64,000 nt of DNA from Candidatus Poribacteria bacterium. GTDB taxonomy: Bacteria; Poribacteria; WGA-4E; PCPOR2b. Positions within the stretch are counted from its first letter, which is position 1, and every line of letters begins with the position of its first letter. This document shows positions 1 to 64,000 of the stretch, piece after piece. The translations under genes were made by a program, and so were the position numbers. The notes below the pieces were generated by a model. It saw only the letters and a list, made by a program, of their open reading frames with translations, was not told the origin of the DNA and did not search any database. Location: the NCBI GenBank assembly GCA_965116925.1, contig OZ220744.1, positions 2,729,136 to 2,793,135 of the forward strand. Direction: 5' to 3'.

Positions 1-1764
1 TTGTCCGGTGGGGACATCCCACAACCTCACCATCTTGTCATCACCTCCGGTTGCCAGCGTCCTGCCATCTGGACTGAACGCCACACTAAAGGCATTGTAC
101 GTATGTCCTATAAGGGTGGCTTTAAGTTGCCCTGAAGGGACATCCCATAGCCACACCGTACTGTCACGACTCGCAGTTACATAGTCCTGACTCCCGGCTG
201 CCAATGTTCTGCCATCTGGGCTGAACGCTATCTCTCTGATATAGTCTCTAGGTCCCGTGAGCGTCGCTTTGTGCTCCCCTGTGATTGGGTCCCACAGTTG
301 GATTGCTTTGTCTAAACCTGCAGCTGCGAGGAAGGTGCCATCTGGGCTAAACGCCACACTGAAGATATCCGATCTGTTCCACATGAAGGTGGCGTATTGT
401 TGCCCTGTGGCAACATTCCACAGGCGCAATGTCCTGTCCCAGTATCCGTTTGCAGTGGCAAGCGTGTTTCCATCTGGACTGAACGCTACGGTATCGACCG
501 TGTATGTATGCCCAATAAGGACGGTTTTGAGTTGCTCGGTAGCAGTGTCCCACAGTCGCACCGTGTAGTCTGCACTTCCACTCGCCAGTGTATGACCATC
601 GGGACTGAATGCCATACTATAGACGGTTCCCGAATGTCCAGTGAGGGTGGATTTGGGGGTCCATGTCGCAACATCCCATAGCTGTATCTCGCTTCCACCT
701 GCACTTGCGAACGTAGTGCCATCCGGATTGAATGCTATTCTTGAACCACCGCCTGTATGTTCTGCGAAAGTTGTTTTGAATTGCCACGTTGTAGCATCCC
801 ACAGTTGCACCTGATTACCGGTCGCACTTGCGAGTGTCGTACCGTCGGGACTGAATGCTAGACTGCCAATACTACCTGTCTGTCTTGTAAGGGTAGCTTT
901 TAGCGCTCCATTTCTGTCCCACAGCCGTATCGTCTCGTCGCCGCTTCCGCTTACTAGGGTCTGCCCATCGGGACTGAATGCTAGACTACCAACCCCGTCT
1001 GTATGTCCTTCGAGGGTGACTATGGCGTTCCCTGTCCGCGCGTCCCATAGCCGTACCGTTTTGTCCCTACCCCCACTTGCGAGCGTGATTCCATCCGGAC
1101 TGAATGCCAAACTTGAAACCGTGCTCATATGTCCTTTAAGGACAGCTTTTGTATCTTCCGTGGTCGTATCCCATAACCGTATTGTGTCGTCACCCCATCC
1201 TCCTCCACTTGCTACAGTGGTACTATCCGGACTGAACGCTACACTTTCAATCCAACGACTGTGCCCTGTCAGGGTGGCTATGGGTTGTCCTGTCCGCGCA
1301 TCCCACAGTCGTACCGTTTTGTCCGTACTCCCACTTGCCAACGTAGTACCATCCGGACTAAACGCTACACTTGAAATCGCACTCGTATGCCTTGTCAGGG
1401 TGGCTATGGGTTTCCATGTTGCGACATCCCACAGTCGAACTGTCTCATCGTCCCAACTTCCTGAACTTGCGAGCGTGGTACCATCCGGGCTGAACGCTAC
1501 ACTCTCGACTTCGGAAGTATGCTCTGTCAGCAGAGCAAGTTCTGCTCCGCTGTGTACATCGTACACCCAGATTCCGATAGCGGTTCCAACTGCCAAGAGA
1601 TTTCCGTCCGGCGAATACGCGATATCGCTTATCCAGCCTTTGCCAAGCCGCGCTTTAGCTTCCTTGGGTAGATGCCATTGCGGGGAATCTTGGGCGAAGG
1701 TGCTTGATACAAACAGAATGGAGATGAACAATAGGTTGAAGCCAAAAAACATTCCCTTTTTCAT
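1..1764 (-). CDS. Secreted WD40-repeat protein, truncated by the window start (N-terminal signal peptide MKKGMFFGFNLLFISILF, then more than 12 WD40 blades)
   Basis: Minus-strand translation gives repeated 'VAFSPDGTTLASGS.D.TVRLWD' units. RBS AGGAGG lies upstream of the ATG at 1764. Plus-strand ORFs at 257-568 and 1016-1789 are antisense artefacts of these repeats. Confidence 0.85.
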   Translation of the reverse strand, partial: MKKGMFFGFNLLFISILFVSSTFAQDSPQWHLPKEAKARLGKGWISDIAYSPDGNLLAVGTAIGIWVYDVHSGAELALLTEHTSEVESVAFSPDGTTLASSGSWDDETVRLWDVATWKPIATLTRHTSAISSVAFSPDGTTLASGSTDKTVRLWDARTGQPIATLTGHSRWIESVAFSPDSTTVASGGGWGDDTIRLWDTTTEDTKAVLKGHMSTVSSLAFSPDGITLASGGRDKTVRLWDARTGNAIVTLEGHTDGVGSLAFSPDGQTLVSGSGDETIRLWDRNGALKATLTRQTGSIGSLAFSPDGTTLASATGNQVQLWDATTWQFKTTFAEHTGGGSRIAFNPDGTTFASAGGSEIQLWDVATWTPKSTLTGHSGTVYSMAFSPDGHTLASGSADYTVRLWDTATEQLKTVLIGHTYTVDTVAFSPDGNTLATANGYWDRTLRLWNVATGQQYATFMWNRSDIFSVAFSPDGTFLAAAGLDKAIQLWDPITGEHKATLTGPRDYIREIAFSPDGRTLAAGSQDYVTASRDSTVWLWDVPSGQLKATLIGHTYNAFSVAFSPDGRTLATGGDDKMVRLWDVPTGQ

Positions 1765-2389
1765 GAGGTTTAACCTCCTTGTTCTGTGACTGTTCAGCAA
1801 TTTTTGTGCCAAACATCTTGCTGAGGGCGAGAACTGGAATTTGATTGATTAAACAGGTGAACTTCGGCTTTAGATTGGATAGGGGCTGCTATGCGCGAAA
1901 TACCTATGCAGTTCAGGCTGGGGTTGTGGACTTACATCCGATAGAAGGTGGGGTTAAAACCGTCTTGAGATAGGGCTGTATTTCGCTTACAGGCAGGGAG
2001 GAGATTGCCCAACATCGTGCACACCGGTGCTTACTTTTAGCCTTCAATGTGCAAGGAATCCTTTAGATAGTTGGCGGATGGAGTCTATGCAATTGGAGCG
2101 AGGATTTGCCGATTTGTTCGGGGTTTGGGGCGGTGGGTGGAGGATCAGTTGAGGCTTGGAGGTGTAATGCAGCTTGGTTGAACTGTTCAAATTTTGAACA
2201 CCACTGTTTTATGAATAGACACAGTGAAACCAACACGCAATCCACACCTTGGTTATCAAGAGTTGGGTTTCACGGTTTCATTCAACCCAACCTACAACGC
2301 TGTGTTGGTTCATTGGTTCGTGTGTAAGAAAGACTGTCGATTTTGGAAAATCGACCTACAGCAGTCTGTGGGGATCGGGTTTCCTAACT

Positions 2390-3169
2390 TTATAGCTCTG
2401 TATCTTCGAGCCAATCACAGAAAGCCATTACGGCCTCCCGAATATCTTCAAACAATGGAATCGCTTGCTGCGCCAGTGCTACCACCCGTGCTGGTTCTAA
2501 TTCGTATCCGTAAATGTGGCGCAGCCTATGGCGAAAGCGGCGGTATTCATCTGTGTCCGATAACAGGTTCTGAGAAAACAGTGGTGGGCGGTTATCCCGT
2601 GGTTGCCCCATTTGGTAAAGTAACATCCGATGCCACTGTTCCCCTGTTGGCAGTTCGTCATCCAGTGTGACAGCAACCCTTTCACAGATGCGCTCAATGC
2701 CTGAATAAAAATCGTCCACATAGCTTGCCAACGCCCGGGTGGCGAATTGGTCTGGTTCCTCGCCTACTCTCTTCAGAGCTTCAGCAAGCCCTAAAGTGAT
2801 CGGCTCAATCGCAGCGATTTCAGTCGTTAATCTCGATTTCAGTGCAGCGCGAGGATCTTCAGCCATCGGGGACCCTTCCAAAATGTGTTTACGAATTTCT
2901 GCGGGAGTTGATTCCAAAAGTACCAGATGGACAGACAGCCACGATGGCACGATCGTTTCCAGAGCCGCTTCCGCTTCCCAACACGCCTCGTTTGACAGTC
3001 CTTCAATAGCCAGATCGAGATCGGAAGCCTCATGCCAAGGGCTATCCCCGACAAGTGAGCCAAAAGGGATGACCTGCTTCGCGCCGAACTGTTTCTGTAA
3101 GACCTCTGCACACTGCTCGGCGATGGAAAGTGCCTCTTGATGACGTTGGGTTAAGCGAGCTGCATCCAA
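2390..3169 (-). CDS. Fused minimal nucleotidyltransferase (MNT, Pol-beta fold) and HEPN-like domain protein
   Basis: N-terminal 'FGSLVGDS...SDLDLAI' NTase motif and C-terminal 'RFRHRLRHIYG' Rx4-6H HEPN-like motif. Apparent TTG start at 3169 with GAGGTGG RBS, directly abutting the stop of the upstream PfkB gene. Confidence 0.55.
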   Translation of the reverse strand: MDAARLTQRHQEALSIAEQCAEVLQKQFGAKQVIPFGSLVGDSPWHEASDLDLAIEGLSNEACWEAEAALETIVPSWLSVHLVLLESTPAEIRKHILEGSPMAEDPRAALKSRLTTEIAAIEPITLGLAEALKRVGEEPDQFATRALASYVDDFYSGIERICERVAVTLDDELPTGEQWHRMLLYQMGQPRDNRPPLFSQNLLSDTDEYRRFRHRLRHIYGYELEPARVVALAQQAIPLFEDIREAVMAFCDWLEDTEL

Positions 3170-4183
3170 TTACCATCCACCTCTTTCCTCAACAAAATCC
3201 TCGACTTCGCGCATTGTCGGCATAAAGTTCGCGCAACCGTGCCGGGTAACAACAATCGCGCCGGTCGCATTGCCCAAGCGGGCAGATCGTTCCCAGCCCC
3301 AGTCTTTCAGGTGTCCATAAATAAAACCGCTGGCGAAGGCGTCCCCCGCACCAAGTGTGTTATAGACCTCGACAGGAAATGGGGCGGCGTTGATAACGTC
3401 TCCATCGGATAGATGAACGTCGGCACCTTCAACGCCGCGTTTCATCACCAGAGCCTTTGGACCACCACTGAGGATTGTCTTAATTGCTGCGTTCACGTCG
3501 CCTTCGATATCGGGATTGGAGATTTGGGAGTGGGTAATAGAGAGTTGTGAAGTGTCGGAGAGGCTTGCTGCTTTGACCTCCTCCTCCGTTCCGAGTGCAA
3601 TATCGATCACTCGCAGTGCGGATCTGGCGACCACACCGAAAGCGCGGGGGTCATGCCATTGGTCTGCGCGGAAGTCGAGGTCGAAGAACACGGTCGTTCC
3701 AACGGATTGGGCGTATTCAGCGGCAAAGAGGTTCGCGCTTCGACTTGGCTCTTTGCTCAGTCCGGTGCCAGAAATAAGCAGGGCGCGGCTATCGGCAATT
3801 GGCGCAGCGAGGACATCGTCGATGGTGAGTTCGATGTCGGCGCAGTTGTCACGATAGTAGACGAGCGGAAATCGGTCCGGCGGCTCGATCCCAAGTACAA
3901 CCGCACTAGTTCGATGTCCCGATTTGTAACAGACAAACTTTGTTTCGACATCTTCATCATTTAGGAATTTGAGGATGAAGTCCCCCACCGGATCTTCGCC
4001 GAGCGCGGTGAGAACAGCGGATCGGAGTCCAAGTCGTCGTGTCCCAACGCTGATATTCGTTGGGCATCCACCGACAAACGCGCCAAAGCTGCCGATTTCG
4101 GGGAAAGGTGCGCCGATGTCATTGGAGTAGAGATCTATTGAACTGCGTCCGATTGCTAAAATATCATAAGTTCGTTCACTCAT
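3170..4183 (-). CDS. PfkB-family sugar kinase (5-dehydro-2-deoxygluconokinase/IolC-like)
   Basis: 'LAIGRSSIDLY' N-terminus, 'GAGDAFASGFIYG' PfkB signature 2, anion hole 'GG'. Start taken at MSERTYD (4183); the ORF track extends to 4219. Confidence 0.8.
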   Translation of the reverse strand: MSERTYDILAIGRSSIDLYSNDIGAPFPEIGSFGAFVGGCPTNISVGTRRLGLRSAVLTALGEDPVGDFILKFLNDEDVETKFVCYKSGHRTSAVVLGIEPPDRFPLVYYRDNCADIELTIDDVLAAPIADSRALLISGTGLSKEPSRSANLFAAEYAQSVGTTVFFDLDFRADQWHDPRAFGVVARSALRVIDIALGTEEEVKAASLSDTSQLSITHSQISNPDIEGDVNAAIKTILSGGPKALVMKRGVEGADVHLSDGDVINAAPFPVEVYNTLGAGDAFASGFIYGHLKDWGWERSARLGNATGAIVVTRHGCANFMPTMREVEDFVEERGGW

Positions 4184-4187
4184 CGGT

Positions 4188-4976
4188 TCACCTTGATACG
4201 TAATCCTTGAATTTTTCACTTTGTTCTGCGAACCGGCAGGTGATGAGAAAGGCGTCGTTTCCGCAAGCGATTAACTGAACGCCTGCATCCGCCCACCGTT
4301 TGCCACTCTCAAAATCGTTGACGTAGCTGCCGAGGACGATTTGAGATTCCTTCGCCTTGGCGATCACCTTTTCGATGCTATCAACAATTAAGGGGTGGTC
4401 GAGTTGGCCAGATATGCCGAGTGATGTCGAGAGGTCATACGGTCCGAGGAAGATTGCGTCGAGTCCATCGGTGGCAAGAATCTCATCGATGTTCTTCACC
4501 GATTTTGCGGTCTCGATCTGCCCGATGATAAAAATTTCCTCATTTGCCTGAAGGGTATATTTCACACCGTCTAGTTTCCGAAAATCGCCGTAATCGGTGT
4601 GTCCGATTCCGAATGCGACTCCCCTATCTCCGTCAGGCGCGTATTTCGCCCACTTTACAACATTTTCGATATCTTCGCGGGATTCCACACGCGGAATCAT
4701 CACGCCGGAAGCACCGGCATCAAGTGCGCGGGAGACAAAATGCCGCTCTTTATCTGGCACCCGTACAATACTAGGGAGGTCTGATCCCCTCGCCGCTCTG
4801 ACGATACGCCCGACTGTTTCCATCGTGAAGGTTGTGTGTTCCATATCTACAATGATGAAATCCGCCCCGGCACTCGCCAAGATGGTCGCAATCTGCGGCA
4901 CCGCAAACTCCATCACAAAGGTCCCAACAATGACTTCTCCCCTTCGTAAAGTTGATTTAATCTGCTTTGCTCTCAT
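4188..4976 (-). CDS. HpcH/HpaI family 2-keto-3-deoxy-sugar-acid aldolase
   Basis: TIM-barrel aldolase motifs 'GTF...', 'VMIPRVES', 'IGQIET' typical of 2-dehydro-3-deoxyglucarate/rhamnonate aldolases. Confidence 0.75.
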   Translation of the reverse strand: MRAKQIKSTLRRGEVIVGTFVMEFAVPQIATILASAGADFIIVDMEHTTFTMETVGRIVRAARGSDLPSIVRVPDKERHFVSRALDAGASGVMIPRVESREDIENVVKWAKYAPDGDRGVAFGIGHTDYGDFRKLDGVKYTLQANEEIFIIGQIETAKSVKNIDEILATDGLDAIFLGPYDLSTSLGISGQLDHPLIVDSIEKVIAKAKESQIVLGSYVNDFESGKRWADAGVQLIACGNDAFLITCRFAEQSEKFKDYVSR

Positions 4977-5092
4977 TTTTTAATTATACCGTCCGCTATT
5001 AGAAATCGCATTTTTGGGAGAGGAATCCCCGATGAGTTCTAAACATAATTTGATGTGATGCTCAGTACAGAAATCTCCTTGACATTAGATAT

Positions 5093-5225
5093 TGGCTCAT
5101 GTAAAAAGAAAGTGCAAAACACGAATCGAAATCGTAGGGGCGGGGTCTCCCCGCCCGCCGTAAGGGTTGGGGGACCCAACCCCTACGAATATTCGGTTTC
5201 TTTGCACTAAATCTTAACATGAGCG
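5093..5225. repeat. MITE-like element family 2, copy a (TIR GGCTCATGTAAAAAGAAAGTGCAAAA around a double-hairpin GC-rich core)
   Basis: Ends 'ggctcatgtaaaaagaaagtgcaaaa' ... 'tttgcactaaatcttaacatgagc'. Core 'cgtaggggcggggtctccccgcccgccgtaagggttgggggacccaacccctacg'. Near-identical copies at 16793-16922 and 26547-26680. Confidence 0.8.
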
Positions 5226-5233
5226 TAGATATT

Positions 5234-7210
5234 TTATCGCCTCGCTGTAAAGAGATTTTCTATTTCCCGTAATAGTTTTCGCGCACCTGCTTCAGCTTTG
5301 GAAGTTCTTTTCATCCTTTTTGAAATCCTTAAAATTCTGTCACAATAGTCGTATGATAGACTCAAATCTCCTGCGGCACGGGCATTTTCTGCGACATTAA
5401 GATAACAGATTGTTGTGCGTGATAGACTTTGGTTCGCGGCCTCCCATAGGTTGGCATGGGCGTAATTGTCCGCTGAAAGGGCGTATAGTCTGCCGGCATC
5501 AGCCCAAGTCTGTTCTCTTTCCAAGGCGTCCGCCTGCATAGCATAGTAAGTCCCTGCTTCCTGTGCACACTGTCGGGCGCGACCATAACGACGGCCGGCT
5601 GTGTAGGCAAGTCGTGCTCGCGCGTAACAATCTGCGCCCGATTCCCAATTCTCGGATTCAATAAAGTTTTGTGCAGATTGTCTATAAAATTCTCCCAGTT
5701 TTTTGTACGCCACCCGGCTCCGCCGACTTTTCCCCTCTTGTGCATATTCTTCAGCCAATTGACGCGTCTGGGCGGCTATCCTCTCATGGGGTGCCTGAAC
5801 CACCTCATGGAGTTTTCGCAGCACAAATTCTGGGGCAGTCTCCTGTGGGTTGAGCGGTTGAAAGGTTAGATCGGAACCGGTGCCAATGTCTGTAGGAAGT
5901 GGGTCTGAACTTGCGACGGAAGACACATCAGTGGATTCACTAGAAGATAAATGATTGTTAAGCAAGGTTCTGAGCTGCGCTACCTCGTCAGACGACAATT
6001 GGTTAATTAATTCAATCATTTCTCTTGCCGTCGAAGGGGGTTGGAGAGGGATCATTAAGTCCGATAAATGTCGAAATATCCAATCCGCTTTTTTGGTTGC
6101 TTTGACACTGCTCAAGTAGAGGCGGTGCGCCTGTTGTACCTCTTGCAATGCCTGCTGTGACTGTGTGCTACCGAGAAGTTGAATGGCTTTATCGTAGTGT
6201 AGATTGACTTGTGTTTCGAGTTGAAGCTGATTCTGTTTTTCTACTTTTGCTTTTTGTTCTTCAGCTATCTCCGATTCAATTTTCTCTGCCGCCTCGGCAG
6301 AGACGCGTAAATCCTTTCTGTGTCCAGATAGCATTGCGCCTTGTATCGCTGGATTTGATTGGTTTATCATTGTATGCCGCACGGCGTCCGCATACCACGT
6401 TTTACGGACATGATTCAAGTCATTGTACAACTCTGAGGCGGTTTGATACCGAGCCTGTGGATCTCGATGCAATGCCCTCTGCAAAATCTCACGCATATCT
6501 TCAGGCAGTTTGTAGTCGAATTCAACCGATTCGCTCTGTTTTCTTACCTGAATTTCAGCTTGCGTTTTTCCTCGAAATGGGAATTTTCCCATAAACATTT
6601 CGTAAAGGATCAGCCCCGTTGAGTAGAGATCCGCCCGATAATCGTAACTTCCTTCGTACTGTTCAGGTGCCATGTATCTTCGCGTGCCCGTAATTGTTCC
6701 TGCATAGTCGGTGCTTGCCTCAAGAATACGCGCGACACCAAAGTCAGAAATTTTCGCTATTTCGTCAGAAGTCAGCAAAATATTCTGGGGCTTAATGTCT
6801 CGATGGATAATGTTCTGCTCATGGGCGGCGATAAGACCGCGGCAAATATCGAGCGCGATATTGATTGCTAAATTGCGGCGAAGAGGCGTCGCAGTGATTA
6901 ACTGACGCAAACTAGGACCGTCAATGTACTCCATAACGATGTAGGCAACGTATTCATCATTGCCGGGTTCAACGGTATGGATGGAAACAATGTTGGAGTG
7001 TCCCCAATTCCGTCCCATCGCGCTCAACTCGGTGAGCAGGTAACGCATTCGTCCCGTGGGATAGATCGATTTGGGCAACACTTTAATCGCAACGGTACGG
7101 TTCGTAAACTCCTCTTTCGCTCGAAAAACAGAGGCAAAACTACCGTGGTTAATCAGTTTTTCAATGCGATATTTCCCTAAGGCCAGTCCGTTTATCTGCA
7201 TATACACCAT
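5234..7210 (-). CDS. Hanks-type Ser/Thr protein kinase with C-terminal TPR-like/helical repeat region
   Basis: 'AIKVLPK' Lys, 'HRDIKPQNILL', 'DFGVARIL', 'APE' motifs. The C-terminal about 300 aa is helical repeats. Confidence 0.85.
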   Translation of the reverse strand: MVYMQINGLALGKYRIEKLINHGSFASVFRAKEEFTNRTVAIKVLPKSIYPTGRMRYLLTELSAMGRNWGHSNIVSIHTVEPGNDEYVAYIVMEYIDGPSLRQLITATPLRRNLAINIALDICRGLIAAHEQNIIHRDIKPQNILLTSDEIAKISDFGVARILEASTDYAGTITGTRRYMAPEQYEGSYDYRADLYSTGLILYEMFMGKFPFRGKTQAEIQVRKQSESVEFDYKLPEDMREILQRALHRDPQARYQTASELYNDLNHVRKTWYADAVRHTMINQSNPAIQGAMLSGHRKDLRVSAEAAEKIESEIAEEQKAKVEKQNQLQLETQVNLHYDKAIQLLGSTQSQQALQEVQQAHRLYLSSVKATKKADWIFRHLSDLMIPLQPPSTAREMIELINQLSSDEVAQLRTLLNNHLSSSESTDVSSVASSDPLPTDIGTGSDLTFQPLNPQETAPEFVLRKLHEVVQAPHERIAAQTRQLAEEYAQEGKSRRSRVAYKKLGEFYRQSAQNFIESENWESGADCYARARLAYTAGRRYGRARQCAQEAGTYYAMQADALEREQTWADAGRLYALSADNYAHANLWEAANQSLSRTTICYLNVAENARAAGDLSLSYDYCDRILRISKRMKRTSKAEAGARKLLREIENLFTARR

Positions 7211-7312
7211 CCTTATTACTGGGTGGATATGGTAGATTGAAGATTAACACAGACCGAAACAACTGTCAATATACAAATATACACGCATCTGTGAGGCAGG
7301 TGATACCTACAG

Positions 7313-7963
7313 TTATTGATCTGCTTTGGCGATTTGCACGGCTTCTACCAACTTTTTCGCGTTCTCTGTCAGGAGATCGAACCGCCCATCAGCAATCACC
7401 TGATTGTTGACGAGTGCGCTGCCAACACCAAGCGCGGCAGAACCTGCCTTGATGAAGTCTCCGGCATTCTCGACACTCACACCTCCAGTGGGAATCATCG
7501 GGATATGCGGCAATGGTGCCTTCACATCTTTGATGTAGCTGGGTCCCACGCCACTTGACGGGAAAACTTTGACATAGTCCGCCCCGGCTTCCCATGCCGC
7601 CAAAATCTCCGTCGGCGTAAATGCCCCCGGCATCACAATTTTACTATATCGGTTGCAGATTTCGATAACATCCGGTTTTGTCACAGGGCTGACAACAAAC
7701 TCCGCACCTGCTAGCATTGCTGCCCGTGCAGTTTCAGCATCGAGTACCGACCCAACGCCTACTAGCACTTCATCACCGTATTGGGCGGCGACATCACTGA
7801 TAACGCTTAACGCATTCGGAGTTGTCATCGTCACTTCAATCAGATCGACACCACCCGCTTTGATTGCTGCTGCAACCTCAATTAATTCAGCGGAGCTATT
7901 CGCACGAATGATGGCGACAACCCCACAGGATTCGACCCGTTGCATCTGTTCCAGTTTCGTCAT
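7313..7963 (-). CDS. eda: KDPG / 4-hydroxy-2-oxoglutarate aldolase (Eda family)
   Basis: 'VVAIIR', 'GGVDLIEVTMTTP', 'GAGTV...' and 'KVFPSS' class I aldolase (Eda) signature. Co-localised with a PfkB kinase and an HpcH aldolase, suggesting sugar-acid catabolism. Confidence 0.8.
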   Translation of the reverse strand: MTKLEQMQRVESCGVVAIIRANSSAELIEVAAAIKAGGVDLIEVTMTTPNALSVISDVAAQYGDEVLVGVGSVLDAETARAAMLAGAEFVVSPVTKPDVIEICNRYSKIVMPGAFTPTEILAAWEAGADYVKVFPSSGVGPSYIKDVKAPLPHIPMIPTGGVSVENAGDFIKAGSAALGVGSALVNNQVIADGRFDLLTENAKKLVEAVQIAKADQ

Positions 7964-8056
7964 TATTTACCTCAATCACGATAGATCGTTCAAAATCATC
8001 TAGAATGCTTCAAACCTTGCTTTTCTGTTGTTTGTATGTGTAGCGGATATTTTTCT

Positions 8057-8794
8057 TCATAGAACGCCAAGCGGCGGTGTTACAACAATTTCGTCAGTCA
8101 CCATGCCAGCCGGTTGCATAGCCACAAAGAGAATAGTCTCTGCGACGTGTTCTGGTTTCAACATCAAATTCAGGTCGGGGTGCCCCTCAATCTCAGTCCA
8201 GAATGGCGTGTCGACCGAGCCGGGGGAGACCGCCGTGACGCGGATATTCTCACTCCGCACCTCCTCCGCCAAAACCTTTGTAAACGCTAGTGCGCCCGCC
8301 TTTGCTGCACAATACGCACTTGAGGCTTTAAATGCAACTTTTGCGGCAATGGACAGCACATTGATAATTTGACCGGATTGACGTGCCAGCATAGAGGGTA
8401 GCACGTATTTGGAGCAGAGATAGGTGCTTTTGAGGTTGGAAGCGACCACCTGCGTCCACACCTCCGGATCTGAATCAGCGATGGTCTCGAAGACCCCGAT
8501 TCCTGCATTGTTCACAAGGATGTCTATTTGACCATAAGTCTCTAGCGTTCGGTTGACCAGCGTTTCTACCGCTTCCGCTTGTATTACATCCGTCGGTACA
8601 ACGAGAGCTTCCCCCCCCTCTGCGCTTACGAGACTGGCAACTGTTTCGAGGTCATGCTGTGTCCGTGCTGCGAGGACAACTTTCGTCCCTGCTCGCGCAA
8701 ACGCCAAAACGGTTGCACGACCGATGCCTCGCGATGCCCCTGTTACGATTGCAACCTTGTCCTTCAGCATCTCCGCCCCCTTTAAGTTGTCCAC
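8057..8794 (-). CDS. Short-chain dehydrogenase/reductase (SDR)
   Basis: 'VAIVTGASRGIG' Rossmann motif, 'NNAG', 'YCAAK' catalytic Tyr-Lys. Likely start at MLKDK (about 8770). Confidence 0.85.
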   Translation of the reverse strand: MDNLKGAEMLKDKVAIVTGASRGIGRATVLAFARAGTKVVLAARTQHDLETVASLVSAEGGEALVVPTDVIQAEAVETLVNRTLETYGQIDILVNNAGIGVFETIADSDPEVWTQVVASNLKSTYLCSKYVLPSMLARQSGQIINVLSIAAKVAFKASSAYCAAKAGALAFTKVLAEEVRSENIRVTAVSPGSVDTPFWTEIEGHPDLNLMLKPEHVAETILFVAMQPAGMVTDEIVVTPPLGVL

Positions 8795-8895
8795 TATGGT
8801 AGATTTTAGAATTAATGAGACACTCCAAATCGGCGCAGTTGCAAACAGCGCCTACCAAACAAGAGACCGGTAGGTGCGGTTTGCAACCGCACCGG
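8787..8895. repeat. MITE-like element family 1, copy A (reverse orientation, one end degenerate)
   Basis: 'tagattttagaattaatgagacactccaaatcggcgcagtt..cagcgcctaccaaaca' is the reverse complement of the copy-B/C terminus. Shares the 'ggtaggtgcggtttgcaaccgcaccg' internal palindrome with copy C. Confidence 0.65.
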
Positions 8896-8971
8896 GCATC
8901 GTTCGGAAATTACCCAATTAATAAATTAATCTTCATGAGTGTGCCTGCTACTTTGAATGTCCAAGCCCTAT

Positions 8972-9568
8972 CTAGATACATCTCATGAACTCCGTCCGTG
9001 TCGAGATTTTATCTCGAAACTCGCCGAGCATCACGTTGGTCATGGTTTGTGAATGCTGCTTCTGTACGCCGCGAACCATCATGCACAGATGCTGTGCTTC
9101 CATGACAACAGCGACCCCAGCGGGATTCAAAACGTCCTGTAACGCTTCCGCAATCTGCTTCGTCAGTCTCTCTTGTACCTGCAAACGGCGGGCGAACATA
9201 TCCACAATCCGTGGAATTTTACTAAGCCCAATGATTTTTTTGCGAGGGATATACCCAACATGACACTTGCCGAAAAATGGTAGCAGATGGTGTTCACACA
9301 GGCTATAACACTCAATGTCTTTGACGATAACCATTTCGTCGTACTCTTCGTTGAAGATAGCATCATTCACAACGTCTTCGACATTCTGGTTGTATCCCTG
9401 CGTCAAGAACTGGAGGGCTTTCGCTGCGCGTTGCGGTGTTTTGATGATGCCTTCCCTCGTTGGTTCTTCGCCAATACTCTCCAACATCTGCGTGTAGATG
9501 TATTCAAGTTTCGGATCAGCGGCAGCTGTTCCGTTGTCAATTGAATCTGCGTGGTAAATTTTCATCAA
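8972..9568 (-). CDS. folE: GTP cyclohydrolase I
   Basis: '[18 protein letters not shown]' zinc-site motif and '[15 protein letters not shown]' FolE signature. Confidence 0.9.
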
Positions 9569-10402
9569 CTAAATTCCGTCTCCGTAGTAATCAAAGTGAT
9601 TCTTCGGGGTTTCTCTCAATCGAAGCCGATGTAGCTGAATCGGCTTCAGATTCGGTTCAATAACCTCCCAGAGCACCTTCACAAAGTTTTCTGAAGTTGG
9701 ATTGAGGTTCTCAAACTCAGGTGTGTCTAGGTTAAGATGCTTATGATCAAATCGGCCGTAGAGCTGCTTCTGCATTGTTTCATCAAGATCCTCTAAATCT
9801 GCAACCATTCCGGTTCTTGGGTCCACCTCACCTTTTATGGTCACTTCAAGTACATAGTTGTGCCCGTGCCCGTAAAAATTGTTACACTTGCCGAAGATTT
9901 CTTCGTTTTCCGCATCGCTAAGTTGTGGGCTGTGCAATCGGTGTGATGCGCTGAATTCGTAAACTTTCGTGAGATAGACCATTTGCCCTTCTCCATAATA
10001 GTCAGCAAATAGGGTTGAATCCTCATACAATCTGACCCGATGTAAGTTTGTCCCTTTTAGATGCGGTTCAATCGCAGACCAAATCTGAATCGCTAAATTC
10101 TCACTTGTCGGTTGCAGGTGTGGGCTATTCGCGAAGGTGGGGTGTTGTACGTTGATATGCTTATGATCATAATAGGCAACAACCTCTTCCTTGAGAACCT
10201 TGTCCAGATCCGTGATATTGATGACCATCCCGTGTTCGGGATTAAGCCTACCTTTGACTGTCGCCTCTAGAACATAGTTATGTCCGTGACTATTTGGATT
10301 GGCGGTCACTCCAAATAGGGCGTAATTTTCCGCATCGCTGAGGTCAGGAATACGATAGTAGTGTGAGGCTTCAAAAGCGATTTGGCGTGTAAGGTAGTGC
10401 AC
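9569..10402 (-). CDS. Tandem-fused double 6-pyruvoyl-tetrahydropterin synthase / QueD-like protein (two PTPS domains)
   Basis: Two repeated halves each carrying 'CxxxHGHNYVLE' (NSHGHNYVLEATV and GHGHNYVLEVTI) plus Glu/His catalytic residues. Immediately downstream of folE. Confidence 0.8.
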   Translation of the reverse strand: MHYLTRQIAFEASHYYRIPDLSDAENYALFGVTANPNSHGHNYVLEATVKGRLNPEHGMVINITDLDKVLKEEVVAYYDHKHINVQHPTFANSPHLQPTSENLAIQIWSAIEPHLKGTNLHRVRLYEDSTLFADYYGEGQMVYLTKVYEFSASHRLHSPQLSDAENEEIFGKCNNFYGHGHNYVLEVTIKGEVDPRTGMVADLEDLDETMQKQLYGRFDHKHLNLDTPEFENLNPTSENFVKVLWEVIEPNLKPIQLHRLRLRETPKNHFDYYGDGI

Positions 10403-10463
10403 GATGACATTCCTTCTCCATGAAACAAGATGCGTTACTCTGCCATCACATTATTGATCTCAA

Positions 10464-10742
10464 TCACAACCTAGCAACCGTATTATCTACCGTTTCGAGC
10501 TGCACACGCATGACCCACTCCCCACCGCCACGAAAATGCACATGCCGCTTCTTCAGCCATTCTACGAGCGTGTCTCGATCCGGTGCTTCCCATTCGCAGA
10601 CCATTCGACCAAGGACTGTATCACACTGTACTTTCAAGCTCTTGACGCCGTCGCTTTCATCATCAATAAATCGTTTGGCGAGCCTTTCTACGTCTTGTCG
10701 TGTCATGCAGGCGATGATATGAGCAGAAACAAATTTGGGCAT
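10464..10742 (-). CDS. Small DUF4242-like (SCO4226-type) protein
   Basis: About 90 aa with an 'MPKF...' start and 'W..H' pattern resembling nickel-binding DUF4242 proteins. Weak assignment. Confidence 0.4.
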   Translation of the reverse strand: MPKFVSAHIIACMTRQDVERLAKRFIDDESDGVKSLKVQCDTVLGRMVCEWEAPDRDTLVEWLKKRHVHFRGGGEWVMRVQLETVDNTVARL

Positions 10743-10866
10743 ATTTGAACTCCAATTATGAGATAAGGAATAAGGTTCATGTCAAAAGACAGTGCAAGAC
10801 GATTAGAACGTGAAACGTGATGCGTGAAACGTGAAAGTAATTTGTTCATTGGTTCATTAATGCTCT

Positions 10867-10900
10867 AGTGAATTTATAGTAGATTTTAGAATTCACTATA
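10867..10900. repeat. Minimal 'solo-TIR' remnant of MITE family 1 (both termini fused, about 30 bp)
   Basis: 'tatagtagattttagaattcactatag' is the family-1 right terminus joined directly to the left terminus (ctatagtgaattc|taaaatctactata). Confidence 0.5.
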
Positions 10901-11962
10901 GTCGAGCAATTCCTGACAGTTCCAATCCTGAAAATGAGTGTATCGGAGTTTGAATCGGAACACGCTTTGCCAGCCGATCGGAGGGAAGAGGGTCGCAATC
11001 ACCGAGAGCCGGTAGTCGTGGACACAGTCTTCCCAGCTATACCCTAAAACTCCTCCATCGACGAGACCATCGTAATAGTAGCGCAACAGATCCTTCTCGA
11101 TTTCATGCCGTTGCGGTGAGGAATCGCCTCCAACTAAGTAACAGAGATCATAGGGACCCATACCGCGTTTATAGGTTTCCCAATCACCAAAATACAGTCC
11201 ATCTGTTTCCGGGTTTTTAGGATAGAAGAGATTCCAATGATGCAGGTCACCGTGTAGAAGTGTCAAAGCTTTGTTATCTTTGATCCGCTCAGAATACAAC
11301 CGTTCCCAGCCGTTGACAGCGTGATGTACAAAATCGAATGCTTCCTGTGGCAATTCGTCTTGAGCTGTGTCTGAAAATTGGGGAAGCAGCTCGTCTCTCC
11401 AGTGTTCACAATAGGTTCGTATGATTTCGGGGGTTGCAGCATCTGCCATGCGGAGCGGGCCCCCACGCCCTCGCAGAAAATCGGCTTGTGAAATTCGCGG
11501 GTGCTCCCACCATTGCGTATGGAACTTCAGCAGTTCATCAATAATCTGCTTGTAGAGCGCGACGCTGAATCTTCCTTCCACTTTGGGCGGGGATTCGGTG
11601 TGCGTCACAGAGGCATCTTCAAAGATAAAATAGCATTGACGGGCGTCTCGGTCATAATCGAAGTCGTAACATCGGAAGACCGGCGGGTCGGGCATTTGGG
11701 CGACAATTTCGTTGAAGAATACCGATTCAGCAACGCCACCCCCAAACCAACCGTCCCGATAATTTTTGAAGATTAGATCAGTATGTGGACGATGCTCCAA
11801 TTCAGTGGAATAGGCCACTTTCAACCGTGTGAAAAAGGCGGCGGTTGATTCAAATGTCTCACCGATTTGCACGTCAGTTACAGCGTGTTGTGAAAGGTGC
11901 CCGTTCTGTTGCAACCGACCCGTCAGCCATTGTGGTGTGATCTGTTCGGCACAGGTAATCAA
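10886..11962 (-). CDS. Phosphotransferase-family (APH/CHK-like) kinase
   Basis: 'LLHGDLHHWNLFY' catalytic-loop motif and 'DWE' typical of aminoglycoside/choline-kinase-like phosphotransferases. Confidence 0.65.
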   Translation of the reverse strand: MITCAEQITPQWLTGRLQQNGHLSQHAVTDVQIGETFESTAAFFTRLKVAYSTELEHRPHTDLIFKNYRDGWFGGGVAESVFFNEIVAQMPDPPVFRCYDFDYDRDARQCYFIFEDASVTHTESPPKVEGRFSVALYKQIIDELLKFHTQWWEHPRISQADFLRGRGGPLRMADAATPEIIRTYCEHWRDELLPQFSDTAQDELPQEAFDFVHHAVNGWERLYSERIKDNKALTLLHGDLHHWNLFYPKNPETDGLYFGDWETYKRGMGPYDLCYLVGGDSSPQRHEIEKDLLRYYYDGLVDGGVLGYSWEDCVHDYRLSVIATLFPPIGWQSVFRFKLRYTHFQDWNCQELLDYSEF

Positions 11963-11992
11963 TTGATTCTTTACCTCTTTGTGAGTTTGAGG

Positions 11993-12020
11993 AGTAGGGA
12001 ACGCAGATCTGCGTTCCCTA
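11993..12020. terminator. GGGAAC...GTTCCC hairpin family (putative terminator downstream of the rhodanese gene)
   Basis: 'gtagggaacgcagatctgcgttccctac' is a perfect 11-bp stem. Related hairpins at 14222-14241 and 16938-16965, the latter just 3' of recA. Confidence 0.5.
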
Positions 12021-12041
12021 CTCGCTTGGTATCACTATCGA

Positions 12042-12890
12042 CTACCCTTTTGCGATAGGTGCACCGACAAGGTTACCCCATTCTGTCCAGCTACCGTCGT
12101 AGTTGCGGACCTTTTCGTAACCTAAGAGGTACTTGAGCGCGAACCATGTGTGCGAGGAACGTTCTCCAATACGGCAGTAAGCGACCGTCTCTTTATCTGG
12201 ATCCACGCCTGCGCCTTCGTAGATCTCCTTCAACTCGTCGTAGGATTTGAAGGTGCCGTCGTCCGCCACTGCGGTTGCCCACGGTATATTCGCTGCGCCC
12301 GGAATGCGTCCCGGACGTTGTGCCGTTTCGGGCAACCCTGGGGGCGCGATAATCTCGCCGGTGAACTCCGCCGGTGAACGCACATCTACAAGGTTGACCA
12401 CTCCCTGCTCTAGTGTCGGCAGGACGTGATCTTTTGTTGCCCGCACGTTGTCATCGGGGAATTTCGCTTTGTAGTCGGTGGCAGCAGGTGAAGACGTATC
12501 CGTAACTAAATCGCGCCCCTCGTCGATCCATTTTTGGCGTCCGCCGTCCATCACCTTTAGCTTGCTTTCGTCATGCCCATAGTAGCGGAATTGCCACAGC
12601 GCATAGGTGGCGAACCAATTGTTATTGTCGCCGTAGAAGATAACGGTGGTATCGTTGCTGATGCCGTTATCTTGGCACAACTCTTCAAACTGCTCTTTTG
12701 TTAAGATGTCGCGCCGCACTTGGTCACATAGTTGGGTCTGCCAGTTAAGCCCGACAGCGCCGCTGATGTGTCCTTCGTCGTAAGCCGCTGTATCCACATC
12801 GACCTCTACCAAACGGATGCCAGCGTCGCTGCCGTGCTGGGCGACCCAGTCGGTGGTTACTAATACTTCAGGATGAGCATAATCTGCCAT
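12042..12890 (-). CDS. Tandem-rhodanese thiosulfate/3-mercaptopyruvate sulfurtransferase
   Basis: Two rhodanese domains; active-site 'CRIGERSS' (CRxGx[R/T]) in the C-terminal domain. Confidence 0.85.
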   Translation of the reverse strand: MADYAHPEVLVTTDWVAQHGSDAGIRLVEVDVDTAAYDEGHISGAVGLNWQTQLCDQVRRDILTKEQFEELCQDNGISNDTTVIFYGDNNNWFATYALWQFRYYGHDESKLKVMDGGRQKWIDEGRDLVTDTSSPAATDYKAKFPDDNVRATKDHVLPTLEQGVVNLVDVRSPAEFTGEIIAPPGLPETAQRPGRIPGAANIPWATAVADDGTFKSYDELKEIYEGAGVDPDKETVAYCRIGERSSHTWFALKYLLGYEKVRNYDGSWTEWGNLVGAPIAKG

Positions 12891-13101
12891 AACAAAAAAC
12901 CTCCTGCTTTAATTTGAAAATTGATATATTCTGCTGTCTGAGTGGGAGATACAGTTGATGCCCCACCTATTCTTTACTTAGGAATCGTAGCATATTTTTG
13001 TAAGAAATACAAGTTTTTTGATAAGAGGTGCGGTATGAACGGTGACAAGAAGGTGCAAGATCGAGGAAACAAGGGCTTGACGGCAGGATTTGGTTAGGGC
13101 G

Positions 13102-13213
13102 CATTGACATTTCTGCGAGGTGCCTTCATCATTTGTTGATGAGCACGCCATCGTAGGGGCGAGGTTTCCTCGCCCAACGGGTTGGGGAACCCAACCCCTA
13201 CGGATTCAGGCTT
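13102..13213. repeat. About 115-bp repeat (TTGACATTT ... double-hairpin core), copy 1 of a direct-repeat pair flanking the lipoprotein gene
   Basis: About 85% identical to 14534-14647, same orientation. The core 'cgtaggggcgaggtttcctcgcccaacgggttggggaacccaacccctacgg' is related to the MITE family 2 core. Confidence 0.7.
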
Positions 13214-13325
13214 AGTCTATTAGGCGTCGAGATGTGAATCTCGACCTACACAAGCACTTATATACCTGTATCAGAATCTTCCGATCCGATGCCCAATGAC
13301 CACAGATCCGCTTGCATGCTTCATA

Positions 13326-14171
13326 CTAAGGCTTTGGTTTTGTCCGAAACGTCATCCGGAAATCTGAGGTCCAACAGCAGCGATCCTGAACAACAATGTG
13401 AATGATGTATACGGTATCGAATTCCAGTAACGGGGCTCCCTCGGCGGGCATTATCTGTGTCTCTTTTCCGATGTTCTCGCCCTCAACTAGATCGCGAGGT
13501 AACCAACGGAGGGACGCGCCCTTATGATCGTAGAGGTCAATCTCATACTTTATGATATTCCTATCCCATCCAAAGCGAATTCCGTTTGCGTTGAGCGGTC
13601 CAGGGTCGATGTCAGCGGCTCCGTCTTGGACGTCGCCCCATACTAGTGTCGGCGGGTCTATATCAAGCCGAAAGCGTTCACCTGATGGCACAACGGGTGG
13701 TCGTTCTTGCATCACGGGCTCTGGTTCCTCAACCGTAGGTCTCTGCGGTCCTGTCCGAAACTGTATCACTGTCTCTACGACATCGCAGTCGGAATTTGGA
13801 GTGTATATCGTAATCTCGTAGTCGGTGTCGTATTCCAACGGATCGCGGGAATCCATGCGCTCTATAACCACAACTTTTGTTTCCTTGCACCTGTGAGCAT
13901 AGGGGGAATTCCAAGTCAGGCGCTTACCGTGCTTCTTATCGTAGACAGAAACCGAATGGTCATAGACAGGTTCCTTAAATACGAATCGAAATCCGCTGAG
14001 ATTCAATGGTTCAGGATTAACATTAACCTCTCCGTGTTTTACGGTGCCCTCTGCGATCAATTTCGGCTGAGGGAGGGCTTCATCTTTCACCACTGGCTCC
14101 TCAACCACAGACGTTTCGGTGTCGCAGCCGAGAATCAGAAGTGCGAACATCATTAGAGCGAGTTTTTTCAT
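13326..14171 (-). CDS. Secreted lipoprotein with two internally repeated beta-rich domains (unknown function)
   Basis: Lipobox 'LLILGC' after MKKLALMMFA (start 14171 preferred over the track's 14276). Internal duplication 'LNLSGFRFVF...YDKKHGKRLTW' / 'LNANGIRFGW...YDHKGASLRWL'. Confidence 0.6.
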   Translation of the reverse strand: MKKLALMMFALLILGCDTETSVVEEPVVKDEALPQPKLIAEGTVKHGEVNVNPEPLNLSGFRFVFKEPVYDHSVSVYDKKHGKRLTWNSPYAHRCKETKVVVIERMDSRDPLEYDTDYEITIYTPNSDCDVVETVIQFRTGPQRPTVEEPEPVMQERPPVVPSGERFRLDIDPPTLVWGDVQDGAADIDPGPLNANGIRFGWDRNIIKYEIDLYDHKGASLRWLPRDLVEGENIGKETQIMPAEGAPLLEFDTVYIIHIVVQDRCCWTSDFRMTFRTKPKP

Positions 14172-14533
14172 GTGATACCTCATGCAGTATAATGCGTAAT
14201 ACGTGATGCGTAAGAGGAAACGGAACGGAGATCTCCGTTCCCTACGAGGGATCAGGTTAAAGCGGGGGCGTCTCAAATAGTTAATTGCAACTCACTTGGA
14301 TTTACTTCAGAAAAAAGCGGGGATGCTTCCCAGAGCGGTGAGGTAGAGGATCTGAGGCGTTGTCGGGGCAGTCGATTGTAGGAGATGCTGATCGGAGCGA
14401 CAGGGCCACTGGGGAGTAGAGGATGTTGGGTTTCACTATAAGATGATTATACGGCGGGATTGTTGAGAAGCAGAATTGCTATTGTCGTTGATAGGGATTT
14501 GTTTGTATCCGTTCAACCCAACCTACGTGCTGC

Positions 14534-14647
14534 GGCGTGTTGACATTTATGTGGGGTGTGTTCGCTACTCGTCGATGCGTGCGCCATCGTAGGGGCGAGG
14601 TTTCCTCGCCCAATGGGTTGGGGAACCCAACCCCTACGGATTTGGCA
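14534..14647. repeat. About 115-bp repeat, copy 2 of the direct-repeat pair
   Basis: See 13102-13213. Confidence 0.7.
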
Positions 14648-14654
14648 ACTTGAG

Positions 14655-16721
14655 TTATGCTATGCTGAGAAAAAGATTGCCACCTTCGTCCACACGGACA
14701 CGAACCCAAGGTTCGATCCAGATGGTTGTGTCCGGCTGTTCGATGACGGCGGGTCCGGAGAACTCGCTTCCCCACGGGAGCAGTGAGCGGTCATAGATGG
14801 GGCATGATACAAACCTATCTTCCACGTAGACGGGTCTGACACCCTTCTGTGCGTCTTGCAGGGTAGTTTTGGGATTGGGGATAAAGTCTTTCAGGGACAG
14901 GTCTGGGCGCATACCAATCACAGCGGTTCGGAGATTTAACAGGCGGATCGGGATGCTCTCCAGCAGCGTTTCTAATCCGCTAAATGTCTCGTCGACCTGC
15001 CCGTACTGCCGGAGATATGCACGACGAAAGCTCTCCGCGATGACGTGGGGAGATACGGGTCCCGCCGGTAGGGGTGTCCGTATGACATGGGTTTGCCCTT
15101 CATAGGAGATCTCTGCTTCCCGCACAACAGTTACCTGTGTCAGGGGAATCTGCTCGCTCTCAATTAGCTTTTCTCCCTGTGCAAGGTGTTCAGCAAAGAT
15201 TTTTTCTGCTTCGGTGGGGTCGAGTTCAGAGAGACGGCGGTTGATCATGGTAACAAAATCGTGCTGGAGATCGGCGATAACACACCCCCAAGCGGAGGCG
15301 ATGCCGGGATAGTAGGGGACAAGTGCTTGTGACACACCAAGTTCTCGTAGGAGGAAGCTGACCATCAATGGTCCGCCGCCGCCGAAGGAGAAGAGGACAA
15401 AATCTCGTGGATCATGGCCACGGTCGATGGAGATGCGCCGAATACTACCGGCGATTCGGTTATTTGCAATGGTGAGGATTGCTAGTGCCGCTTCTTCTAG
15501 GGATAGACCGAGCGGTTTGCCAACTTTCTCGGTGAGAACAGACCGGGCTGTATCAAGGTCAAACGAAAAATCTGCTGCTCTGGCAATGGGGTAGTCCGGG
15601 TTGATTCGTCCGAGAATCACGTTTGCATCGGTGACGGTGGGTTCGGTGCCGCCCAGTCCGTAGCAGACGGGACCGGGATCAGCACCTGCGCTTTCGGGTC
15701 CCACTTGGAGCAGACCGCCTTCGTCAATTCGGGCGATGCTGCCGCCGCCTGCGCCGATGGTATGAATATCAATCATCGACACCATGATCGGGATGCCGAA
15801 CTCCGGTTCGATCCCGTTTGACACGACCGGCTTGCCCTCTGTTACTAGGGATACATCGAGACTCGTGCCACCCATATCGTAACCGATCAGGTTCTGAAAA
15901 CCGCTTTCTGCGGCGATCTTGGTGGCAGCGATGACCCCAGCTGCGGGACCCGATAGGATGGTGTTTACTGAGAAGTCCTGAGCAGCTTCCACCGACATCA
16001 TCCCACCGTTCGACTGCATAATGAGAAGATTCCCGTTGTAACCGCGTTCTTCCAAGCGGCCTTCAAGGCGATCCAAGTAGCGGCTTACTATCGGCTGAAC
16101 GTAGGCGTTCACCGTAGCGGTGCTGGTGCGTTCAAATTCACGAAAGAGTGGGAGAATATCTGCGGAAGCGACAATATAAACATTAGGGAAGTGCCTTTCG
16201 AGGAGGGTTTTGGCACTGCGCTCGTTAGTGGGATTGATGTAAGCGTTCAGGAAACTGATGACGATGGCTTCGACATGGTCCACAAGCAGTTCTTCAGCAG
16301 CCTCGATTACCTCAGCTTCCGCTAGTGGGACAAGAATTTCGCCTTCTGCCGAGACACGTTCGGAGACCTCTTTACGTCGATCTCGTGGCACTAGCGGTTC
16401 ATAAGATCCAGTGAGGCCGTAAAGGTGCGGTCGATCGCGACGCCTCAGCTCCAGAATATCCCGGAAACCACGCGTTGCGATCAGACCGCAGCGTACACCT
16501 TTGCGCTCCAAGATGGCGTTGGTCGCCACAGTGGTGCCGTGAATGACCAGTTCGATGTCAGGATAGGAAACCTCAAGCGTGTCTAAGCCAGCAATTAAGC
16601 CGATAGATGGCTCGTGTGGCGTGGTTGAAGCCTTTCCAATCTGTAGCCGTTTTTGGTTTTCATCTAAGACAACAATATCGGTGAAAGTACCGCCGATATC
16701 CACACCAACAAGTTTTCCCAT
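14655..16721 (-). CDS. Hydantoinase A / N-methylhydantoinase A / acetone-carboxylase beta-like (HyuA family)
   Basis: 'VGVDIGGTFTDIVV' N-terminus and ASKHA-fold hydantoinase_A motifs throughout. No HyuB partner is visible in the window. Confidence 0.8.
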   Translation of the reverse strand: MGKLVGVDIGGTFTDIVVLDENQKRLQIGKASTTPHEPSIGLIAGLDTLEVSYPDIELVIHGTTVATNAILERKGVRCGLIATRGFRDILELRRRDRPHLYGLTGSYEPLVPRDRRKEVSERVSAEGEILVPLAEAEVIEAAEELLVDHVEAIVISFLNAYINPTNERSAKTLLERHFPNVYIVASADILPLFREFERTSTATVNAYVQPIVSRYLDRLEGRLEERGYNGNLLIMQSNGGMMSVEAAQDFSVNTILSGPAAGVIAATKIAAESGFQNLIGYDMGGTSLDVSLVTEGKPVVSNGIEPEFGIPIMVSMIDIHTIGAGGGSIARIDEGGLLQVGPESAGADPGPVCYGLGGTEPTVTDANVILGRINPDYPIARAADFSFDLDTARSVLTEKVGKPLGLSLEEAALAILTIANNRIAGSIRRISIDRGHDPRDFVLFSFGGGGPLMVSFLLRELGVSQALVPYYPGIASAWGCVIADLQHDFVTMINRRLSELDPTEAEKIFAEHLAQGEKLIESEQIPLTQVTVVREAEISYEGQTHVIRTPLPAGPVSPHVIAESFRRAYLRQYGQVDETFSGLETLLESIPIRLLNLRTAVIGMRPDLSLKDFIPNPKTTLQDAQKGVRPVYVEDRFVSCPIYDRSLLPWGSEFSGPAVIEQPDTTIWIEPWVRVRVDEGGNLFLSIA

Positions 16722-16792
16722 AAAATTGTCGCAGGTCTCTGTGCAGAGAACACTTCCCTCCTTCTATAACGCTGTTTTGCACATAAAGTTTT

Positions 16793-16922
16793 TGCTCATG
16801 TTAAGATTTAGTGCAAAAAAACCGAATGTTCGTAGGGGTTGGGTCCCCCAACCCTTACAGCGGGCGGGAGACCCCGCCCCTACGATTTCGCTTCGTGTTT
16901 TGCACTTTCTTTTTACATGAGC
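16793..16922. repeat. MITE-like element family 2, copy b (inverted relative to copy a)
   Basis: 'gctcatgttaagatttagtgcaaaa...cgtaggggttgggtcccccaacccttacagcgggcgggagaccccgcccctacg...tttgcactttctttttacatgagcc'. Confidence 0.8.
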
Positions 16923-17040
16923 CAAAGTTTTTGGTTAGTAGGGAACAACGGTCGTTGTTCCCTACAACTTGCGTTATAGTAACATCTGAAATGTCTGCCG
17001 TCAAGTATCAAAGAGTCAACTACTCAACCTTGATTTTATT

Positions 17041-18093
17041 TCATTCGTTGTCGTCAACGGCAGGATCAGTTTCCGACAATGAAGCGGTGCCAGATGGGGG
17101 ATGAATACCAAGATTGGCACGAATTTTAGTACTGATCTCGGCGGCGATTTCAGGGTGTTCCACTAGGAAATCTTTGGCGTTGTTCTTACCCTGTCCGAGT
17201 CGTTCATCGTTATAGGAGAACCAAGGACCACTTTTCTGAACAATTCCCGCTTCCACACCGACATCCAAGATCTCCCCGATTTTACAGATGCCTTCGCCAA
17301 AAATAACGTCGAATTCAGCTTGGCGGAATGGCGGAGCGACCTTGTTTTTGGCGACTTTCACACGGATGCGGTTTCCAACTATCTCGTCGCCATCTTTCAG
17401 ACGATCTGCTCTGCGTATCTCCAACCGAACCGAGGCGTGAAATTTGAGTGCTAATCCACCGGGTGTCGTTTCTGGATTGCCAAACATAACGCCAATCTTC
17501 TGCCGGATCTGATTGGTGAAGATGACAGAGGCTTTGGACTTGTTGGTGACGCTGGACAGTTTACGCAAGGCTTTAGACATTAAACGCGGCAACAGTCCAA
17601 CGTGGGCGTCCTCCATACTGCCCTCAATCTCTGCATGAGGGGTGAGTGCTGCAACAGAATCGACAACCACAACGTCAACAGCCCCGCTACGAATTAAGGT
17701 CTCAACAATATCTAGTGCTTGTTCCCCGGTATCAGGTTGGGAGATTAAGACGTTTTCCATATTCACGCCAATCTGTTTGGCATACATCGGGTCTAGCGCG
17801 TGCTCGACATCGACAAACGCTGCGACACCTCCCTGCTTCTGTGCCTCTGCGATGATGTGAAGTGCAAGTGTGGTTTTACCACTCGCTTCGTGACCAAAGA
17901 TTTCAACAATTCGCCCGCGGGGAACACCGCCGACCCCTAGCGCAATATCTAACGCTATTGAGCCTGTCGGGACGACCGCAACAGGAATTACCTCGTCACT
18001 ATCTAGCCGCATAATCGAGCCTTTACCGTGCTGCCGCTCAATTTGAGAAACTGCGAGATCTATCGCTTTCTGCTTATCTGTACTCAGTTCCAT
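17041..18093 (-). CDS. recA: Recombinase RecA
   Basis: Walker A '[12 protein letters not shown]', L1/L2 loops and '[12 protein letters not shown]'. Unmistakable RecA. Confidence 0.97.
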
Positions 18094-18293
18094 GTTGATA
18101 ATTCTCCTTGTTATGAATTAGGATTGTTTTGGCAAGTTAATTATAACATAACATTTGTTAAAAACCAACAAAAAAAGGGGCTTATGTAAAAAGAAAGTAC
18201 AGAGAGCGCAGAAACACCGAGTGTTTATCGTATCGGGGGGGTGTAGGGGGGCAAGATGCCCCGCCTATGATGGGTGTGGAGTGATGTTGTCTC

Positions 18294-20246
18294 TCATTTT
18301 CCTACCACGATAACGCCGTTGTGGACTTCGACCTGATCGCCAGTTTTCAGCCGAATCTGGTAGATATAGGGACCGATGTTCACGATTTCTCCCGCCTCAT
18401 CCCTACCGTCCCATTCGACACTCATTGTGTTAGAACTCATTGCCGTTTGATTCACTAAGGTTCGGATAAGTTTATTATGGAGATCAAAAATTTCAACGAC
18501 CGGCTCCGTCCCCCCGATGTGGGATGTGTTGTGATTGACGATTGTTAAACGGGTTCGATCGGCGATCCCATTTCCGTCGGGTGAGAACGGGTTAAAGCTC
18601 CACACAGCCTGAATCTGTGATGGAACTGCCTGAAACAGGGCAACTTGAGAGATGAAATTAAGTTCTATACGGACGATCCCCCGATTCAAGTCAATTTCGC
18701 CGCCCACCAACTGCCATTCTTGCGCGGACGCATCCCAAGCAAAGATTTTCAGATCCGCTTCTCGCGTAATGTTTGCAACTATCAGATCGGAAGGGTGATA
18801 GGCTAATTCAAGTAGCGCAGGACGTTCAAGAATAAGATGCTCAAAGGGGTCAAATGACACAATTTTCGCGCCTGATACATCAAAAAACTCGACTTCGTTG
18901 AGTTGGAGATTATTCGCCTGCTTGCTCTCCGCGATTTCGAGGCGAAAGTAACGAGCAGAAGGTCGGGTTGGTAGTTCAATGGTCGTAACTTGATCGTCGA
19001 AGGCCGTGACCTCAAGAATGCTTGTAAAATTTTCGTTGTCGTCTGATGTGAGGAGTGTCGCACGCTGTGGTCCAAAGGAGGTTTCCCCTTCCACGTTAGC
19101 GTGCACAACGATACGGCTGACGGTGCGTTGAACCTCAAGATCAATTGTCAGGCTGACAGGTAGCGGCACAAGCCCTGCAACCCACGTAGATGGTGGTTCC
19201 AAGATACCATCCACGGCGAAAGTTGGGGGTTGATCATGCAGTGCACTTGTCGCTTCAGCAGCAAATACACCTTGGCGAAGTGCTTCAAAGCGGTACACAA
19301 CCACTGGCCCTGTTCCTTTAACAATGCGACTGTTGCCCCGATAGGTGAATGGATTAACCGTTTCAGGCGGCACCGAAAAAAATTGTAGTTTCGTAATGCG
19401 TTCGTCAAAAGCCACCGCCGGAATGACAACGGTTGCTCGGTCACCATCACTCAAGGTGAAAACCCCGCCTTCAGCTGCATCAGGATTTAGCTCCGGAAGA
19501 TAAGAGAGGGAAATCATTTCTCGGTCCACAGTGTTCGGTGAATCCGGATCCGATGGTGCTAGTTCCCTAGCAGTCATCGAAAGTCGGTTCACGCCGGCTT
19601 CTAGCATCACCTTTATAGAAAAACTTGCACAGTAGGGTCCAGTCAGATTTGGGGGACAGGCATCTGCTAGGAGCAGCCGAATTGCGATGGACTGGATCTG
19701 CCCCTGTATAACTCGATCGTTCGTGTCTAAGAACTGAATTGACTCAATCGCAATTGGTTTAATCTGCCATCCTTCTATCATCTCAATTTGGATGAATTGT
19801 GCGGAGGCGGCTGATGGAAAGTCAACAACAGTGGTGTCGAAATTGGGATCTATGCCCGATGGAATGTTGAAGGGTTGACTGGGGGAGAAATTGGTGCCAG
19901 CTTGAGAGAACGCAAGACGTGCCAATCGGGGACCGCGTGGGAGCCCTTGATCAACTACATGTCGAATCAGCATTCCCTTGAGCTCCTGTGTGCTTCCAAG
20001 ATCTACGATGACTCCATAAATGGAGTGTGTCAGTTGCGCGAGATCTGGGATACCGCCGGGCGTGTTGGTCGAAACGATAACTTCCCCTCCGGCTGAGGAC
20101 TCAACGATTCCTTTGATTTCCACTGTTTGATTGTTGGTCGTGAAATCGGTAGCCGGGCTGAAAATAGAGAGATTCGTCCGAGCTACTAATTCGCCGGCAC
20201 TTAGGAGGATGAGGATAATTGAGGGAAGGGAGAGGTAAAATCGCAT
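18294..20246 (-). CDS. Secreted multi-domain protein with discoidin/F5-8-C-like modules and a C-terminal FlgD-Ig-like domain
   Basis: Signal peptide 'LSLPSIILILLSAG'. C-terminus 'FSPDGNGIADRT...EWDGRDEAGEIVNIGPYIYQI' matches the FlgD Ig-like fold of many secreted proteins. Confidence 0.55.
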   Translation of the reverse strand: MRFYLSLPSIILILLSAGELVARTNLSIFSPATDFTTNNQTVEIKGIVESSAGGEVIVSTNTPGGIPDLAQLTHSIYGVIVDLGSTQELKGMLIRHVVDQGLPRGPRLARLAFSQAGTNFSPSQPFNIPSGIDPNFDTTVVDFPSAASAQFIQIEMIEGWQIKPIAIESIQFLDTNDRVIQGQIQSIAIRLLLADACPPNLTGPYCASFSIKVMLEAGVNRLSMTARELAPSDPDSPNTVDREMISLSYLPELNPDAAEGGVFTLSDGDRATVVIPAVAFDERITKLQFFSVPPETVNPFTYRGNSRIVKGTGPVVVYRFEALRQGVFAAEATSALHDQPPTFAVDGILEPPSTWVAGLVPLPVSLTIDLEVQRTVSRIVVHANVEGETSFGPQRATLLTSDDNENFTSILEVTAFDDQVTTIELPTRPSARYFRLEIAESKQANNLQLNEVEFFDVSGAKIVSFDPFEHLILERPALLELAYHPSDLIVANITREADLKIFAWDASAQEWQLVGGEIDLNRGIVRIELNFISQVALFQAVPSQIQAVWSFNPFSPDGNGIADRTRLTIVNHNTSHIGGTEPVVEIFDLHNKLIRTLVNQTAMSSNTMSVEWDGRDEAGEIVNIGPYIYQIRLKTGDQVEVHNGVIVVGK

Positions 20247-20329
20247 ATTTTTATCTGTGTAATGCGTAAAACGTGAAACGTAAAAACATCCGCGAATAAA
20301 CGTGAAAAAAAGAGTGTTGGTTCATTATA

Positions 20330-20435
20330 GTGAATTCAAAAAATAAAGAAACACTTGCGCCACCCCTGTTTGGTAGGCGCTGTTTATAACTGCGCCGATT
20401 TGGAGTGTCTCATTAATTCTAAGGTCCACTATAGT
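20330..20435. repeat. MITE-like element family 1, copy B (short form, about 106 bp)
   Basis: 'tatagtgaattcaaaaaataaagaaacacttgcgccacccctgtttggtaggcgctgtttataactgcgccgatttggagtgtctcattaattctaaggtccactatag'. Termini share CTATAGTG inverted. Confidence 0.75.
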
Positions 20436-20685
20436 TCATTGGTTCATTAAAACAAGTCGACAACACCTGTAGGTCGAGATTCATATCTCGACATCTTCAT
20501 ACTGTGATCACAGGTTGGGAAACCTGTGACTACGAAAGACTATTGATTTTGAAAAATCAGTCTCCAGCAGGGCAACCACAAGGGTTACCCCTACAGGAGT
20601 TATCCAATGTAGGGGCAGGTCTTGTGCCTGCCCAAAACCTGACACGCAATTTATCTCACTCGCTGGTACGCGAACTGCGATGTGA

Positions 20686-21846
20686 TTAGAGTGCTTGTTG
20701 ATACAGGTTGATCATGTCACCCTCGGTGCAAGGGCGAGGATTGGTCAGGTGGCACTGATCCGCCACTGCCTGCTGCGCGAGGCGAGGAATCATTTCTGCC
20801 GTCACATTGACCTCTCGCAAATGCGACGGAATGCCGATATCTTTGCACAGCTGCGTGACCTGATCTATTGCGGCTTGTGCGGCTTCCTCTGGTGGTAGGG
20901 GGTGGGTATTCACGCCAAATGCCGCAGCGATGTCCCTTAATTGATCCGTTGCAGCATTTTTGTTAAACGCCATTGTGTATGGAAGGAGAATCGCGTTTGC
21001 AAGCCCGTGGTGTAGGTCGGTGAGGGTCGAAAGCGGGTGTGCTAGTGAATGGGTGACACCTAGTTCTTTCTGAAACGCGATGGCACCCATCATCGCCGCC
21101 ATCATCATCGCACCACGCGCTTCAAGGTCACTGCCATTTTCGACAGCACGACGTAGGTTCTGAGCGACGAGTTTTACACCGGCGAGGGCGATCCCATCGC
21201 AAATCGGGTGATAGACGGTGGAGAGGTAGGATTCGAGATTGTGGGTGAGTGCGTCCATCCCTGTCGCAGCGGTCAAGGACTTGGGCAATCCGACGGTCAA
21301 TTCTGGATCTACGATAGCGGTTTTGGGAAGTAGGTGGGGACTAAACACCAACGCCTTGCGCTCCAGCGATTTTATTGTAACAACTGCCCCTCGTCCCACC
21401 TCACTCCCGGTCCCCGCAGCGGTTGGAATGGCGAGCATCGACGGTAGGTCGGACGAGATTTTCTCCAATCCCCCGTTGAGGACTTCGTATTCCGCTAGCG
21501 GTAGGGGATGGGTCGCCTTCAAGCAGATGAGCTTGGCGACATCTAGCGGACTTCCACCGCCCATGCCAATTACAAAATCGCAGCCCTCCTTCTGGAAAAT
21601 CTCCACACCGTCGAACACATCCGCTTCGACCGGATTGCCGTGGACGCCGTCGTAGATTGCGTAGTCGATTCGCGCTGCTTCGAGTCGATGCGTTATTTTA
21701 TCTGCTAGTCCTACTTGGCGAATCCCGTTATCCGTTACCACTAACACTTTCTGGGGCGAGAATGGCGAGAGTTGTTCGGCAAGTGTGTCAATTGTCCCGA
21801 CGCCGAAGATGATTCTGTTAGGAAAACTGAAGGTGGAAGGGGACAT
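20686..21846 (-). CDS. Iron-containing (group III) alcohol dehydrogenase
   Basis: 'GGGSPLDVAK' NAD-binding motif and Fe ligands in 'HSLAHPLS..HG'. Confidence 0.85.
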   Translation of the reverse strand: MSPSTFSFPNRIIFGVGTIDTLAEQLSPFSPQKVLVVTDNGIRQVGLADKITHRLEAARIDYAIYDGVHGNPVEADVFDGVEIFQKEGCDFVIGMGGGSPLDVAKLICLKATHPLPLAEYEVLNGGLEKISSDLPSMLAIPTAAGTGSEVGRGAVVTIKSLERKALVFSPHLLPKTAIVDPELTVGLPKSLTAATGMDALTHNLESYLSTVYHPICDGIALAGVKLVAQNLRRAVENGSDLEARGAMMMAAMMGAIAFQKELGVTHSLAHPLSTLTDLHHGLANAILLPYTMAFNKNAATDQLRDIAAAFGVNTHPLPPEEAAQAAIDQVTQLCKDIGIPSHLREVNVTAEMIPRLAQQAVADQCHLTNPRPCTEGDMINLYQQAL

Positions 21847-21885
21847 GTAGTTATCCTTTTTCTGATACGTGATGCGTAAGTTGGC

Positions 21886-22467
21886 TCATTGGTTTGCCAA
21901 TCGTAGTTCTGCGGTTGTCTTTCCGCCGTGTTCGACAAGCACCTCAATAACGGCTTCATTGCCTTTCCGAATTGCATCGTCTAACGCGGTTTGGTCACGA
22001 TCCCCCGTTGCCCGGCGGTTAATATCTACTCCGTGTGTTATAAGCAACAGCGCAGTTCTACGATAGGCATCTGAGTTTTCCTTGCCGCTGGTTGAGCCGC
22101 CTTGCGCTGCGGCGTGGAGTGCTGTTGTCATACCGAACGCATCTCCATTGACGTCTGCTCCATCTCCGAGTAGCAATTCAACGGCTTCGGCACACCCTGC
22201 ATCCGCCGCCCAAGCGATCGGGGTTCGCCACCATTGGGCGCGACGTGAGTTGAGGTCTGCCCCTGATTGAATGAGTCGCTCACACAGGCCGGTCATATTT
22301 CTGTGGGCTGCCCAATGCAGTGGTGTTGCCCCTCGGAGCACACCTTCTCGGAGCGATTCACCGATGGCGAGTGCCGGTTGTTGTTCGATAAGTTCTTGTG
22401 CAGCTTGTTCATTCCCGTTGTCAATTGCATCGATCAGTTCATCTACAGATGCCATACTTTGCTCCAA
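21886..22467 (-). CDS. Ankyrin-repeat protein
   Basis: Four or more ANK repeats ('GATPLHWAAHRN...LIQSGADLN', 'TALHAAAQGG'). Confidence 0.85.
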   Translation of the reverse strand: MEQSMASVDELIDAIDNGNEQAAQELIEQQPALAIGESLREGVLRGATPLHWAAHRNMTGLCERLIQSGADLNSRRAQWWRTPIAWAADAGCAEAVELLLGDGADVNGDAFGMTTALHAAAQGGSTSGKENSDAYRRTALLLITHGVDINRRATGDRDQTALDDAIRKGNEAVIEVLVEHGGKTTAELRLANQ

Positions 22468-22660
22468 TGAAACTCTGGTTTTTATTCGCGTGATTCACGG
22501 ACGTTTATTTTTTTTCACGAATCGACATGAATCTTTATTGTTGGTGTTGTAAACTTTCGTAACTCTGAAAGGATTATAATCAAAAGCTACCGGCTAAGTA
22601 TAAGGGGACTGCGCGTAAATGTCAACTATCTTTCAAAGTAGCGGAGGCACGGAAATTCTA

Positions 22661-22689
22661 TTGACACCAAATTGGGTCAGTGCTATAAT
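22661..22689 (+). promoter_or_regulatory. Consensus sigma-70-type promoter (TTGACA-17-TATAAT) driving the FNR gene
   Basis: TTGACA at 22661-22666, 17-nt spacer, TATAAT at 22684-22689. A leader of about 100 nt precedes the CDS. Confidence 0.6.
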
Positions 22690-22795
22690 GTGCAAACCAC
22701 AGTTAGATTAGTACGCCGATTAAGCACTTATATCTAAAAAATTAACACTGATCCATGCTCAGAATTTTCATCATTAAATTGACGGGAGGCGGACC

Positions 22796-23791
22796 GTGAT
22801 AACGTCTTTCTTAGAAAAACCTGCTGATTCATCGCTTATGCCAATTCCAGAAACAGCGGTAAATATTTATACACCAAAAAATCCCTTTTCGGCAGAGGTC
22901 GTGAGTAAATATCGGATTACAGACAGTTCCAGTCCGAACTACGGTTGGCATGTCGTCCTTAATCTGAAGGGAAGCAAAATGGTGGGAAAATATCGCATCG
23001 GTCAGAGTATCGGCGTGGTGCCGACTGGACGCTTCAATGACGCTGAGTTCAATTATGCACATGAGGCACTGAACGATAAGATTCGCTTGTATTCAATCAC
23101 TTCTGCTTGCTGGGGCGATGATTGGAACGGAGAAACCGTATCGCTATGTGTAAAACGCGAAATCGCAGAGGATGCAGAAACAGGCGAATTGGTTTTGGGC
23201 GTGGATTCAAACTATATCTGTGATGCAAAGCCCGGCGATGAGATGCTCATCACGGGACCCGTCGGTAAGAGCTTCCTACTACCGGATAACCCGCTCGACT
23301 ACAATTACGTTTTCACAGCAACGGGAACTGGGATTGCCCCGTTTGTCGGGATGCTCATCGAGTTATTCAATCAGGGCTTTGAGCGGGAGGTCTGGCTTGT
23401 CTTTGGCGTTCCGTATTCGACAGACATCATGTATAACGAAGAATTTCTTTATTTCGCAGAACGCCACCCGAATTTTCATTATGCAACTGCGATCAGCCGA
23501 GAACAGACCAACGCACGCGGCGGCAAGATGTATGTGCAGGACCGGCTCGAAGAGCATCAGGACGAACTTATCCCCCTGCTAGCACAGCCGGATACCCTGT
23601 TTTATATGTGTGGGCTAAAGGGCATGGAATACGGCATCTATCCGTGGCTCTATCGGATCGGATCGAACCTTGTCAACCTTCCGGACGGTCTGACTGTAGC
23701 GGACATTGAGGGGTTGCCCCGTGATGCTCCGGAGTGGTCAAAGATTGAGAGGGCGCGAGATAAAGAACGCCTGTTCAAGGAAACGTACTAA
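22796..23791 (+). CDS. Plant-type ferredoxin-NADP+ reductase (FNR family)
   Basis: FAD 'RLYSITSA', NADP 'GTGIAPF', 'YMCGLKGME' and C-terminal '...ETY' Tyr. The true start may be the internal Met MPIPE. Confidence 0.8.
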   Translation: MITSFLEKPADSSLMPIPETAVNIYTPKNPFSAEVVSKYRITDSSSPNYGWHVVLNLKGSKMVGKYRIGQSIGVVPTGRFNDAEFNYAHEALNDKIRLYSITSACWGDDWNGETVSLCVKREIAEDAETGELVLGVDSNYICDAKPGDEMLITGPVGKSFLLPDNPLDYNYVFTATGTGIAPFVGMLIELFNQGFEREVWLVFGVPYSTDIMYNEEFLYFAERHPNFHYATAISREQTNARGGKMYVQDRLEEHQDELIPLLAQPDTLFYMCGLKGMEYGIYPWLYRIGSNLVNLPDGLTVADIEGLPRDAPEWSKIERARDKERLFKETY

Positions 23792-23955
23792 AACTTTAGA
23801 AGCACATTTGTTCTTCGGTACATTAGTTCATTTTTATCGTCCTACAGGGGTTAATGAAGCATAATGCGTAACGAGTCATACGTAACGTCAAAACCTCTGG
23901 AAACGGCGAAAAGGACTTACGCATTATTCCTTACGCATCACGTTTCAATCCCCGT

Positions 23956-24780
23956 TTATCCTACCTCTTCACCATCAAGCCTACCAACCTGCAGATCGAT
24001 CTCTTCACGGGTCTCCATCTTATCGATTTTGCCGTCCGCCATGTAGAAAATTCGATCCGAGACATCAAGCATCTTTGTGTCGTGGGTGGCTGTGATAATC
24101 GTGACCCCATTCTCCTCATTTAGACTTTTCAGGAGGTCAATAATTTCAAGCCCGGTCCGTGTGTCTAGGTTTCCTGTTGGCTCATCCGCGAGGACAATCG
24201 CGGGATCGTTTGCGAGGGAGCGCGCAACGGCGACACGTTGTTGCTGACCACCGGAGAGTTCAAGCGGCTTATGCTGGACCCGTTCTCCTAACCCCACAGT
24301 GGTTAGCAGTTCAACCGCTTTTGTGCGGCTATCATCAGCAGTCATCCCAGCGAAAATCATGGGGAGGGAGACATTTTCGAGGGCGGTCATCACAGGGATG
24401 AGGTTGAACGACTGGAAAATGTAACCGATTTTACGGCAGCGCAGCCATGCCAATTCGTAGGCATCTAGTTGTGCGATATCCACTTCATCTATGTAGACCC
24501 TGCCCTCTGTCGGCTTGTCCAAGCCACCGATCATGTTGAAAAGCGTTGACTTACCGGAGCCTGATGGTCCCATAATCGAGATGTACTCTCCACGGCGGAT
24601 TTCAAAGTTGGTGCCTCGCAACGCCTCAACGACAGTGGTGCCCATCTCGTATTTCTTAATTAGATTCCTGACCCGTACCGTGTTTTCCTTGGGTAGATCC
24701 CTTGCAAATCGGGCGGGCGTTTCTGTCGGCACGGCGGTCTGCCCTGCTGTTTCCGGAGATAGTCCTTCTAATTCTGCCAT
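23956..24780 (-). CDS. ABC transporter ATP-binding protein, MacB/LolD/FtsE-type
   Basis: Walker A 'GPSGSGKSTLFNMIGG', Q-loop 'IGYIFQSFNL', signature 'LSGGQQQRVAVARSL', Walker B 'VLADEPTGNLD'. Start at MAELEG preferred because of the overlap with the upstream gene. Confidence 0.85.
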   Translation of the reverse strand: MAELEGLSPETAGQTAVPTETPARFARDLPKENTVRVRNLIKKYEMGTTVVEALRGTNFEIRRGEYISIMGPSGSGKSTLFNMIGGLDKPTEGRVYIDEVDIAQLDAYELAWLRCRKIGYIFQSFNLIPVMTALENVSLPMIFAGMTADDSRTKAVELLTTVGLGERVQHKPLELSGGQQQRVAVARSLANDPAIVLADEPTGNLDTRTGLEIIDLLKSLNEENGVTIITATHDTKMLDVSDRIFYMADGKIDKMETREEIDLQVGRLDGEEVG

Positions 24781-24781
24781 T

Positions 24782-25201
24782 TTACCTGTTTCCTTTCTTC
24801 GCTTTTTGGGGAACCGCAAATCCTACCATTCCCCGCTTGCCTAACTGCCGCATAAACGTGAACAGCGATGTCTCCGCCTCTTTTCTCGTCATGCGATATT
24901 TGTCACAAAGTTGTTTGACGATATAACCGATGGAATTATGTCCATCGCATAGTTGCCACACAAAGCCTCCGACATCGTCCAAGACAACCACACGGTTGGG
25001 AGGCAGCATAAAGAGTTTCGCTACCAACTTTAACCACAGCGTCTCCTTCTGAGGAATAACCAATGCAACTTCCCCTTTGTCATCGACCTCCCATTCGATT
25101 AACTGGTTGCGTAGCGGCAATGATTTTAAGATGTCCCCTCGATCCAGTTGGGATTCTGGACGTTTCTTGAGTCTGAGTTTGTAAAGGATTGCATTAATCA
25201 T
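24782..25201 (-). CDS. PqqD-family (RiPP-recognition-element-like) protein
   Basis: 'VVLDDVGGFVWQLCDGHNSIGYIVKQLCDKYRMTRKEAETSLFTFMRQLGKRGMV' matches the PqqD/RRE winged-helix pattern. Confidence 0.6.
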   Translation of the reverse strand: MINAILYKLRLKKRPESQLDRGDILKSLPLRNQLIEWEVDDKGEVALVIPQKETLWLKLVAKLFMLPPNRVVVLDDVGGFVWQLCDGHNSIGYIVKQLCDKYRMTRKEAETSLFTFMRQLGKRGMVGFAVPQKAKKGNR

Positions 25202-25250
25202 CGGTCTATTTGGTTCATTGGTACATTAGTTCATTGGTACATTATCCGTG

Positions 25251-25559
25251 CTATAGCGCAATTTCTGCCGTCGCGTACGCGAGAGCAAAGAGGAGGAATA
25301 GTATAGCGTAACCAATTTTTGAATTGCAATCAGGAAACTTCCTTTTGAGATCCGTTGCACAATACACGGCAACCGCTGCGGAACCTGTTAGGCTCACGCC
25401 GAGAAAAATCGGATCTGGAATGTCGAGTTCTCCGATGAAGTACCCCATCAAACCACAGAGAATACACCACAAGAACCAGACGGGACCAGAATCATACCAC
25501 TTCATCTCTCTTTCCCCCTTTGCCGTAATTGTGGTGCGTGGGTTCATGTTACGTTTCAC
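25251..25559 (-). CDS. Small two-TM membrane protein (unknown)
   Basis: Hydrophobic segments 'VWFLWCILCGLMGYFIG' and 'IGYAILFLLFALAYA'. Confidence 0.45.
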   Translation of the reverse strand: MKRNMNPRTTITAKGEREMKWYDSGPVWFLWCILCGLMGYFIGELDIPDPIFLGVSLTGSAAVAVYCATDLKRKFPDCNSKIGYAILFLLFALAYATAEIAL

Positions 25560-25576
25560 GTTTCACGCGTCACGTT

Positions 25577-26506
25577 TTAATGACGCCGGATGCTCGCCGC
25601 AATCTCTTCGGCTGTTCTCGCTGCATCCTGTTTGGCGATCGCTTGGACGACGTAGATCCGATTGGAGTGATGACAGTACCAGAGGTTCACGGCGAAAGTT
25701 TTGCGACGCATAATTTTGTCGATCACCAGCGCGGGACCAAAAGGCACGCGGTCTATGAGACGAGTTTCCTCTCCGATTAACGTTAGCCGTTCTTCTGCAT
25801 CGCCGTTGCTGGATTCAATTGAGAAGCCATATCCACGGATGGCTTTGGCGTATCTCCCTCGAAACCACTCCTCAAGATCTTGTTCCTTGAGCGTAACATC
25901 TGCGACTCCATACCGTTCGATGCTAACTTTTCGACTTCCATCTACGAACGAAAAGAGCAGGTAGCCCGACAACAGTTTATGCTTGTCGAGGCGATACCGC
26001 CGCGGAACTTCTGCATTGAGTTGGTAGGCACTCCAGAGCGTCGCCTGTCCTACCGGGTGATCTTGAACCGACCTAAATATTCGGCTAGTTGTCTCCTTAA
26101 TATTTTCCTTGAGATGTCCCATAACCTGCACGATTGTAATTCGCTTGCAGATATGGCAGTGGAAGATAACGCCGCTCGCCCGAAAATCGCCCTTCCAGTT
26201 GAAGAAAACAACCTCTCTGTCCTCGAAAAACGCCTCATCCTTGATTAGATTGACGTTACGCTGGATGTGCAGGTTTGTATCTTTGCGTTTATAATTTTTG
26301 CGGACGAGCTTGAAATAGTCGTCGAGGACCTTTTGGAGGTCTGGTTTCTTCTGCTTTGATTCAGACCATTTTAACTCAAGGCGCGGCATATCCGCGTCCT
26401 CTAGGCGCAGGTATCCACTTTTATCGTCACCAGATAATCCACTCAATTCCCAATCTGCGGGTAGTTCAAGGGTAATGCCACCCCACCCTAAAGTTGTCCA
26501 TTCCAT
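25577..26506 (-). CDS. Hypothetical 309-aa protein (no recognisable family), first gene of the PqqD/ABC operon
   Basis: Long ORF with codon usage like its neighbours. Tight spacing (17 bp) to the downstream gene. Confidence 0.5.
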   Translation of the reverse strand: MEWTTLGWGGITLELPADWELSGLSGDDKSGYLRLEDADMPRLELKWSESKQKKPDLQKVLDDYFKLVRKNYKRKDTNLHIQRNVNLIKDEAFFEDREVVFFNWKGDFRASGVIFHCHICKRITIVQVMGHLKENIKETTSRIFRSVQDHPVGQATLWSAYQLNAEVPRRYRLDKHKLLSGYLLFSFVDGSRKVSIERYGVADVTLKEQDLEEWFRGRYAKAIRGYGFSIESSNGDAEERLTLIGEETRLIDRVPFGPALVIDKIMRRKTFAVNLWYCHHSNRIYVVQAIAKQDAARTAEEIAASIRRH

Positions 26507-26546
26507 AGTTGGTTCATCGGTACATTAGTTCATTGATTATGAAGTT

Positions 26547-26680
26547 GGCTCATGTTAAGAAAGCGTGCAACAGCAACCGAGTTTTCGTAGGGGTTGGGTC
26601 ACCCAACCCTTACGGCGGGCGGGGAAACCCCGCCCCTACGATTTCGCTTCATATTTTGCACTTTCTTTTTACATGAGCCA
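26547..26680. repeat. MITE-like element family 2, copy c
   Basis: 'ggctcatgttaagaaagcgtgcaa...cgtaggggttgggtcacccaacccttacggcgggcggggaaaccccgcccctacg...tttgcactttctttttacatgagcc'. Confidence 0.8.
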
Positions 26681-26743
26681 TGAAGTTAACGGTTGAGGGC
26701 ATCTAGGGCTTCCACACATGTCACTGATGGTCCCTGACGAATC

Positions 26744-27475
26744 TTAAAGCATTGGACTGTCAGGTCTGGGATTAGTCTCAGTCCTCTTATTCTCGGAAAT
26801 CTTGGGGGTAGTGGACGAAGGAATTTCAAGTCCGGTCAAATTCTTAAGAATGGAACGAGCAGCCATATGTACCAATTCATCAACAGCCCGTTTGTAAGTC
26901 CACTGATCCCCTGTTTGTACAGAAATCTCACCTGTTCCTTCCCAGACGACATCACCCATTGTACATGACCAGACTTGTCCAAATATATTCATTTTGATTT
27001 CTTTTACTACTAATGGGTCTTTGCTCAAGATCCTTGGTGCAAGTCCCTCTGTTTGTGATTGCTCTAAGAGTTCGACGTACAATAGATATTCGACACCTAC
27101 CACTGTCCCAATTTTTATCAGACTGCCTTTGTTCAAGATAGCTGAACGGTTATAGTTGTTTATCAGTCGTGAATAGTCTTCTATCAATCCCGCATTGCTG
27201 ATTAAGGCTATTGTTTCAAGGTCCCCTATAAACTTACCTTCAGGAAATTTATTGCTAAGATCTTTATTCAACTTATTTCCAAACGGTCTTCGTAATCCTT
27301 CCTGACTGGCGCTGGCAACAACAGGAAGTAAGCCCAATCCTCCTGCAGCGAGTGCCCCCTGTTTAGATTCTGTGGCAAAATAATCGAATTTGACATTCTG
27401 TGTAATAGGCGCTGCACAACCTGAAAAAATCACCAACATAAGGGGGAACAGTTTTTGGTGTATTGATCGTTTCAT
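26744..27475 (-). CDS. Lipoprotein (unknown function)
   Basis: Signal peptide plus lipobox 'LVIFSGC'. Confidence 0.55.
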   Translation of the reverse strand: MKRSIHQKLFPLMLVIFSGCAAPITQNVKFDYFATESKQGALAAGGLGLLPVVASASQEGLRRPFGNKLNKDLSNKFPEGKFIGDLETIALISNAGLIEDYSRLINNYNRSAILNKGSLIKIGTVVGVEYLLYVELLEQSQTEGLAPRILSKDPLVVKEIKMNIFGQVWSCTMGDVVWEGTGEISVQTGDQWTYKRAVDELVHMAARSILKNLTGLEIPSSTTPKISENKRTETNPRPDSPML

Positions 27476-27581
27476 CGGTTTTTCCTCTTTGAATGTCGAG
27501 ATATGAATCTCGACCTACACGATCTGGTTACAGCACATTGCCTTGAATCCCGATTTATCGGGGCGGAGTGTGCCCACTACT

Positions 27582-29579
27582 TTAGAAAGGCTTGACAATC
27601 ACCGCTTTAGAGACTAGCGCAATTGCAACCGTTCCCATTCCAATCAGTCCGACACCACAGACAAAGCCTGCTGCTAAAACGGGATTAAACATGAACCATC
27701 GTTTCAGTCCGAATATCTTAATCATGTAAAATCGACCGATAATTGCTCCCATTACCTTTGGAAGCATCATGCCTGGATCTGCTCCGATGCCGCCGACGAT
27801 CCCGTAGAACCACATACTCGGCATCTTTGCCACCCAGAGTATGCCGTAGATTGCCAGCGAGGAGGCGAAGCCTGCCGCAACATAGTTGCCACGAATGGCT
27901 TGCAACATCTGGCTGTTTCCGTCACGAAGCGAGGTTTTCCAGAGGCATTCGTTGGTCGCATAGAGGGGCCACCACGTCTGTGCGAATGGGTATTGCGCCG
28001 ACGGAATTGGCGCAACTTTCCAGACAAAATGCCAGACCACAATGCCGGAGACGATCAGGATCGGCATAAGCAGCAATCGTGCAGCGATACTACTGGTGAA
28101 GGTGGTGCCTGTCAATTCGAGGACACGCCAACTTTGGGTGCCACGTCCGTAGTCTTCGTCCGGCAGCGGGACGAACCAGATATCGATCTCCTCATAACGA
28201 CTCAGGATAAATGTAGTTTCGTGGAGATAAGGGATCTCGAAAAGGTCACGGCCGAGGATCCCGTACGTTCGCGCAGTGATGTATGAATTGATCGGGGTGT
28301 ACAAAAAGGCGAATCCGATAAGGAAAACCAGTGGGAAGTTCGGCGCCATATAGGTGTGGACAATATAGATAAAAGTGGTCATCCCAAAGAGCCATAGGAT
28401 TGCCATCAACCAGAGCGGAAAATCGCCGCGTCCCGGTGGTGGTTCTCTTAACGATCTGCCTGCCCCTGTCTGTTCCTGTCGGGCTTGCTTAAACTTTATC
28501 ACCATCGGAATCGAGGCTGCCATGCCAACGAGGGCGAAGCTGAACGATTTTCCCATCCCAAAGCTAATCCAAAAATCGAGACCGTTATATAAGCCTACAC
28601 CGCGGACATCCAAGCCGGGACGCCACTGATGTAAAATCTCTGCGGGATAGAGAAGTCGTGGGTTCAGAATAAACTGGGTAAAGAATGCCCCTGCCAGCTC
28701 CGTCATGATAATGGGAAATGGCAGCACAAAACCGGTGAGTACCGCTCCGAAGTCGGTCGATAATGCGAATACACCTGTTGGCGCGATTTCTTCAATTACA
28801 TTCGTGAAATCGATAAATGGAATTTTCAGGAGCTGTATCGGCGTTGTCATCATCACGCCTGTAAGTGAGGGGATACCGATATAGATAAATCCCCAGATCA
28901 AACCCGCCATAGATCCGACCGAAAAAACCCGCCACCGCCACGTTTCGACACGTCCGGTGGTTTCTGCTAAGGCGGTCGCGCCCTGTGCTTCGATGGGTGC
29001 CATTGGGTAGGGTAGCCGCTCCATATCCGCTGTCAGTCGAAACAGAAAGTAGCCTGCACTGATATAGCGGATCTCCCCCAGCAGCTTGAATATCAGGAAG
29101 AATGCGATGGGCCAGAACCAGTCCATGTGCAAGAGCGAACGCTCTGCAATCGCTATCGCATCTTTCGGCGGCACAATCCAGAAAGGGATTTTATCCGCAA
29201 TTTCATACGACGCAGCTTGTGGCGTATTGATAAAGTATGCGTACCAGATAAAGCCGCGATACTGACCCCCGGACCCGACCGCTGCACCGGTGAGTCCAAG
29301 TAACATATAAAGCTCTTGTCGCCGAGCGGTTGTGAAAGATCGACGGGCTAGCTCTGTGAACAGGATAACTGCGACCCACGGTGCTGCCCCTGCCCCGGAT
29401 TGACCAGAGACGAGGGTCAGGTAGATTGACCCCGGCATCATCAGCAAGCCGACAAAAAGTGCGCCCAAAAAGACCTTCAGCGTTAGACCCGATTCAAAAG
29501 TGCGGATACCACCATCGATGTCGTAGCGCTGTGCCCAAACTTGCCACTCTTCTGCTTGTGTAATTCGTTCTCTTGCCAT
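27582..29579 (-). CDS. Polytopic membrane protein (about 14-16 TM; possible transporter, family not recognised), paralog 2
   Basis: 665 aa, about 70% identical to the product of 30966-32963. Many hydrophobic helices. Conserved N-terminus 'MARER.TQAEEWQ.WAQRYD'. Confidence 0.6.
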   Translation of the reverse strand: MARERITQAEEWQVWAQRYDIDGGIRTFESGLTLKVFLGALFVGLLMMPGSIYLTLVSGQSGAGAAPWVAVILFTELARRSFTTARRQELYMLLGLTGAAVGSGGQYRGFIWYAYFINTPQAASYEIADKIPFWIVPPKDAIAIAERSLLHMDWFWPIAFFLIFKLLGEIRYISAGYFLFRLTADMERLPYPMAPIEAQGATALAETTGRVETWRWRVFSVGSMAGLIWGFIYIGIPSLTGVMMTTPIQLLKIPFIDFTNVIEEIAPTGVFALSTDFGAVLTGFVLPFPIIMTELAGAFFTQFILNPRLLYPAEILHQWRPGLDVRGVGLYNGLDFWISFGMGKSFSFALVGMAASIPMVIKFKQARQEQTGAGRSLREPPPGRGDFPLWLMAILWLFGMTTFIYIVHTYMAPNFPLVFLIGFAFLYTPINSYITARTYGILGRDLFEIPYLHETTFILSRYEEIDIWFVPLPDEDYGRGTQSWRVLELTGTTFTSSIAARLLLMPILIVSGIVVWHFVWKVAPIPSAQYPFAQTWWPLYATNECLWKTSLRDGNSQMLQAIRGNYVAAGFASSLAIYGILWVAKMPSMWFYGIVGGIGADPGMMLPKVMGAIIGRFYMIKIFGLKRWFMFNPVLAAGFVCGVGLIGMGTVAIALVSKAVIVKPF

Positions 29580-29843
29580 AACAACCTAAGTCCATTAGTT
29601 CAAGGGTTCATGGCTAATTAAGTTACATTAAGGGACTCGATCCGAAACGATTCGGTCCTTCAGTGCCTTTAATGAGAAGAAGATTCTCCAAACTATCATC
29701 GCAATAGGAAGTCTCAGTTATGCTCAATTTCAGTTAGGTGTTGAGATATGAATCTCGACCTACTTACCCAATCGGGAATCTATGTTTGTTTGGGGAATAA
29801 CAATCCTCGTTTTCTGTTTCTTCTGTATGCTGCTCTATCCACG

Positions 29844-30938
29844 TTAGTCCAATGCTTGTAGGAACGCTTCAAAACTGGAGGCTTGGATTGCTCTGAGATG
29901 CAGTTGTGTCAGACGCTCGGTATCTAGTATCAATTCAAGTTTCTGCTGAACGTGTTGTAGGTTATTCTGCGGGAATCTCGCATTGAGTACTGAGAGAATA
30001 TTTTTGATAGTAGTTTCGCGCGCGCCTTGTTCAATGCCTTGTTCAATACCTTGTGCCTTGCCTTGTTCAATGCCTTGTGCCTTGCCACGTTCAAGCAGCA
30101 CTTCTGCCATTGACTGTGCCATTGAGGATACCTCCATTTCTTCTGTATGCCGATCTACCAAGGTTAGTAACTCGTTGTGTTCTTCAGCAGGACGGCGATG
30201 CAGAATCAATAACAACAGATACATAATTGCTCTATACCGCTGCTCCGATTCTGTCACATCCAGCGAGTTCAACTGTGATAGTGCTTGAACCAACGCTTCG
30301 CTTAGTGCCTCTCGACTTGCACCCTCTTTTTGAAGAACCGTTAGCAGCCAGCCCAACGGGTGCCCTGTCTTTGTTAAATCCGTCTCATCTGTTTCCTTCA
30401 CGCTTAAAAACAAAGTGTCAAATTTGGGAACAAACCGAGAGAGTAGGTCCGGAATGTCCATTATGTCAGTGAGTGCCAAGGAAACGCTCCAACGCCGTTC
30501 CCCCGTATATAACACCATCGGGAGGATCGGACGCAAACGCCGCTCACTTCCCGGAACATCATCTGACTCCCATTCCCTACGTTGTGCGTCCCACAGTTGC
30601 GTCATGTAAAACAGCACTCGAAATCCCATCAGCGGATCTACTGTAGATTGGTGTTCAAGCAAGATATAGATGAGCAGTTCATCGGTTTCCGAACCCCGCC
30701 GAAATGGCACGCTGAACACGAGGTCCGATTCCTGTTCTCGGAGTGTGTCAGAAATGAAGCTTCTGTTGAGTGGTGTAAGTTGGTCAAAATCTAAAAACGC
30801 TACCAGCTCGTTTGCAACGATTTCTACCAAGCCACGGACATATTGCTTGTCTTGGAACAACCACCGCGCGCTTCGGTCAGGAAAGTGTTCAATCGGAAAA
30901 TCGACAGAAGCGCGTTCTTCTGTTTCCTCAGTTTGCAT
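29844..30938 (-). CDS. Rpn-family (YhgA-like, PD-(D/E)XK) recombination-promoting nuclease / putative transposase with a DUF4351-like C-terminal tail
   Basis: 'IYILLEHQSTVDPLMGFRVLFYMTQLW' matches the EHQS..D..M.FR hallmark of Rpn/Transposase_31. C-terminal 'ERGKAQGIEQGKAQGIEQGIEQGARE' repeat tail. Confidence 0.65.
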   Translation of the reverse strand: MQTEETEERASVDFPIEHFPDRSARWLFQDKQYVRGLVEIVANELVAFLDFDQLTPLNRSFISDTLREQESDLVFSVPFRRGSETDELLIYILLEHQSTVDPLMGFRVLFYMTQLWDAQRREWESDDVPGSERRLRPILPMVLYTGERRWSVSLALTDIMDIPDLLSRFVPKFDTLFLSVKETDETDLTKTGHPLGWLLTVLQKEGASREALSEALVQALSQLNSLDVTESEQRYRAIMYLLLLILHRRPAEEHNELLTLVDRHTEEMEVSSMAQSMAEVLLERGKAQGIEQGKAQGIEQGIEQGARETTIKNILSVLNARFPQNNLQHVQQKLELILDTERLTQLHLRAIQASSFEAFLQALD

Positions 30939-30965
30939 AGTTTGATGAACTATTGAACCAATGAG

Positions 30966-32963
30966 CTAAAACGGCTTGACAATAACCGCTTTGGAGACTA
31001 GTGCGATTGCAACCGTTCCCATGCCAACAAGCCCGACACCACAGATGAAGCCTGCCGCCAAGACGGGATTATACATGAACCATCGTTTCAGACCAAACTG
31101 TTTGATCATGTAAAACCGACCGATGAGGGCACCCACCACTTTTGGAACCATCATCCCCGGGTCTTGACCGATCCCCCCAACAATGCCGTAGAACCACATA
31201 CTTGGCGCCTTTGCCATCCAGAGCAGCCCGTAAATTGCCACTGAGGAGGTAAAGCCGGCTGACACGTAATCGCCGCGAATGGCTTGTAACATCTGGCTAT
31301 TTCCATCTCGAAGTGAGGTTTTCCAGAGACATTCATCGGTTGCGTAGAGAGGCCACCATGTCTGTGCAAAGGGATACTGTGAGGACGGGATAGGTGCGAT
31401 CTGCCAGATGAAATGCCAGACCACGATTGTCGCAACAATCAAGAGCGGCACCATCAAGGCACGCGCTAGGACGTCGCTGGTGAAAGTTGTGCCGGTCAAT
31501 TCAAGCACACGCCAATGCTGCGTACCCGCTCCGTAATCTTCATCTGGCAGGTGGACAAACCAGATATCAATCTCCTCGTAGCGGCTTAAAATAAACGTTG
31601 CCTGATGGATGTAGGGCAGCACGAAGAGCGGTCGCCCTAACACTCCAAATGTTCGTGCGTTGATATAGGAGTGCAAAGGGGTATACAGAAAGGCAAAGCC
31701 GAGGAGGAAAGAAACGGGAAAGTTCGGGACCATCCGATGCACAATCCATACATACACCACCATGCTGAGACCCCATAAGCCGCCCATGAACCAAATTGGG
31801 AAATCACCACGTCCCGGCGGCGTTTGCAGCGAGCCTCGCGCCCCCGCCTCTTGTTGTTTTTTCCTTCTGAGGCTCAACATGATTGGGATGGACGCTGCCA
31901 AACCGACGGCAGCAAAGCTGAAGGATTTGCCCATGTTGAAACTCAACCAGAAATCGAGGTCATTAAACAGCTTAACGCCACGCATATCCAAGCCCGGACG
32001 CCACTGATGTAGGATCTCCAATGGGTAGAGGATTCGCGGGTTCAGGATAAACTGGGTGAACATCGCTGCAACGAATTCGCTAATAATAAGTGGAAACGGT
32101 AGCACAAACCCCTGTAGCATCATGCCAAAATCTGTCCATAGGGCAAACATCCCCGATGGTGCAAAGCTTTCGATGCTTGGGGTGAAGTCAATAAATGGGA
32201 TTTTCAGAATCTGTATCGGTGTTGACATCATCACGCCTGTGAGCGCAGGAATACCGATATAGAAAAACCCCCAGAACAGTCCCGCCATGGAACCGATTGA
32301 AAAGACACGCCAACGCCATGTTTCGCCCTGACCCGTGGTTTCGGCTAATGCGGTCGCGCCTTGCGCTTGAATCGGTGCCAACGGGTAGGGGAGTCGCTCT
32401 AAATCTGCTGTCAGACGGAACAGAAAATAGCTCGCGCTAATATAGCGAACCTCTGCTAGCAACTTCATGACCAGAAAGATCGCAAGGGGCCAGAACCAAT
32501 CCATATGCAACAGCGAACGCTCTGCAATTGCCATCGCGTCCTTTGCGGGTGCAACCCAATAAGGGACTTTGTCCGCGATTTCATACGACTGTGCCTGCGG
32601 CGTGTTGATAAAGTAGGCGTACCAGACAAACGGATAGGCACGATATTGGATTCCAGAACCGACCGCCATGCCGGTTAGTCCCAGCAAAATGTAAAGTTCT
32701 TGTCTCCTTGCAGTTGTGAAAGACCGGCGCGCCAATTCTGTAAATAGAATGACCGCCACCCAAGGCGCAGCACCTGCGCCCGACTGACCTGCAACTAAGG
32801 TCAGATAGATTGACCCCGGCATCATCAATAGACCGATGAAGAGTGCACCTAGAAAGACTTTCAAGGTTAAGCCGGACTCAAAGGTTCTTAAACCGCCTTC
32901 AACATCATAACGTTGTGCCCAAGCTTGCCACTCTTCTGCTTGCGACACCCTTTCTCTTGCCAA
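30966..32963 (-). CDS. Polytopic membrane protein, paralog 1
   Basis: See 27582-29579. Collinear over the full length. Confidence 0.6.
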   Translation of the reverse strand: MARERVSQAEEWQAWAQRYDVEGGLRTFESGLTLKVFLGALFIGLLMMPGSIYLTLVAGQSGAGAAPWVAVILFTELARRSFTTARRQELYILLGLTGMAVGSGIQYRAYPFVWYAYFINTPQAQSYEIADKVPYWVAPAKDAMAIAERSLLHMDWFWPLAIFLVMKLLAEVRYISASYFLFRLTADLERLPYPLAPIQAQGATALAETTGQGETWRWRVFSIGSMAGLFWGFFYIGIPALTGVMMSTPIQILKIPFIDFTPSIESFAPSGMFALWTDFGMMLQGFVLPFPLIISEFVAAMFTQFILNPRILYPLEILHQWRPGLDMRGVKLFNDLDFWLSFNMGKSFSFAAVGLAASIPIMLSLRRKKQQEAGARGSLQTPPGRGDFPIWFMGGLWGLSMVVYVWIVHRMVPNFPVSFLLGFAFLYTPLHSYINARTFGVLGRPLFVLPYIHQATFILSRYEEIDIWFVHLPDEDYGAGTQHWRVLELTGTTFTSDVLARALMVPLLIVATIVVWHFIWQIAPIPSSQYPFAQTWWPLYATDECLWKTSLRDGNSQMLQAIRGDYVSAGFTSSVAIYGLLWMAKAPSMWFYGIVGGIGQDPGMMVPKVVGALIGRFYMIKQFGLKRWFMYNPVLAAGFICGVGLVGMGTVAIALVSKAVIVKPF

Positions 32964-33205
32964 ATTTATGCTCCTTTCAGGACGCGAAGCGTAAAACGTA
33001 AAACGTGAAACGTGAAGGGAATGGGTAAATACAGGTTTTTAATGAAACACAGTTGTAAGATGTGTTCATGAGCTCAACCCTTCATTGGTATATTGCTTGG
33101 TTACCGATTTCTTAAAATCTTACATAACCACGAATCCACGATAACGAAATAGGGAGATTTGAAGCAATCTTTTCTCACGTTTCACACATCACGTTTCACG
33201 ATCCT

Positions 33206-33374
33206 GCTATTTTTTTTCTCGAAAAAGCTCTTCCCAAACGTGGGCGATAATAATTCCAACAATGAGAATTAGGGCAGCGAGTAGTTGTGCCTGCCATCTG
33301 CCTTGCATAGCAAAAATCGAAAATACCCAAAAAATTGCACCGATAAAAATTAAGACATACGCTAGTTTTTCCAT
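33206..33374 (-). CDS. 55-aa two-TM membrane peptide, translationally coupled to the giant upstream gene
   Basis: ATG at 33374 with AAGGAG 8 nt upstream. The RBS overlaps the TAA stop (33393-33395) of the 7.4 kb gene. Product MEKLAYVLIFIGAIFWVFSIFAMQGRWQAQLLAALILIVGIIIAHVWEELFREKK. Confidence 0.55.
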
Positions 33375-33392
33375 TGATTCTGTTTTCTCCTT

Positions 33393-36300
33393 TTAATCCG
33401 CTGGTGCGGGTTGAGCAGCCAGACCGCCAACGCCCGGAGCGTCTTCCGTCTCGCTCTCTTGCCGTCCACGCTCATGGAACTCACCGCGGATATCAGCACT
33501 GAACGTCCGCCAAATTAGTAGCTGTTTTCGGACAAGGTTCAAGAAACGACGGTTGACGCGCTTCCATGAAGCAATCTCCCCGCTCTCACGGTGGACATCG
33601 AGGTGAATCTTATACAACTCTTCCTCTTCTCCGCCGACCGGTGAGGTGACAAGCCGAATGGATTGGCTGACTCCGAGATCGTAGGGGGCGAGCCACACCA
33701 TCATGCTGATGTTGTAGGCTTCTTCCTCTTCCTCTTTCCCTTCCACTACCACAGGCGTTCGACCGAAGGCGACCTGATCCGTGTAGAAATCGCTTGCGGA
33801 TTCGTCGGCGTGTGCTTCAAAGTAATCGCGCATAAAGATATTTAAGCCGAGCGATTCTTCTGCCAACACGGTGAAGGGGAGATCGAAGTGCCACTCGTCG
33901 CCTTCAGGCTCCGGCAGCTGCCATTTCCGTTCGATGTCAGGCACCGCCATGCGACTGGCTTTAATTGCAGGATACAGTGTACTTCCAATCACGACAATCA
34001 TTACAATAATGGTTGCTACCACTGTTGACATTGACGAGTAGTTGAGGGTCAATCCAGCAAGCAAGCCAAAGTTGACAAGGACGGTTGCGACTGCCTGGCC
34101 GAGCAGGTAACCGAGCACAGCACCGACAATCGCATACACACACGCTTCCGCGAGGAACAGGAAGGCGATATGCACGGGAGCGAGTCCGACAGAACTGTAG
34201 ATGCCGATTTCACGGACCCGTTCGTAGACCGCACCGAGCATCGTGTTCAGAACGATCAGCGACGCAATTAAAATTGGTATGAATAGGTTACCCATACCGG
34301 AGAAAGAGGTCATTCCGATGGAACTGTAGAGATAGGTGTCCCGATCTTTTCCAACAAAGAAGTCGAGTGCGATTCGGTTCATCAGCGGTGCCATGATCAG
34401 GTCCAGTTTATCTGCCGCACTGAAGATTGTTGGATCGCCGGGCTGTGCTTCCATGTTGACAGCGACGGAGCGTAACGTCCCGCCCTGATTCATGACTACA
34501 TCATACGGCAGGATAGCCACAGCATCGGGAGGTAGATGAATATATTTCTCCAACTCTCCTTCCATGGCTTGGTTCTGTCCTTGGGCGCCACCGCCTCGCG
34601 CTTCCTGCTGCTGCATCAGTTGGTAGTCAACAGGTGTCAGTTCTTCGCCATCATTATCCTGTAAGTCTTTGAAGCCGATACCGAGAACACCCGTAACGGT
34701 GAAGTCTGCGCCGTATACGGATACAGTCGCTTTGCCCATATCGGCTTCGGTGATGCCGAGCAGATCCGCCATACCTTTGGGGAGGACACAAGCATAGGGC
34801 CATTGTGTGGGCCACTCTGCTTCATCGTCGGGGTGATACCATCGACCATACTGGAGGTAACGGTCAATTCCTGTTACACCGGGTTCATCTTGACTCATCC
34901 CGACCAACATGGTAGCAGAGTAGGTCTTTGGCTGACCGGTGGTAGTATTGACAGGCGGTACAGGATCTTGCAGGTTGGGGGTGCGCTCTAGCTGCACAAA
35001 CGACTGATCGCCGGTGCCCGCGGACTGATACCATGCGCGTGGCGCGACGATGTTATGCACTCGGAGGACGGATTCTTCGCCCAGCTCAATCAACGATCCC
35101 TCCTGACGTAATTGGGCTATGATTGCTTCAACCTCTACGTCAGCCTGCTCTGCCGATTTACCTTGCTGCCCCAGTCGTTTCTTCAGCAGTAACCGTAGAT
35201 CTTTTTCAGGGATTTGTGTTTTCCGCAGATCATTTGTGAGTGAGTTGACAACAGGTTCTTCGAGCGGATTCCAATACTGATCTCGGATAAGCATCCCGGT
35301 GTAGCGCGGCGTTACGGAAGGTAGGTTGGTGCTGTTGGGATGCATAAAGGTACGCACCGATGTAAAGGAGATGACCGTAAAGGTGAGAATAACCAGTGTG
35401 CTACAGGTGAGGATGGTGCGGCCCTTCCGCTTACGCATATTGGAAATACCTAGACTGAAAGCGGCAGCGGAGGCAGACAAGCGTCCCACGTCTGCCTTGT
35501 ACACTTTTGATCCCTCCTGCTTAATTTTTTCCACCTGTTCTTCAAATTTCCGGACGATGATGCTGATCACAATTGCCGTCAACGCAAGGACGACGAACGC
35601 AATCAGGATGATAACCGGCGTCGTGGTAATCTGGAATGCGGGGTGCACCTGCGCCAAGAAGAAAAAGACAACGAGGAAGATCGCAGCTGTCCCCATAATC
35701 TGTTTTTGGACGGTTGGGAAAGCGAATATCAACCGTTCCATGAAGTAGGCGAACGGGATCAGGAGGGCGAGATAGAACATCACACCATTGACTACGTCAT
35801 TGCCGGTTTTCTTCACATCGGGGTAGGCGCGGGATTCGTATCCCCACGCGGCGCGGGCAAGTTTGAGTGCCTGCTGATAGTCTTTTTGGGTGAGGGCAGC
35901 CTCCGCCTGATTTAGATGTTCGTTGGCGAATTGGTGGAGCTGATCAAGCCGATCGCTGCTGATGCCGAACCGTTTATACAGACTCGCCCGGTTCTCATCG
36001 AGCCACCACATATCGCGGACGACAACGTATGGGGTTACGCGAATGCTACCGTTCTCGCGGACAACAAACCCTTCTCCGGTATAGAGTGTCGGGTTCTTCG
36101 TTCCGCTTTTACTCGCCTTGATCAATAGTAACCGTTTGCCGATTTGTCCATACGCCATGCCGACCTTGATACGACTGTTAGGCTCCGAATAAACGAGCGC
36201 GATAGGCTCAGTTGCCGAGATACCTTCCTGCTGCCACGGCTTCGATACGCCATACTTTTCTGGTGGGCTATCGCTTGCGGCATCAAAAACTTCCAGTTCA

Positions 36301-39300
36301 CGAAGCGTTCGTAGGTATCGCTGATCCACAAGATCGTAGATAGTGGTAGACACACAGGGGAAAACCACGATACGGCATCCACGACGGTGGGTGTTAATCG
36401 GTATCAGGTTCGGCAAGAGTTTCGCGCCGAAGTTACCGAGATCCGGTGCGTAGACAATATCACCGGAATCCGGGTGGAGGATATAAGCTTCCACCTCTTG
36501 CGTTCCTTTGAGGCGGATGGTGGCACGCCCCTCCATCGCAAGTCCTGCAACCTCAAAGTTTCCTTTATTGTCGCCCATTGCAATGAGATCGCCTCGCACC
36601 CCCATCATGGTTTTGTGCTGATTCCGCAAAGCGAGAATAGGATACTCCACCGGTTTGTTTGGTAGCGCGCTCTCACGGGCATCATACTCGACGACATCAC
36701 CAAACAGGTTGCAGTAGAAGTTCCCCACCCGTGCTGCGGTGGGCATCTTCGGATCGCGCATCGCTTGGATAAGAATAGCGGCAAGGGTTTTCGCCTGTTT
36801 ATGCAAGGCACCATCGTGGCTCAAATCCATTCGGTCAATTGTGTCGAGCGGGGTATCGGTCAACACGCGTGCATCGTCGATGGTGGCAAAAGCAATTCCG
36901 GTAAAGCCGGTCAGGGTTGCCACTTCGCTATCAAAGGCTATCTTACCAGGTATGTAGGTCTTCCAGATCTTACCGCCACTAGCAGAGATTGCGTTGACAA
37001 AGTTGGTCTCACCACCAAACCCGGCGATATCAATGAGTGCCTTAATATCATCGACTTCCTCTTGTGTAAATTCGGACGGGTCCTCGTGGCGCAGGGCAAG
37101 CATCGCATCCATTCGATTGAGCAGGCGCACCTTATTCTTCCGGTTCTTCCGCGCCTCCCGGATATCGTTTCGGATGAATCGTTCGACTTCCTTACGGATA
37201 TAGTCCATATCCTTGAGCATATCCTCGGAAGGTTCGCCCTGATTTTTCATCTGCTCAAACTGCATCTTCATCAATCGAGACACTCCGGATAGCCCGACCA
37301 ACGTTGCGTAATGCTCAGTAACTAAGCTTTCAAGGCTCTTGCCCTCGATGGCTTTTTTCGGATCGATGCCAGCTGCAACTGTCCATTGAGTATTCATCAC
37401 CGCTTGGCGGATCTGATCGTCGGTGAAGGTCCATAGTTTCTGGATACGTTCACCGAAATCGGCACCCTCTGCGTATTCGGCAAGTTTATTTCCGATGGAA
37501 GCGAACTCGCGGCGGAGGACAAATTCGGGCTGCTGGTCATAGAACCACCCTTTGTTGAATACGCCAAACTGGTCGTTCTGGCTGGAGAGGTCAATGGCGA
37601 TAAAGAGAGAGGTGTAGTAACGATTAAAGATGTCTTGCAGTGCAATCGCTTGTTCGATGGAACGTATCTTCCGTGTGTATTCTGACTCGCTGATACGTGC
37701 AATTTTCTCGACCCGTTTTTGTAGATTGCGAAATCGAGCGTTCCGCATCGTGAGCAGGTTATCACGGAGGAGAATCTTGGTCTCCTCGTCCGGATCGCGG
37801 TCAAGACGGTCAAGGATGTTCAGCAGGTTCTGGAGTTCGACAATATCGTTTTTGGCTCGCCGCTTCACCATCTCTAGTAGATGCTGTTCTTCAAGCTGAC
37901 CGAAGATCTGCTCTCGGACAGCCATCGCTCGGTCTGCTGCATCTTCAGGGAGATAGTGGCGGAGGACGAGTGCCTCTTCGGCGAGGTAGGGACGGTTCAG
38001 CGACGCATGGCGTTCAAGGAGGGATTCAATTCGATAGCGTTCAAGGCGAGCGTTCCGCATCGCGGTTTCGAGGATACTCTGTTTATCTCTGGTCAGGTCA
38101 TCAACCAAAATTTGGTCTAATTCTCGTGAGGTTGCTGTTCCCGTTGTCGGGTCCATCATCTCCAACTTCTGGTGGAGTTGAGTCTGAACAATCTCAAACT
38201 GCTTGAGGGTTGCCTCATTGAGGAAGAGTTCTAGCTCATCCGCAAAGCCTGCCGGGAGGTGATCCGGTTTAGAACTTAACTGGGTGATAGCGTTTTTGAT
38301 ACTATCCTCTGCATCGCTGCTTGCGGGAATATTGGCGAGCGTTCGTTCAAGGAGTTGCCGTTCTTCTTCGATGTAGGCTTCCAGAGATTTTTCAGCGCGG
38401 TTGACAACCCTACGAGCTGACTTGATTCGTTCCAAACCCTTAAAGTCAAGATGGCGGTCTAACAACTTCTCTTGGGCATACTGGAGGGTGAATTTCCGTG
38501 GATCTTCAAATTCCCAGTCCTGCAAATTGTCCGAGAGTCGCTGAACATCTACCTCCAGATACGACGGTAGGTCACTCGGTACTGGTAGATAATAACGTCC
38601 CCCCTCCCGTTCCTTCGGTACGAGATAGCTGCTGTCTGGCGTTTGTACATATTTCCCTTCAATCCGTTCTGCCCTTAAATCCGCTTCCAATTTATCTATT
38701 GCCCAAACGTCCAACCGAGCCATCGGTAGGGCAATCTGTTCAATCAATTCACGTTGGGTGTCACGGCATTCAGCTAATGCTTGTGTGCGCAGTTTTAGGG
38801 TACGGTTAAGCATTGAACGCAGGAATTGAGTGGTCTGCAGCGCGTCTTTCTTGAACTTCGCGAGGTTGACCTCTAGTCGTGATTTTTCCTCTTCGGTGAA
38901 TCCTTGCTTCTCCCGTTTCTTGGTTGTTTCGAGTTTCTTCTTCTCTTTCTCTTTTGCGTCACGCTGGGCGTTACGCAACGAGTCAATGTTGCCTTTGGTT
39001 GTCTGTAGATCGGAGAGGGTTGTTGCTAGGGAGGCGACATCTGCTTTGAGTTCGTGGACATCGTGGAAGAAGTTAGGGGGTAAATCTACCAGCACATTTC
39101 GGTCGATCGATAGCAGTAGCTTACGTCCCAGTTCCTCAAACTCAAAGAGGTCGGTACTTAAACCGCGACGCAGCCCGCGCATTGTCGGTGTGCCGGGAGA
39201 ATCCGCTTCTCGTCCGACGATATCTTGACCAATCCCCTCCATAAATGCGCGCATACCCCCCAGTCCTTGGAAGTGGGCATCTGTTGCGACAAACAGAAGG

Positions 39301-40814
39301 GAACGCCCCGGTCGAAATTCCTCTTGGCTGAAGATACGAGCAAGCTCCAACAGAGTGGCAATGCCGCCGGTGGGATCGGCACCGGGTGCCATTGCGGGAA
39401 CGACAGACATTGAGTCGTAATAGCCGGTGATAACAACCAATTCGTCCTTTAGGGTTGGGTCGCCACCTTCAAGGAAACCACGAATGTTCTGCCCAATACG
39501 CTGTTCCCAAGTAATGGTACTAGTGAGACGTGCGTAAATTTTCTGAGGAGACGATTCCGATTGTGCTTCCCCTTCGCCAAGCATAGCCAAGAGTTCGTCG
39601 GCGTCCTCTTTAGCAATCCAGAAGCGGGGGATGTTGGCAGGGACCGTCAGGAATTTGTTCTCAGCCTCACCGCGGATAGTTGTCTCCGGCTCGATGAAGA
39701 GGACAGCTTTCGCGCCAAGCATGGCGGCGTTAATCCATTTGGTACTAGAGTTGAAGTCAACCAGTACAACGCTGCCTTGGGGGATAAAGATGCTGGATTC
39801 ATAGGCGGCAACAAACTCGCCTTCTTCGTCAATTTGCCCATTGTTGTTGTTATCAATACCATCAGTTGCATCGCCGGGGATTTCGTCTACGAAGGCGTCA
39901 CCATCGTTGTCGATGCCGTCGGTATCCCATTGCAAGATCTCAGTTAGTGGGGGAATCTCACCGTATTCGTCGATCTGTCCGTCTTCATTGTTGTCAATAC
40001 CATCTTGCGTCTTTTGGAGATGGCCGTTAAGCACATCGTCAGTGATGCTGCCGACACCGATACGGAAACGGTGGGCGAGGTCTTCCAAAGTATCGCCAGG
40101 TTCAACTTTGTGCCAGAAACCGCCGATATCTTTGCCGTTGAACGAGGAGAGTTCCCCACTTCCCCCATAAAAGAGGGGCGCGGTCAGTCCACCGGTGGGA
40201 ATAAAGAGCGAGTTGCCTTCGACCAGCACTAACTCGCCCGGTTCGTCGATTTCACCATCATCATCGTTATCGCTGCCATCGGTTGCTTGGTCACGGAGGT
40301 ATTGGTTATGCGGGTCAGCCAAGATAGCTTGTGGGTCAACTTGATAGGATTTAGCAATTCCGTCAAAGGTTTCGCCTTGAACGACTACATGCGAGACACC
40401 GTTGGGGAGGAAGGAGGTGCGAACAAGGTTGGGCCAGATTGACCAGATTCGGTAAGTCTTCAGAAGCGTTTGATCTTCGGAAAGAATTTCTACCTTTCCA
40501 TCACCGTGATCTATTGGAACAGAAACGGGAAACTCACGGCTCTCAACGTTTTGTAAGCCGATCTCGACAAATTGGTCAAAGATGTACTTGCTGCCTGAAG
40601 CGGCTTCATCGTAACCGGTGACGCGGGTGGGCAGATTGGAGAGTCGAGCGATGTCTTTTCGCATTCGGCCGATATCGACTTTGTCACTGATTTTGACTGC
40701 AACCTCCGAAAGCCCGACAGACAGCTGTTCGTCAACAGCGAAACCGCCGTGTGGAGATAGTAGCGCGAGAATGCAGAGCCATAGACTGATGTAATAATAT
40801 CTCTTGATGATCAT
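33393..40814 (-). CDS. Giant (about 2470 aa) secreted/membrane multidomain protein: signal peptide, M28-family Zn peptidase with Ca-binding Asp-rich repeats and LysM-like motifs, about 1000-aa coiled-coil, then 3 TM and a FtsX/MacB-type permease module with a large extracytoplasmic domain and a C-terminal cytoplasmic tail
   Basis: M28: 'ITGYYDSMSVVPAMAPGADPTGGIATLLELARIF...LLFVATDAHFQGLGG'. Repeats 'DGIDNNEDGQIDEYGE', 'DTDGIDNDGDAFVDEIPGDATDGIDNNNNGQIDEEGE'. FtsX TM1 'FSLGISNMRKRKGRTILTCSTLVILTFTVIS'. FtsX core 'GNLFIPILIASLIVLNTMLGAVYERVREIGIYSSVGLAPVHIAFLFLAEACVYAIVGAVLGYLLG'. Start set at Met40814 (GGAGG RBS, signal peptide IIKRYYYISLWLCILALLSPHGGFA) rather than the track's 40898. Confidence 0.8.
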   Translation of the reverse strand: MIIKRYYYISLWLCILALLSPHGGFAVDEQLSVGLSEVAVKISDKVDIGRMRKDIARLSNLPTRVTGYDEAASGSKYIFDQFVEIGLQNVESREFPVSVPIDHGDGKVEILSEDQTLLKTYRIWSIWPNLVRTSFLPNGVSHVVVQGETFDGIAKSYQVDPQAILADPHNQYLRDQATDGSDNDDDGEIDEPGELVLVEGNSLFIPTGGLTAPLFYGGSGELSSFNGKDIGGFWHKVEPGDTLEDLAHRFRIGVGSITDDVLNGHLQKTQDGIDNNEDGQIDEYGEIPPLTEILQWDTDGIDNDGDAFVDEIPGDATDGIDNNNNGQIDEEGEFVAAYESSIFIPQGSVVLVDFNSSTKWINAAMLGAKAVLFIEPETTIRGEAENKFLTVPANIPRFWIAKEDADELLAMLGEGEAQSESSPQKIYARLTSTITWEQRIGQNIRGFLEGGDPTLKDELVVITGYYDSMSVVPAMAPGADPTGGIATLLELARIFSQEEFRPGRSLLFVATDAHFQGLGGMRAFMEGIGQDIVGREADSPGTPTMRGLRRGLSTDLFEFEELGRKLLLSIDRNVLVDLPPNFFHDVHELKADVASLATTLSDLQTTKGNIDSLRNAQRDAKEKEKKKLETTKKREKQGFTEEEKSRLEVNLAKFKKDALQTTQFLRSMLNRTLKLRTQALAECRDTQRELIEQIALPMARLDVWAIDKLEADLRAERIEGKYVQTPDSSYLVPKEREGGRYYLPVPSDLPSYLEVDVQRLSDNLQDWEFEDPRKFTLQYAQEKLLDRHLDFKGLERIKSARRVVNRAEKSLEAYIEEERQLLERTLANIPASSDAEDSIKNAITQLSSKPDHLPAGFADELELFLNEATLKQFEIVQTQLHQKLEMMDPTTGTATSRELDQILVDDLTRDKQSILETAMRNARLERYRIESLLERHASLNRPYLAEEALVLRHYLPEDAADRAMAVREQIFGQLEEQHLLEMVKRRAKNDIVELQNLLNILDRLDRDPDEETKILLRDNLLTMRNARFRNLQKRVEKIARISESEYTRKIRSIEQAIALQDIFNRYYTSLFIAIDLSSQNDQFGVFNKGWFYDQQPEFVLRREFASIGNKLAEYAEGADFGERIQKLWTFTDDQIRQAVMNTQWTVAAGIDPKKAIEGKSLESLVTEHYATLVGLSGVSRLMKMQFEQMKNQGEPSEDMLKDMDYIRKEVERFIRNDIREARKNRKNKVRLLNRMDAMLALRHEDPSEFTQEEVDDIKALIDIAGFGGETNFVNAISASGGKIWKTYIPGKIAFDSEVATLTGFTGIAFATIDDARVLTDTPLDTIDRMDLSHDGALHKQAKTLAAILIQAMRDPKMPTAARVGNFYCNLFGDVVEYDARESALPNKPVEYPILALRNQHKTMMGVRGDLIAMGDNKGNFEVAGLAMEGRATIRLKGTQEVEAYILHPDSGDIVYAPDLGNFGAKLLPNLIPINTHRRGCRIVVFPCVSTTIYDLVDQRYLRTLRELEVFDAASDSPPEKYGVSKPWQQEGISATEPIALVYSEPNSRIKVGMAYGQIGKRLLLIKASKSGTKNPTLYTGEGFVVRENGSIRVTPYVVVRDMWWLDENRASLYKRFGISSDRLDQLHQFANEHLNQAEAALTQKDYQQALKLARAAWGYESRAYPDVKKTGNDVVNGVMFYLALLIPFAYFMERLIFAFPTVQKQIMGTAAIFLVVFFFLAQVHPAFQITTTPVIILIAFVVLALTAIVISIIVRKFEEQVEKIKQEGSKVYKADVGRLSASAAAFSLGISNMRKRKGRTILTCSTLVILTFTVISFTSVRTFMHPNSTNLPSVTPRYTGMLIRDQYWNPLEEPVVNSLTNDLRKTQIPEKDLRLLLKKRLGQQGKSAEQADVEVEAIIAQLRQEGSLIELGEESVLRVHNIVAPRAWYQSAGTGDQSFVQLERTPNLQDPVPPVNTTTGQPKTYSATMLVGMSQDEPGVTGIDRYLQYGRWYHPDDEAEWPTQWPYACVLPKGMADLLGITEADMGKATVSVYGADFTVTGVLGIGFKDLQDNDGEELTPVDYQLMQQQEARGGGAQGQNQAMEGELEKYIHLPPDAVAILPYDVVMNQGGTLRSVAVNMEAQPGDPTIFSAADKLDLIMAPLMNRIALDFFVGKDRDTYLYSSIGMTSFSGMGNLFIPILIASLIVLNTMLGAVYERVREIGIYSSVGLAPVHIAFLFLAEACVYAIVGAVLGYLLGQAVATVLVNFGLLAGLTLNYSSMSTVVATIIVMIVVIGSTLYPAIKASRMAVPDIERKWQLPEPEGDEWHFDLPFTVLAEESLGLNIFMRDYFEAHADESASDFYTDQVAFGRTPVVVEGKEEEEEAYNISMMVWLAPYDLGVSQSIRLVTSPVGGEEEELYKIHLDVHRESGEIASWKRVNRRFLNLVRKQLLIWRTFSADIRGEFHERGRQESETEDAPGVGGLAAQPAPAD

Positions 40815-41043
40815 GATAATTCCTCCGATTTTTTTAATAGGCTGACCGGCGCATAGTATGCTATTGTGTTTAGATCTGTCAGATTCTATCATAGTCACAA
40901 AGTCTTGTCAAGATGCAAAACGGATCTAATTCACAAAAACATAAAACGTGATTGGTTCATTTATCATGTTTTAGATTTCATTCATGGAATGCCGATAAAA
41001 TCGGGGATGCAGGGCGTAACTTCTATCAATTTCGTTTTATACC

Positions 41044-41072
41044 TTGCATTGGGCGACGTAATATGTTAAAAT
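41044..41072 (+). promoter_or_regulatory. Sigma-70-like promoter (TTGCAT-17-TAAAAT) for the XRE/ImmA pair
   Basis: TTGCAT at 41044-41049, 17-nt spacer, TAAAAT at 41067-41072. AAGGAGG RBS at 41148-41154. Confidence 0.5.
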
Positions 41073-41157
41073 GTGAATCACAATCGTTAGAAGGTGCAAT
41101 AAACACGCTTTTCTGCGATCGTACACCGTTTTTTACCCTAACCCCATAAGGAGGTAT

Positions 41158-41502
41158 GTGATTATGTCTGTTTCAGTACGTATTAAGGAACGTCGTGATA
41201 AACTCGGAATGACACAAACACAACTCGCCAAATCGGCGAAGTTGACTCCCGCAGCGATTTCACAGTTTGAGTCCGGTGCCCGGAAACCGGCATTCGACAC
41301 ACTTTCGAGCCTTGCCGATGCGTTAAAAGTTACCACAGATTACCTGCTCGGCAAAAAGGCGCACGACTACGACGACCTTCTGGCGGATCCGAAGGTTAGT
41401 GTTATGTTTAGAGGTATCATGGACCTTTCTGAGGAAGATAAGGAGACGCTGATCGAGTTCTACCAATTTCTTAAAGATAAAAACGGCAAAAACACGCAGT
41501 AA
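41158..41502 (+). CDS. XRE-family helix-turn-helix transcriptional regulator
   Basis: HTH_3 'LGMTQTQLAKSAKLTPAAISQFESGARKPAFDTLSSLADALKVTTDYLLG'. ATG at 41164 is more likely the real start (RBS spacing). Confidence 0.85.
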   Translation: MIMSVSVRIKERRDKLGMTQTQLAKSAKLTPAAISQFESGARKPAFDTLSSLADALKVTTDYLLGKKAHDYDDLLADPKVSVMFRGIMDLSEEDKETLIEFYQFLKDKNGKNTQ

Positions 41503-41530
41503 CACAATTTGATGGATCTGCTGCTTTGAC

Positions 41531-42418
41531 ATGAACCAGAGATCGTCCCAAAAACATCAGATTGCAGAACAGGTGTCCTCCAAACCCGCTCTAGAACCTG
41601 CCGAGGGTGCGCGACAGTTGTTGCGTGAACTAAATGTTCAGGACATCCCGATTCAACCGCGAAATATTGCAGAACAGTTGCAAATCGTCGTCTGGGAACG
41701 GGAGATGGAAAGCCAGTACGATGGCTGCTTAATGCGGGTTGGCGATACGTGGGGCATTCTGCTCAACAATCTGATTCAATCAGAGTCCCGAAAGAACTTT
41801 ACAATCGCTCACGAACTGGGGCATTACTACTTGGATGGGGGACAAACTGAGAGGCAAAATTTCGCTACAGATGCAAAGAACAGAGCGGCGGAATTTGCCC
41901 CTCAGCACCGTTGTCAGCGCGAAGATTTGCGTGGATTTGATTCGCACCAATTGGAAGAGCAACGTGCCAATCAGTTCGCAGTTGAGCTGCTGATGCCCTC
42001 TCCCATTTTTCGAGCGGACGCTACCGATCTGCCTAAAATCGGGTTGACGGCGATTGATACCCTCACTGCCAAATATTCTACCTCTTTGACCAGCACGGCT
42101 ATTCGCTACACACGCTTGAGTCCGCATGTTTGTGCGATTGTGCTGTCTGAGCGGGGGCAGATTAAATACTTTGCTTATTCAGATGGCTTTCGTCAGAATA
42201 GTGATTGCTATCTCGCGAAAAATAAGCCCCTCCATCCCGACTCGGTCGCAGCCCTGCTTGACAAAGGTAAATCGAAAGAGGTGAAAGAACACCAGCGGAA
42301 AGTTCCGTTGTCCCATTGGTGTTCGACGCAATCGGATCAACCCCTCGTCGAGCAATCCCGCCGATTGCCCCGCATGAATCAGGTGCTCTCGTTTCTTTGG
42401 TTGCCGGACGGGGCGTGA
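41531..42418 (+). CDS. ImmA/IrrE-family (DUF955) zinc metallopeptidase
   Basis: 'FTIAHELGHYYLD' HEXXH motif plus a downstream Glu. Paired with the upstream XRE HTH, as in ImmR/ImmA and CapH/CapP modules. Confidence 0.8.
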   Translation: MNQRSSQKHQIAEQVSSKPALEPAEGARQLLRELNVQDIPIQPRNIAEQLQIVVWEREMESQYDGCLMRVGDTWGILLNNLIQSESRKNFTIAHELGHYYLDGGQTERQNFATDAKNRAAEFAPQHRCQREDLRGFDSHQLEEQRANQFAVELLMPSPIFRADATDLPKIGLTAIDTLTAKYSTSLTSTAIRYTRLSPHVCAIVLSERGQIKYFAYSDGFRQNSDCYLAKNKPLHPDSVAALLDKGKSKEVKEHQRKVPLSHWCSTQSDQPLVEQSRRLPRMNQVLSFLWLPDGA

Positions 42419-42439
42419 AACGTGAATAATCGCCTGCCT

Positions 42440-42463
42440 GTAGGTCGAGTTTCTGTACTCGAC
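42440..42463. repeat. REP-like hairpin family 3 (GTAGGTCGAGAT..ATCTCGAC), one of six copies
   Basis: Copies at 13226-13249, 20467-20490, 27495-27518, 29749-29772, 42440-42463 and 52639-52663. Each has a 7-8 bp stem GTCGAGA/TCTCGAC around an A/T loop. Confidence 0.7.
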
Positions 42464-42577
42464 ATCGACTCAGTTAGTTCATTAGTTCATTGATGATAGA
42501 GCCCATCAGAAAACTTAACGGGGCACAAAAAAGGGGTGCATCCGAAGATACACCCCTAGTCTATGAAGCATTTGCTC

Positions 42578-43909
42578 CTATTGTTCCGCTTCCCCGCCAT
42601 CAGGCGTGTCGCGGGAAGGAGGCGTCCCGCTTGCAGGACGGTCGGGAGGGTGCGGCTCAAATTGCCGAGCCGCGTCAGGATCAGACTCCCGCAGACGACG
42701 AAGCCCCTCCTCTGTGCCGTATTGGTCTATCAACCGTTGCGCCTTATCAGCAGGATTAGTTGATAGTCCTTCAATCAAATCCGATCCAATCCCCTGTGGT
42801 GTCAACTGTTTTTCGAGATCTGCTACACTTTGAGGGGATATAGGCTTGACTATATCGGGAAGATCTGATGGAGAGACAGGAACATCAGAGCGAACCGGGG
42901 CACCATTGGCATTTTCATTGATGCTTCCCTCAGAAAAAGGGTCTGTTGCTGAATAGTCCCCACCGAATTCTGTTTCGCTACTTCCTGACGGGAGGGTGCC
43001 CTCTAATTTTCGCATCCACCCCGGTAGTGCGTCTTCAGCGATATCAGACAGCAACCGCACCTTCACCGGCGGTTTATCAGACTGCCCCGGTTTGGCAAAA
43101 GAGTTTAATATACGTCCTCTTTCCTTCATTGCCAGATTGTTGTCGACATTCTCTTTTGCTCTTGCCGATAACGACACATCAATTTCGCCCTTTGCTATCT
43201 TTGCCTCAATCTCCGCCATCGAGATCTTTAATTGTTTACTGAGCCAGACCTTTTTTATGAACTCTTGACGTTCATAGGGATCTTTTATCGCATAGTATTC
43301 ATCGGGTATCGGTTCGCCTGCTACCTCAACACGCGCTGGGTGCTGGTCCTGCTCAAATGCTTCTAAAATCGGCGGGTCCAACTCTGACGGTAATATCGCG
43401 TCCCCTTCCTCGTACTGCCTGTCGTGCGGGACAATCACGTTATGCAGTTGACCGTCAGGAGTTACGATTCGCTGGACAACCTGACCTTTATAGGGCGAGT
43501 TCTCAGCGAGCCTTTTTAGATGTTTCTTGACATAAGGGTTTTTTTTACCCGTTATCTCCCACGCTTGCAGTTCTATATCCTCACGATCAAAAGGCACAGG
43601 TGTATAGATATACGTCCCAGCTACCATATAGACATACTCATCGCCCCGTTTCCCCTTGTAATAGGGGTTCGTGGTATCCGCCGTTGTGCTTGGGTCTGGA
43701 TTTCCGCCCCCATGGGTATGCCCTTCGGTTAGATGGTCATGCCCATCTGTTTCTGTATGTTTAACAGAACGATTAAACGCCTGAGTGGACGATATAAAAT
43801 GCTCGAATGCAACATGCTTCTGGTATTCTCTATAACCGATGTAGCAGACCAACAGTAACGCAATCAGACCCACCACAACGAGATAAGGAGTAAAACGGTA
43901 ATTCAACAT
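42578..43909 (-). CDS. N-terminally membrane-anchored 443-aa protein with a His/Gly-rich segment (unknown function)
   Basis: TM 'YLVVVGLIALLLVCYIGY', then an 'HTETDGHDHLTEGHTHGGGN' metal-binding-like stretch and an acidic low-complexity C-terminus. Confidence 0.5.
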   Translation of the reverse strand: MLNYRFTPYLVVVGLIALLLVCYIGYREYQKHVAFEHFISSTQAFNRSVKHTETDGHDHLTEGHTHGGGNPDPSTTADTTNPYYKGKRGDEYVYMVAGTYIYTPVPFDREDIELQAWEITGKKNPYVKKHLKRLAENSPYKGQVVQRIVTPDGQLHNVIVPHDRQYEEGDAILPSELDPPILEAFEQDQHPARVEVAGEPIPDEYYAIKDPYERQEFIKKVWLSKQLKISMAEIEAKIAKGEIDVSLSARAKENVDNNLAMKERGRILNSFAKPGQSDKPPVKVRLLSDIAEDALPGWMRKLEGTLPSGSSETEFGGDYSATDPFSEGSINENANGAPVRSDVPVSPSDLPDIVKPISPQSVADLEKQLTPQGIGSDLIEGLSTNPADKAQRLIDQYGTEEGLRRLRESDPDAARQFEPHPPDRPASGTPPSRDTPDGGEAEQ

Positions 43910-43987
43910 AGTAAAAACCTCCTCAATAGTTATGAGTCAGGACGAGGTTAACCGCCTGCCCCAACCCACACGCTCATACGGATTCAC

Positions 43988-44362
43988 CTAACCTCCGCAG
44001 CTTGAATTGGAACACGTTACCGAATCAATGCGCCAATAATACCGCCCCCATTTTATACTATTCCAATGGAAGTGTGTTAACTCACCAGTTATTAAGTGAT
44101 AGGTGTTTGTTACATTCCAGCACTCCTCTCTGACGCGGGTTCGATGGATTGTGGTCGAACTTCCACAATACGAGCAAGTGCCACTGATCGTATCCGATGA
44201 CATATCTTTCCACTTGTATTTGTGACCAGACTCACTATACTCTAACCACCCTTGGTCAGCCTCAGCTCTCTCAGGTTGAAAACCAGCATATATCCCCAAA
44301 CCAACTACCAATACCCCAACAATCAACAACGAAACTTTCAACTGTCCTTTTGCTGCAAACAT
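43988..44362 (-). CDS. Small single-TM protein with a Cys-rich extracytoplasmic domain
   Basis: Start MFAAKG (GGGAGA RBS). TM 'LLIVGVLVVGLGIYAGF'. Six Cys in the C-terminal half. Confidence 0.5.
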   Translation of the reverse strand: MFAAKGQLKVSLLIVGVLVVGLGIYAGFQPERAEADQGWLEYSESGHKYKWKDMSSDTISGTCSYCGSSTTIHRTRVREECWNVTNTYHLITGELTHFHWNSIKWGRYYWRIDSVTCSNSSCGG

Positions 44363-44404
44363 GGTAAATCTCCCTATTACCATAGTTCCGGCCAAAAACA
44401 AAAA

Positions 44405-44445
44405 GGGGCTGCGCCCTCAAATCGCGCAGCCCCTTTTTGTTTTAA
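44405..44445 (-). terminator. Intrinsic terminator hairpin within the 5' leader of the small-protein operon (leader copy A)
   Basis: Minus-strand RNA 'GGGGCUGCGCgauuugaggGCGCAGCCCC' followed by UUUUUGUUUUU. Sits 35 nt upstream of the RBS of the 43988-44362 gene. Confidence 0.6.
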
Positions 44446-44504
44446 GTTGAAACTAATAGTTTAATAAGGGTATACTATAAACAATTGTTAGGTGTTCATC
44501 CTAA

Positions 44505-44614
44505 CAATGGCGAAGCGACTCGAGGTCGTGTCTCGTTTTGCTTCAGGGGGCTTCGAGCTGGACCTCGGAGCTCCCACAACTACCCATTCTATACCATCTT
44601 GAAAAATCTGTCAA
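44505..44614 (-). promoter_or_regulatory. Minus-strand promoter (TTGACA-17-TAGAAT) plus conserved structured leader motif 'R', copy A
   Basis: -35 at 44614-44609 and -10 at 44591-44586 (minus strand). The transcribed leader contains 'GUGGGAGCUCC...CCCUGAAGCAA...CGAG..CCUCGAGUCGC', homologous to 47397-47470 and 46088-46150. Confidence 0.5.
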
Positions 44615-44650
44615 CACTTTTTTTCTTAAAATCAACAATTTGCTGAGATT

Positions 44651-45916
44651 ATGGCAAAACCTTTTCGCGTTGCCGCTATCGTAACCACCTTTTTTCCGAA
44701 CAGTCATGCCGGGGTGATAGTTCCCAAATTCCTGCGTGGCTTTCCCACCGACGATGGACTGATTGCGCCGCGTACCCAGCTCGCGTCACTCTTCATTGAC
44801 CAGATCCATCAAAATGATGTTGGGCGGCAGATCGCTCACGAATACGATATCCCCATCTACGAGAGCATTCGTGCCGCGCTCACGCTCGGCGGCGATAGTC
44901 TGGCTGTGGATGCGGTGCTGCTCATCGGTGAGCACGGGGACTACCCACGCTCTGTACTGGGTCAGGAGATGCTGCCGCGGCGATATTTCTTTGAGCAGAT
45001 CTGCGGCGTTATTGCGGAGTCGGATCGCCCCATTCCTATCTACAACGACAAGCATCTGTCCTACCGTTGGGATGATGCTCACTGGATGTACACAACCGCC
45101 ACGCAGCTGGACATACCGCTCTGGGCGGGATCGGCGTTGCCGGTGGGTTGGCGGTGCCCGAACTTTGAGCATCCGTTGGGCGCACCAATCGAGGAAGCGT
45201 TGTCCATCGGGTTTCACATGATTGAACGGTACGGTTTTCATGCGCTGGAAAGCCTACAGTGTCAGGTGGAACGGCGACAGGGAGGCGAAACGGGTGTCTG
45301 TGCGGTGCAATGTTTGTCCGGTGATGCGGTTTGGCGCGCTGCCGATGAGGGACGATGGTCGTTTGAACTTGCTAACCATGCCCTCGGTACGATTGAAGAC
45401 GGGCCCAAATCCCTCGATCCGTCGCAGGTCGAAGATCCACACGTCTTCTTGATTGAGTATAGCGATGGGTTGAAAGGTGCGGCGTTGATGCTTGGCGATA
45501 ACGGCTATGTGCGGAAGTTCGCCTACGCAGCCAAGCGTGGAGAAGTCATTGATGCAATGGAATACCACACCGATTCGGGGGCGACCCATGCGGTTTTCAG
45601 CTATATGGGGCTGAATATTGAGGACTTCTTCCTGAGCGGTGTCCCGCCCAGTCCGGTTGAGCGAACCTATCTGACGACTGGCATCTTGGAGGCGGTGATG
45701 CGCTCCCACGGCAGCGGTGGCTCACAGATCGAAACCCCGCACTTGGCTATAGGTTATACGGCTACTGAATCCCAACTTCGACGACCCACTAGCACTCGCC
45801 CAACCGGTGCGTCCCTTTCGGCGTGGGAGATGCCGGAGCCGGGTGCCACTCCCGCTGCGGATTTGATTCCTATCGGGCGCGATGGGACAATTCGGGGGCG
45901 TCGGCGTTTCAACTAG
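44651..45916 (+). CDS. Hypothetical 421-aa cytoplasmic protein (no family recognised)
   Basis: Long ORF with consistent codon bias. The minus-strand ORFs inside it (44786-45241, 45254-45709) are judged spurious. Confidence 0.5.
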   Translation: MAKPFRVAAIVTTFFPNSHAGVIVPKFLRGFPTDDGLIAPRTQLASLFIDQIHQNDVGRQIAHEYDIPIYESIRAALTLGGDSLAVDAVLLIGEHGDYPRSVLGQEMLPRRYFFEQICGVIAESDRPIPIYNDKHLSYRWDDAHWMYTTATQLDIPLWAGSALPVGWRCPNFEHPLGAPIEEALSIGFHMIERYGFHALESLQCQVERRQGGETGVCAVQCLSGDAVWRAADEGRWSFELANHALGTIEDGPKSLDPSQVEDPHVFLIEYSDGLKGAALMLGDNGYVRKFAYAAKRGEVIDAMEYHTDSGATHAVFSYMGLNIEDFFLSGVPPSPVERTYLTTGILEAVMRSHGSGGSQIETPHLAIGYTATESQLRRPTSTRPTGASLSAWEMPEPGATPAADLIPIGRDGTIRGRRRFN

Positions 45917-46087
45917 GTTCTGTTGACATTTTATATTGATGCACCTACAACAGTATTTTGGGCAGGCACAAGCCCCCGATGAATCGGGATTAAGAAACCT
46001 GCCCCTACATTACATCGAATGACCCGAGCCAGCCCCGTCCACACTTTCTGATTGTATATTCGAGCGTTTCTGCTATTTATACACTCG

Positions 46088-46150
46088 AAGCGATTCGAGG
46101 ACCCGCTCGGATCGTTTCACGGGGTCGGGAGGTGTCAGCTCCCAACCCCA
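46088..46150 (-). promoter_or_regulatory. Orphan third copy of leader motif 'R' (no downstream minus-strand gene)
   Basis: 'UGGGAGCUGACACCUCCCGACCCCGUGAAACGAUCCGAGCGGGUCCUCGAAUCGCUUCGAG' (minus strand) aligns with copies A and B. Confidence 0.4.
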
Positions 46151-46159
46151 CCATTTTTT

Positions 46160-46867
46160 TCAAGGTTCAGCCCACCCGTTTTCACGTAACATCTCCAACA
46201 ACAGGGTATAGCCCTGATCCTTCAATTCAGGGTTTTGGGCATACAACACTTGCACCGCTGGCGGCGCAGCATTGCCCATCTGCGATTTGACTTCTGCTAA
46301 AAAATCACGCTGATCCTCTGCAGATAACGTATTGAGATGATCGACAATCATCGGGATCGCTTGATTCATCGTCTGCAGCACTCGCTTGCGGACCACCGCT
46401 GCATCTTCGAGCGCTGCTTCCGTTTTGGCTGCCATTTCCTCTAGCTCCGCAAGGGATTGCTCAAAAGCAGCCGTATCGGCTGCAGTAGACGCCGAAACCG
46501 ATGCTTTGTCGGGTTCAACTTCGCTCACAATTGGATCTAACAAGCCATCCGTATCCGATACGAGTGGATCCACCGCTTCATCAATTGGACGATGCGAAAC
46601 GCTATCCGTCGATTCGACCGGTGGCGTCGTGCGCTCGTTCAGGATTGCCCGCCGTTCCGATGGATCCGGTAGCAGATAGACCCGCTCCGACTCGACCGAC
46701 TTCGACGGGCGCACATAAGCGAAATATACCACCCACGAAATGATCAGCGTCAAAACTACGACAATCCCTAACCCGATGAACAGTGGCGACCGAAGCTCTT
46801 TCAGATACTCCCGCCACGATCGCCAGCCCTTGCCTGTCCGATCTCGCCAGTCGTAAAAAATCGGCAT
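46160..46867 (-). CDS. Single-TM membrane-anchored 235-aa protein with an acidic/Ala-rich ectodomain (unknown)
   Basis: TM 'LFIGLGIVVVLTLIISWVVYFAY'. Follows the 46886-47260 gene with a 19-bp gap. Confidence 0.5.
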   Translation of the reverse strand: MPIFYDWRDRTGKGWRSWREYLKELRSPLFIGLGIVVVLTLIISWVVYFAYVRPSKSVESERVYLLPDPSERRAILNERTTPPVESTDSVSHRPIDEAVDPLVSDTDGLLDPIVSEVEPDKASVSASTAADTAAFEQSLAELEEMAAKTEAALEDAAVVRKRVLQTMNQAIPMIVDHLNTLSAEDQRDFLAEVKSQMGNAAPPAVQVLYAQNPELKDQGYTLLLEMLRENGWAEP

Positions 46868-46885
46868 TTGAAACCTCCTTTAAGA

Positions 46886-47260
46886 CTATCCTGCACCCTG
46901 ACGCTGCATGCACTCCCAATACTCCTGATCAGCGACAATGGCTTGAAGCATCGCCGCAGCCAAAGCCGCCTCCGCAGCCAAAAGAAAACCGAACGCAACC
47001 GCAATCGCAATCGGGTTTGCAGACGCGATCGCGGCAACTAAAGCGCCCTCCGCAGCAATGACCGCGACCAGTGCGGCTGCCTGCCATGCGAGCGCTACAT
47101 TCAACGCATTGCGCTCCGATTGACAGACCTGTGCGATCGCTTCGACTGCCAAAAACGCCATAACACATAACAGAATAACGCTGATTAACCGTAACAGGTT
47201 CCGATTCAACCTAAACGTAGGGACAGTGATTTGTGGTACGGGTAAAGCAAACGCAAACAT
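46886..47260 (-). CDS. Small Ala-rich multi-TM membrane protein
   Basis: Start at MFAFALPV (GGGAGA RBS) because the track's longer ORF runs through the leader hairpin. Helices 'LLRLISVILLCVMAFLAVEAIA' and 'ALVAVIAAEGALVAAIA'. Confidence 0.5.
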   Translation of the reverse strand: MFAFALPVPQITVPTFRLNRNLLRLISVILLCVMAFLAVEAIAQVCQSERNALNVALAWQAAALVAVIAAEGALVAAIASANPIAIAVAFGFLLAAEAALAAAMLQAIVADQEYWECMQRQGAG

Positions 47261-47303
47261 AACAAAATCTCCCAACCGCCACCGGAAGCCACAAACAAAA
47301 AAA

Positions 47304-47470
47304 GGCTGCGTCGTCACGAATCGCGCAGCCCTAAGAAGTTTGTTGCCAAGCCAGTTGGCGTGATAGGTTGTGGGTTGACCGTCGGCATATTTTCCGACGA
47401 CCGAAATTGGGCGATTCGAGGATCTGCTCGGGTTGCTTCAGGGAGGTGCGGAGGTATCAGCTCCAAGTCT
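47304..47470 (-). promoter_or_regulatory. Leader copy B: motif 'R' plus an intrinsic terminator hairpin upstream of the 46886-47260 operon
   Basis: Minus-strand 'GGGCUGCGcgauucgugacgaCGCAGCC' followed by UUUUUUUGUUUG at 47330-47290. Upstream motif 'GUGGGAGACUUGGAGCUGAUACCUCCGCACCUCCCUGAAGCAACCCGAGCAGAUCCUCGAAUCGCCC'. Confidence 0.55.
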
Positions 47471-47589
47471 CCCACTTTATCTAAGGCGCAATTGACATGC
47501 CAAAAGTGACAATAATCGCACAAAGCCAGTCACCATCGAGCTTTCAACGCGAAATGTTAAAAAAGTCGTTGAAGTGATTAACCCAATTA

Positions 47590-47639
47590 TTAGCAACAGT
47601 TGCTAAGCAATAGTTGCTAACGTTAGCAACAGTTGCCAA
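47590..47639. promoter_or_regulatory. Array of three tandem palindromes TTAGCAAC-A-GTTGCTAA (candidate operator)
   Basis: Perfect 17-bp palindrome at 47590-47606, with two imperfect copies centred at 47612 and 47631. Confidence 0.45.
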
Positions 47640-47933
47640 CCTTCTCGCAGACACCAACAGACTTAAAAAGCTGCGCGAAGTACACGGAGCATTTTATTAT
47701 GACTTATCCCGACAAAAAGATAGGGAGTTATTAAAGTATTTTAACCAACTCAAACCAGAAACAGTCAAAGGCAAGCGTTTCGTGAACACAAAAAAGCGGT
47801 ATCATGCCAGGGAATGAAACGACGCTTTAACATCTGATTCACCTCCTTGAGGGAGGTTTTCAGCAGGAGCGAATTCAGGAGTAGTGGGAGCGTAGGTGGG
47901 TTCCACACTCCCACTGACCCTACTTTGCGAAGA

Positions 47934-50883
<2,950 letters not shown>

Positions 50884-50885
50884 TT

Positions 50886-51055
50886 TATAGTGAATTCAAA
50901 AAATAAAGAAACAGTTGCGCCACCCGGTAGGTGCGGTTTGTAACCGCACCGCATCGGCGCAGTTAGAAACAGCGCCTACCAAACAGAAGAACGGTCGTTT
51001 CATTTTCCTAACCGCACCGGTTTGGCGTGTCCCATTAATTCTAAAATCTACTATA
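50886..51055. repeat. MITE-like element family 1, copy C (long form, 170 bp)
   Basis: Same termini as copy B plus an internal 'ggtaggtgcggtttgtaaccgcaccg...gcgcagttagaaacagcgcctaccaaaca' segment shared with copy A. Confidence 0.75.
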
Positions 51056-51102
51056 ATCACCGAATATGTTAGATGTCAGGATTCGGAGATCCCTCCTACA
51101 GT

Positions 51103-51546
51103 TTATTCAAGAGGTCTTTTCATCTGAAAATGTGTTGCGTTTTCATCGACGATTGTGAATCCTAGTCTTTGGTAGAAGGCGGTAGCACGGGTGTTAATTT
51201 TTAGCACCTGAAGCGTCACAGGTTTTTGTTCACGGTTGGCATCCTCGATAATGCGCTTCATGCACGCCGCCCCGATTCCTTTGCCTTGGTGCTCAGGCAG
51301 GATATAGAGTTGGTCAACCTTGAACGTGTCAGGGGTGTTCCGCGTTGACAAGAAACCGACGTCAGTGCCGTGCAACTGGATGATGCGAATCCCCTGTGAA
51401 TCGAACCGCCTATTGTGCAGATCTCTTTGATAGGTGTCATCCCAGCCCCAGATCTGCTCCACATATTCTCGGAACGCTGCTTTCTTAACGGCAAAAACAA
51501 ATTCGCGGTCAGTTGCCTCTGCCTTGCGAATGCTCAACGCTTCCAT
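51103..51546 (-). CDS. GNAT-family N-acetyltransferase
   Basis: 'HQGKGIGAACMKRIIEDA' acetyl-CoA binding motif A. Confidence 0.8.
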   Translation of the reverse strand: MEALSIRKAEATDREFVFAVKKAAFREYVEQIWGWDDTYQRDLHNRRFDSQGIRIIQLHGTDVGFLSTRNTPDTFKVDQLYILPEHQGKGIGAACMKRIIEDANREQKPVTLQVLKINTRATAFYQRLGFTIVDENATHFQMKRPLE

Positions 51547-51555
51547 CCAAGACCT

Positions 51556-51951
51556 CTATGTTCCCCCGCAGGGAAATTTATGCAAGCCATCGGGGATCTT
51601 AGACCATGGGACTGCCATTTCGGTCCAGATTTCTCGTGTGGGTCGTAGATCCTCAGAATTGTCTAGGGTGCCCGCCTTGATGAACACCAAGTCGGGGTAA
51701 CGTGTAAACAATTGCGAACCACATTCCGGGCAGAATTCACGACTCTTTGTGAGGCCCTCATCATTCGTAGATTCGTATCCCTTAGTTTTACCGCTCAGTC
51801 GAAACGTGCTCGTTGGCACCCTAACTCCGACGTTGAACGCGCTGCCTGTGACTCGACGACAGTCATCACAGTGGCAATAGGTCACAGACAGGGGTTCCGA
51901 TTCGCTTGTATAGCTGACCGCCCCACAAAGACATCGACCTGTTAACGGCAT
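51556..51951 (-). CDS. GFA-family (glutathione-dependent formaldehyde-activating / CENP-V-like) zinc protein
   Basis: 'GRCLCGAVSY...CHCDDCRR...CPECG' Cys pattern of the GFA domain. Confidence 0.75.
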   Translation of the reverse strand: MPLTGRCLCGAVSYTSESEPLSVTYCHCDDCRRVTGSAFNVGVRVPTSTFRLSGKTKGYESTNDEGLTKSREFCPECGSQLFTRYPDLVFIKAGTLDNSEDLRPTREIWTEMAVPWSKIPDGLHKFPCGGT

Positions 51952-52007
51952 TGGCAGCCTACCTTTCCAGATAGTTGGGTGCATCAATTCAAAAGGTTGA
52001 ACCTATA

Positions 52008-52424
52008 TCAACTTCGTTCGGTCGCACACGTCGGACACAAGCCGTACAACTCTAGTTTGTATCCCTTCACTTCAAATCCCCGCGCTTTGAACTGCTGCGT
52101 ATTAAGCGGTTCGGAGAGCGGTGCGTCAACATCAAGTAACCGATCACAACCTGTACAGATCAGGTGGTGATGGTCTGTGAGGTTTGCGTCAAAGCGCGCA
52201 TATTCGCCATGCTCCACCTTCCGAATCAGACCGAGTTCGACCAACACGCTTAATCCCCGATAGACAGTGCCCAAGCTGATGTGTGGCAGACGAACCTTTA
52301 CCGCATCATAAACCTCTTTCGCGCTTGGGTGGTGTTGCTGCTCTCGCACCTCTTCAAGGATAATCTGGCGTTGACGGGTAAATCGATAGCCTTCTTGCCT
52401 GAGCCCTTCGCTTAACTCTTTCAT
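52008..52424 (-). CDS. Fur-family metalloregulator (possibly PerR-like given the adjacent katG)
   Basis: 'HPSAKEVYDAV...ISLGTVYRGL' winged helix, 'HHH' and CxxC...CxxC. Confidence 0.8.
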   Translation of the reverse strand: MKELSEGLRQEGYRFTRQRQIILEEVREQQHHPSAKEVYDAVKVRLPHISLGTVYRGLSVLVELGLIRKVEHGEYARFDANLTDHHHLICTGCDRLLDVDAPLSEPLNTQQFKARGFEVKGYKLELYGLCPTCATERS

Positions 52425-52751
52425 ATTGACCCGCTTAGTTCATTGGTTCACTAGTTCATTGAACTGATGAACGATATACATTGCGTGCTTCATACAGCAG
52501 TTACGGCATACGGAATATACTTGCCATATTATTAGTAATAATTCCTATTACTGATAGATAGAATTATACCAAAAAGGAATTGGATAGGTCAAGTTAAAAA
52601 TGTTTTTTTTATTATGAAAAGGATATTGGGTTCCATGGACATTCTGTTGTCGAGATATGAATCTTGACCTACAGGATACTTGCTCGTTTTGGGCGTGGTG
52701 GGAGGGTCGGGCAAGATGCCCGACCTATGTGTTCTCAAATGTCAACACGCC

Positions 52752-53816
52752 CTAGACGAGCGCGCTTACCACAGCATCCCCGACCTGTGAGGTGGTGGCT
52801 TGACCGTCGAGGTCCGGCGGTCGGGTTTCGCCCTTTTCGACTACGTTTAATACGGCTGCGTCGATCGTGTCTGCTGCTTCCGTCTCGCCGACGAAGCGCA
52901 GCATCATGGAACCGGAGACAATCGCCGCCAACGGATTGGCGATACCTTGCCCCATAATGTCCGGAGCACTGCCATGAACCGGCTCGAACATTGAGGGAAA
53001 TCGGCGTTGCGGATCGAGATTGCCACTCGGTGCCAGTCCCATGCTTCCGCTGATAATCGCGCCGATGTCCGTGAGGATATCGCCAAACAGGTTGCTAGCG
53101 ACCACCACATCGAAGTCCTCCGGCCTGCGGACAAAATCCATACATGCCGCGTCCACAAGCAGCGATTCTGTCTCTATATCGGGATACTTCTCTGCCACAC
53201 GCTCGAAGGCGGTATCCCATACAATCATGCCGTAACCTTGCGCGTTTGACTTGGTAACTGAAGTAACTTTGCGTTTCTTGTTTCGTGCGCGCGCTTGCTC
53301 GAAGGCGTAGGTGATGACGCGCTCGCTGCCGTGACGGGTAAATACGCCGACCTGTACGCCAATCTCTTCGGGGAACCCTTGGTACTGAAACCCACCGACG
53401 TTGGCATATTCGCCCTCTGTGTTCTCCCGTATCACTACCAGATCGATGTCCCAAGGTTCTTTATCCTTGAGCGGTGCGTTGATACCGGGATAGAGGACGT
53501 TGGGTCGCTCGCAGACGTACTGATCGAATCTGCGCCGGATCGGCAGTAGAAGCCCGTTGAGTGTCAGATGGTCTTGGATGTCGGGGTGCCCGACTGCGCC
53601 GAGATAGATCTGGTCGAATTCTGCCAATATATCAAGGGCATCGGGTGGCATCATGTGCCCATGCTCGAAGTAGTAGTCTGAACCCCAAGGGAACTCAACA
53701 AAATCCCATGTGATGTCGTACCTGTCGGCGATGGTGTTGAGGACCTTGAGACCTTCTTCCATCACCTCGATCCCAATTCCATCGCCTCGAATTACTGCAA
53801 TTTTGTATTTAGCCAT
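52752..53816 (-). CDS. Tartrate dehydrogenase / D-malate dehydrogenase (decarboxylating)-like isopropylmalate-DH-family enzyme
   Basis: 'KIAVIRGDGIG', 'VRENTEGEY', 'NLFGDILTD', 'FEPVHGSAPDI'. Collinear with TtuC-type enzymes. Confidence 0.8.
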   Translation of the reverse strand: MAKYKIAVIRGDGIGIEVMEEGLKVLNTIADRYDITWDFVEFPWGSDYYFEHGHMMPPDALDILAEFDQIYLGAVGHPDIQDHLTLNGLLLPIRRRFDQYVCERPNVLYPGINAPLKDKEPWDIDLVVIRENTEGEYANVGGFQYQGFPEEIGVQVGVFTRHGSERVITYAFEQARARNKKRKVTSVTKSNAQGYGMIVWDTAFERVAEKYPDIETESLLVDAACMDFVRRPEDFDVVVASNLFGDILTDIGAIISGSMGLAPSGNLDPQRRFPSMFEPVHGSAPDIMGQGIANPLAAIVSGSMMLRFVGETEAADTIDAAVLNVVEKGETRPPDLDGQATTSQVGDAVVSALV

Positions 53817-53877
53817 ATTTGTCCTTTCTGATGTTGGTTCATTGGTTCATTGATCTATTGGTGCCTCATTGCTATGC

Positions 53878-53951
53878 ACATTGCGCTCCTCTGGAGCGCG
53901 TGGATTTGCCACATTGTCATTCTATAAACATTGCGCTCCTCTGGAGCGCGT
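53878..53951. promoter_or_regulatory. Two direct copies of the 24-bp palindrome-containing site CATTGCGCTCCTCTGGAGCGCGTG upstream of the TDH-like gene
   Basis: Copies at 53878-53901 and 53928-53951. Each contains the inverted repeat GCGCTCC-tct-GGAGCGC. They lie 60-135 bp upstream of the start at 53816. Confidence 0.45.
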
Positions 53952-53981
53952 GTTTCTGCTGCAGCTTACTTGGCTGGTGTA

Positions 53982-55283
53982 TTAAGAAGTGGTAAAGTCG
54001 TTCAATAGTTTCAATGCTGCGTCCACCATTTGGCCGCCGGCGTCGGGTGCGAGATAGCTGCTCCGCGCTAGCCATGTCTCATAGCCGCCGTGTTCATGCC
54101 CAAGTGGAGTTGGGACATAACCGGTGTAGTCGTTGGCGAGTTCGATGATAAATGTCGGGTCGAGCGGTGAGGCAGCCTTGAGATCAATACCGAATTGACA
54201 GAAGATCTCTCCCGTCAGCGCGGCCACTCCACAATCTCCGATGCGGAAGGCTTGGATCGGTGTCCTACGGGTATCTTCCCACTCGTTGACGAGGATCCGT
54301 TCACGTGCGTAGAGTTCATCAACAGTCGGATCATCGCTGGCGTTCCCCCATTTTGCTTCGTATTCGGCGAGTTCTGCGCTGGTCGGTTTCCGTATGCCGC
54401 ATGTGATTTGCGTCTGCGCCGCCGAGAGCTCTATATCATCGTCCATCGGGGTGGTTTGCCACGTCCGCCACACCTCTGCTGCAACTATCCGAGCGACCTT
54501 TCGTGTCTGTACAAAGGGACGTCGATCCATCGGCGGGTGATGGACATTGATGTTATTGATGTCGCCGGAGCAACCGTTGGAGAGCATCGCAACAAAGTCC
54601 GTGCCTGCTGTCCGTTGAAGTTCTTCGGCAAACAGCCCGAAATAGTCTGCCGAGATCATGTGTCCTGGCGCACCGACATAGTGTAGGGCATAGTTGGCGA
54701 GAACGGCTATCGGTTCACCATCAACCGTCTCAACGAAGAGCGCGGCGATATCCGGATCGGTGGGCCCGACGGTTTCAATGATGTCGGGATTGTTATACCC
54801 CGGATTCATCTTCACCGTGCCATCTTTCATGCGGAACCGCCGGTTGAACACGCATCGTGGCTCTTTCCCGACACCGTAACCGAGTTTCGCCGGCTGCGCC
54901 CGTCCCGCTGCCAACTGGACAGCATCGGCGACGCGCACTGAAAAGAAGTCGAGGTAGCCCGGATCGGGAACGGTCTCAAAGCCCAGCTTCATCGCGGGGG
55001 CGGAGTGTGTATGCGTTCCCGCTATCAGCACTTGTTCTCCCGGAATCCCGACATGTTCCGCAATCAAGGCTTTGGCGGCGTCACATACTTCGCGGGGGAT
55101 GCAGATGACATCACAGATGACAAAGGCGAGTTGCGTTGTCCCGTCGTCAAGTACCAGTGCCTTCGCGTGCAGTTCGTCGTGGACTTCCGTCGCATAGCGC
55201 GCCTTGAGTGAACCTGCAAGATATGCGCCGAGCGGCGGCGTGATGTTGGTCTGTGCAGCACCGGCTTTCAGCGTAGCCATCAT
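53982..55283 (-). CDS. Neutral/alkaline ceramidase-like hydrolase (putative)
   Basis: N-terminal 'AGAAQTNITPPLGAYLAGS...' and 'AGTHTHSAP' resemble Ceramidase_alk N-domain signatures. Assigned from memory only. Confidence 0.5.
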   Translation of the reverse strand: MMATLKAGAAQTNITPPLGAYLAGSLKARYATEVHDELHAKALVLDDGTTQLAFVICDVICIPREVCDAAKALIAEHVGIPGEQVLIAGTHTHSAPAMKLGFETVPDPGYLDFFSVRVADAVQLAAGRAQPAKLGYGVGKEPRCVFNRRFRMKDGTVKMNPGYNNPDIIETVGPTDPDIAALFVETVDGEPIAVLANYALHYVGAPGHMISADYFGLFAEELQRTAGTDFVAMLSNGCSGDINNINVHHPPMDRRPFVQTRKVARIVAAEVWRTWQTTPMDDDIELSAAQTQITCGIRKPTSAELAEYEAKWGNASDDPTVDELYARERILVNEWEDTRRTPIQAFRIGDCGVAALTGEIFCQFGIDLKAASPLDPTFIIELANDYTGYVPTPLGHEHGGYETWLARSSYLAPDAGGQMVDAALKLLNDFTTS

Positions 55284-55392
55284 TTTCTCCTTTAGTTCAT
55301 GCTAAGAAATGGTGTAGTGGAATTGGCGATTCCTATTCTGACTGCGCCAATGAACTGATGTACAAATGATTTTTCACGTTTCACGCATCACG

Positions 55393-56124
55393 TCACCGAG
55401 TGTAACGGGCAAAGTAGAACGTCTTGAGCGGCGCCTCCGTATCGTTGATGAGGGTATGCCCTGGGTTTGACGGTGCAACAGAGACCGCATCGCCCGGAAC
55501 TTGCCGATAGACGTTCTGGCTCACCACGTGGATGCCGTTCCCCTCTAACATATACCACACCTCATCCATATCGTCAGCGTGTCCGTGGGTATCGGGGGTC
55601 TGCATCGCATCGATCGTTACCATCAGGACGGAATGCAGCTTCGCGAGTCCATCAGCCTCTCCGAAAATCGGGTGGACGAGATGGGTCCAATGTCCCTGAC
55701 TAAGAGGATTCTTCCGATAATTTCTGATCAGGACATCTTCGCGGGGTGTTCCTTCAGCATCGGCGAGGGTTTCCTCCAATATCAGAAGTTCTAAGGGCGT
55801 GGTATTTGCCTCGTTGTTTAGGACATGCGTCGTCCCCGGCGGTACGATAATGCCGTCGCCTTCGCGGACCTCCTGCTTGAGGTCACCGCCTTCAAAAATT
55901 GCCTCCCCATCGACGATGTAGAAAATCAGTTGCCGATCGTCGAAAGATGTCGGTACCGAGGCGATTCTCGACTCAAGGTAGCACCGGGAGAAGCTATCAA
56001 TATAGTTGAGAGTTGCTCCCGGTTTGTGGGGATCGTCGGGATCTTTCTTGGAGAAGATTTCTCGGCGGATGATGTTGCCGTGTGTGAGACTTGAGGGGGA
56101 TTGTAACCAACTTCTCATTTCCAT
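55393..56124 (-). CDS. Bicupin protein, tandem paralog 1
   Basis: Two cupin 'G..H.H...E..Y...G' motifs. About 95% nucleotide identity to the adjacent 56207-56941 copy. Confidence 0.65.
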   Translation of the reverse strand: MEMRSWLQSPSSLTHGNIIRREIFSKKDPDDPHKPGATLNYIDSFSRCYLESRIASVPTSFDDRQLIFYIVDGEAIFEGGDLKQEVREGDGIIVPPGTTHVLNNEANTTPLELLILEETLADAEGTPREDVLIRNYRKNPLSQGHWTHLVHPIFGEADGLAKLHSVLMVTIDAMQTPDTHGHADDMDEVWYMLEGNGIHVVSQNVYRQVPGDAVSVAPSNPGHTLINDTEAPLKTFYFARYTR

Positions 56125-56206
56125 CTTTTGTTACCTCCAATTTCTCTAATTAGGGGTTATGCACTTCAGTAGCAAGGGCAACCACAAGTTTCTTAGTCCC
56201 GATCTA

Positions 56207-56941
56207 TCAGGGGTCTGCACTGCGTCGAAAGTAGAACGTCTTGAGCGGCACCTCCGTATCGTTGATGAGGGTATGTCCTGGATTTGACGGTGCAACAGAG
56301 ACCGCATCGCCCGGAACTTGCCGGTAGACATTCTGGCTTACCACGTGGATGCCGTTGCCTTCGAGCATATACCACACCTCATCCATATCGTCGGCATGTC
56401 CATGGGTATCAGCGGTCTGCATTGCGTCGATTGTTACCATTAGGACAAAGTGCAGCTTCGCGAGTCCATCAGTCTCTCCGAAGATGGAGTGGACGAGATG
56501 GGTCCAATGCCCTTGAGTCAGGTGTTGTTCTCGGTAGTTTCTGATAAGTACATCTTCGCGGGGTGCTCCTGGAGCATCGGCGAGGGTTTCTTCCAATATC
56601 AGAAATTCTAAGGGCGTGGTATTTGCCTCGTTGTTTAGAACATGCGTCGTCCCTGGCGGCACGATGATGCCGTCGCCTTCGCGGACCTCCTGCTTGACGT
56701 CGCCGCCCTCGAAAATGGCTTCCCCGTCAACGATGTAGAAAATCAGTTGCCGATCGTCGAAAGACGTTGGTACTGATGCGATTCGCGACTCAAGGTAGCA
56801 CCGAGAGAAGCTATCAATAGAGTTAAGGATTGCTCCCGGTTTGTGGGGATCATCGGGGTCTTTCTTGGAGAAGATTTCCCGTCTGATGATATTGCCGTGT
56901 GTGAGACTTGAGGGGGATTGCAACCAGCTTCTCATTTCCAT
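56207..56941 (-). CDS. Bicupin protein, tandem paralog 2
   Basis: Near-identical to 55393-56124. Start at MEMRSW. Confidence 0.65.
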   Translation of the reverse strand: MEMRSWLQSPSSLTHGNIIRREIFSKKDPDDPHKPGAILNSIDSFSRCYLESRIASVPTSFDDRQLIFYIVDGEAIFEGGDVKQEVREGDGIIVPPGTTHVLNNEANTTPLEFLILEETLADAPGAPREDVLIRNYREQHLTQGHWTHLVHSIFGETDGLAKLHFVLMVTIDAMQTADTHGHADDMDEVWYMLEGNGIHVVSQNVYRQVPGDAVSVAPSNPGHTLINDTEVPLKTFYFRRSADP

Positions 56942-57220
56942 TTTTCGTTCTCTCCCATTTTTTTCAGACGCAATAATTTTATTCAAACTGACCGCAGAGG
57001 CACAGAGAACGCCGAGAAATACAGAGAAGGATTAAAAAAGTAGTGTTAGACATAACCCTTTCTCCGAAAGAGATTTAATGAAAATTGAAGGTGGTCATAT
57101 TATTTCTTTTTTTGCCTTTCTCTGTGCCCTCTGCGTCTCTGCGGTGAATCTATCCAGCAAAATTATAGCACGATTTCTGAAAAAATGAGAGTCGAAAATG
57201 GATTAGCGGTCACAAGAAAA

Positions 57221-58786
57221 TTATGCAGGCATTACTACTACTTCAACTTCGTCAATGACAACCTCGCTATTTGTATCGGCGGCAATGTGTGTGAGTTGAA
57301 TCCTTATACGGTTGTCACCATAGTTAAGCATCTCCTGATTCAGGTTGAACCACACGCTCGAAAACGGCGGCAGCGGTCGTCCAAATGTTTCCAATCGACC
57401 ATCTGGGTGAAAGACGCGCTGAAAATCTCGGATTTCAGTCCCGTTGAGTTCCACGGTGATTTCATCTTTAGGGAGCAGCCCTTGTGCGGTGAAGTACAGG
57501 ACGACTTGTGTTCTGGGTGCGGATTGTTCGCAGAGGCGGAAACGGTATTCTCCATCTGATCCGACTTCACGGATGAGGGTTAGCTTGTCGTCCTTCACAG
57601 CCCCGGTCGGTGATACACCGCCCCATAGCGGATGGTAGCGGTAATGACGTGTCCCATTGGCGATGGTTTTGGGAGCACGTAGATCTCGCAGATAGCTCAA
57701 TGAGAGCGGATAGCCTTCGACGGGGCCCGGATAGCGGGCGGTGCCTCCCTTTCGCGCCCAGTGATATTGGTAGTTGAAAACCGAAACACCGTTAGCACCC
57801 GCACCATAGAAATTTTGTGCAAGTGCCCGATAGTTCTCAGGTGTGAGCAGTGTCGTATCATCTCCGCGACACAACATAGGACTTAGTGTGGGGTACATCA
57901 GACAATCCGATCCGCGTGTCAACTGGCTAAATTCCTCGTAGGGCGCGTTGAAATCGGCAAAATGAAAATCACAGGGACAGATGTAGTCGATGAGACCTTC
58001 CCGAATCCATGTGCGGATATCGAACCCCAAGTTATGGCACTCTTCCAACGTTTGTGGGATCATTACCCCCAATGTCAGAGTTTTCCGCTGCTGCGCGCCC
58101 CGCCGGTCCAACATCTCGCGTATCCGCCGCAGAAACTCGGTCATCACCGGCTGACGGTCGCGGGCAACGTCGGTGGGGAAACAGTGCCCGTGCCGAATAT
58201 AGTTGAACAGCAAACCGTCAACATCGAACCGTTCTACCACCTCATCGGCGACGGAGAAGACGTAATCCCGCACCGGCTCAAAGCTAAAGTCCTGACCGCC
58301 GGGAAATTCCGCTAGCTGCCACGCAGGGTTGTCCAGTATGAACCGTGCACCTTGATCACCGTTGCCGTGGCGATCGTTCATGCGAAACTTTGCGATGAAC
58401 TCCATGCCTCGCTTGTGTGTCTGATCGATCAGCACCTCCAACGGTATGATGCCGGCGTCCATCATGGAGACGAAACGTTGATGTTGGGGTCTCGCGTCGT
58501 ACTCGAACTGGTCTGAACGAAAAAAGACTGTCCACCCCTGTGCGTAGATCGCTTGTGCGTAGGTATCCACGCCGTGATGGGCAAGCTGATCAACCCATTC
58601 GATCAGATCCTCTCGTCGAGCGGGGTCCGCTTTCGCTGTAGCTGCATCTGGGGTGTGAGTGACCTGTTGTCCTACCTGATAGAACGCGAGATTGGATGGA
58701 TCGCTTGTGTAGATCAGCCTTCGCTCGCCACGGGGTTCAAAGGTGGATAGTGCTTGATATTCAGGTTTTGTTGTTTCGTTGGTCAT
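57221..58786 (-). CDS. Hypothetical 521-aa protein, possibly a TIM-barrel glycoside-hydrolase-like fold
   Basis: No firm motif. Spacing of acidic residues is vaguely GH-like. Confidence 0.35.
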   Translation of the reverse strand: MTNETTKPEYQALSTFEPRGERRLIYTSDPSNLAFYQVGQQVTHTPDAATAKADPARREDLIEWVDQLAHHGVDTYAQAIYAQGWTVFFRSDQFEYDARPQHQRFVSMMDAGIIPLEVLIDQTHKRGMEFIAKFRMNDRHGNGDQGARFILDNPAWQLAEFPGGQDFSFEPVRDYVFSVADEVVERFDVDGLLFNYIRHGHCFPTDVARDRQPVMTEFLRRIREMLDRRGAQQRKTLTLGVMIPQTLEECHNLGFDIRTWIREGLIDYICPCDFHFADFNAPYEEFSQLTRGSDCLMYPTLSPMLCRGDDTTLLTPENYRALAQNFYGAGANGVSVFNYQYHWARKGGTARYPGPVEGYPLSLSYLRDLRAPKTIANGTRHYRYHPLWGGVSPTGAVKDDKLTLIREVGSDGEYRFRLCEQSAPRTQVVLYFTAQGLLPKDEITVELNGTEIRDFQRVFHPDGRLETFGRPLPPFSSVWFNLNQEMLNYGDNRIRIQLTHIAADTNSEVVIDEVEVVVMPA

Positions 58787-58865
58787 GGTGTTATGGCTCC
58801 GTTCGTTAGGGGTTCATTTGTTCATTCACTTTTCACGCATCAGGTTTTGGGTTTGAACCTTACAT

Positions 58866-60083
58866 CTAAAGGACACCGTTCCGGCGAAGTTTTTCAATCT
58901 CCTGCGGCGATATGTTGAGATAATCTTCGAGCACTTCCTCTGTATGTTCGCCCAGCTTCGGTCCCCGGCGATGTTCCGTTTTGGAATCACTGATTTTAAT
59001 TGGGCTCGCCACCTGACGCGCAACGCCAAACTCCGGATGCGGAATCTCAAGAATCATCTCATCTTCGGCTACTTGTGGGTCACGGAATGCTTCCTCGACG
59101 GTGTTCACAGGAGCGCACGGGACTTCACCTTTGAGTCGTTCTAACCACTCAGCAGTTGTCCGCTGGCGAAACAGATCTTTCAGGATCGGCACCAGCGTCT
59201 CACGATTCTCCAAGCGATCAGCGAACCCCCGAAAGCGCAGGTCGTCCGCCAGTTCGGGTGCCCCCAGGATTCGCACCAGACTTTGGTAGAAGTTCTCCTT
59301 GGCGCACGCCACGACAATCCAGCTATCCTTTGTGGGCATCACCTGAAACGGCACCTGAGACGGATGTGAGGAATCCGCCATCCGTTGTGGTTGATACCCC
59401 TTTGTTAGATGCCAAGCCCCCACATAACCCAGTTGCGACAGGGCGGTGTTGAACAGGCTCACATCGACATCGCATCCGAAGCCAGTGTCCCGCGCTCGCA
59501 GGATGGCACTCATTAAGCCGAGTGCCGCCATCACACCCGCACTCAGATCCACCAGCGATAGCCCCGTCTTCTGTGGTGGAGAATCAGGCTCGCCGGTTAT
59601 GCTCATCCAACCGGCATAGCCTTGCATCAGATAGTCGTACCCCGGCTCCGCAGCGCGGGAGCCGCTGCGTCCAAAGGCGGAGAGAGAGCAGCATACGATT
59701 GAAGGCTTCACCTTTCCGAGAGCTGCGTAGTCCAAGCCGAGTTTGGCAGGTAGGTCGCCGCGCAGGTTGTTGAAAACGCCGTCCGAGATAGAGACCAGCC
59801 GGTGAAAGACCTCGGTTGTGTCGGGGTGTTGTAGATTTAGGGTGATACTCTTTTTGTTTCGATTGAAGCTTTGAAAATAGACGCTATCGCACTCAACCGT
59901 GTAGGGTGGGACATAGCGCGCCACGTCTCCGCCTGTTTCAGGGTTTTCGATTTTAAGGATCTCTGCTCCCAAGTCTGCAAGCATCATCGTTCCCCATGGA
60001 CCGGCACCGAACTGTTCAACTGAGATGATCCGTACCCCCTCCAGAGGCGGGTGAGCACCGATATTACTTTGATCTTCTGTCAT
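58866..60083 (-). CDS. Family III CoA-transferase (CaiB/BaiF)
   Basis: 'GVRIISVEQFGAGPWGTMMLADLGAEILKIE' N-terminus and catalytic Asp region 'LVDLS'. Confidence 0.85.
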   Translation of the reverse strand: MTEDQSNIGAHPPLEGVRIISVEQFGAGPWGTMMLADLGAEILKIENPETGGDVARYVPPYTVECDSVYFQSFNRNKKSITLNLQHPDTTEVFHRLVSISDGVFNNLRGDLPAKLGLDYAALGKVKPSIVCCSLSAFGRSGSRAAEPGYDYLMQGYAGWMSITGEPDSPPQKTGLSLVDLSAGVMAALGLMSAILRARDTGFGCDVDVSLFNTALSQLGYVGAWHLTKGYQPQRMADSSHPSQVPFQVMPTKDSWIVVACAKENFYQSLVRILGAPELADDLRFRGFADRLENRETLVPILKDLFRQRTTAEWLERLKGEVPCAPVNTVEEAFRDPQVAEDEMILEIPHPEFGVARQVASPIKISDSKTEHRRGPKLGEHTEEVLEDYLNISPQEIEKLRRNGVL

Positions 60084-60199
60084 CTATTTGTCCTTTGCTG
60101 ATTTTCCTTTTGTCACGTGTGATTTAGGGCTCATTAGTTCATTGGTGGATCGGTTCATTTATTTTTTTATCCATCACGCATCACGTTTCACGTTTCAGT

Positions 60200-60715
60200 C
60201 TAAGCTGTTTCGGGGAAAAGATCCCTTTTAGGGGCACTGTCCCGTTTGTAGACCATGATAGCGCGCACGAGATCGATGACCACCGCCCCGTCCTGATTAA
60301 TGCCCCGCGAGCAGACCCTGACAATACCCGCTTCGGGATAGGAGCTCGACTCGCGCTTCGATAGCACCTCAGTTTCGCAGTAGAGGGTATCTCCAATAAA
60401 GACGGGGTTTGGCAGCTTGACCGCCTCCCAGCCCAGATTTGCCATTGCGTTCTCACTGACATCTGGAACGCTCATGCCGGTAATCAGTGCCAGCGTGAAG
60501 GTGCTATTGACGAGGATTTGCCCCCACTTTGTCTGTTGGGCGTAGTGCAGATCGAAGTGGAGCGGGTTGGTGTTATGGGTAAGTTGGGTGAACAGTGCGT
60601 TGTCTGCTTCCGTGACGGTATGTCCAAACCTGCTACGGTAGACATCCCCGACTTCAAAATCTTCGTAGAAACGCCCCTCCCAACCCGTTTGAATTTTATC
60701 TTTGGATCTCGGCAT
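60200..60715 (-). CDS. MaoC-like (R)-specific enoyl-CoA hydratase/dehydratase
   Basis: Hot-dog fold: 'FTQLTHNTNPLHFD', 'GQILVNSTF'. Confidence 0.8.
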   Translation of the reverse strand: MPRSKDKIQTGWEGRFYEDFEVGDVYRSRFGHTVTEADNALFTQLTHNTNPLHFDLHYAQQTKWGQILVNSTFTLALITGMSVPDVSENAMANLGWEAVKLPNPVFIGDTLYCETEVLSKRESSSYPEAGIVRVCSRGINQDGAVVIDLVRAIMVYKRDSAPKRDLFPETA

Positions 60716-60936
60716 CTATCCCTCCTGTTATATTTGGTTCATTGGTACAATAGTTCATTGGTTCATTTCGTTTTCGCGTTTCACGTCCCGATTTCATCGA
60801 GGATCCCGCTACGCGGAGCATCACGTTTCACGCATCACGTTTCAGATGTTACCTATAACTCTACAACGGATGTGGGGAATAATCAAGCCTTTTTGCCCTT
60901 GCGTCACCTTTGTGTATGTGCTATAATTCACCCACT

Positions 60937-61401
60937 ATGAAAGCTGAGAAGTCTGTTGCGACTACGGGTCCAATTGCTAGGAATAAGAAAGCGCGGTTCG
61001 ATTATCATTTGATGGATCGTTTCGAGGCAGGGATTGCCCTCCAAGGAACGGAGGTCAAGGCGATTCGTGCGGGTCGGATGAATTTGACCGATAGCTACGC
61101 TCGCGTTGACGATGGGGAGGTCTTTCTGATTGATGCCCATATCGGTCCTTACGAGCAAGGCAGTCGCGAGAATCATGAGCCGAAGCGGAAGCGGAAACTC
61201 CTGTTGAACCGTCGGGAGATTAAGCGGATCGAAGGGAAAACTCGACCGACCGGCATGACGATTGTGCCGACGAAGGCTTATTTCAGCAAGGGTAGAGTAA
61301 AGGTTGAAATCGCAGTGGCGCGTGGTAAGCACGACTACGATAAGCGCGAAGATATGCGGCGGGAAGTAGATCAACGGGCAATCCAATCGTATATGAGGTA
61401 G
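60937..61401 (+). CDS. smpB: SsrA-binding protein
   Basis: 'IARNKKARFDYHL...GIALQGTEVKAIRAGRMNL..SY' canonical SmpB. Start at MKAEK. Confidence 0.95.
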   Translation: MKAEKSVATTGPIARNKKARFDYHLMDRFEAGIALQGTEVKAIRAGRMNLTDSYARVDDGEVFLIDAHIGPYEQGSRENHEPKRKRKLLLNRREIKRIEGKTRPTGMTIVPTKAYFSKGRVKVEIAVARGKHDYDKREDMRREVDQRAIQSYMR

Positions 61402-61442
61402 CACTTGCGTATACCGATTATGCGTTAGGAGGAGGCGCAATT

Positions 61443-61898
61443 ATGGCTCTGAAATTTCGGTGTGAAAACTGTAGTAAAGATATTGCTGTTAGGTTCTTGG
61501 AAGTTGATGAGGTCGCCAAATGCAGAAACTGTGGGGCAAGTAATTCTGTTCCCGAATCTGCAGAAGCCATTAGTGACGAAGCCGCAGAAAGCATAATTAA
61601 GGCTACTGTTCCCGAACCAATAGAGGACATTAGTGCGGAAGCCATGAGTGTCGAACCCACGCAAAGTGTACCTATGGCTAAGGCGTTACGCAGAGTCAGT
61701 AGAATAGTAATAGGCATCGGAATTATTGTGGGAATAGTTACGGCTATAAGAGTAATGATTCGACATCCCGCGCCCGATCAAACTATGGCAGTGGCTCTTA
61801 GCGGAGGGATGACATGGCTTATGAACATGTTTTTTTTCTGCATTCTTAATCTGCTTTGTTTAGGTATTGCCAAGGTTGTGGCCTTGTTCAACAGATAG
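61443..61898 (+). CDS. Hypothetical zinc-ribbon (CxxC...CxxC) protein with a C-terminal TM region, located between smpB and ssrA
   Basis: 'CENCSKD...CRNCGAS'. AGGAGGA RBS. AT-richer than its neighbours. Confidence 0.45.
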   Translation: MALKFRCENCSKDIAVRFLEVDEVAKCRNCGASNSVPESAEAISDEAAESIIKATVPEPIEDISAEAMSVEPTQSVPMAKALRRVSRIVIGIGIIVGIVTAIRVMIRHPAPDQTMAVALSGGMTWLMNMFFFCILNLLCLGIAKVVALFNR

Positions 61899-61928
61899 AA
61901 AAATCGGGATAGTTACACACTTACATAC

Positions 61929-62518
61929 GGGGGTGAAAAGGTTTCGACGAGAGTAGATGATGTAAAGGTTGCATGCCGAGGTCTCCGCAGGCCTCGTTAA
62001 ACAGGCGGAAACAATTTAATTGCCGATGAAGAATTGGCTCTAGCTGCTTAATAAAAGCGGCTCGTCCGGCTAATTTGCGGTCCCGTCGAGTTAGCCCGAC
62101 GTCAACAAACGGGCTGTGCGCCTTACTTGTTCTCAAGGGGCATGGCGCGAGATTTAACTTGAGATAGTCCGCAGCGAATCCGGCATAAGGGAGTCCTATG
62201 GACGAAACACCAAAGCTTATGCTAAGCATGTAGTAGCCTTTATTGAAATGCTCTCGGACGCGGGTTCGATCAGTCTGGTCGACTTGGAGGGCAACCTCCT
62301 CGATTAAACTTGGCTTACATCGGTGAAACCTAAGAGATGGCGACATCTTATGGCAACACCGAGGGATTGTATGGTCCTGTAGAGACTGTAATGATAGGAG
62401 ATAATGTCAACGACAAATCTAGATCTCCTATAACACGCTAGGCTCCACCATTTTGGGTGGATGAAGATATAGTCCACGCCTCTGGGAAACCGGGGGGTCA
62501 CGTGTCCCGCCACCTCCA
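61929..62518 (+). ncRNA. ssrA: tmRNA (ssrA) interrupted by a group I intron in the T-loop. Exon 1 is 61929-62270 and exon 2 is 62505-62518. The tag reading frame spans 62022-62054
   Basis: 5' 'GGGGGUGAAAAGGUUUCGACG...GGUUGCAUGCCGAGG..CCUCG' (D-loop analog and PK1) closely parallels E. coli ssrA. Tag ORF GCC GAU GAA GAA UUG GCU CUA GCU GCU UAA UAA gives ...ADEELALAA. 3' 'GGACGCGGGUUCGAU | intron | UCCCGCCACCUCCA' restores a canonical T-arm and a 7-bp acceptor stem with a G3-U70 wobble. A T-run follows. Confidence 0.85.
62271..62504 (+). other. Group I intron (234 nt) inserted in the tmRNA T-loop
   Basis: 5' exon ends in U paired to an internal guide 'GUCGA' (P1: UCGAU/GUCGA with a U-G wobble at the splice site). 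The intron ends in G. Core-like elements 'GUAGAGACUGUAAUG' and 'GAAGAUAUAGUCC' resemble the P7/P9.0 region (AAGAUAUAGUC) of Tetrahymena-type group I introns. Confidence 0.7.
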
Positions 62519-62725
62519 TCTTTTTTAAGATTTTGAAACATTGGTTCAAGTGTAGTTACGGCATACGGAGTATGCCTACTACTTTGGTTCATTGGTTCAT
62601 TTTGTTTTCACGTTTCACGCATCACGTTTCATCTCCCATGAATGGCAATATCCTTGTAACCTCTGTTAGGCATAATTGAGTTAGTCATTTTGAACCCTAA
62701 CAGTGTTACAAGGAGGAACTGAACC

Positions 62726-63424
62726 GTGCAAACGTTAAACCGAGCCAAGCTCATCGTGAGATCGCATGTGAACGATCTCCTAGAGAAAGCAGAAGATACG
62801 CGTAAAACGCGAGGTCTTATGGTGGAAGAGATGCGCCAGAACGTGCGCCATGTCAAGGCTTTAATCGCAGGTGCGATCGCAGATCTCAAGCTGATCGAAC
62901 GGGAGATCGACGCTCATGGAACTGAAGCCAATAGGTGGGAGGATAAAGCGGTCTTCGCTTTAAAAAAAGGGGAGGAAGATCTCGCCCGTCGTGCACTCAC
63001 TCGCAAAGGTGAGCATATAAAGAAGGCAGACCTGTATCGGGAACAGATCGAGACACAGCAGGAGATAATTGACTCCCTCAAGTCCAGTTTGAAAACGCTG
63101 GAGACCAAGCTAGACACAATACGCTATCAAACTGCGAAATTGGCTGCCGCTGAAAGTTTAGGGGCATTGCAATCCACCGTCGGCGCAACACCACCGGCTG
63201 ATACAGTGATTGATACGACTGCGTTTGATGCCTACGATCGGTTGGTTGATCGTGTACGCGATCTCGAAGTACATGCAGAGGCGTTAGCGGAGTTGACGCA
63301 AGGCGATGACCTTGAGCAGCAATTTCATGAACTTGAGAACAGCGAAAAGGTCGAGGCGGACCTTGCGGCATTAAAAACCAAAGTCCGTCCTGATGATCCA
63401 GGGAGTGCACCCGCAACGGAGTGA
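62726..63424 (+). CDS. pspA: PspA/IM30-family protein (phage-shock protein A / Vipp1-like)
   Basis: All-helical coiled coil. 'LIVRSHVNDLLEKAEDTRK...' PspA N-terminal amphipathic helix. GTG start with an AAGGAGGA RBS. Confidence 0.8.
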   Translation: MQTLNRAKLIVRSHVNDLLEKAEDTRKTRGLMVEEMRQNVRHVKALIAGAIADLKLIEREIDAHGTEANRWEDKAVFALKKGEEDLARRALTRKGEHIKKADLYREQIETQQEIIDSLKSSLKTLETKLDTIRYQTAKLAAAESLGALQSTVGATPPADTVIDTTAFDAYDRLVDRVRDLEVHAEALAELTQGDDLEQQFHELENSEKVEADLAALKTKVRPDDPGSAPATE

Positions 63425-63807
63425 TGCGGATGGCTGATTTTCATCGGTTACCGTCTCGTATTCAGGAGACAACCCAAGATCAACTGAGTGCAGATGAACA
63501 GGTCCGATTGTGCACCCTTGGCAGGTCTAGCCTGCTGAACCCCGATTTTGTTGTTATCACTTCTGACCGGGTGTTGGTGTTGGAGGAGCGTCAGATGGGC
63601 AGTATGAGTGCTTCATACATCAACATTCGGTGCAATCTCTCATTTGCTCAGATTACGGGGGTCAAACTGGACCAAAGCCTCAAACACCGCATCTTTGGTC
63701 AAGCTGCCCTTGAAATTACGGTGAACGGGGATAAACATCTGATTGACAACATCAGCTACCGCGATGCGAAACGCGCAATGGCATTGATTTCCTCTTGCCA
63801 CGAATAA
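63421..63807 (+). CDS. Bacterial PH-domain (bPH_2/YdbS-like) protein
   Basis: 'DEQVRL...SSLLNPDFVVITSDRVLV...' pattern of the bacterial pleckstrin-homology domain. The stop of pspA overlaps its start. Confidence 0.6.
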   Translation: MMRMADFHRLPSRIQETTQDQLSADEQVRLCTLGRSSLLNPDFVVITSDRVLVLEERQMGSMSASYINIRCNLSFAQITGVKLDQSLKHRIFGQAALEITVNGDKHLIDNISYRDAKRAMALISSCHE

Positions 63808-63826
63808 CTTGTAGGAGGAAGCAGAT

Positions 63827-64000
63827 ATGGGCGATTTTCTAAACTACATCCTTGTTTGGTATAATGTCTGGTTCACAGCACCGATTGCGTGTGTCTTTCT
63901 CTTTGCCATCTTCCAACTTGTTATGGGCGGTCTGGATTTTGGGGGCGGAGATACCGATGTAGGTGCTGATGCCGATGTAGAGGTTGATACCGATGTCGAT
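63827..64000 (+). CDS. Membrane protein with an Asp-rich tail, truncated by the window end (likely a PspA-operon member)
   Basis: 'FLNYILVWYNVWFTAPIACVFLFAIFQLVMGG' TM segments followed by DxDV repeats. Runs off the window. Confidence 0.4.
   Translation, partial: MGDFLNYILVWYNVWFTAPIACVFLFAIFQLVMGGLDFGGGDTDVGADADVEVDTDVD

Follow-up and report, generated by a model that had tools for sequence, protein, structure and literature searches.

A GC-rich double hairpin enclosed by terminal repeats recurs in a 64-kb stretch of a Candidatus Poribacteria genome (referred to as the window, i.e. the whole stretch of DNA that was analysed) and raises the question of what kind of element it represents. A first-pass annotation regarded it as a MITE with an elaborate, possibly RNA-active core, and regarded a related pair of direct repeats as the edges of a gene cassette. 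We compared the window with related Poribacteria sequences and consider it highly probable that the element is a composite of selfish DNA, namely an IS1595-derived Poribacteria MITE in which a pair of GTAG-tagged REPs is nested. Each layer is of a known kind, and the element is neither a new RNA gene nor a gene cassette.

The window contains three complete copies of the MITE (Table 1), which are 131–133 bp in length and show pairwise identities of 95.5, 89.5 and 88.0%, in line with the identity of more than 85% claimed for three copies at these places. The copy at 16793 had correctly been described as inverted; the copy at 26547 is likewise inverted relative to that at 5094, which had not been stated. 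The two ends of the MITE are not identical, end A being GGCTCATGTAAAAAGAAAGTGCAAAA and end B being GGCTCATGTTAAGATTTAGTGCAAA. A search of the window for the terminal-repeat pattern GGCTCATGTWAARA-N4-GTGCAA gave 8 matches where 0.01 would be expected, and these include both ends of all three copies. All three complete copies have a perfect 8-bp target-site duplication (TSD) at their flanks. All MITE copies in the window are intergenic and lie between minus-strand genes, 0–118 nt past the stop codon of the upstream gene. A degenerate copy had been proposed at about 18181–18280 and is indeed present there, retaining end A and a decayed core but no end B, and a truncated remnant at 10774, which had been overlooked, was additionally identified.

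Table 1. Positions of the MITE copies, their cargos and target-site duplications, and of the associated features in the window
Feature	Position	Strand	Remarks
MITE copy 1	5094..5225	+	132 bp; end A leading; adjoins the kinase gene 5234-7210(-) at its stop codon
TSD of MITE copy 1	5086..5093 and 5226-5233		TAGATATT; 8 bp, read from the sequence
Cargo of MITE copy 1	5133..5187	+	GTAG-outside REP hairpin pair
MITE copy 2	16793..16923	-	131 bp; in the spacer between the recA and hydantoinase genes
TSD of MITE copy 2	16785-16792 and 16924-16931		AAAGTTTT
Cargo of MITE copy 2	16831-16884		Pair
MITE copy 3	26547..26679	-	133 bp
TSD of MITE copy 3	26539-26546 and 26680-26687		ATGAAGTT
Cargo of MITE copy 3	26586-26640		Pair
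Decayed MITE copy	18179..~18280	+	End A (3 mismatches) and degenerate GC palindrome, without end B; ~50% identity
Truncated MITE remnant	10774..10825	+	End A and heptamer-repeat cargo
Stand-alone unit 1	13091..13206	+	Leader ..GCGCATTGACATTT.. and REP pair GTAGGGGCGAGG../..CCCAACCCCTAC; same position in L177 and L185
Stand-alone unit 2	14528..14642	+	Same leader and REP pair; 12 nt from the hydantoinase stop codon
Lipoprotein gene	13326..14171	-	Lipoprotein signal MKKLALMMFALLILG followed by C; context, not part of the element
Other GTAG-type palindrome	14222..14245		GGAACGGAGATCTCCGTTCCCTAC; left arm GGAACGGAG
Runs of 7-8-nt units	10838-10874, 25199-25243, 26490-26542, 52424-52468, 53815-53867, 60123-60190, 60731-60844, 62580-62631 and others

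The window copies are recent insertions, as revealed by the orthologous regions of three relatives, L070 (chromosome OZ242335.1), L177 and L185. L070, which is orthologous to positions 3923–10825 of the window with 86–91% identity, lacks the copy at 5094 and contains a single TAGCTATT where the window shows the TAGATATT-flanked element. Conversely, L070 has its own 196-bp MITE flanked by AACATAAT, and the window contains a single AACATAAT about 50 bp away. The closest relative, L177, in which the hydantoinase is 95% identical and synteny extends from recA to HpcH, also lacks the copy at 5094; it has its own 112-bp MITE, bounded by TCGCGTTT, at a third position in that spacer, and the window shows a single TCGCATTT there. 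The copy at 16793 is missing at the orthologous site of both L177 and L185, and L177 has a complete 138-bp MITE (L177:14886-15023) of which the remnant at 10774–10825 is the truncated orthologue. These reciprocal empty sites, together with the truncated shared copy, indicate that the family has been inserting and decaying over the divergence time of these genomes. Two other sources of comparison were tried and set aside: a metagenome scan with the hydantoinase yielded three close relatives only, which were too divergent and not syntenic, and the orthologues P0003, P0004, P0005 and P0006 showed no downstream synteny.

Two long elements, L068:2580-3564 (985 bp) and L095:5458-6445 (988 bp), share ends A and B with the MITE; approximately 26 nt are common to parent and MITE at each end, including the A/B asymmetry. 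In the parent, a zinc-ribbon/HTH ORF precedes one with a match to DDE_Tnp_IS1595 (PF12762, E = 1.2e-18; 68 bits, cutoff 27), and the score of the parent for the N-terminal IS1595-type zinc ribbon (PF12760) was 19.7 bits, under the cutoff of 25.4. IS1595-family elements are approximately 0.7–1.1 kb in length and generate 8-bp target duplications (ISfinder family descriptions), and both the parent length of 985–988 bp and the 8-bp TSD of the MITE fit this norm. Parentage by an ISL3 or IS6 element, which had been considered on the basis of TIR similarity and 8-bp duplications, was dropped because the ~985-bp elements match DDE_Tnp_IS1595. The designation of the repeat as a MITE is thus borne out by its terminal repeats, its 8-bp duplications, an IS1595-family parent with the same ends and the empty orthologous sites.

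In both parents (L068:2560-3556, L095:5510-6392), the transposase frame is broken at the same A7 run, GGGGAAAAAAAGTGA, and the second ORF is in the +1 frame. This split may represent programmed slippage/frameshifting or a homopolymer error of the long-read assemblies. The two parent IS copies show no clear 8-bp duplication. Because no parent was found in the 64-kb window, both parents coming from outside the window's own genome sample, and because the ORF is split, only the insertion polymorphisms speak for present activity in this genome.

The copy count and the insertion-site analysis revealed that the window copies belong to a large family. The terminal pattern was found in more than 108 stretches by an exact-pattern scan that covered one genome per species, a count that is a lower bound, and all of the named records among the matches listed are Candidatus Poribacteria MAGs. 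Six terminal-repeat matches in viral contigs were attributed to chance, as they are unpaired singletons in contigs of 37% GC. By pairing + and - ends in the matched loci, we defined 84–85 elements, which range from 91 to 290 bp and have no coding capacity; the most frequent size is 91–93 bp, and further classes are present at approximately 104–137, 148, 172, 178, 197–210 and 221–289 bp. Perfect 8-bp duplications flank 39 of the 84 paired-end copies and duplications with one mismatch flank another 16 (55 of 84 with one mismatch or fewer), the duplicated targets being A+T-rich (76%). The commonest form of the MITE (34 of 84 copies, 91–96 bp) does not contain the GC core: the 91-bp chassis consists only of the two ends and an A+T-rich central hairpin, GAAACCGAGTTTT-caagaa-AAAACTCGGTTTC. 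In the literature searched, we found no MITE described for Candidatus Poribacteria and no Poribacteria-specific report of REP, MITE, IS200, IS1595 or REPIN, and this MITE/REP-pair family of Poribacteria appears not to have been described previously.

What, then, is the GC core? In the copy at 5094, it consists of hairpin a (GTAGGGGCGGGG-TCT-CCCCGCCC), the spacer GCCGTAA and hairpin b (GGGTTGGG-GGA-CCCAACCCCTAC). The core sequence had been slightly mis-transcribed in the first-pass annotation and actually reads CGTAGGGGCGGGGTCTCCCCGCCC-GCCGTAA-GGGTTGGGGGACCCAACCCCTACG; both of the hairpins and the 5-bp outer stem assigned to it exist. The two hairpins are different GTAG-tagged REPs in inverted orientation, with their tags outside. 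Such hairpins are abundant in the window, where we identified 33 GTAG-headed hairpins of at least six sequence classes, against 0–4 in shuffled sequences (approximately 2 expected). GTAG-outside pairs, with spacers of 3–34 nt, numbered 13. The GTAG REP superfamily, as catalogued by Di Nocera et al. (2013, PMC3733652), includes HH dimers with tags outside, heterodimers and clusters, with several families per genome and locations downstream of genes, and REP dimers embedded in the centre of longer palindromes are described there for Anabaena variabilis and Halothiobacillus neapolitanus. The core had been thought unusually elaborate for a REP. It is instead a standard GTAG-outside HH heterodimer that matches the catalogue; we left the core hairpin without a numbered GTAG family. 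A HIP1/cyanobacterial origin was rejected, the HIP1 sequence GCGATCGC showing no enrichment and the host being a member of the Poribacteria.

Nor is the core a defining part of the MITE; it is one of several interchangeable cargos in its centre. One or more GTAG-headed hairpins, of several sequence types, are present in 23 of the 84 MITEs. The cargos comprise a single GTAGGCGGGGCATCTTGCCCCGCC hairpin (L007, L039), the CGGGG/TTGGG pair (the three window copies, L004, L108, L092), a GCAGG/GCAACC pair (L070, L074), TCCCGAT-nn-ATCGGGA units and heptamer runs. In the subfamily found in the window, the pair took the place of approximately 16 nt of the chassis centre and is thus not a clean insertion. 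The chassis/core junctions of the window copies are identical to those in other MAGs (L004, L108), which points to a single capture and subsequent transposition of the composite element. The TCCCGAT-nn(n)-ATCGGGA palindrome was also seen repeatedly within MITE arms, within the loops of REPs and within the spacers of REP pairs, so that repeats are nested at three levels (L071:3103-3182, L087:5745-5820, L070:1294-1489, L083, L027).

The REP pair is also independent of the MITE. Core-type pairs occur outside it, either alone or, in L035, tandemly arrayed with a period of 84 nt, and in seven places the REP pair is accompanied by a recurrent leader, CTAGG..GTTGACATTTATGTGRRG. The hairpin GTAGGGGCG(G/A)GG-N3-CC(C/T)CGCCC was detected in 67 IMG/VR stretches (L192-L258), on contigs of 46–67% GC, as singletons or, with other partners, in pairs whose GTAG tags lie outside; these stretches contain no MITE ends. 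Several of these contigs, which are filed as viral, hold many copies of the GTAGGGGCG(G/A)GG-type hairpin. Either this REP type is widespread beyond Poribacteria, or the IMG/VR contigs are bacterial or prophage DNA.

With regard to the fold, RNAfold predicted very stable structures for the cores (z = -6 to -13), namely a single long hairpin for each of the three MITE cores of the window and a Y shape for the stand-alone copies. The two models were compared on 11 distinct pairs, related and pattern-selected sequences from which the spacers had been taken out. Under the Y model (a 5-bp outer stem plus two 8-bp hairpins), 99.6% of the cells are paired, a value reached by 2 of 500 shuffles, and two compensatory pairs were found, one changing from G-C to A-U in four sequences and the other from U-A to C-G in one. 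Under the long-hairpin model, the share of paired cells is 92.6%, no better than in shuffles, and a G-to-A variant disrupts the structure. The stems are entirely different between hairpin classes, yet each is self-complementary. The Y-shaped double hairpin, as originally drawn, is therefore the better description of the core, albeit on the thin basis of two compensatory pairs among related, pattern-selected sequences. A Y of this kind needs no more than two self-complementary REPs whose flanking tags, GTAGGGG and CCCCTAC, are complementary to each other.

Two readings that differ from a composite of MITE and captured REP pair need to be considered for the core itself. According to one of them, the double hairpin is original and integral to the MITE, and the stand-alone pairs, once labelled a subfamily of it, are relics that have lost the terminal repeats. 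The decayed MITE at 18179 shows that ends can be lost, and the same chassis/core junctions recur in the three window copies, L004 and L108. This reading is nevertheless very improbable, because neither the commonest 91–96 bp MITE nor the ~985-bp parent has a core, the stand-alone pairs share a conserved leader of their own and show no trace of the MITE, the hairpin type is common in unrelated contigs without MITE ends, and other GTAG hairpin types sit at the same position in the MITE. The other reading takes the GC core as a functional RNA (a terminator, a stabiliser of mRNA 3' ends or a small structured RNA produced from the promoter-like leader) that has been spread by the MITE and maintained by selection. 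The stability of the folds, the maintenance of both local hairpins by compensatory changes and the location of all copies in short spacers between co-directional genes, just past stop codons, are consistent with it, as is the conserved TTGACA-containing leader of the stand-alone units, for one of which alone the promoter scan gave a weak sigma-70-like match (10/12); elsewhere in bacteria, REPs affect mRNA stability and termination (PMC3733652). On the other hand, Rfam recognised only the tmRNA in the window at the gathering threshold, and no family overlaps the element up to E values of 5. The hairpins are not followed by a T-tract and were not called by the terminator scan. Moreover, some MITE copies point one way and some the other with respect to the flanking genes; the copies are absent from orthologous sites whose neighbours encode 85–95% identical proteins, and are thus recent rather than conserved; unrelated cargos occupy the same position in the MITE; departures from pairing (G-T/A-C) affect opposite strands in different copies; and covariation is equally expected of DNA hairpins recognised, on single strands, by a transposase. 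We therefore regard the RNA-level function envisaged by the first-pass annotation as unlikely. The core gave no positive evidence of an RNA-level role, and an incidental effect on transcript 3' ends seems plausible by analogy with the REPs of other organisms.

A third reading concerns the two leader-plus-pair units that flank the lipoprotein gene, an assignment that is upheld by the lipoprotein signal, and takes them as the recombination boundaries of a mobile lipoprotein cassette. The direct repeats of approximately 115 bp exist, aligning over 13098–13206 and 14534–14642, and are 84% identical overall (71% in the leader and 98% in the core), but they are stand-alone units of leader and REP pair rather than a MITE subfamily. 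That they flank the gene in the window, and that the gene is missing from L177, the closest relative, would suit a cassette. In L177, the rhodanese gene is next to the hydantoinase gene with one leader-pair unit between them; the gene is present in L185, so that the absence from relatives holds for only one of the two. Yet the second unit is missing from L185, where the gene is present. L177, which is devoid of the gene, retains 150 bp equivalent to positions 14222–14371 of the window, i.e. sequence between the repeats, which recombination from repeat to repeat cannot explain. The variable lipoprotein segment is approximately 964 bp in length (window 13258-14221, L185:8560-9600; L177:12218-12256 is without it), and in L185 a 9-nt direct repeat, GGAACGGAG, marks its edges. 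This 9-nt repeat corresponds to the left arm of another palindrome, GGAACGGAGATCTCCGTTCC, which L177 retains intact. The second 115-bp repeat constitutes an indel of its own, restricted to the window lineage, in which 115 nt are present in place of 23 unrelated nt of L185, starting directly after a ..CCCAACCTACG hairpin remnant common to the window and L185. A cassette bounded by these repeats can hardly be reconciled with such an arrangement. The 115-bp repeats are unrelated to the gain or loss of the lipoprotein gene, and the variation of the segment points to a palindrome-associated indel.

The relationship between the two units deserves a separate remark. Unit 2 is 93.6% identical to the first-position unit of L177 (L177:12307-12415) as opposed to 84% to unit 1 of the window, and unit 1 is 87–88% identical to its positional orthologues. 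This suggests that unit 2 was copied from an ancestral-like template or that gene conversion took place.

On the composite reading, the outer layer is a non-autonomous MITE derived from an IS1595-family IS of Candidatus Poribacteria. Its ~26-bp terminal repeats would be recognised by a DDE transposase supplied in trans by the ~985-bp parents, and its insertion into A+T-rich 8-bp targets would give rise to the target duplications. The inner layer is an inverted GTAG-tagged REP pair, a BIME/REPIN-like HH heterodimer, which presumably replaced approximately 16 nt of the chassis centre once and has thereafter been copied passively at each transposition of its MITE subfamily; the pair also exists independently of the MITE as the ~115-nt unit with a conserved leader, as at 13091–13206 and 14528–14642. 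Any effects on neighbouring genes, such as hairpins at the 3' ends of transcripts, would be incidental.

How the REP hairpins themselves move is a separate matter. GTAG REPs are generally tied to RAYT genes, and some REP-bearing species are without the gene (PMC3733652). Strict and loose HUH/Y-motif scans and phmmer with E. coli RayT detected no RAYT/Y1 ORF in Poribacteria DNA (approximately 1.1 Mb) or in REP-bearing contigs (0.64 Mb), and in L035 the 2.4 kb that separate two REP units contain housekeeping genes only. Because RAYTs are usually single-copy and approximately 1.7 Mb were sampled, this non-detection says little either way. We infer that the REP hairpins are, or formerly were, mobilised on single-stranded DNA by a putative RAYT. 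The MITE has passively spread one captured REP pair. Because at least four independent cargo types are present, it is conceivable, although rather doubtful, that the central hairpin of the MITE is a preferred landing site for REPs and that the MITE serves as a DDE-driven, RAYT-independent REP shuttle. If this is true, such a shuttle would be a second route by which REP families spread, perhaps in genomes without RAYTs. In a weaker variant, the leader-plus-pair units would form a family of small structured RNA genes driven by promoters.

Bacterial MITEs derived from IS elements with DDE transposases include Correia/NEMIS, RUP, Nezha and MITEAba12. The Poribacteria element resembles IS1595-type and other DDE MITEs in being short and non-coding, with imperfect terminal repeats of ~26 bp, an 8-bp TSD, many intergenic copies and insertion polymorphism, and it resembles IS1595 MITEs in having a full-length parent that shares the ends and encodes a DDE_Tnp_IS1595 domain. 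It differs from the known DDE MITEs in its unusually modular centre, which accommodates at least five kinds of palindromic cargo, and from the known IS1595 MITEs in that the parent transposase is split at A7 in both copies seen. IS1397 and ISKpn1 are IS elements that target REPs, the IS sitting inside a REP or BIME. As in those cases, a DDE-type element is physically close to REP hairpins, but the arrangement is the reverse: the REP pair is inside the MITE, and the TSDs are ordinary A+T-rich 8-mers and not REP halves.

The inner layer shares many features with the GTAG REPs of PMC3733652, i.e. GC-rich palindromes of 20–25 nt, an unpaired 5' GTAG, a short variable spacer, the occurrence as singletons, dimers and clusters, several classes per genome, and intergenic locations mostly downstream of genes. 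Unlike RAYT-linked GTAG REPs, the Poribacteria pairs had no RAYT linked to them within the ~1.7 Mb analysed. Unlike the partners of a REPIN (Bertels and Rainey 2011, PMC3116915), those of the Poribacteria pairs do not form a single long hairpin, as indicated by the lower pairing of the long-hairpin model. In contrast to the REP dimers that lie in longer palindromes, the embedding palindrome is here a DDE-type MITE with TSDs, and hence a second, unrelated transposition system, by which the REP pair is demonstrably spread.

Several other repeats and features were observed in the window. A second MITE-like family is present at 8793–8882, 20366–20435 and 50953–51055, in which TATAGTGGACCTTAGAATTAATGAGACACTCCAAAT.. 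is joined to GTAGGCGCTGTTT.. and GTAGGTGCGGTTT.. hairpins; it varies between relatives, with extra copies in the orthologous spacers of L070 and L177. Runs of 7–8-nt units, (GGTTCATT)n and (CACGTTT/CACGCAT)n, are found in many intergenic regions, often upstream of genes (Table 1), and also as MITE cargo (L042, L070:3529-3657, L177:14886-15023). A long ORF region at 50–1500 contains approximately a dozen tandem repeats of 123–132 nt with 60–80% identity and looks like a repeat-domain protein. Adjacent paralogous genes of approximately 2 kb (27583–29579 and 30967–32977) share 74–80% nucleotide identity, and L078 is ~69% identical to both. A 300-nt direct repeat (55411–55710 and 56228–56527, 817 nt apart) is 89% identical. 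The tmRNA gene is located at 61937–62272 (RF00023, 136.7 bits), and ARAGORN gave no call for it.

In this study, we describe for the first time an abundant MITE family that is evidently active, together with its IS1595-type parent, in the uncultured sponge-symbiont phylum Candidatus Poribacteria, whose genomes also carry a rich population of GTAG-tagged REPs. These repeats account for much of the intergenic indel variation between closely related MAGs and are a likely cause of assembly breaks and mis-annotated small ORFs. They represent no new class of system; they do offer, through TSDs and empty sites, a clean case of one selfish element (the REP pair) hitchhiking in another (the MITE), which is relevant to the spread of REP families.

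Follow-up and report, generated by a model that had tools for sequence, protein, structure and literature searches.

A PqqD-like gene shares a conserved gene cluster with a giant FtsX permease and a MacB-class ATPase in Poribacteria and other bacterial phyla

RRE/PqqD domains serve in genome mining as near-diagnostic markers of RiPP clusters. In the darobactin system (DarBCDE) a MacB-class ATPase and an FtsX permease are clustered with an RRE-containing protein; there the radical SAM enzyme DarE contains the RRE, and the precursor DarA is present. ATPases and permeases of this kind also form the FtsEX systems, which act with EnvC, PcsB or RipC and combine a MacB/FtsE-class ATPase with a four-TM FtsX protein that carries its periplasmic domain between TM1 and TM2. 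In FtsEX-EnvC the extracytoplasmic part includes a long helical region and a catalytically dead metallopeptidase-like domain, the LytM domain of EnvC. MacAB-TolC and LolCDE share the same ATPase subgroup, the FtsX domain and the MacB_PCD domain. Here we analysed 64,000 nucleotides (the window) from Candidatus Poribacteria, abundant sponge symbionts, in which a PqqD-like gene adjoins the gene of such an ATPase. RREs are known to bind peptides, and the authors of RRE-Finder noted that orphan discrete RREs may belong to unknown RiPP classes or may be DNA-binding relatives (PMC7470986).

The original prediction described a four-gene operon for a hypothetical 309-aa protein, a small membrane protein, a PqqD-like protein and an ABC ATPase without a cognate permease. 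The four minus-strand ORFs and their gaps of 17, 49 and 1 bp, the last between the PqqD stop codon and the ATPase start, were present exactly as described (Table 1), but the small membrane ORF proved to be a clade-specific insertion of accessory character, and the functional unit is larger. In 75 of the 80 Candidatus Poribacteria species genomes from which the locus was fetched, the genes stand on one strand in the order giant FtsX protein, 55-aa ORF, 665-aa protein, 309-aa protein, PqqD-like protein and ABC ATPase; four of the remaining five are cut by contig ends and one (L071) has no upstream genes. The cluster is almost universal in Poribacteria, and the 309-aa, PqqD-like and ATPase genes are the 3' end of this conserved six-gene cluster, and in view of this synteny chance juxtaposition was rejected. 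Because of the same gene order, the giant protein is taken as the cognate permease whose absence had been postulated; the ATPase and an FtsX permease are linked in 75 of the 80 Poribacteria loci, in Firestonebacteria (L008), in Armatimonadota (L089) and in 17 metagenome loci. The giant protein had been named as a possible partner of the ATPase, and this suggestion held. A conventional MacB permease is literally absent beside these genes; complete chromosomes show the unconventional giant FtsX protein adjacent to them.

Table 1. Features of the cluster and its insertions, with coordinates in the window.
Feature	Position	Strand	Basis or remark
Giant permease, 2501 aa	33393..40898	-	Pfam, hydropathy topology, synteny
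55-aa ORF, two TM helices	33207..33374	-	two hydrophobic segments
665-aa polytopic membrane protein, copy A	30966..32963	-	predicted OPT/Yellow-Stripe transporter fold
YhgA-like (Transposase_31) gene	29844..30938	-	Pfam 4.7e-30
665-aa membrane protein, copy B	27582..29579	-	tandem paralogue, 78% identical to copy A (BLASTP)
243-aa predicted lipoprotein	26744..27475	-	lipobox-like N-terminus
309-aa protein	25577..26506	-	ATG start; predicted tandem PsbP/Mog1/DcrB-like domains
84-aa three-TM ORF	25251..25505	-	102 aa from GTG 25559; gene callers used ATG 25505
139-aa PqqD/RRE-family protein	24782..25201	-	Pfam PqqD
MacB/LolD/FtsE-class ABC ATPase, 274 aa	23956..24780	-	ATG; ORF reaches TTG at 24819

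The 7 kb that separate the giant gene from the putative operon in the window are explained by a clade-specific duplication of the 665-aa gene, found only in the closest clade (L003, L009-L024, L026, L035), and by insertions absent from the closest relative (L003). The 84/102-aa ORF lies on one of these, of about 355 bp (25222-25577). Among 85 Poribacteria loci, intact homologues with 64-75% identity occurred at the same site only in L010, L011, L013 and L026, and the 90%-identity cluster of the ORF has two members; it is a real gene, but accessory. The 102-aa version was rejected as a core operon member, since the insertion is absent from all but 4 of the 85 Poribacteria loci. The YhgA-like gene lies outside the system, on a 1.35-kb insertion between the two 665-aa copies (interval 29596-30949 is missing in L003). 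The 243-aa lipoprotein is carried by an accessory insertion of about 1.07 kb, absent from L003 and present in six close relatives only, and its 90%-identity cluster has three members. In several Poribacteria the PqqD gene is separated from the ATPase gene by defence and restriction-modification islands, so the two need not be tightly coupled in translation. Promoter and terminator scans gave results no better than shuffled sequence. A separate HTH_3/IrrE pair was observed upstream of the giant gene in the window.

The 2501-aa ORF is the only FtsX module in the window, as had been noted originally. It starts with a signal/anchor helix (aa 27-45) and LysM segments with acidic DGxDNxxDGxIDE repeats, followed by PA and an M28-like pseudo-peptidase (aa ~371-560) and a long charged helical region (aa ~620-1200 or further), which judging from its composition is coiled-coil in character. 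The C-terminal half has three TM helices (1702-1781), FtsX TM1 (1828-1846), a MacB-like periplasmic core domain, FtsX TM2-4 (2206-2317) and a cytoplasmic C-terminal tail (2318-2501). In Pfam the protein matched FtsX (1.8e-12; 47.8 bits against a gathering score of 25.5), Peptidase_M28 (4.6e-8), LysM, PA and MacB_PCD, the last with 22.2 (below 27) in the window, 32.1 in L008 and 27.3 in the metagenome locus L142. Based on Pfam and hydropathy topology it is a four-TM FtsX permease with the periplasmic core domain between TM1 and TM2; NCBIfam FtsX models reached 21 bits against a cut-off of 250. In the window, L002, L005, L008 and L089, His97 of the Aeromonas aminopeptidase is replaced by Tyr and Glu151-Glu152 by His-Phe, and an acidic residue aligns near the Asp117 position. 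By this alignment the M28 domain has lost the canonical catalytic and zinc-binding residues and is a predicted dead peptidase, conserved as such across phyla; its best additional PDB matches were Nicalin and transferrin receptor, both M28-like proteins without activity. Conservation of the C-terminal tail extends over the three phyla. The tail did not match the 309-aa family with hhalign, and it is therefore not a third PsbP-like domain at a detectable level.

The ATPase belongs to the class assigned to it before, with an ABC_tran match of 6e-34 and LolD, YbbA, DevA, DarD, MacB and FtsE as the best NCBIfam models. All scores were below the equivalog cut-offs: LolD gave 233 bits, FtsE 206.6 (cut-off 264.85) and DarD 214 (cut-off 375), and the lactococcin-972 exporter model also matched. 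Walker A (GPSGSGKST), the signature (LSGGQQQR), Walker B (LADEPT) and the H-loop are intact in the translation. The system resembles FtsEX in its ATPase class and FtsX topology, and FtsEX-EnvC in having a helical region next to a pseudo-peptidase domain; in Poribacteria a peptidoglycan-binding LysM is added. In contrast to FtsEX, three extra TM helices join the helical and pseudo-peptidase module in cis to the permease N-terminus, and the putatively dead domain is PA/M28 rather than M23/LytM, CHAP or NlpC/P60. As the ATPase scores higher with LolD than with FtsE, and as a context of division or cell-wall genes is not conserved (the neighbours in the window are not division genes), the analogy to FtsEX-EnvC is architectural only. 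The OPT-fold, tandem PsbP-like and PqqD-like proteins, the additional mini-FtsX permease of other phyla and the cytoplasmic C-terminal tail have no FtsEX counterpart. Compared to MacAB-TolC, the cluster has no MacA-type adaptor or TolC, and it differs from both MacAB-TolC and LolCDE in the giant N-terminal ectodomain, the C-terminal cytoplasmic domain and, outside Poribacteria, a second permease without a periplasmic domain. The large and mini FtsX proteins found there may form a heterodimeric permease that recalls the LolC/LolE pair.

The 139-aa protein belongs to the PqqD/RRE family, as originally proposed: Pfam PqqD (PF05402) matched with E=1e-12 (48.6 bits; gathering score 23.4), and the orthologues of L008, L111 and L162 also pass this threshold. 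It matched the sequences of solved RREs (PqqD 3g2b, TbiB1 5v1u and lasso PqqD chaperones), and in the family-profile alignment TbiB1 gave E=1.1e-4 and PqqD 1.8e-4. An RRE fold is predicted from these matches, with the aligned region spanning the elements of the leader-binding groove (beta3 and three helices) in discrete RREs such as PqqD, the lasso B1 proteins TbiB1 and TfuB1, and ScmD. No curated NCBIfam model names this member: scores were below the cut-offs for PqqD (38 against 46), lasso PqqD (30.8 against 80), ScmD (30.2 against 100) and GeoRSP PqqD (18.1 against 100). The protein differs from the discrete RREs in an N-terminal extension of about 60 aa that opens with a conserved basic motif (YKLRLKKRP), in its conserved position beside FtsX/ABC genes, and in having no precursor, radical SAM, B2 protease or cyclase gene nearby. 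It is 41% identical to the Firestonebacteria orthologue, extension included, and 148 relatives were found in GTDB species genomes.

Pfam and NCBIfam contain no family for the 309-aa protein, in agreement with its description as hypothetical, and neither single-sequence nor profile searches of the PDB gave anything useful. It models as a cytoplasmic protein with a tandem PsbP/Mog1-like fold; no signal peptide or TM segment was detected. The family comprises 1301 clusters at 50% identity and has conserved Cys/His positions (CxxC 117-120, D149-H150, C278 and C308-H309), of which the window protein has R308 in place of C308. The missing signal peptide, the Cys/His set, the lack of an assigned sequence family and the genomic association, which is novel, set it apart from the known proteins of the PsbP/Mog1/DcrB/DUF1795 (Eag, SciW) fold. 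No PqqD fusion occurred among 150 family representatives, and broad family alignments contained no stretch conserved enough for a locus search.

The 665-aa protein is likewise without a Pfam or NCBIfam match, and sequence or profile searches of the PDB were not useful. Structure modelling predicts an OPT/Yellow-Stripe transporter fold, with 13% identity to barley YS1 (7wsr). Pfam OPT (PF03169) did not match the window protein and matched one of 41 homologues (E=5.8e-4). Unlike the described OPT/Yellow-Stripe-like transporters, it is encoded inside an ABC transporter cluster. With hhalign the family gave no match to the DUF6785 protein of L008. The 55-aa ORF, which also has no curated NCBIfam model, has a homologue in 80 of 86 loci (the window and 85 Poribacteria loci) and a 90%-identity cluster of 46 members.

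The same core order was found in Firestonebacteria L008 and Armatimonadota L089, with the mini-FtsX added, and on many metagenome contigs, also with this extra gene; a mini-FtsX was sought in the window and the Poribacteria clusters and not found. As the genome scan with the PqqD alignment was filled by Poribacteria, the other phyla were reached through 665-aa homologues and a metagenome scan. Among 40 metagenome loci of PqqD relatives with both flanks, FtsX and/or a MacB-class ATPase lay directly downstream in 24, and 17 of these 24 had a 309-aa homologue upstream. The other 16 were stand-alone genes in unrelated contexts, so the PqqD subfamily is not exclusive to ABC systems. One locus (L103) has a minimal module of PqqD, mini-FtsX and ATPase without the other cluster genes, so that the RRE is linked more closely to the ABC core than to any other part. 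In L089 the PqqD stop codon overlaps the next start codon. The cluster is conserved in at least three bacterial phyla and apparently has no earlier description: the literature search gave no paper on PqqD combined with FtsX in the library covered and nothing on DUF6785/DUF6784 or on FtsX with Peptidase_M28, and a search for Poribacteria, ABC transporter and oligopeptide gave only titles that do not appear to concern the cluster.

Based on this conserved unit (PA/M28-like ectodomain with MacB-type periplasmic domain and FtsX; OPT-fold, tandem PsbP-like and PqqD-like proteins; MacB-class ATPase; outside Poribacteria also the second, mini-FtsX permease), we favour, with a probability of roughly 55%, a conserved and accessory-rich type VII (MacB/FtsX-class) ABC envelope machine over a RiPP cassette, with the ATPase, the PqqD-like protein and the 309-aa protein as its cytoplasmic parts. 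By analogy with MacB, LolCDE and FtsEX, the giant protein would offer its FtsX coupling helices as the docking site of the ATPase dimer; it may form a homodimer in Poribacteria and, in the other phyla, a heterodimer with mini-FtsX. The TM1/TM2 stalk would then carry the effect of ATP binding and hydrolysis to the periplasmic core domain, which would pass it on to the long helical region and the presumably dead PA/M28 module (plus LysM in Poribacteria). FtsEX offers a parallel: it drives EnvC, a coiled-coil protein with a degenerate metallopeptidase domain that regulates cell-wall hydrolases. This mechanotransmission model gives no role to the OPT-fold protein. Speculatively, the groove of the PqqD-like RRE could act as a peptide adaptor on the cytoplasmic face, maybe together with the tandem PsbP-like protein. 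Its ligand could be a peptide segment of a partner, for instance the conserved FtsX C-terminal tail, or a peptide brought in by the OPT-fold transporter, and either would couple or gate the ATPase cycle. It is possible, though we lean against it, that an RRE was recruited from RiPP biosynthesis as a peptide-recognising subunit of this multi-phylum type VII ABC machine, where it and the PsbP-like protein with its conserved Cys/His positions would link an OPT-fold peptide transporter to an FtsX permease that uses ATP to move the giant, presumably dead peptidase ectodomain.

We also considered a cryptic RiPP pathway, in which the PqqD-like protein is a leader-peptide chaperone, the MacB-class ABC system exports the product or confers immunity in a DarCD-like manner, and precursor and maturase are encoded elsewhere or are of types not recognised, with the 309-aa protein as candidate enzyme and the 55-aa ORF as candidate precursor. 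Such a pathway would agree with the PqqD family membership, with the DarD and lactococcin-972 exporter matches of the ATPase, with a possible metal-binding capacity of the conserved Cys/His positions in the 309-aa family, with the M16 peptidases that flank the Armatimonadota cluster (L089) and with the statement that a PqqD-like gene near transporters usually indicates a RiPP cluster (PMC7470986). Nevertheless, Pfam scans for maturases, which covered the window, the cluster genes of L001-L005, L008 and L089 and the extra genes of three metagenome clusters (L142, L145, L166), detected no radical SAM, YcaO, B2 protease, lasso cyclase or other maturase in the full clusters of the three phyla or among these extra genes; PqqB/C/E and LanB/C-type modifying enzymes were also absent from the clusters scanned. 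The original prediction had seen no precursor peptide, B2 protease or cyclase, and none was found in the cluster genes scanned. It left two explanations: a small precursor ORF that had been missed, or a chaperone used in a new context. The latter is supported by the lack of a maturase. Against the former, the Poribacteria cluster has a single conserved small ORF between its genes, the 55-aa ORF, which lies outside the range proposed for such a search; it was rejected as a precursor because it has two TM helices and is restricted to Poribacteria (absent from L008 and L089). Other conserved small ORFs were all out of frame inside large genes, and no small ORF was conserved across the phyla. Furthermore, the DarD score is far below its cut-off, enzyme and precursor of the darobactin type are missing, and the fold modelled for the 309-aa protein is a binding scaffold without known catalytic members among the fold matches. 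We therefore regard a RiPP pathway as improbable.

In a different scenario, the surface PA/M28-like module would capture peptides or protein N-termini, the ABC motor would drive their release or hand-over, and the OPT-fold transporter would import them for reception by the PqqD-like and PsbP-like proteins in the cytoplasm. The predicted OPT fold, the 'peptide transporter' names of 665-aa homologues, a PA and M28 architecture like that of transferrin receptor and glutamate carboxypeptidase II, the M16 peptidases adjoining the Armatimonadota cluster and the peptide binding of RREs (PMC7470986) are consistent with such scavenging. Taken together, however, these steps make an unlikely whole: the apparent loss of the M28 catalytic residues argues against processing activity, the minimal module has neither the OPT-fold nor the M28/FtsX gene, and OPT-fold homologues occur alone in Zixibacteria-like genomes. 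To our knowledge, no type VII ABC system works with a secondary importer.

It is very doubtful that the PqqD-like protein binds DNA through a winged helix and regulates the cluster, instead of binding peptides. Such a regulator would fit the winged helix-turn-helix nature of the RRE fold, the strongly basic character of the N-terminus (KLRLKKRP), a weak PadR-like PDB match (E=0.32) and the remark that orphan discrete RREs may be DNA-binding relatives (PMC7470986). However, the best matches are all peptide chaperones and not HTH families, the helix aligned to RRE alpha3 is acidic (EAETSL), the gene lies mid-cluster at 1 bp from the ATPase start and co-varies with FtsX and the ATPase in the minimal three-gene module as well, and a separate HTH_3/IrrE pair is present in the window.

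Conserved RRE genes tied to FtsX/MacB ABC systems without a maturase would be systematic false positives in RiPP mining, and they would be evidence for a second, non-biosynthetic role of the RRE fold. If the recruitment of an RRE into the ABC machine is true, it would be the first RRE with such a role, and it would add a novel mode by which an ABC mechanotransducer is regulated or loaded. The cluster additionally defines families that are not curated, namely the tandem PsbP-like proteins, the divergent OPT-fold proteins and FtsX fused to a conserved pseudo-M28 ectodomain and a cytoplasmic tail, which together broaden the range of architectures known for type VII ABC mechanotransducers. For Poribacteria themselves the cluster probably has an important function, in the cell envelope or in nutrition.

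We translated the window and scanned it for domains, and the four closely spaced minus-strand genes described in the original prediction were found in place, with gaps of 17, 49 and 1 bp. The 139-aa product, proposed to be PqqD-like, scored well above the gathering score of Pfam PqqD (48.6 bits vs 23.4, E=1e-12) and is, as judged by sequence, a member of PF05402. It also matched, whether searched singly or as a family profile, the sequences of the solved RREs PqqD (3g2b) and TbiB1 (5v1u) and of the lasso PqqD chaperones 9x8z and 9x90. None of the NCBIfam PqqD-type equivalog cut-offs was reached. In the ATPase the ABC_tran domain is complete, and the best NCBIfam models (LolD, YbbA, DevA, DarD, MacB and FtsE, every score below the equivalog cut-off) place it, as predicted, in the MacB/FtsE/LolD subgroup, the partners of FtsX-type permeases. 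In a Pfam scan of the window the sole FtsX domain was indeed that of the 2501-aa giant protein. The 309-aa (tandem PsbP-like), 665-aa (OPT-fold membrane) and 55-aa proteins are covered by no NCBIfam or curated family.

Coordinates of the cluster genes, insertions and neighbouring or comparative features
Feature	Position	Strand	Remark
193-aa ankyrin-repeat protein	21886-22467		directly downstream of cluster region
274-aa ABC ATPase ORF	23956-24780	-	ATG 1 bp past preceding stop
139-aa PqqD-like ORF	24782-25201	-	Pfam PqqD
Insertion 3	25222-25577		'small membrane protein' ORF
102-aa ORF ('small membrane protein')	25251-25559	-	from GTG; no Pfam or NCBIfam family
309-aa ORF	25577-26506	-	no Pfam or NCBIfam family
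Insertion 2	26510-27582		243-aa lipoprotein ORF
243-aa ORF	26744-27475		on 1.07-kb insertion
665-aa gene, tandem copy	27582-29579	-	
Insertion 1	29596-30949		YhgA-like transposase, between tandem 665-aa gene copies
YhgA-like (Transposase_31) gene	29844-30938		
665-aa gene, tandem copy	30966-32963	-	
55-aa two-TM ORF	33207-33374	-	
2501-aa giant protein	33393-40898	-	
Acidic repeat region	39789-40451		giant protein aa ~150-370
HTH_3 (Xre-type) gene	41158-41502	+	
IrrE/Peptidase_M78 gene	41531-42418	+	
PqqD-ATPase pair, Poribacteria	L071:3835-7562		no cluster upstream
PqqD-ATPase gap island, Poribacteria	L088:10643-15401		
PqqD-ATPase gap island, Poribacteria	L055:10593-16382		
Minimal module, metagenome	L103:5784-12002		
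Second permease, metagenome	L145:10386-12329		647-aa FtsX protein
Cluster flanks, Firestonebacteria	L008:514-2250		
Cluster flanks, Armatimonadota	L089:861-3485		

Named homologues of the 309-aa protein were found in Candidatus Poribacteria only. Five relatives (52-94% identity) had an identical gene order: giant M28/FtsX protein (2428-2471 aa), 55-64-aa ORF, 662-665-aa membrane protein, 309-aa homologue, PqqD-like protein and ABC ATPase. A PqqD alignment run against GTDB, each species represented by a single genome, gave 148 relatives, and the best 80 of these were fetched (77 titled Poribacteria, three only 'uncultured bacterium'). With the window proteins as tblastn queries, the full six-gene order was detected on one strand in 75 of the 80 loci; four others are truncated by contig ends. 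The fifth, L071, is the sole Poribacteria locus whose PqqD-ATPase pair has no cluster upstream; the pair is preceded by genes for a class A penicillin-binding protein, AhpC, a HAD hydrolase and a heptosyltransferase, an order that could stem from a rearrangement of the locus or from an error in MAG assembly. The conserved unit is six genes and not the four-gene operon first proposed, the small membrane ORF being accessory. Nor does the ATPase lack a cognate permease, as had been claimed: the giant FtsX gene clusters with it in those 75 loci and also in Firestonebacteria (L008) and Armatimonadota (L089), and the puzzle of an orphan ATPase dissolves.

Three insertions in the window were mapped by blastn against the closest relative (L003, ~90% nucleotide identity). 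The 665-aa gene is moreover present in tandem copies with 78% amino-acid identity, a duplication common to the closest Poribacteria clade, and together the insertions and the duplicated gene account for the 7-kb separation behind the orphan look of the ATPase. The YhgA-like gene between the copies is not in L003 and occupies the same place in two other Poribacteria loci (L010, L014). The 'small membrane protein' gene is real but accessory. Only four other species carry an intact homologue (84-98 aa) at the equivalent position, and the 90%-identity cluster of the protein numbers two members. The 243-aa ORF has a lipoprotein-type N-terminus (…VIFSGC) and a faint likeness to LpoB and the MXAN_6521 lipoprotein (E about 0.009), and is found in only six close relatives. 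In other Poribacteria the gap between the PqqD-like and ATPase genes holds 5-6-kb islands (L088, L055) with a C5 DNA methylase, a HATPase_c_3 protein, N6/N4 methylase-HNH fusions, a Shedu-like protein and an IS1595 transposase, and smaller insertions are seen in L046, L058, L076 and L080. The gap is a hot spot where defence and restriction-modification genes insert.

The 665-aa family extends beyond Poribacteria to other phyla. In L008 and L089, respectively, the order is a PA/M28/MacB_PCD/FtsX protein (1454 and 1520 aa), a 650/666-aa protein, a 285/302-aa protein, a PqqD-like protein, a mini-FtsX and an ABC ATPase. The mini-FtsX (196/209 aa, four TM helices) lacks a periplasmic domain, and was not found in the window or the Poribacteria clusters. 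Identity to the Firestonebacteria counterpart was 29% over the full length for the 309-aa protein (E=3e-43) and 41%, N-terminal extension included, for the PqqD-like protein. The 309-aa family comprises 1301 clusters at 50% identity (E<=1e-3). The flanks vary by phylum. In Firestonebacteria the cluster lies between an upstream gene for a DUF6785/DUF6784 membrane protein and a downstream PilZ gene; in Armatimonadota it is preceded by two M16 peptidase genes, and the contig edge holds a SpoIID gene.

Metagenomes searched with a PqqD alignment spanning three phyla yielded 80 loci, and context was counted on the 40 with at least 1.2 kb on either side. A 309-aa homologue upstream together with FtsX/ABC genes downstream was seen in 17 of the 40, and only a mini-FtsX and an ATPase downstream in seven; this minimal module suggests that it is the ABC core to which the RRE is most closely tied. 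One such module, in L103, lies downstream of genes for an ECF sigma factor, a zf-HC2 anti-sigma/T2SSE ATPase fusion and a T2SSF/T2SSE fusion. The partner permease is variable, since in some metagenome clusters, such as L145, it is a 647-aa FtsX protein and not a mini-FtsX of ~200 aa. In the remaining 16 loci the PqqD-like gene stands alone in unrelated contexts, some archaeal-looking, so the subfamily exists outside ABC clusters too, probably in archaea. Stand-alone genes with 38-42% identity to the Firestonebacteria protein (L162, L113, L121, L137-L139) neighbour genes for AAA_18 kinase-like, enolase-superfamily and NERD proteins, a radical SAM/DUF1848 gene and the archaeal PolB1-binding protein PBP2.

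A cryptic RiPP pathway was ranked below a reading of the cluster as a mechanotransducer with the PqqD-like protein as adaptor. In the surroundings of this protein every feature that marks an RRE-dependent RiPP cluster is lacking. Pfam detected no radical SAM, YcaO, lasso or PQQ enzyme in the clusters of the window, L001-L005, L008 and L089, nor among the extra genes of three metagenome loci (L142, L145, L166). The suspicion that a small precursor ORF had been missed was not borne out, as nothing conserved was found within 24780-26750. All-against-all comparison of the small ORFs in 86 Poribacteria loci left the 55-aa two-TM ORF as the sole conserved intergenic small ORF, and it is absent from the other phyla. 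The idea of an RRE in a new context is strengthened and now extends across three phyla. The alternative that the PqqD-like protein is a winged-helix DNA-binding regulator was likewise ranked lower than the adaptor reading.

The giant protein begins with a signal/anchor helix, LysM segments with interspersed acidic repeats and a PA plus M28-like module. A long Glu/Lys/Arg/Gln-rich, Pro/Gly-poor region and three TM helices follow, and then FtsX TM1, a MacB-type periplasmic domain, FtsX TM2-4 and a cytoplasmic tail (~185 aa; residues 2318-2501 in the window protein) conserved in the three phyla. Aligned with the Aeromonas aminopeptidase, the M28 module has Tyr for His97 and His-Phe for Glu151-Glu152, with identical replacements in Poribacteria, Firestonebacteria and Armatimonadota; with these catalytic residues lost across three phyla, the module is a conserved pseudo-peptidase. 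The module also matches Nicalin and transferrin receptor, which are inactive M28-like proteins. A peptide-scavenging pipeline ranked below the mechanotransducer reading as well. The acidic repeat DGxDNxxDGxIDE occurs three times (aa 207, 299 and 346) between LysM-like segments, and the region weakly matches calmodulin-like EF-hand domains; these ectodomain repeats may bind calcium.

Divergent from the giant gene are an HTH_3 gene and then an IrrE/Peptidase_M78 gene, perhaps a pair of regulators, perhaps a module with no tie to the cluster; L002, a Poribacteria relative, likewise has an HTH gene upstream of the giant gene. At the other end lies an ankyrin-repeat gene. Ankyrin-repeat proteins are eukaryote-like repeat proteins often reported from sponge symbionts.

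The make-up of the parts, their conservation, their topology and their assigned folds are established; for the mechanotransducer reading a mechanism can be proposed. By analogy with MacB, LolCDE and FtsEX, an ATPase dimer would sit on the coupling helices in the FtsX part of the giant protein. In Poribacteria two copies of the giant protein would pair with each other, and elsewhere one copy would pair with the mini-FtsX. The cycle of the ATPase would be relayed across the membrane to the periplasmic core domain and from there to the helical and dead-peptidase ectodomain. More speculatively, the PqqD-like protein could be a cytoplasmic adaptor, perhaps together with the tandem PsbP-like protein, that recognises a peptide segment. 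This segment may be the permease's conserved C-terminal tail, or else something transported by the OPT-fold protein, and its binding might gate or couple the motor.

By equivalog scores and context the cluster is none of FtsEX, MacAB and LolCDE. Its closest parallel in function is FtsEX acting on EnvC, PcsB or RipC, coiled-coil proteins that are driven by an ABC motor and whose peptidase domain is degenerate or regulated; unlike in those systems, the helical/peptidase-like module of the cluster is fused in cis to the permease. The literature search found no paper joining PqqD with FtsX, none on DUF6785/DUF6784 and none on FtsX with Peptidase_M28, and the RRE-Finder paper (PMC7470986) goes no further than noting orphan discrete RREs that lack an explanation. 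In sequence and linkage the cluster has the features that define the type VII ABC family. It is a type VII ABC system whose set of accessory proteins has no precedent, and most likely, by analogy, it operates in the manner of the mechanotransducers of that type.

Follow-up and report, generated by a model that had tools for sequence, protein, structure and literature searches.

Type VII ABC systems such as MacB, LolCDE/LolDF, FtsEX and YtrEF have an FtsX-type core of four transmembrane (TM) helices, a periplasmic domain between TM1 and TM2, and a separate ATPase. In FtsEX-EnvC, FtsEX-PcsB and FtsEX-RipC, the FtsX-type permease exerts ATP-driven control over an extracytoplasmic module. Nicalin, nicastrin and the transferrin receptor are eukaryotic single-pass proteins with an M28/PA fold that has lost its metal ligands and is anchored in a membrane complex. 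CapH/CapP pairs, which are CBASS-associated and related to ImmR/ImmA and DdrO/IrrE, are reported 5' of operons, for the most part defence operons, and in the opposite orientation to them, and the published CapH cleavage site is Phe82-Arg83 (bioRxiv 10.1101/2022.04.27.489752).

Here we describe a locus in a window of 64,000 nucleotides (the whole stretch of DNA that was analysed) that has the four-TM core, the periplasmic domain and the separate ATPase of a type VII system. Unlike the known members, its permease carries about 1,770 aa before the FtsX module (M28/PA, a strand-rich domain and three TM helices) and a cytoplasmic alpha+beta domain of about 180 aa after it. In addition, an OPT-like partner is usual, and no MFP/TolC, LolA-type or EnvC-type partner was seen at the locus. 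Our preferred reading, held with moderate confidence, is a mechanotransmitting type VII ABC system that has a non-canonical binding ectodomain and is, in this lineage, gated by stress. It keeps the domain inventory, the ATPase and the CapH/CapP pair of an earlier sequence-only reading, and gives up the protease, the uniqueness of the fusion, the EnvC/PcsB analogy and the cell-wall role.

An enlarged member of a widespread fusion family

The giant gene comes from the genome of a sponge-associated Poribacteria and has the following parts.

33393..40814 (-), the whole giant gene (2,473 aa and stop): an M28/PA-like ectodomain, then three TM helices, the FtsX/MacB permease and a cytoplasmic domain at the C terminus
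40734..40790 (-), N-terminal hydrophobic segment, presumed signal peptide or anchor (aa 9-27; hydropathy scan)
36750..40682 (-), M28/PA-like ectodomain with a degenerate metal site (aa ~45-1355; Pfam M28 and PA, family profile)
39780..40412 (-), PA-region inserts, LysM-like and Asp-rich (aa 135-203 and 231-345; Pfam, regex, insertion map)
37617..39233 (-), helical insertion 1 (aa 528-1066; insertion map, AF2)
37041..37466 (-), helical insertion 2 (aa 1117-1258; insertion map, AF2)
35835..36737 (-), strand-rich domain, family-conserved (aa ~1360-1660; kept in other-phyla homologues)
35556..35795 (-), three TM helices linking ectodomain and permease (aa 1674-1753; hydropathy)
33945..35486 (-), FtsX/MacB-type module (aa ~1777-2290; TM1, periplasmic domain of ~360 aa, TM2-4)
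33396..33944 (-), C-terminal cytoplasmic alpha+beta domain (aa 2291-2473)

The open frame runs over 33393-40898(-), and the start is the ATG at 40814, with GGAGG 7 nt 5' of it. More than 120 full-length homologues in Candidatus Poribacteria (2,420-2,570 aa, 68-97% identical) show that this is a single polypeptide and not an assembly chimera. All of the features proposed from the sequence were found where they had been placed, and the proposed domains and topology agree with Pfam and hydropathy. FtsX and M28 were both found in searches of Pfam and PDB sequences. Pfam gives FtsX at aa 2178-2289 (1.8e-12) and Peptidase_M28 at aa 443-525 (4.5e-8, matching just profile positions 1-77 of 193), along with a partial LysM and weak MacB_PCD and PA matches. 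The PDB sequence matches of the protein are MacB, LolC, YtrF and Aeromonas proteolytica aminopeptidase (AAP). MacB, LolC, YtrF and LolF matches, together with Pfam FtsX and MacB_PCD, support the permease module, in which hydropathy places TM1 at aa 1800-1818 and TM2-4 at aa 2178-2280. Neither Pfam nor the PDB gives a match to the strand-rich domain. The two AF2 models were of poor quality apart from the helical inserts and the C-terminal domain; the latter, with a pLDDT of 62-82 in a prediction that is poor overall, is tentatively a helix-grip fold (START/SRPBCC/KA1-like).

The fusion had been taken for an unusual, unique one. In fact, fusions of an M28/PA ectodomain to FtsX form a large family of 1,315 representative clusters at 50% identity (counted at E<1e-30), mostly of 1,450-1,900 aa. 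They occur in Poribacteria, Armatimonadota, Omnitrophota, Nitrospirota, Gemmatimonadota, Latescibacterota and others; among species-representative genomes, at least 595 stretches are confirmed, spread over at least 8 phyla. All six members put through a domain test had M28 and/or MacB_PCD plus FtsX. The giant protein is an enlarged member of this widespread, uncharacterised family of ~1,500-aa fusions.

The M28 site and the Poribacteria inserts

The best sequence matches of the ectodomain are active PA-containing M28 aminopeptidases; the family profile matches 2ek8 from Aneurinibacillus at 2.3e-27 and B. subtilis YwaD (6hc6) at 1.4e-23. The YwaD match spans the whole M28+PA unit, and the main match to 2ek8 takes in the N-terminal part and PA, ending just past the EE motif. 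Unlike these enzymes, the ectodomain has its His, Glu and His ligands and the catalytic Glu replaced. The giant protein has Tyr for His97, His for Glu151 (the general base), Phe for Glu152 and Ser for His256. Three of the five metal ligands are replaced across the whole family (Tyr for His97, Phe for Glu152, Ser/x for His256), as is the general base, where a near-invariant His is found. Asp117 (as Glu or Asp) and Asp179 are kept, and the re-tooled motifs YYDS, PGA-E/D, G/A-H, DLS and DTPxDT rank with the most conserved positions of the ectodomain when phyla are compared. These substitutions make a canonical di-zinc peptidase unlikely, and they are why we no longer regard the ectodomain as the Zn-aminopeptidase or extracytoplasmic protease that was first proposed. 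With the Asp117-like residue, Asp179 and the near-invariant His in place, it may yet be a non-canonical mono-metal hydrolase.

The family profile also matches nicalin (4e-8), the transferrin receptor (3e-6) and nicastrin (2e-3). Unlike these, the ectodomain belongs to a bacterial protein, in which it is joined covalently to an ABC permease, and it keeps the Asp117-like residue, Asp179 and a conserved His at the general base.

Lineage-specific inserts add ~890 aa to the giant protein. They comprise LysM-like segments, Asp-rich repeats and the two helical insertions, and an insertion map against the ~1,500-aa homologues places all of them in Poribacteria only. The DxDxDG-type repeats and LysM-like motifs that had been noticed within the M28 region are there: DGxDNxxDGxIDE occurs in three exact copies by regex (a looser fourth was seen by eye), and two LysM-like half motifs (partial Pfam LysM) lie in the PA-region inserts. 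In the M28 fold, helical insertion 1 separates the 'EE' strand from the 'D179' strand; it is charged and Leu-rich, with a heptad signal in parts, and AF2 predicts its long helices at a pLDDT of 85-95. The coiled coil had been put at about 1000 aa; helices are indeed predicted, but the helical region totals ~680 aa, inside the M28 fold, and its heptad signal is significant in two windows only.

An active extracytoplasmic Zn-aminopeptidase or cell-wall hydrolase, with an FtsEX-like motor working in cis through an EnvC/PcsB-like coiled coil, would explain the M28 similarity, the partial LysM-like motifs, the long helices and the FtsX module with its ATPase. It could also make use of Asp117 (Asp/Glu), Asp179 and the invariant His at the general-base position. 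The top PDB match in the M28-site comparison is 2anp, the E151H mutant of AAP, which is reportedly functional. However, the ligand changes are family-wide, and the helices and LysM-like motifs are missing from ~1,500-aa relatives with the same operon. Furthermore, Pfam finds no LytM, CHAP, amidase or NlpC/P60 domain in the giant protein. The EnvC/PcsB analogy is not supported: unlike the separate adaptors of the FtsEX systems, the helices are a lineage-specific insertion in the M28 fold, and the core family has none of them. The cell-wall role had its sole basis in the partial LysM-like motifs, which are themselves lineage-specific. We consider an active hydrolase of this kind quite improbable.

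The conserved operon and a proposed mechanism

The following features lie 3' of the giant gene.

33207..33374 (-), 55-aa two-TM micro-protein, with its own SD (AAGGAG), 18 nt 3' of the giant stop
30966..32963 (-), OPT-superfamily-like polytopic membrane protein, copy 1, 665 aa
29844..30938 (-), Transposase_31 (YhgA-like) gene between the OPT-like copies (Pfam 4.7e-30)
27582..29579 (-), OPT-like copy 2, 665 aa, 78% identical to copy 1 (BLASTP)
25577..26506 (-), conserved cytoplasmic 309-aa protein with CxxC...C...CH (cross-phyla alignment)
24782..25201 (-), PqqD-like (RRE-type peptide-binding) protein, 139 aa (Pfam PqqD 1e-12, NCBIfam)
23956..24780 (-), ABC ATPase of LolD/MacB/FtsE type (Pfam ABC_tran)

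The conserved order is fusion permease, OPT-like transporter, Cys-rich 309-aa protein, PqqD-like protein and LolD/MacB-like ATPase. The ATPase that the sequence-only reading had nominated as a partner is thus the final gene of this conserved operon; its ATG at 24780 comes 1 nt past the PqqD stop, and it is 64-76% identical to copies beside the fusion gene in other phyla. An OPT-like gene lies 3' of the fusion gene in 26 of 35 other-phyla loci, directly adjacent where ORFs were checked, and seven of those 26 also have the 309-aa protein, PqqD and the ATPase. The PqqD-like gene is conserved in the operon. The 309-aa protein has no Pfam or PDB match and its homologues are all named 'hypothetical'. 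The 55-aa peptide was found by tblastn in 38 of 43 Poribacteria loci with an OPT-like gene and in none from other phyla, and its Pfam match to 8xMP is below threshold. It is a membrane peptide, as described, but the proposed translational coupling gives way to close spacing without overlap and its own AAGGAG.

The OPT assignment comes from homologues with the source names 'peptide transporter' or 'OPT/YSL', three of five of which pass the Pfam OPT cut-off. It is a very divergent branch of that superfamily: the window copies have no Pfam match, 19 of 20 aligned members have no significant one, and no PDB relative was found.

From this arrangement we suggest the following mechanism. A type VII (MacB/FtsX/LolC-like) permease and a large extracytoplasmic M28/PA-type domain, which has lost the canonical di-zinc site and keeps a conserved, re-tooled pocket, form one chain, and the product of the last gene would be the cognate ATPase. 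ATP binding and hydrolysis in the cytoplasm would move the FtsX periplasmic domain, and with it, in cis, the tethered pseudo-peptidase ectodomain. The ectodomain would act as a binding or gating module, as in nicalin, nicastrin and the transferrin receptor, and not as a protease. The most likely cargo would be peptides or peptide-bearing envelope material, passed to or from the OPT-like permease, which lies 3' of the permease gene in most loci examined. The PqqD-like peptide-binding protein and the Cys-rich ~300-aa protein would be frequent further partners. To this the Poribacteria add ~890 aa of inserts, the 55-aa membrane partner and the CapH/CapP-type repressor/protease pair.

Could the permease and ATPase instead extract lipoproteins or lipids in a Lol-like manner, with the START/KA1-like C-terminal domain binding lipid? 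We find this highly improbable, as the ATPase scores 232.6 bits against NCBIfam LolD, under the family cut-off of 307.75, and the OPT-like and PqqD-like partners point to peptides, not lipids. The fold of the lipid-binding candidate itself comes from the low-scoring AF2 region given above.

The CapH/CapP-type regulator pair

A regulator pair and its promoter region lie on the other side of the giant gene.

41158..41502 (+), capH-like XRE repressor (Pfam HTH_3; probable start ATG 41164)
41531..42418 (+), capP-like ImmA/IrrE (Peptidase_M78) metallopeptidase, HELGH at aa 94-98
40883..40911 (-), promoter-like site TTGACA-17-TAGAAT facing the giant operon (11/12, TG-extended)
40870..40929 (no strand), inverted 10-mers TTAGATCYGT around the promoter (40870-40879 and 40920-40929), candidate CapH operator

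The pair is of the CapH/CapP type, as had been suggested. Both proteins are full-length matches to PADLOC profiles (capH 6.5e-22, profile 3-102 of 103; capP 1.8e-57, profile 6-241 of 242), the HExxH motif is present, a Phe-Arg motif at aa 84-85 is in the position of the published cleavage site, and the pair is placed 5' of the operon and points away from it. The divergent, syntenic arrangement is found across many Poribacteria species with differing outer flanks.

This layout equals that of CapH/CapP pairs at defence operons, so the operon could be a stress- or phage-induced membrane effector (defence or abortive infection), de-repressed through CapH/CapP, whose FtsX module perturbs or remodels the envelope. 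The whole membrane module of the short relative P0134 (three TM helices, FtsX, C-terminal domain) also matches PADLOC 'CARF_m8--CARF_LolE_TM', a CRISPR-ancillary candidate, over profile 40-683 of 810 at 198 bits, versus 32-37 bits for plain small FtsX proteins. In the two short relatives P0134 and P0125 the match reaches profile 35-690 of 810 (174-198 bits) and takes in, besides the FtsX module, the three TM helices and the greater part of the C-terminal domain; the best stretch of the window's giant protein is profile 416-592 only (163 bits). However, the last ~120 positions of the model have no counterpart here, the model has only ~35 positions before the TM helices and no M28 ectodomain, and the C-terminal domain here is predicted to be antiparallel alpha+beta, not Rossmann-like. 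No CARF domain is present, and the partner proteins match no other PADLOC model. The operon matches no known defence system; it is a widely conserved ABC/OPT operon, vertically conserved over Poribacteria and many phyla, with an ATPase 64-76% identical between phyla. Its neighbours recA, icd and katG mark its chromosomal region as core, and capH is confined to part of the Poribacteria. A defence effector is thus unlikely.

Synteny of capH with the operon holds for 26 of the 36 loci from Poribacteria, capH being missing from the other 10, and for none of the 35 from other phyla. Since the operon has no capH in deep-branching Poribacteria and in all other phyla, stress gating does not belong to the system in general. 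Many Poribacteria, unlike the described pairs, keep capH without an adjacent capP (missing in 12 of 26 capH-bearing loci with enough upstream sequence), and in 10 of 27 capH-bearing loci a gap of 1.1-4.7 kb separates capH from the operon. In one such locus, L002, the gap includes a methyltransferase/Mrr-type gene. All of this would suit a pair that is a mere neighbour, for example a mobile or defence remnant, which autoregulates itself only and does not control the giant operon. We judge this rather unlikely, because capH and the giant gene diverge in parallel (81/65/65% vs 83/73/69% identity) and the capH-operon junction is kept where the outer flanks differ.

For the stress-gated system that we prefer, control of the giant operon by CapH is inferred from the arrangement. 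A CapH/CapP-type pair divergent at a strong promoter makes de-repression of the operon by DNA damage or single-stranded DNA probable. The promoter-like site that faces the giant gene is the best match in 19 kb and is kept in the closest relatives. The window has just two copies of TTAGATCYGT, one on each side of this site (inverted repeat I9), which again argues against a mere neighbour, and one exact arm of this repeat is found at an equal offset in L003, L005, L007 and L008.

Domain layout of the giant protein

The giant gene is an uninterrupted reading frame on the minus strand (33393-40898). A GGAGG lies 7 nt 5' of the ATG at 40814, and translation from this start gives the 2,473-aa giant protein. 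The ORF is present where the sequence-only reading placed it, and its full-length homologues rule out an assembly chimera or frameshift. There are more than 120 of these homologues, with lengths of 2,420-2,570 aa and 68-97% identity, all from Candidatus Poribacteria where named. The C-terminal half is 99% identical to the species-representative genome OY764061.1. Pfam and a hydropathy scan gave the following layout.

Features of the giant protein (protein positions; gene on the minus strand)
start of the protein, minus: N-terminal hydrophobic segment (hydropathy scan)
aa 443-525, minus: Peptidase_M28 (Pfam, 4.5e-8, above the cut-off, first 77 profile positions only)
aa 1674-1753, minus: three TM helices (hydropathy scan)
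aa 1800-1818, minus: FtsX TM1 (hydropathy scan)
aa 2178-2280, minus: FtsX TM2-4 (hydropathy scan)
aa 2178-2289, minus: FtsX (Pfam, 1.8e-12)

The C-terminal part is that of a type VII permease, with a four-TM FtsX core whose TM1 and TM2 are separated by an extracytoplasmic domain. Pfam also reported weak MacB_PCD and PA matches, and sequence searches of the PDB matched the giant protein to MacB, LolC, YtrF and the Aeromonas proteolytica aminopeptidase (AAP). A profile built from the giant family matched MacB at 4.5e-15. The proposed topology agrees with the hydropathy scan, the observation itself was accurate and the proposed domains were largely right. The Pfam LysM match is partial and spans profile positions 1-25 of 43; taken singly, none of the matching stretches passes, and the LysM-like motifs are lineage-specific.

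The suggested parallel to an EnvC-like coiled coil was not supported. Pfam found no LytM, CHAP or amidase hydrolase domain of the FtsEX-EnvC/PcsB type in the giant protein, and the helices are a Poribacteria-only insert in the M28 fold. The strand with the 'EE' motif and the strand with the equivalent of AAP Asp179 are a few dozen residues apart in short relatives and about 540 apart in the window protein. AF2 predicted the insert between these strands as long helices of 42-74 residues with a pLDDT of 85-95. The helical segment has many charged residues and Leu, and its heptad signal is significant in two windows only. The better name for the "coiled coil" is an elongated helical insertion; it is about 680 aa long and may be coiled coil in part. 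The AF2 model of aa 170-1369, made from a 46-sequence alignment with every member at least 62% identical, was confident for the helical inserts and had a pLDDT below 50 for the M28/PA core. Searching this model against the PDB with Foldseek gave no match below E=0.1 and no specific relative, just generic long-helix proteins. For aa 1370-2473 the mean pLDDT was 42, and the C-terminal domain alone was usable.

The fusion family and its M28 site

The fusion is not unique and is part of a large family. When we searched aa 1400-2473 of the giant protein against 1.84 billion cluster representatives, 1,315 clusters matched at E<1e-30, and the best 150 of them were mostly 1,450-1,900 aa long with 35-51% identity to the query. 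Peptidase_M28, MacB_PCD and FtsX occurred together in three of the six relatives examined, and the remaining three had FtsX with one of M28 and MacB_PCD or with neither. P0134, a short relative of the roughly 1,500-aa type, has a contiguous M28 match. Scanning a single genome for each species gave at least 595 confirmed stretches of the M28-FtsX family, from Poribacteria, Armatimonadota (including Chthonomonadales), Omnitrophota, Nitrospirota, Gemmatimonadota, Latescibacterota, Ratteibacteria and Zipacnadia. Our literature search on M28-like/FtsX fusions found nothing relevant. The family is a widespread and uncharacterised variant of the type VII ABC systems, and the locus is one of its lineage-expanded members. 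Cultured relatives in Armatimonadota or Gemmatimonadota would give experimental access to it.

Type VII ABC transporters power extracytoplasmic work: MacB does so in efflux, Lol in extracting lipoproteins and FtsEX in controlling cell-wall hydrolases. The locus points to a branch in which the permease and the part that works outside the membrane are one chain, which is a new architecture for studies of mechanotransmission. The branch is large and unstudied, occurs in many diderm phyla with few cultured members and usually comes with an OPT-like transporter.

We aligned the window protein with ten relatives of about 1,500 aa. About 890 residues were specific to Poribacteria.

Poribacteria-specific segments of the giant protein (alignment with the ~1,500-aa relatives)
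aa 135-203 and 231-345, minus: inserts in the PA region, with LysM-like half motifs and DGxDNxxDGxIDE repeats
aa 528-1066 and 1117-1258, minus: helical segments
aa 1866-1919, minus: segment in the periplasmic domain

Other lineages have ectodomain enlargements that arose independently: three proteins of 2.8-3.0 thousand aa (P0149, P0156 and P0177) have arrays of Big_5 Ig-like domains N-terminal of the M28 domain. Some Poribacteria genomes also have a second, paralogous giant gene (loci L004, L026, L028, L045 and L049), whose C-terminal half shows about 74% identity. None of these five loci has capH, p309, PqqD or the ATPase nearby. The paralogue in L004 is followed by a DUF6785/DUF6784 membrane protein.

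The ectodomain is of M28/PA ancestry. With the giant-family profile, the active PA-containing M28 aminopeptidases 2ek8 and 6hc6 (YwaD) matched at 2.3e-27 and 1.4e-23; for the C-terminal half of M28, a sequence search of the PDB gave no match. We placed the N-terminal ligand motifs with three alignments that agree (to AAP, to 3iib and 2anp via P0134, and of the giant-family profile to 2ek8).

State of the M28 metal site in the giant protein (AAP numbering; Asp179 and His256 assigned by matching motifs in the family alignment and not by aligning the protein directly with an M28 structure)
His97, ligand: Tyr
Asp117, bridging ligand: retained as Asp/Glu, with a one-residue deletion beside it
Glu151, general base: nearly invariant His
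Glu152, ligand: Phe or variable
Asp179, ligand: retained
His256, ligand: Ser or variable

The giant protein does not have the full set of five metal ligands and general base, and the site is degenerate. The proposal that it is an active protease is not supported. The M28 similarity and the retained Asp positions would fit a hydrolase. The substitutions at His97, Glu151, Glu152 and His256 run across the family, including relatives in other phyla, and they argue against a working M28 peptidase. The re-tooled motifs are among the best-conserved positions of the ectodomain, so the pocket is under selection, but it is not a canonical di-zinc site. The giant-family profile also matches nicalin (4e-8), the transferrin receptor (3e-6) and nicastrin (2e-3), which are known non-catalytic M28/PA ectodomains of membrane complexes; the pseudo-peptidase part of the giant protein resembles nicastrin and nicalin. 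On this sequence evidence we take the M28/PA domain to be a module for binding or gating, and we think it somewhat unlikely, though with an appreciable chance, that hydrolytic activity of a non-canonical kind is retained. It would be a case of a bacterial M28 domain converted from an enzyme to a probable receptor.

Operon partners and a possible mechanism

In Poribacteria the order of the operon is giant gene, 55-63-aa peptide, membrane protein of about 663 aa, protein of about 309 aa, PqqD-like protein and ABC ATPase. We surveyed these partners by running tblastn with the window proteins against 84 loci.

Genes of the operon in the window
33207-33374, minus: 55-aa ORF, a two-TM hairpin, 18 nt past the stop of the giant gene and with its own AAGGAG
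26744-27475, minus: 243-aa lipoprotein-like gene within the operon, with weak LpoB/MXAN_6521 matches
25251-25559, minus: 102-aa membrane ORF with three hydrophobic segments, within the operon
23956-24780, minus: ABC ATPase, with LolD, YbbA, DevA, DarD, MacB and FtsE as top NCBIfam matches

The ATPase is the cognate MacB/LolD/FtsE-type partner of the MacB/FtsX-type permease. Across phyla its gene is in the operon in some loci and directly precedes the fusion gene in others, and its cross-phylum identity is 64-76% vs about 40% for the permease. In Armatimonadota operons a further small gene for an FtsX-only permease of 227-255 aa (L063:16441-17124 and L052:16173-16940) separates the PqqD-like gene from that of the ATPase, which suggests that the permeases there are heterodimeric.

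A recurrent partner is the membrane protein of about 665 aa. In other phyla, 26 of 35 loci have it downstream of the fusion gene, with several of the rest being truncated contigs, and it directly follows the fusion gene wherever the ORFs of a locus were listed. The window copies have no Pfam match, and neither the protein nor its profile gave a match in sequence searches of the PDB. Its homologues bear names such as 'peptide transporter' or 'OPT/YSL', and three out of five pass the Pfam OPT cut-off of 25.8 bits (P0346 with 32.7, P0294 with 27.0 and P0290 with 25.9), so by sequence it appears to be a very divergent member of the OPT superfamily. An hhalign comparison gave no link between the OPT-like family and the DUF6785/DUF6784 protein beside the paralogous giant gene (probability 3%).

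The PqqD-like and p309 partners are frequent. The complete set of p309, PqqD-like protein and ATPase recurs in Armatimonadota, and part of it is found in Latescibacterota and Nitrospirota loci. The 309-aa protein p309 is cytoplasmic with a conserved CxxC...C...CH; it has no known relative, and its profile has no PDB match. The PqqD-like protein has the Pfam PqqD domain (1e-12), with all NCBIfam PqqD-family matches below the equivalog cut-offs. We ruled out a RiPP cluster of the lasso or PQQ kind, as the conserved operon has neither a precursor peptide nor an enzyme that would modify one, such as a radical SAM or lasso B2/C protein. The 55-aa peptide was also considered as an 8xMP and rejected (18 bits vs a cut-off of 30). 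Another Poribacteria genome has a bona fide 8xMP-family gene (L002:1-424), with some 10 kb between it and the giant gene downstream.

The operon in the window is disturbed by a duplication, a transposase and inserted genes. The OPT-like gene is present twice (78% identity; 27582-32963, minus), with a Transposase_31/YhgA-like gene at 29844-30938 between the copies. The extra ORFs are confined to the nearest relatives of the window, the 243-aa gene to L007 and the 102-aa ORF to L005 and L007. Judged from gene spacing, the closest relatives (L005-L008 and L037) also seem to have two OPT-like copies.

In the mechanism that we favor, ATP would drive motion of the FtsX periplasmic domain, this motion would be transmitted in cis to the tethered ectodomain, and the ectodomain would bind its ligand rather than cleave it. 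The ligand may well be peptide-like, because the M28-derived pocket, the OPT-like permease and the PqqD/RRE domain are all from peptide-handling families. A rival, which we consider improbable, is a Lol-like system or lipid extractor; the OPT-like and PqqD-like partners point to peptides rather than lipids.

The CapH/CapP-type pair, defence and chromosomal setting

Divergent to the giant gene are genes for an HTH_3 protein and a Peptidase_M78 protein (Pfam), and both match the CapH/CapP switch over nearly the full PADLOC profiles. In such pairs CapH joins an XRE HTH to a C-terminal oligomerisation region with a Phe-Arg cleavage site near residue 82, and CapP joins an HExxH metallopeptidase to a linker and a GAF domain.

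Divergent genes and signals
41158-41502, plus: capH (6.5e-22, profile 3-102 of 103)
41531-42418, plus: capP (1.8e-57, profile 6-241 of 242, HELGH invariant)
40883-40911, minus: promoter-like site TTGACA-17-TAGAAT with TG, pointing to the giant gene
42532-42557, minus: terminator-like hairpin (11 pairs and a T-run) between the capP-like gene and a convergent 443-aa gene (42578-43909)

E. coli CapH is cleaved between Phe82 and Arg83, and published CapH/CapP pairs are upstream of the operon they control, on the opposite strand (bioRxiv 10.1101/2022.04.27.489752). The window pair is likewise upstream of and opposite to the operon, across a 343-nt divergent intergenic region. The window CapH and that of L003 have Phe84-Arg85, two more distant orthologues have Leu-Arg, and Arg85 is invariant in all four. 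The promoter-like site is the best sigma-70-like site in 19 kb and is kept in the closest relatives. Two copies of TTAGATCYGT, in inverted orientation, flank it on either side, and the window has no others; L003, L005, L007 and L008 have one exact arm at the same offset. The strong hairpin isolates the capH/capP unit on that side.

We looked for the pair in the 36 Poribacteria orthologue loci whose upstream sequence is 1.5 kb or longer: capH is present on the opposite strand in 26, and capP accompanies it in 14. Sequence identity rises and falls together for capH and the giant gene, whereas the outer flanks vary among species. The full-length profile matches, the arrangement, the synteny and the bracketed promoter make it a reasonable inference, by analogy with the published pairs, that CapH controls the operon. 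The rival is that the pair is a regulator unrelated to the operon, which would agree with the orthologue loci that have no capH; the conserved synteny amid differing flanks argues for control by CapH. The link is a lineage-specific addition and not the core of the system, as capH was found in none of the five paralogue loci and none of the 35 loci from other phyla. If control is as in the published pairs, DNA damage or ssDNA would induce the system in Poribacteria, with ssDNA stimulating CapH cleavage and so lifting repression.

We also weighed whether the operon is a defence effector. The short relatives P0134 and P0125 match the PADLOC family 'CARF_m8--CARF_LolE_TM' with 174-198 bits (profile 35-690 of 810), from just before the three TM helices through the FtsX module to most of the C-terminal domain (aa 756-1462 in P0134). 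The whole membrane cassette is therefore common to the giant family and this candidate CRISPR-ancillary family. The best stretch of the window protein (aa 2152-2329 vs profile 416-592) scores 163 bits, and small FtsX-only proteins score 32-37 bits. The giant protein has no CARF-like (Rossmann) domain: the matches end at profile positions of about 592-690 of 810, and its C-terminal domain is predicted to be helix-grip-like rather than Rossmann-like. Our literature search on CARF/LolE membrane effectors found nothing relevant. We consider it improbable that the operon is a module against envelope stress or phage that has so far gone unrecognised. In that reading the cassette (three TM helices, FtsX and the helix-grip domain) would be a reusable effector, turned on at the level of transcription by CapH/CapP in Poribacteria and by a fused CARF sensor in a sister architecture of type III CRISPR loci. 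A SIR2_2-domain gene and a DUF4020 gene (L052:3810-7443) lie within a few kb upstream of the Armatimonadota homologue in L052, and the two together recall defence genes.

Three notable neighbors lie within 25 kb, and icd is also near.

Neighboring genes
17041-18093, minus: recA
47934-50414, minus: catalase-peroxidase (KatG-type) gene
52008-52424, minus: Fur-family regulator

With these neighbors the locus is in the core chromosome and not in an obvious mobile island, and on this ground we rejected an immunity module of a prophage or ICE. A CapH/CapP switch on a core-chromosome operon is unusual, and together with the family-wide architecture and the recurrent OPT-like partner it is a main point of interest. 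CapH/CapP-type control by DNA damage of an operon outside the recognised defence systems would bear on how broadly this switch is used.

Eukaryote-like proteins such as ankyrin-repeat proteins are often noted in sponge symbionts, and the window has a 193-aa ankyrin-repeat protein at 21886-22467 on the minus strand.

Follow-up and report, generated by a model that had tools for sequence, protein, structure and literature searches.

A candidate attenuator RNA upstream of exported-protein genes in Candidatus Poribacteria

Three leader copies and their genes

The minus strand of the window (the whole 64-kb stretch of DNA analysed here) carries three copies of a leader element, referred to as A (44579-44363), B (47476-47261), and C (46153-46053). 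All features listed in the initial annotation were located in the expected places when the sequence was read directly. The window was scanned, with filters off, using a covariance model trained solely on copies from other genomes. The 5'-domain model found exactly these three sites in the 64 kb: A (105.8 bits, E = 3e-23), C (30.0 bits, E = 2e-5), and B (22.1 bits, E = 2e-3). The terminator-half model (R2) detected copies A (96.2 bits) and B (26.4 bits), and did not match copy C. Identity among the three copies is about 61% per alignment column, close to the 60% originally estimated for the leaders.

Leader A is preceded by an A-rich tract (AAAAAAAGTG) and a promoter at 44586..44614 with 11/12 matches (-35 TTGACA, 44614-44609; 17-nt spacer; -10 TAGAAT, 44591-44586). 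The inferred transcription start lies near 44579, 3-4 nt before the first hairpin. The motif of about 70 nt (44575-44511) was read in the sequence as two hairpins, HP1 (44546..44575; GGGAGCUCCGAG, loop GUCCAG, CUCGAAGCCCCC), a 12-pair stem with one C-A mismatch, and HP2 (44511..44545; UGAAGC, AAAA, CGAG, loop ACACGAC, CUCG, AGUC, GCUUCG); in the AAUC internal loop of HP2, copy A has G where A is usual. These are followed by P3 (44484..44508; AUUGUUAGG, AUGAACA, CCUAACAAU) and a single-stranded conserved block, UAGUAUACCCUU (44466..44477), whose columns are nearly invariant in the family and whose CCCUU forms the basal anti-Shine-Dalgarno strand of a long hairpin. This hairpin (P4 plus terminator, 44372..44470) has about 45-50 pairs, reaches from CCCUU (44470-44466) to the AGGG of the RBS (44375-44372), and contains an A-tract, a GC stem, and a U-tract; its folding energy is -53 kcal/mol, and folding of the whole leader gave z = -7.75. 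The tip resembles an intrinsic terminator (44394..44433), with stem GGGGCUGCGC (44433-44424), loop GAUUUGAGG (44423-44415), stem GCGCAGCCCC (44414-44405), and then UUUUUGUUUUU (44404-44394). The terminator loop together with the last stem pair (GCGAUUUGAGGG) is complementary to the 3' strand of HP2 (CCUCGAGUCGC).

The RBS and ORF A occupy 43988..44375, with AGGGAGA at 44375-44369, ATG at 44362, and the stop at 43988; the proposed order of promoter, motif, GC hairpin, U-run, RBS, and ATG was borne out. The product of ORF A has 124 aa, a signal peptide (MFAAKGQLKVSLLIVGVLVVGLGIYAG..AEA), and 5 Cys, and a Pfam search with it returned no match. ORF A is followed by an orphan gene for a protein of 443 aa (43909-42578), whose family includes more than 236 clusters, all unnamed or hypothetical, with Candidatus Poribacteria as the sole organism named.

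The layout of copy A recurs at 47476-47258, as had been described. The promoter of copy B is, as read from its sequence, of the sigma-54 and not the sigma-70 type: the window has just two perfect sigma-54-type matches, and one of them lies at 47488..47502 (TGGCATGTCAATTGC, -24 GG, -12 GC). HP1 begins about 12-14 nt downstream of this site, and the promoter region also precedes related cassettes in L079 and L083, where it is conserved. The 5' domain (47377..47476, the 22.1-bit match) is composed of HP1 (47473-47441; GGGAG..GGAG/CUGAUAC/CUCC..CUCCC), HP2 (47440-47411), in which the inner stem and the AAUC loop are kept and the outer stem is degenerate, and P3 (47402-47377; GGUCGUCGG/CCGACGGUC). 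The long hairpin with its terminator (47268..47375; R2 26.4 bits, folding energy -47 kcal/mol) has the stem GGCUGCG (47330-47324), loop CGAUUCGUGACGA, stem CGCAGCC (47310-47304), and a U-run from 47303. An RBS, GGGAGA (47273-47268), precedes the ATG at 47260. Operon B (46160..47260) consists of ORF B (47260-46886), encoding a hydrophobic, Ala-rich membrane protein of 124 aa, and a 235-aa ORF (46867-46160) with a transmembrane segment at the N terminus. Pfam matches were absent for both proteins; L024, a related genome, has orthologs of the two genes in the same order. The downstream proteins of copies A and B align poorly with each other and neither matches Pfam, in agreement with the earlier statement that they are unrelated.

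Copy C (46053..46153) starts directly after the stop codon of the 235-aa ORF (46162-46160) and includes HP1 (46149-46121), HP2 (46120-46086), and a P3-like hairpin extending to 46053. Inspection of the site revealed no long hairpin, U-run, RBS, or gene. Copies B and C and the L024 leader at 1600-1822 form one subfamily; the latter, the ortholog of copy C, is a complete leader followed by a gene, and homology with L024 around copy C ends at 46087. Copy C had been called an orphan. It is a motif without a gene, but the intact ortholog identifies it as a truncated relic of an intercistronic leader, presumably a dead copy produced by rearrangement.

Structure, position, and distribution of the family

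The family has at least 60 copies and is confined to Candidatus Poribacteria genomes in the collections searched, with up to 8 copies per genome, often in tandem. An exact-pattern search of 185,579 species genomes gave 63 matches, 49 of them in 19 Poribacteria MAGs; the other 14 are chance matches that the covariance model rejects. JGI metagenome contigs and IMG/VR contained zero family members. Poribacteria are a phylum of sponge symbionts, and in this analysis the leader RNA was found only there.

The order of parts is fixed: HP1, HP2, P3, a UAGUAUA(A)CCCUU block, and one long hairpin. All 11 pairs analysed in HP1 change on both sides across the family, and all nine pairs of P3, which is variable in sequence, covary. 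Over the 5' domain, 94% of cells are paired and 20 of 30 pairs show two-sided changes; none of 500 shuffles equalled the observed value, and slid controls were 28-39% paired. The 3' hairpin is 82-88% paired across the family (93% in the terminator stem, helix 2 of its alignment), with covarying pairs that include 17-114 (UA 25, CG 14) and 20-111 (CG 36, UG 12, UA 9). HP2 (helices 3 and 4) is the invariant core; because it never varies, its fold is not proven by covariation, and since the search pattern contained HP2, the invariance is partly imposed by the pattern. Among 10 canonical-type copies found independently of that pattern, HP2 is unchanged in six. One subfamily has no P3, and L079 lacks HP2. 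The 5' domain is not indispensable, since L042:5420 has the 3' hairpin and a gene without it.

Every subfamily folds into one hairpin ending in the Shine-Dalgarno sequence (about -44 to -55 kcal/mol). It has 45-50 bp; at the base CCCUU pairs with the AAGG/AGGG of the Shine-Dalgarno, and the tip is a GC stem with a U-run, a predicted intrinsic terminator whose loop of 9-23 nt across leaders is large for such a structure. The GC stem and U-run of the originally proposed terminator are present, but they form the end of a far longer hairpin, which also masks the Shine-Dalgarno. Covariation in HP1, P3, and the long terminator-bearing hairpin argues for an RNA of conserved structure and against a chance repeat.

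The element is always 5' of genes, on the same strand and in the same orientation, with the U-run 107-123 nt and the start codon about 150-165 nt past the core. The contrary case named beforehand was a dispersed repeat that shows neither covariation nor a preferred position; the bias is extreme and covariation is present. In about 40 of 55 family members AAAAAGTGTTGACA-17-TAnnAT ends 7 nt before the motif. What precedes the element is a sigma-70 promoter as in copy A, a sigma-54 promoter as in copy B, or else a stop codon upstream. Family-wide, conservation extends to the RNA but not to the downstream proteins, which are unrelated, as the initial annotation had held for the window. Almost none of the immediate downstream products has a Pfam domain. 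An N-terminal hydrophobic segment was found in 41 of 41 adjacent downstream ORFs, compared to 42% of 173 control ORFs (Fisher p = 8e-14): the products have a signal peptide or membrane anchor at their N terminus, and their common theme is export, not metabolism.

These data also bear on an element acting as DNA, such as an attC-like recombination site of integrons, a MITE, or an operator array for a regulator of the TCGAATCGC/GCGATTCGA inverted repeats. Repeated units of about 100-230 bp separate cassettes of small orphan ORFs in tandem arrays, GTTAGAC...ATCTAAC in P3 resembles attC core sites, and in DNA the HP2 block and the terminator-loop block are inverted repeats of each other. Integron cassette arrays such as the Vibrio VCRs likewise hold small orphan ORFs, many with exported products, between which lies a conserved repeat able to form hairpins, and their cassettes differ between related genomes. 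The Poribacteria repeat, however, lies 5' of the gene, holds promoter, terminator, and RBS, and has the promoter and the RBS as its boundaries. In an attC site the GTTRRRY/RYYYAAC-like words would come in the other order, the neighbourhoods listed showed no integrase, and terminal inverted repeats and target duplications are lacking. Compensatory changes keep the hairpins despite sequence change, which indicates a single-stranded fold, and together with the fixed strand and gene-relative position they point to RNA. A DNA-level function is highly improbable.

Proposed attenuation and competing explanations

The reading that we favour, with confidence only slightly above even for the whole, is that of a multicopy RNA, about 215-235 nt long and not described before, that acts in cis on the following operon as an attenuator with translational masking. 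By default RNA polymerase would stop at the U-tract; in read-through transcripts the ribosome site would be masked, and the operon would be off. Some factor acting on the 5' domain would turn it on; we think that a protein or RNA is more likely in this role than a small molecule. Since a built-in terminator and a hairpin masking the ribosome site precede operons for exported proteins, the leader RNA probably switches a whole set of unknown secreted proteins on and off.

A candidate switch is offered by the 3' strand of HP2, (C)CUCGAAUCGC, which could form 10-11 pairs with the conserved terminator loop GCGAUUYGRG. In the short-loop class this pairing would lock the loop in a helix, so it should be incompatible with the terminator stem. 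For every short-class leader the best upstream duplex of the terminator loop is with the HP2 3' strand (-14 to -20 kcal/mol), and until the terminator 3' arm has been transcribed, the nascent RNA has this pairing as its minimum-energy fold. The complementarity is only moderately unusual (p about 0.004-0.08 for canonical copies, 0.33 for copy B), shows no compensatory change across the family, is weakened in L024:1600 (CUCAAAUCGC), and is absent in the subfamily without P3; L079, which has no HP2, nevertheless retains the loop sequence. It suggests a switch, the statistics being only suggestive.

A metabolite-binding riboswitch, with HP1-HP2-P3 as the aptamer for a small molecule (for example host-derived or envelope-related) that sets termination or read-through, would share much of this architecture: a promoter-proximal conserved structure, an invariant internal loop (AAMA/AAUC), the terminator and masking helix downstream, and a mutually exclusive pairing of sensor and terminator loop. 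Multiple copies in one genome are also known from c-di-GMP and cobalamin riboswitches. The sensor, however, is a row of three independent hairpins without a multi-stem junction or pseudoknot; the loops of the hairpins are free to vary, one subfamily dispenses with P3, and L042:5420 does without the entire 5' domain. No Rfam riboswitch matches, and the regulated genes, orphans united by export, show no metabolic theme or pathway. The initial suggestion of a riboswitch or attenuator is thus supported by conservation, terminator, and position in its second part, but metabolite binding is unsupported and we regard it as unlikely.

It has also been considered that the leader is a constitutive expression module, in which 5' stabilising hairpins like those of the ompA 5' UTR are combined with a long duplex that serves as an RNase III site or cassette insulator; cleavage would free the RBS, and conservation would come in part from homologous recombination that shuffles cassettes. 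HP1 lies 3-4 nt past the inferred start, as in 5' stabilisers, RNase III could plausibly cut the near-perfect duplex of 45-50 pairs, and the element is found between cistrons too. Orthologous genes exchange leaders, with homology breakpoints at HP2 and at the RBS. Against simple high expression, an A-tract, a GC stem, and then 6-8 U, the signature of an efficient terminator, are conserved in all subfamilies, and the invariance of HP2 and the terminator loop exceeds the needs of a stabiliser or RNase III site. We give this explanation about the same low weight as the riboswitch.

Slightly less probable again is a stand-alone sRNA of about 185-190 nt acting in trans, for instance via the single-stranded anti-SD-like UAGUAUAACCCUUU, with the downstream gene a neighbour and not the target. 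A near-consensus promoter and a strong-looking terminator do bound an RNA of this size, a terminated transcript would leave the AU-rich 5' strand of P4 single-stranded beside a U-tailed hairpin, as is typical of sRNAs, and sibling sRNAs in multiple copies are common. The sequence past the U-tract is conserved, however, and covaries with that before the terminator (P4), which matters only in read-through transcripts. The start codon is at a fixed distance with no room or signal for a second promoter, and some copies lack their own promoter and directly follow a stop codon. Trans and cis roles are not mutually exclusive.

Resemblance to known leader RNAs

Poribacteria-1 is reportedly a candidate structured RNA found in Poribacteria genomes by comparative genomics (Weinberg and colleagues, 2017). 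No Rfam 15 family matches the element described here: a scan of the window region gave nothing at E<=10, which covers Poribacteria-1 if it is in Rfam 15, and 144 kb of leader-bearing Poribacteria DNA gave nothing at gathering score. On the same condition, identity with Poribacteria-1 looks unlikely.

The put RNA of HK022 and EAR-type processive antitermination elements are also of about 70 nt, with two stem-loops without a spacer, and directly follow a strong promoter, with a terminator downstream. They are not known to resemble the leader in sequence, and the Poribacteria element, unlike them, is also intercistronic and found behind sigma-54 promoters. If the leader were a put-like constitutive antiterminator, conserving a terminator would serve no purpose.

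ANTAR-type antiterminator substrates, in which a terminator follows two tandem hairpins and the regulon is multigene, are similar in the adjacent short HP1 and HP2 with similar stems (CGAG...CUCGAA) upstream of a terminator and in the many copies per genome. In contrast, the Poribacteria loops have 6-7 nt, vary freely, and lack the A1/G4 signature, and the second hairpin is about 100 nt from the terminator without overlapping its 5' arm.

Terminator attenuators and OFF-riboswitch platforms (the trp, pyr, and T-box leaders) are alike in the promoter-proximal structured leader with an intrinsic terminator just upstream of the RBS, in a conserved RNA with differing downstream genes, in a sensor strand that can compete with terminator formation, and in Shine-Dalgarno sequestration as a second layer of control. 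The Poribacteria element differs in matching no Rfam family by sequence or model and in having no leader peptide, tRNA-binding elements, or known protein-binding repeats. Its competing pairing would hit the terminator loop and not the 5' arm, and its terminator is nested in the Shine-Dalgarno-masking hairpin of 45-50 bp.

Copies and anatomy of the leader

Reading of the minus strand from 47800 to 43700 recovered every feature listed in the initial annotation. Three copies of a leader RNA are present: copy A (44579-44363) and copy B (47476-47261), which precede 124-aa genes (ORF A and ORF B), and copy C (46153-46053). Copy A is preceded by a promoter with 11 of 12 consensus matches (-35 TTGACA at 44614-44609, -10 TAGAAT at 44591-44586, 17-nt spacer). 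As read from the sequence, it comprises the hairpins HP1 (44575-44546), HP2 (44545-44511) and P3 (44508-44484), and a GC stem (44433-44405) followed by UUUUUGUUUUU at 44404-44394; the RBS AGGGAGA lies at 44375-44369 and the ATG at 44362, all on the minus strand. The same layout recurs in copy B (47476-47258). Copy C holds the 5' motif alone and begins 7 nt past the stop codon of the 235-aa ORF that follows ORF B. Identity among the copies is about 61% per column. With filters off, a covariance model of the leader 5' domain (R1) matched A, C and B, and nothing else in the window.

The full-leader alignment showed a constant order of parts across the family. HP1 is a 12-pair stem, frequently with one C-A mismatch. 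HP2 abuts it directly and reads UGAAGC / AAMA / CGAG / 6-7-nt loop / CUCG / AAUC / GCUUCG. P3 has 9-10 pairs of variable sequence and is missing in the subfamily L023/L050/L061/L063 (L-numbers denote compared loci from other genomes). A nearly invariant UAGUAUA(A)CCCUU block sits between P3 and a long hairpin. The 5' domain is thus a set of three serial hairpins with no junction and no pseudoknot. A K-turn or loop-E in the internal loops of HP1 and HP2 was rejected, as the CGAG/CUCG pairs covary in Watson-Crick fashion (L010 and L044 have UCAAG/CUUGA); a leader peptide was also discarded, there being no conserved start codon or frame.

RNAalifold applied to a plain MAFFT alignment recovered HP2 alone because the HP1 loops were misaligned, and hand-seeded covariance models were used instead. 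In the 5' domain 94% of cells are paired, versus 28-39% when the partners are slid. Changes on both sides were found in 20 of 30 pairs, a count matched by 0 of 500 shuffles but slightly inflated by two reverse-strand rows in the alignment; compensated sequences number 6-17 for each of the main pairs. Covariation in this domain backs HP1 and P3 alone, since HP2 never varies in the alignment and is uninformative in this respect.

The 3' half forms a single hairpin in every subfamily (about -44 to -55 kcal/mol), with CCCUU at one end and the RBS sequence AAGG/AGGG at the other; its tip is ordered as A-tract, GGGGCUGCG, loop, CGCAGCCCC and U-tract. A covariance model of this terminator half (R2) recovered the hairpin in all leaders. 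Among forward-strand rows 88% of cells were paired, with double changes in 22 of 37 pairs against a shuffle maximum of 19. An independent MAFFT alignment gave 82% paired versus 45-61% when slid, and covariation of the lower stem was clear on it (UA/CG, GC/GU/AU, CG/UG/UA); the covarying-pair count itself was not significant on that alignment (reached by 46 of 500 shuffles). At L042:5380-5535 the long terminator/Shine-Dalgarno (SD) hairpin (R2, 82 bits) and a gene for an exported protein (MMFGTKRRL...) occur without HP1-HP2-P3.

Distribution and standing of the family

An exact pattern derived from HP2, run on one genome per bacterial and archaeal species, gave 63 loci. Forty-nine of these fall in 19 Candidatus Poribacteria MAGs, with at most seven matches per chromosome, and HP1, P3 and the downstream parts were present at all 49. 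No other leader parts surrounded the pattern at the 14 loci outside Poribacteria, the number of which agrees with chance expectation. R1, a 95-nt model seeded with eight copies from other genomes, detected 54 true copies, all within the Poribacteria loci; the other 14 loci gave none. Four of its copies had no match to the HP2 pattern, and such pattern-missed copies exposed arrays of tandem leaders lying 2-3 kb apart (L018 at 1080, 3045 and 5419). Six further canonical leaders were found in loci retrieved via a neighbouring protein, with no RNA pattern used. In these ten pattern-independent copies (six protein-anchored, four from R1), HP2 was unchanged in six (L018:1080, L029:66, three copies in L085, L089:1736) and carried one substitution in three; in L088 the inner stem was degenerate.

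In JGI metagenome contigs the linker plus terminator pattern had no matches, and the 15 matches to the HP2 pattern were all due to chance, every one being rejected by the covariance model. In IMG/VR viral contigs one chance match (12 bits) and none to the terminator pattern were obtained, so the leader is not phage-borne in that collection. In the collections searched, the family is confined to Poribacteria. The window, itself Poribacteria DNA, is syntenic with L021, L024 and L060 (84-91% identical), and the family of the 443-aa protein encoded after ORF A has its sole named member in Candidatus Poribacteria.

The element had initially been regarded as a candidate riboswitch or attenuator. No riboswitch, leader or sRNA family of Rfam 15 reaches gathering score for the copies: in the whole window the gathering threshold was passed by tmRNA only (a one-piece gene at 61937-62272, plus strand; RF00023, 136.7 bits), a scan of 43900-47600 at E<=10 gave weak sub-gathering matches, centred on the terminator, to unrelated models of sRNAs and miRNAs, and eighteen leader-bearing Poribacteria loci gave no matches. 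A motif named 'Poribacteria-1' is reportedly associated with work by Weinberg in 2017. The literature searched on Poribacteria riboswitches and RNA motifs, 'Poribacteria-1' included, yielded nothing usable. We file the leader as a new family of cis-regulatory leader RNAs; no Rfam model matches the loci, and identity with 'Poribacteria-1' looks unlikely. It adds a well-supported candidate to the structured RNAs lacking a known effector.

Two known systems share some features with the leader. ANTAR targets have hexaloops with A in the first and G in the fourth position, and a second hairpin that overlaps the terminator. In contrast, HP1 loops of the leader include UUACCG, UAGCAG and CUGUCA, HP2 loops are variable and of 6-7 nt, and about 100 nt separate HP2 from the terminator downstream of it, with no overlap. 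Integron attC sites carry R''(RYYYAAC)...R'(GTTRRRY) at the ends of an imperfect palindrome, 3' of the cassette and with an integrase nearby. In the leader, attC-like words occur in reverse order inside P3, and the element is 5' of genes and includes promoter and RBS; no integrase was seen in the neighbourhoods listed. An attC or MITE reading was dropped.

Promoters, terminator and candidate switch

The arrangement AAAAAGTGTTGACA-17-TAnnAT was found in about 40 of 55 copies (score 9-12 of 12), ending 7 nt ahead of the motif, so that HP1 starts 3-4 nt into the predicted transcript. In a few copies an additional hairpin separates HP1 from the promoter, and still others have no promoter within 75 nt. 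An internal promoter at TAGTAT was rejected (no -35, no TG extension). Copy B has a sigma-54 type promoter with a perfect -24/-12 element, TGGCATGTCAATTGC, at 47502-47488 on the minus strand (criterion TGGCAC-N5-TTGC), and this region is kept ahead of related cassettes (L079:560-710, L083:9100-9240). The palindrome GTTGCTAACGTTAGCAAC lies about 110 nt upstream, at 47630-47613, within an array of palindromic half-sites at 47560-47650 (GTTGCTAACGTTAGCAAC, TTGCTTAGCAAC, TGTTGCTAATAA; minus strand) that, from its sequence, looks like a site for an enhancer-binding protein. Just one further site in the window matches TGGCAY-N5-TTGC perfectly, TGGCACAAAAATTGC at 1797-1811 (minus strand), and it is possibly a second sigma-54 promoter. 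The L024 ortholog of copy C directly follows a stop codon. With sigma-70, sigma-54 and stop-codon contexts all represented, the leader works however transcription arrives, which fits a post-initiation control element.

In both complete copies the hairpin tip is an intrinsic-terminator motif, a GC-rich stem running straight into a U-tract, with a 10-pair GC stem before UUUUUGUUUUU in copy A and a 7-pair stem before UUUUUUUG in copy B. Across 59 sequences the terminator stem columns are 93% paired and the core pairs invariant. The loop is of 9-23 nt versus the usual 3-8 nt, and because of this size a standard terminator scan caught the tips only partly. The terminator hairpin that had been described is real as a motif; it does not stand alone, being the apex of a larger helix that masks the SD. 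The architecture, the fixed cis arrangement and the pairing across the terminator to the RBS are shown by the data. By default RNA polymerase would terminate at the U-tract, the RBS of any read-through RNA would be masked, and the 5' domain would serve as the regulatory input. In function the leader would resemble terminator-based attenuators and the expression platforms of riboswitches.

The terminator loop is conserved as GCGAUUYGRG; a conserved loop is not expected in a terminator hairpin. It is complementary to the HP2 3' strand (10-11 pairs, -14 to -20 kcal/mol), which outranks all other upstream partners in each of the short-loop leaders; where the loop is long, it additionally matches the HP1 5' strand. 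For nascent transcripts ending at the loop, pairing of the loop with the HP2 3' strand is the minimum-energy fold, and when the 3' arm is added the fold with HP2 and the terminator wins. With 2 nt from the captured loop to the 3' arm, helix geometry suggests that the two helices would exclude each other. Shuffle p values for the complementarity were 0.004-0.08 (0.33 in copy B), and the two strands show no compensatory change. The complementarity is absent from the subfamily without P3, and L079 retains the loop without HP2. Because of the modest p values, the absence of compensatory change and these exceptions, we put forward the HP2/loop switch as a hypothesis. Pairing of the HP1 3' strand with the terminator 5' arm as an antiterminator was rejected, as the two do not co-vary.

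A protein or RNA is the more likely effector, rather than a metabolite, in view of a sensor built of serial hairpins, the similarity of the two CGAG-loop-CUCGAA hairpins and the export theme. A search of the window for a trans RNA complementary to the HP2 5' strand matched only the antisense strand of the leader itself. It is conceivable, if rather unlikely, that the leader is a new RNA class gating a lineage-specific 'secretome regulon' of dozens of orphan exported-protein operons in response to one signal (a ligand or a dedicated RNA-binding factor), with the invariant HP2 3' strand capturing the terminator loop and not the stem, thereby blocking termination and opening the SD-masking rod.

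Downstream genes and cassette exchange

When the start codon was placed behind the RBS at the hairpin foot, an N-terminal hydrophobic segment was found in all 41 distinct products, versus 42% of 173 control ORFs from the same loci. Many products are Cys-rich proteins of 80-150 aa that have in common a signal peptide of the MFATKxRL...AEA type, their mature parts being unrelated. Unrelated proteins of the membrane or secreted kind make up others, among them a GMC oxidoreductase of Tat type, the only one of 28 products with an enzyme domain in Pfam. The operons comprise 2-7 genes, almost devoid of Pfam domains. For a few leaders the next gene lies only at 350-530 nt, one encoding a small soluble protein. 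A riboswitch would lead one to expect a ligand-linked metabolic or transport theme; the downstream genes instead encode orphan exported proteins. Distant cassettes at L082:11567-13967 and L083:12817-15217 have no HP1/HP2; after them come a gene for an ECF sigma factor (Sigma70_r2/r4_2) and two orphan genes, of 235 and 331 aa. These cassettes may represent alternative regulation of the same kind of cassette.

Poribacteria are uncultivated, abundant sponge symbionts. Secreted and surface proteins are believed to underlie their dealings with the host, and the regulation of these proteins is, to our knowledge, undescribed. At least 6-8 operons in each genome carry the leader, frequently grouped in tandem islands, with products almost all exported and of no known domain. 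It therefore offers a sequence handle to define a co-regulated secretome straight from MAGs, and is a concrete RNA that can be transcribed in vitro, probed for structure and used in pull-downs with no need to grow the organism.

In L024 the order is leader, ORF B-like gene, 235-aa-like gene, leader, ORF3, a 414-aa homolog of the window 443-aa gene, and an IrrE-like gene. The second L024 leader (L024:1600-1822) is intact: terminator, RBS and gene are all present. Homology between the window and L024 ends at 46087, just 3' of HP2 of copy C; beyond this point come a divergent 421-aa gene and then leader A with ORF A, an arrangement common to L021 and L088. R2 found no 3' half in copy C. On the basis of the intact L024 ortholog, the break at 46087 and this negative search, copy C is a relic. 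The 421-aa ORF (44651-45916, plus strand; no Pfam match) stands where the 3' half of copy C would be and diverges from leader A, its ATG 37 nt from the -35 box; this divergent layout is kept in L021, L060, L087 and L088. At L012:6566-6647 and L052:1328-1439, HP1/HP2 are followed by GUAUAACUCC, with no long hairpin, U-run or nearby gene, and these look like more relics of the same kind.

The leader of the B-like gene in L024 is of the A type and sigma-70-driven, whereas copy B, ahead of ORF B in the window, is of the C type and sigma-54-driven; in L087 a 445-aa gene has neither leader nor small ORF (L087:5808-6001). Homology breakpoints lie just 3' of HP2 (46087) and at the RBS (47273), in comparison with L024:204-493 and 477-1677. 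Leaders and cassettes have thus been exchanged with joints in conserved blocks, and the leaders seem to serve as recombination joints at which loci trade gene cassettes and promoters, which bears on the diversification of symbiont surface repertoires.

Transposase genes occur beside cassettes in relatives (DDE_3 in L087, DDE_Tnp_1 in L084). A gene for an IrrE/ImmA-like metallopeptidase (41531-42418, plus strand; Peptidase_M78, E = 3.5e-15) adjoins the cassette in the window and is paired with an XRE-type HTH gene in relatives (L024:3791-5151, L087:8919-10165); such pairs are typical of switches of the stress or prophage type. A giant ORF (2501 aa; 33393-40898, minus strand) has syntenic genes in L087 and L088 (2469-2471 aa) with Peptidase_M28 and FtsX matches, and in L087 also a faint LysM match.
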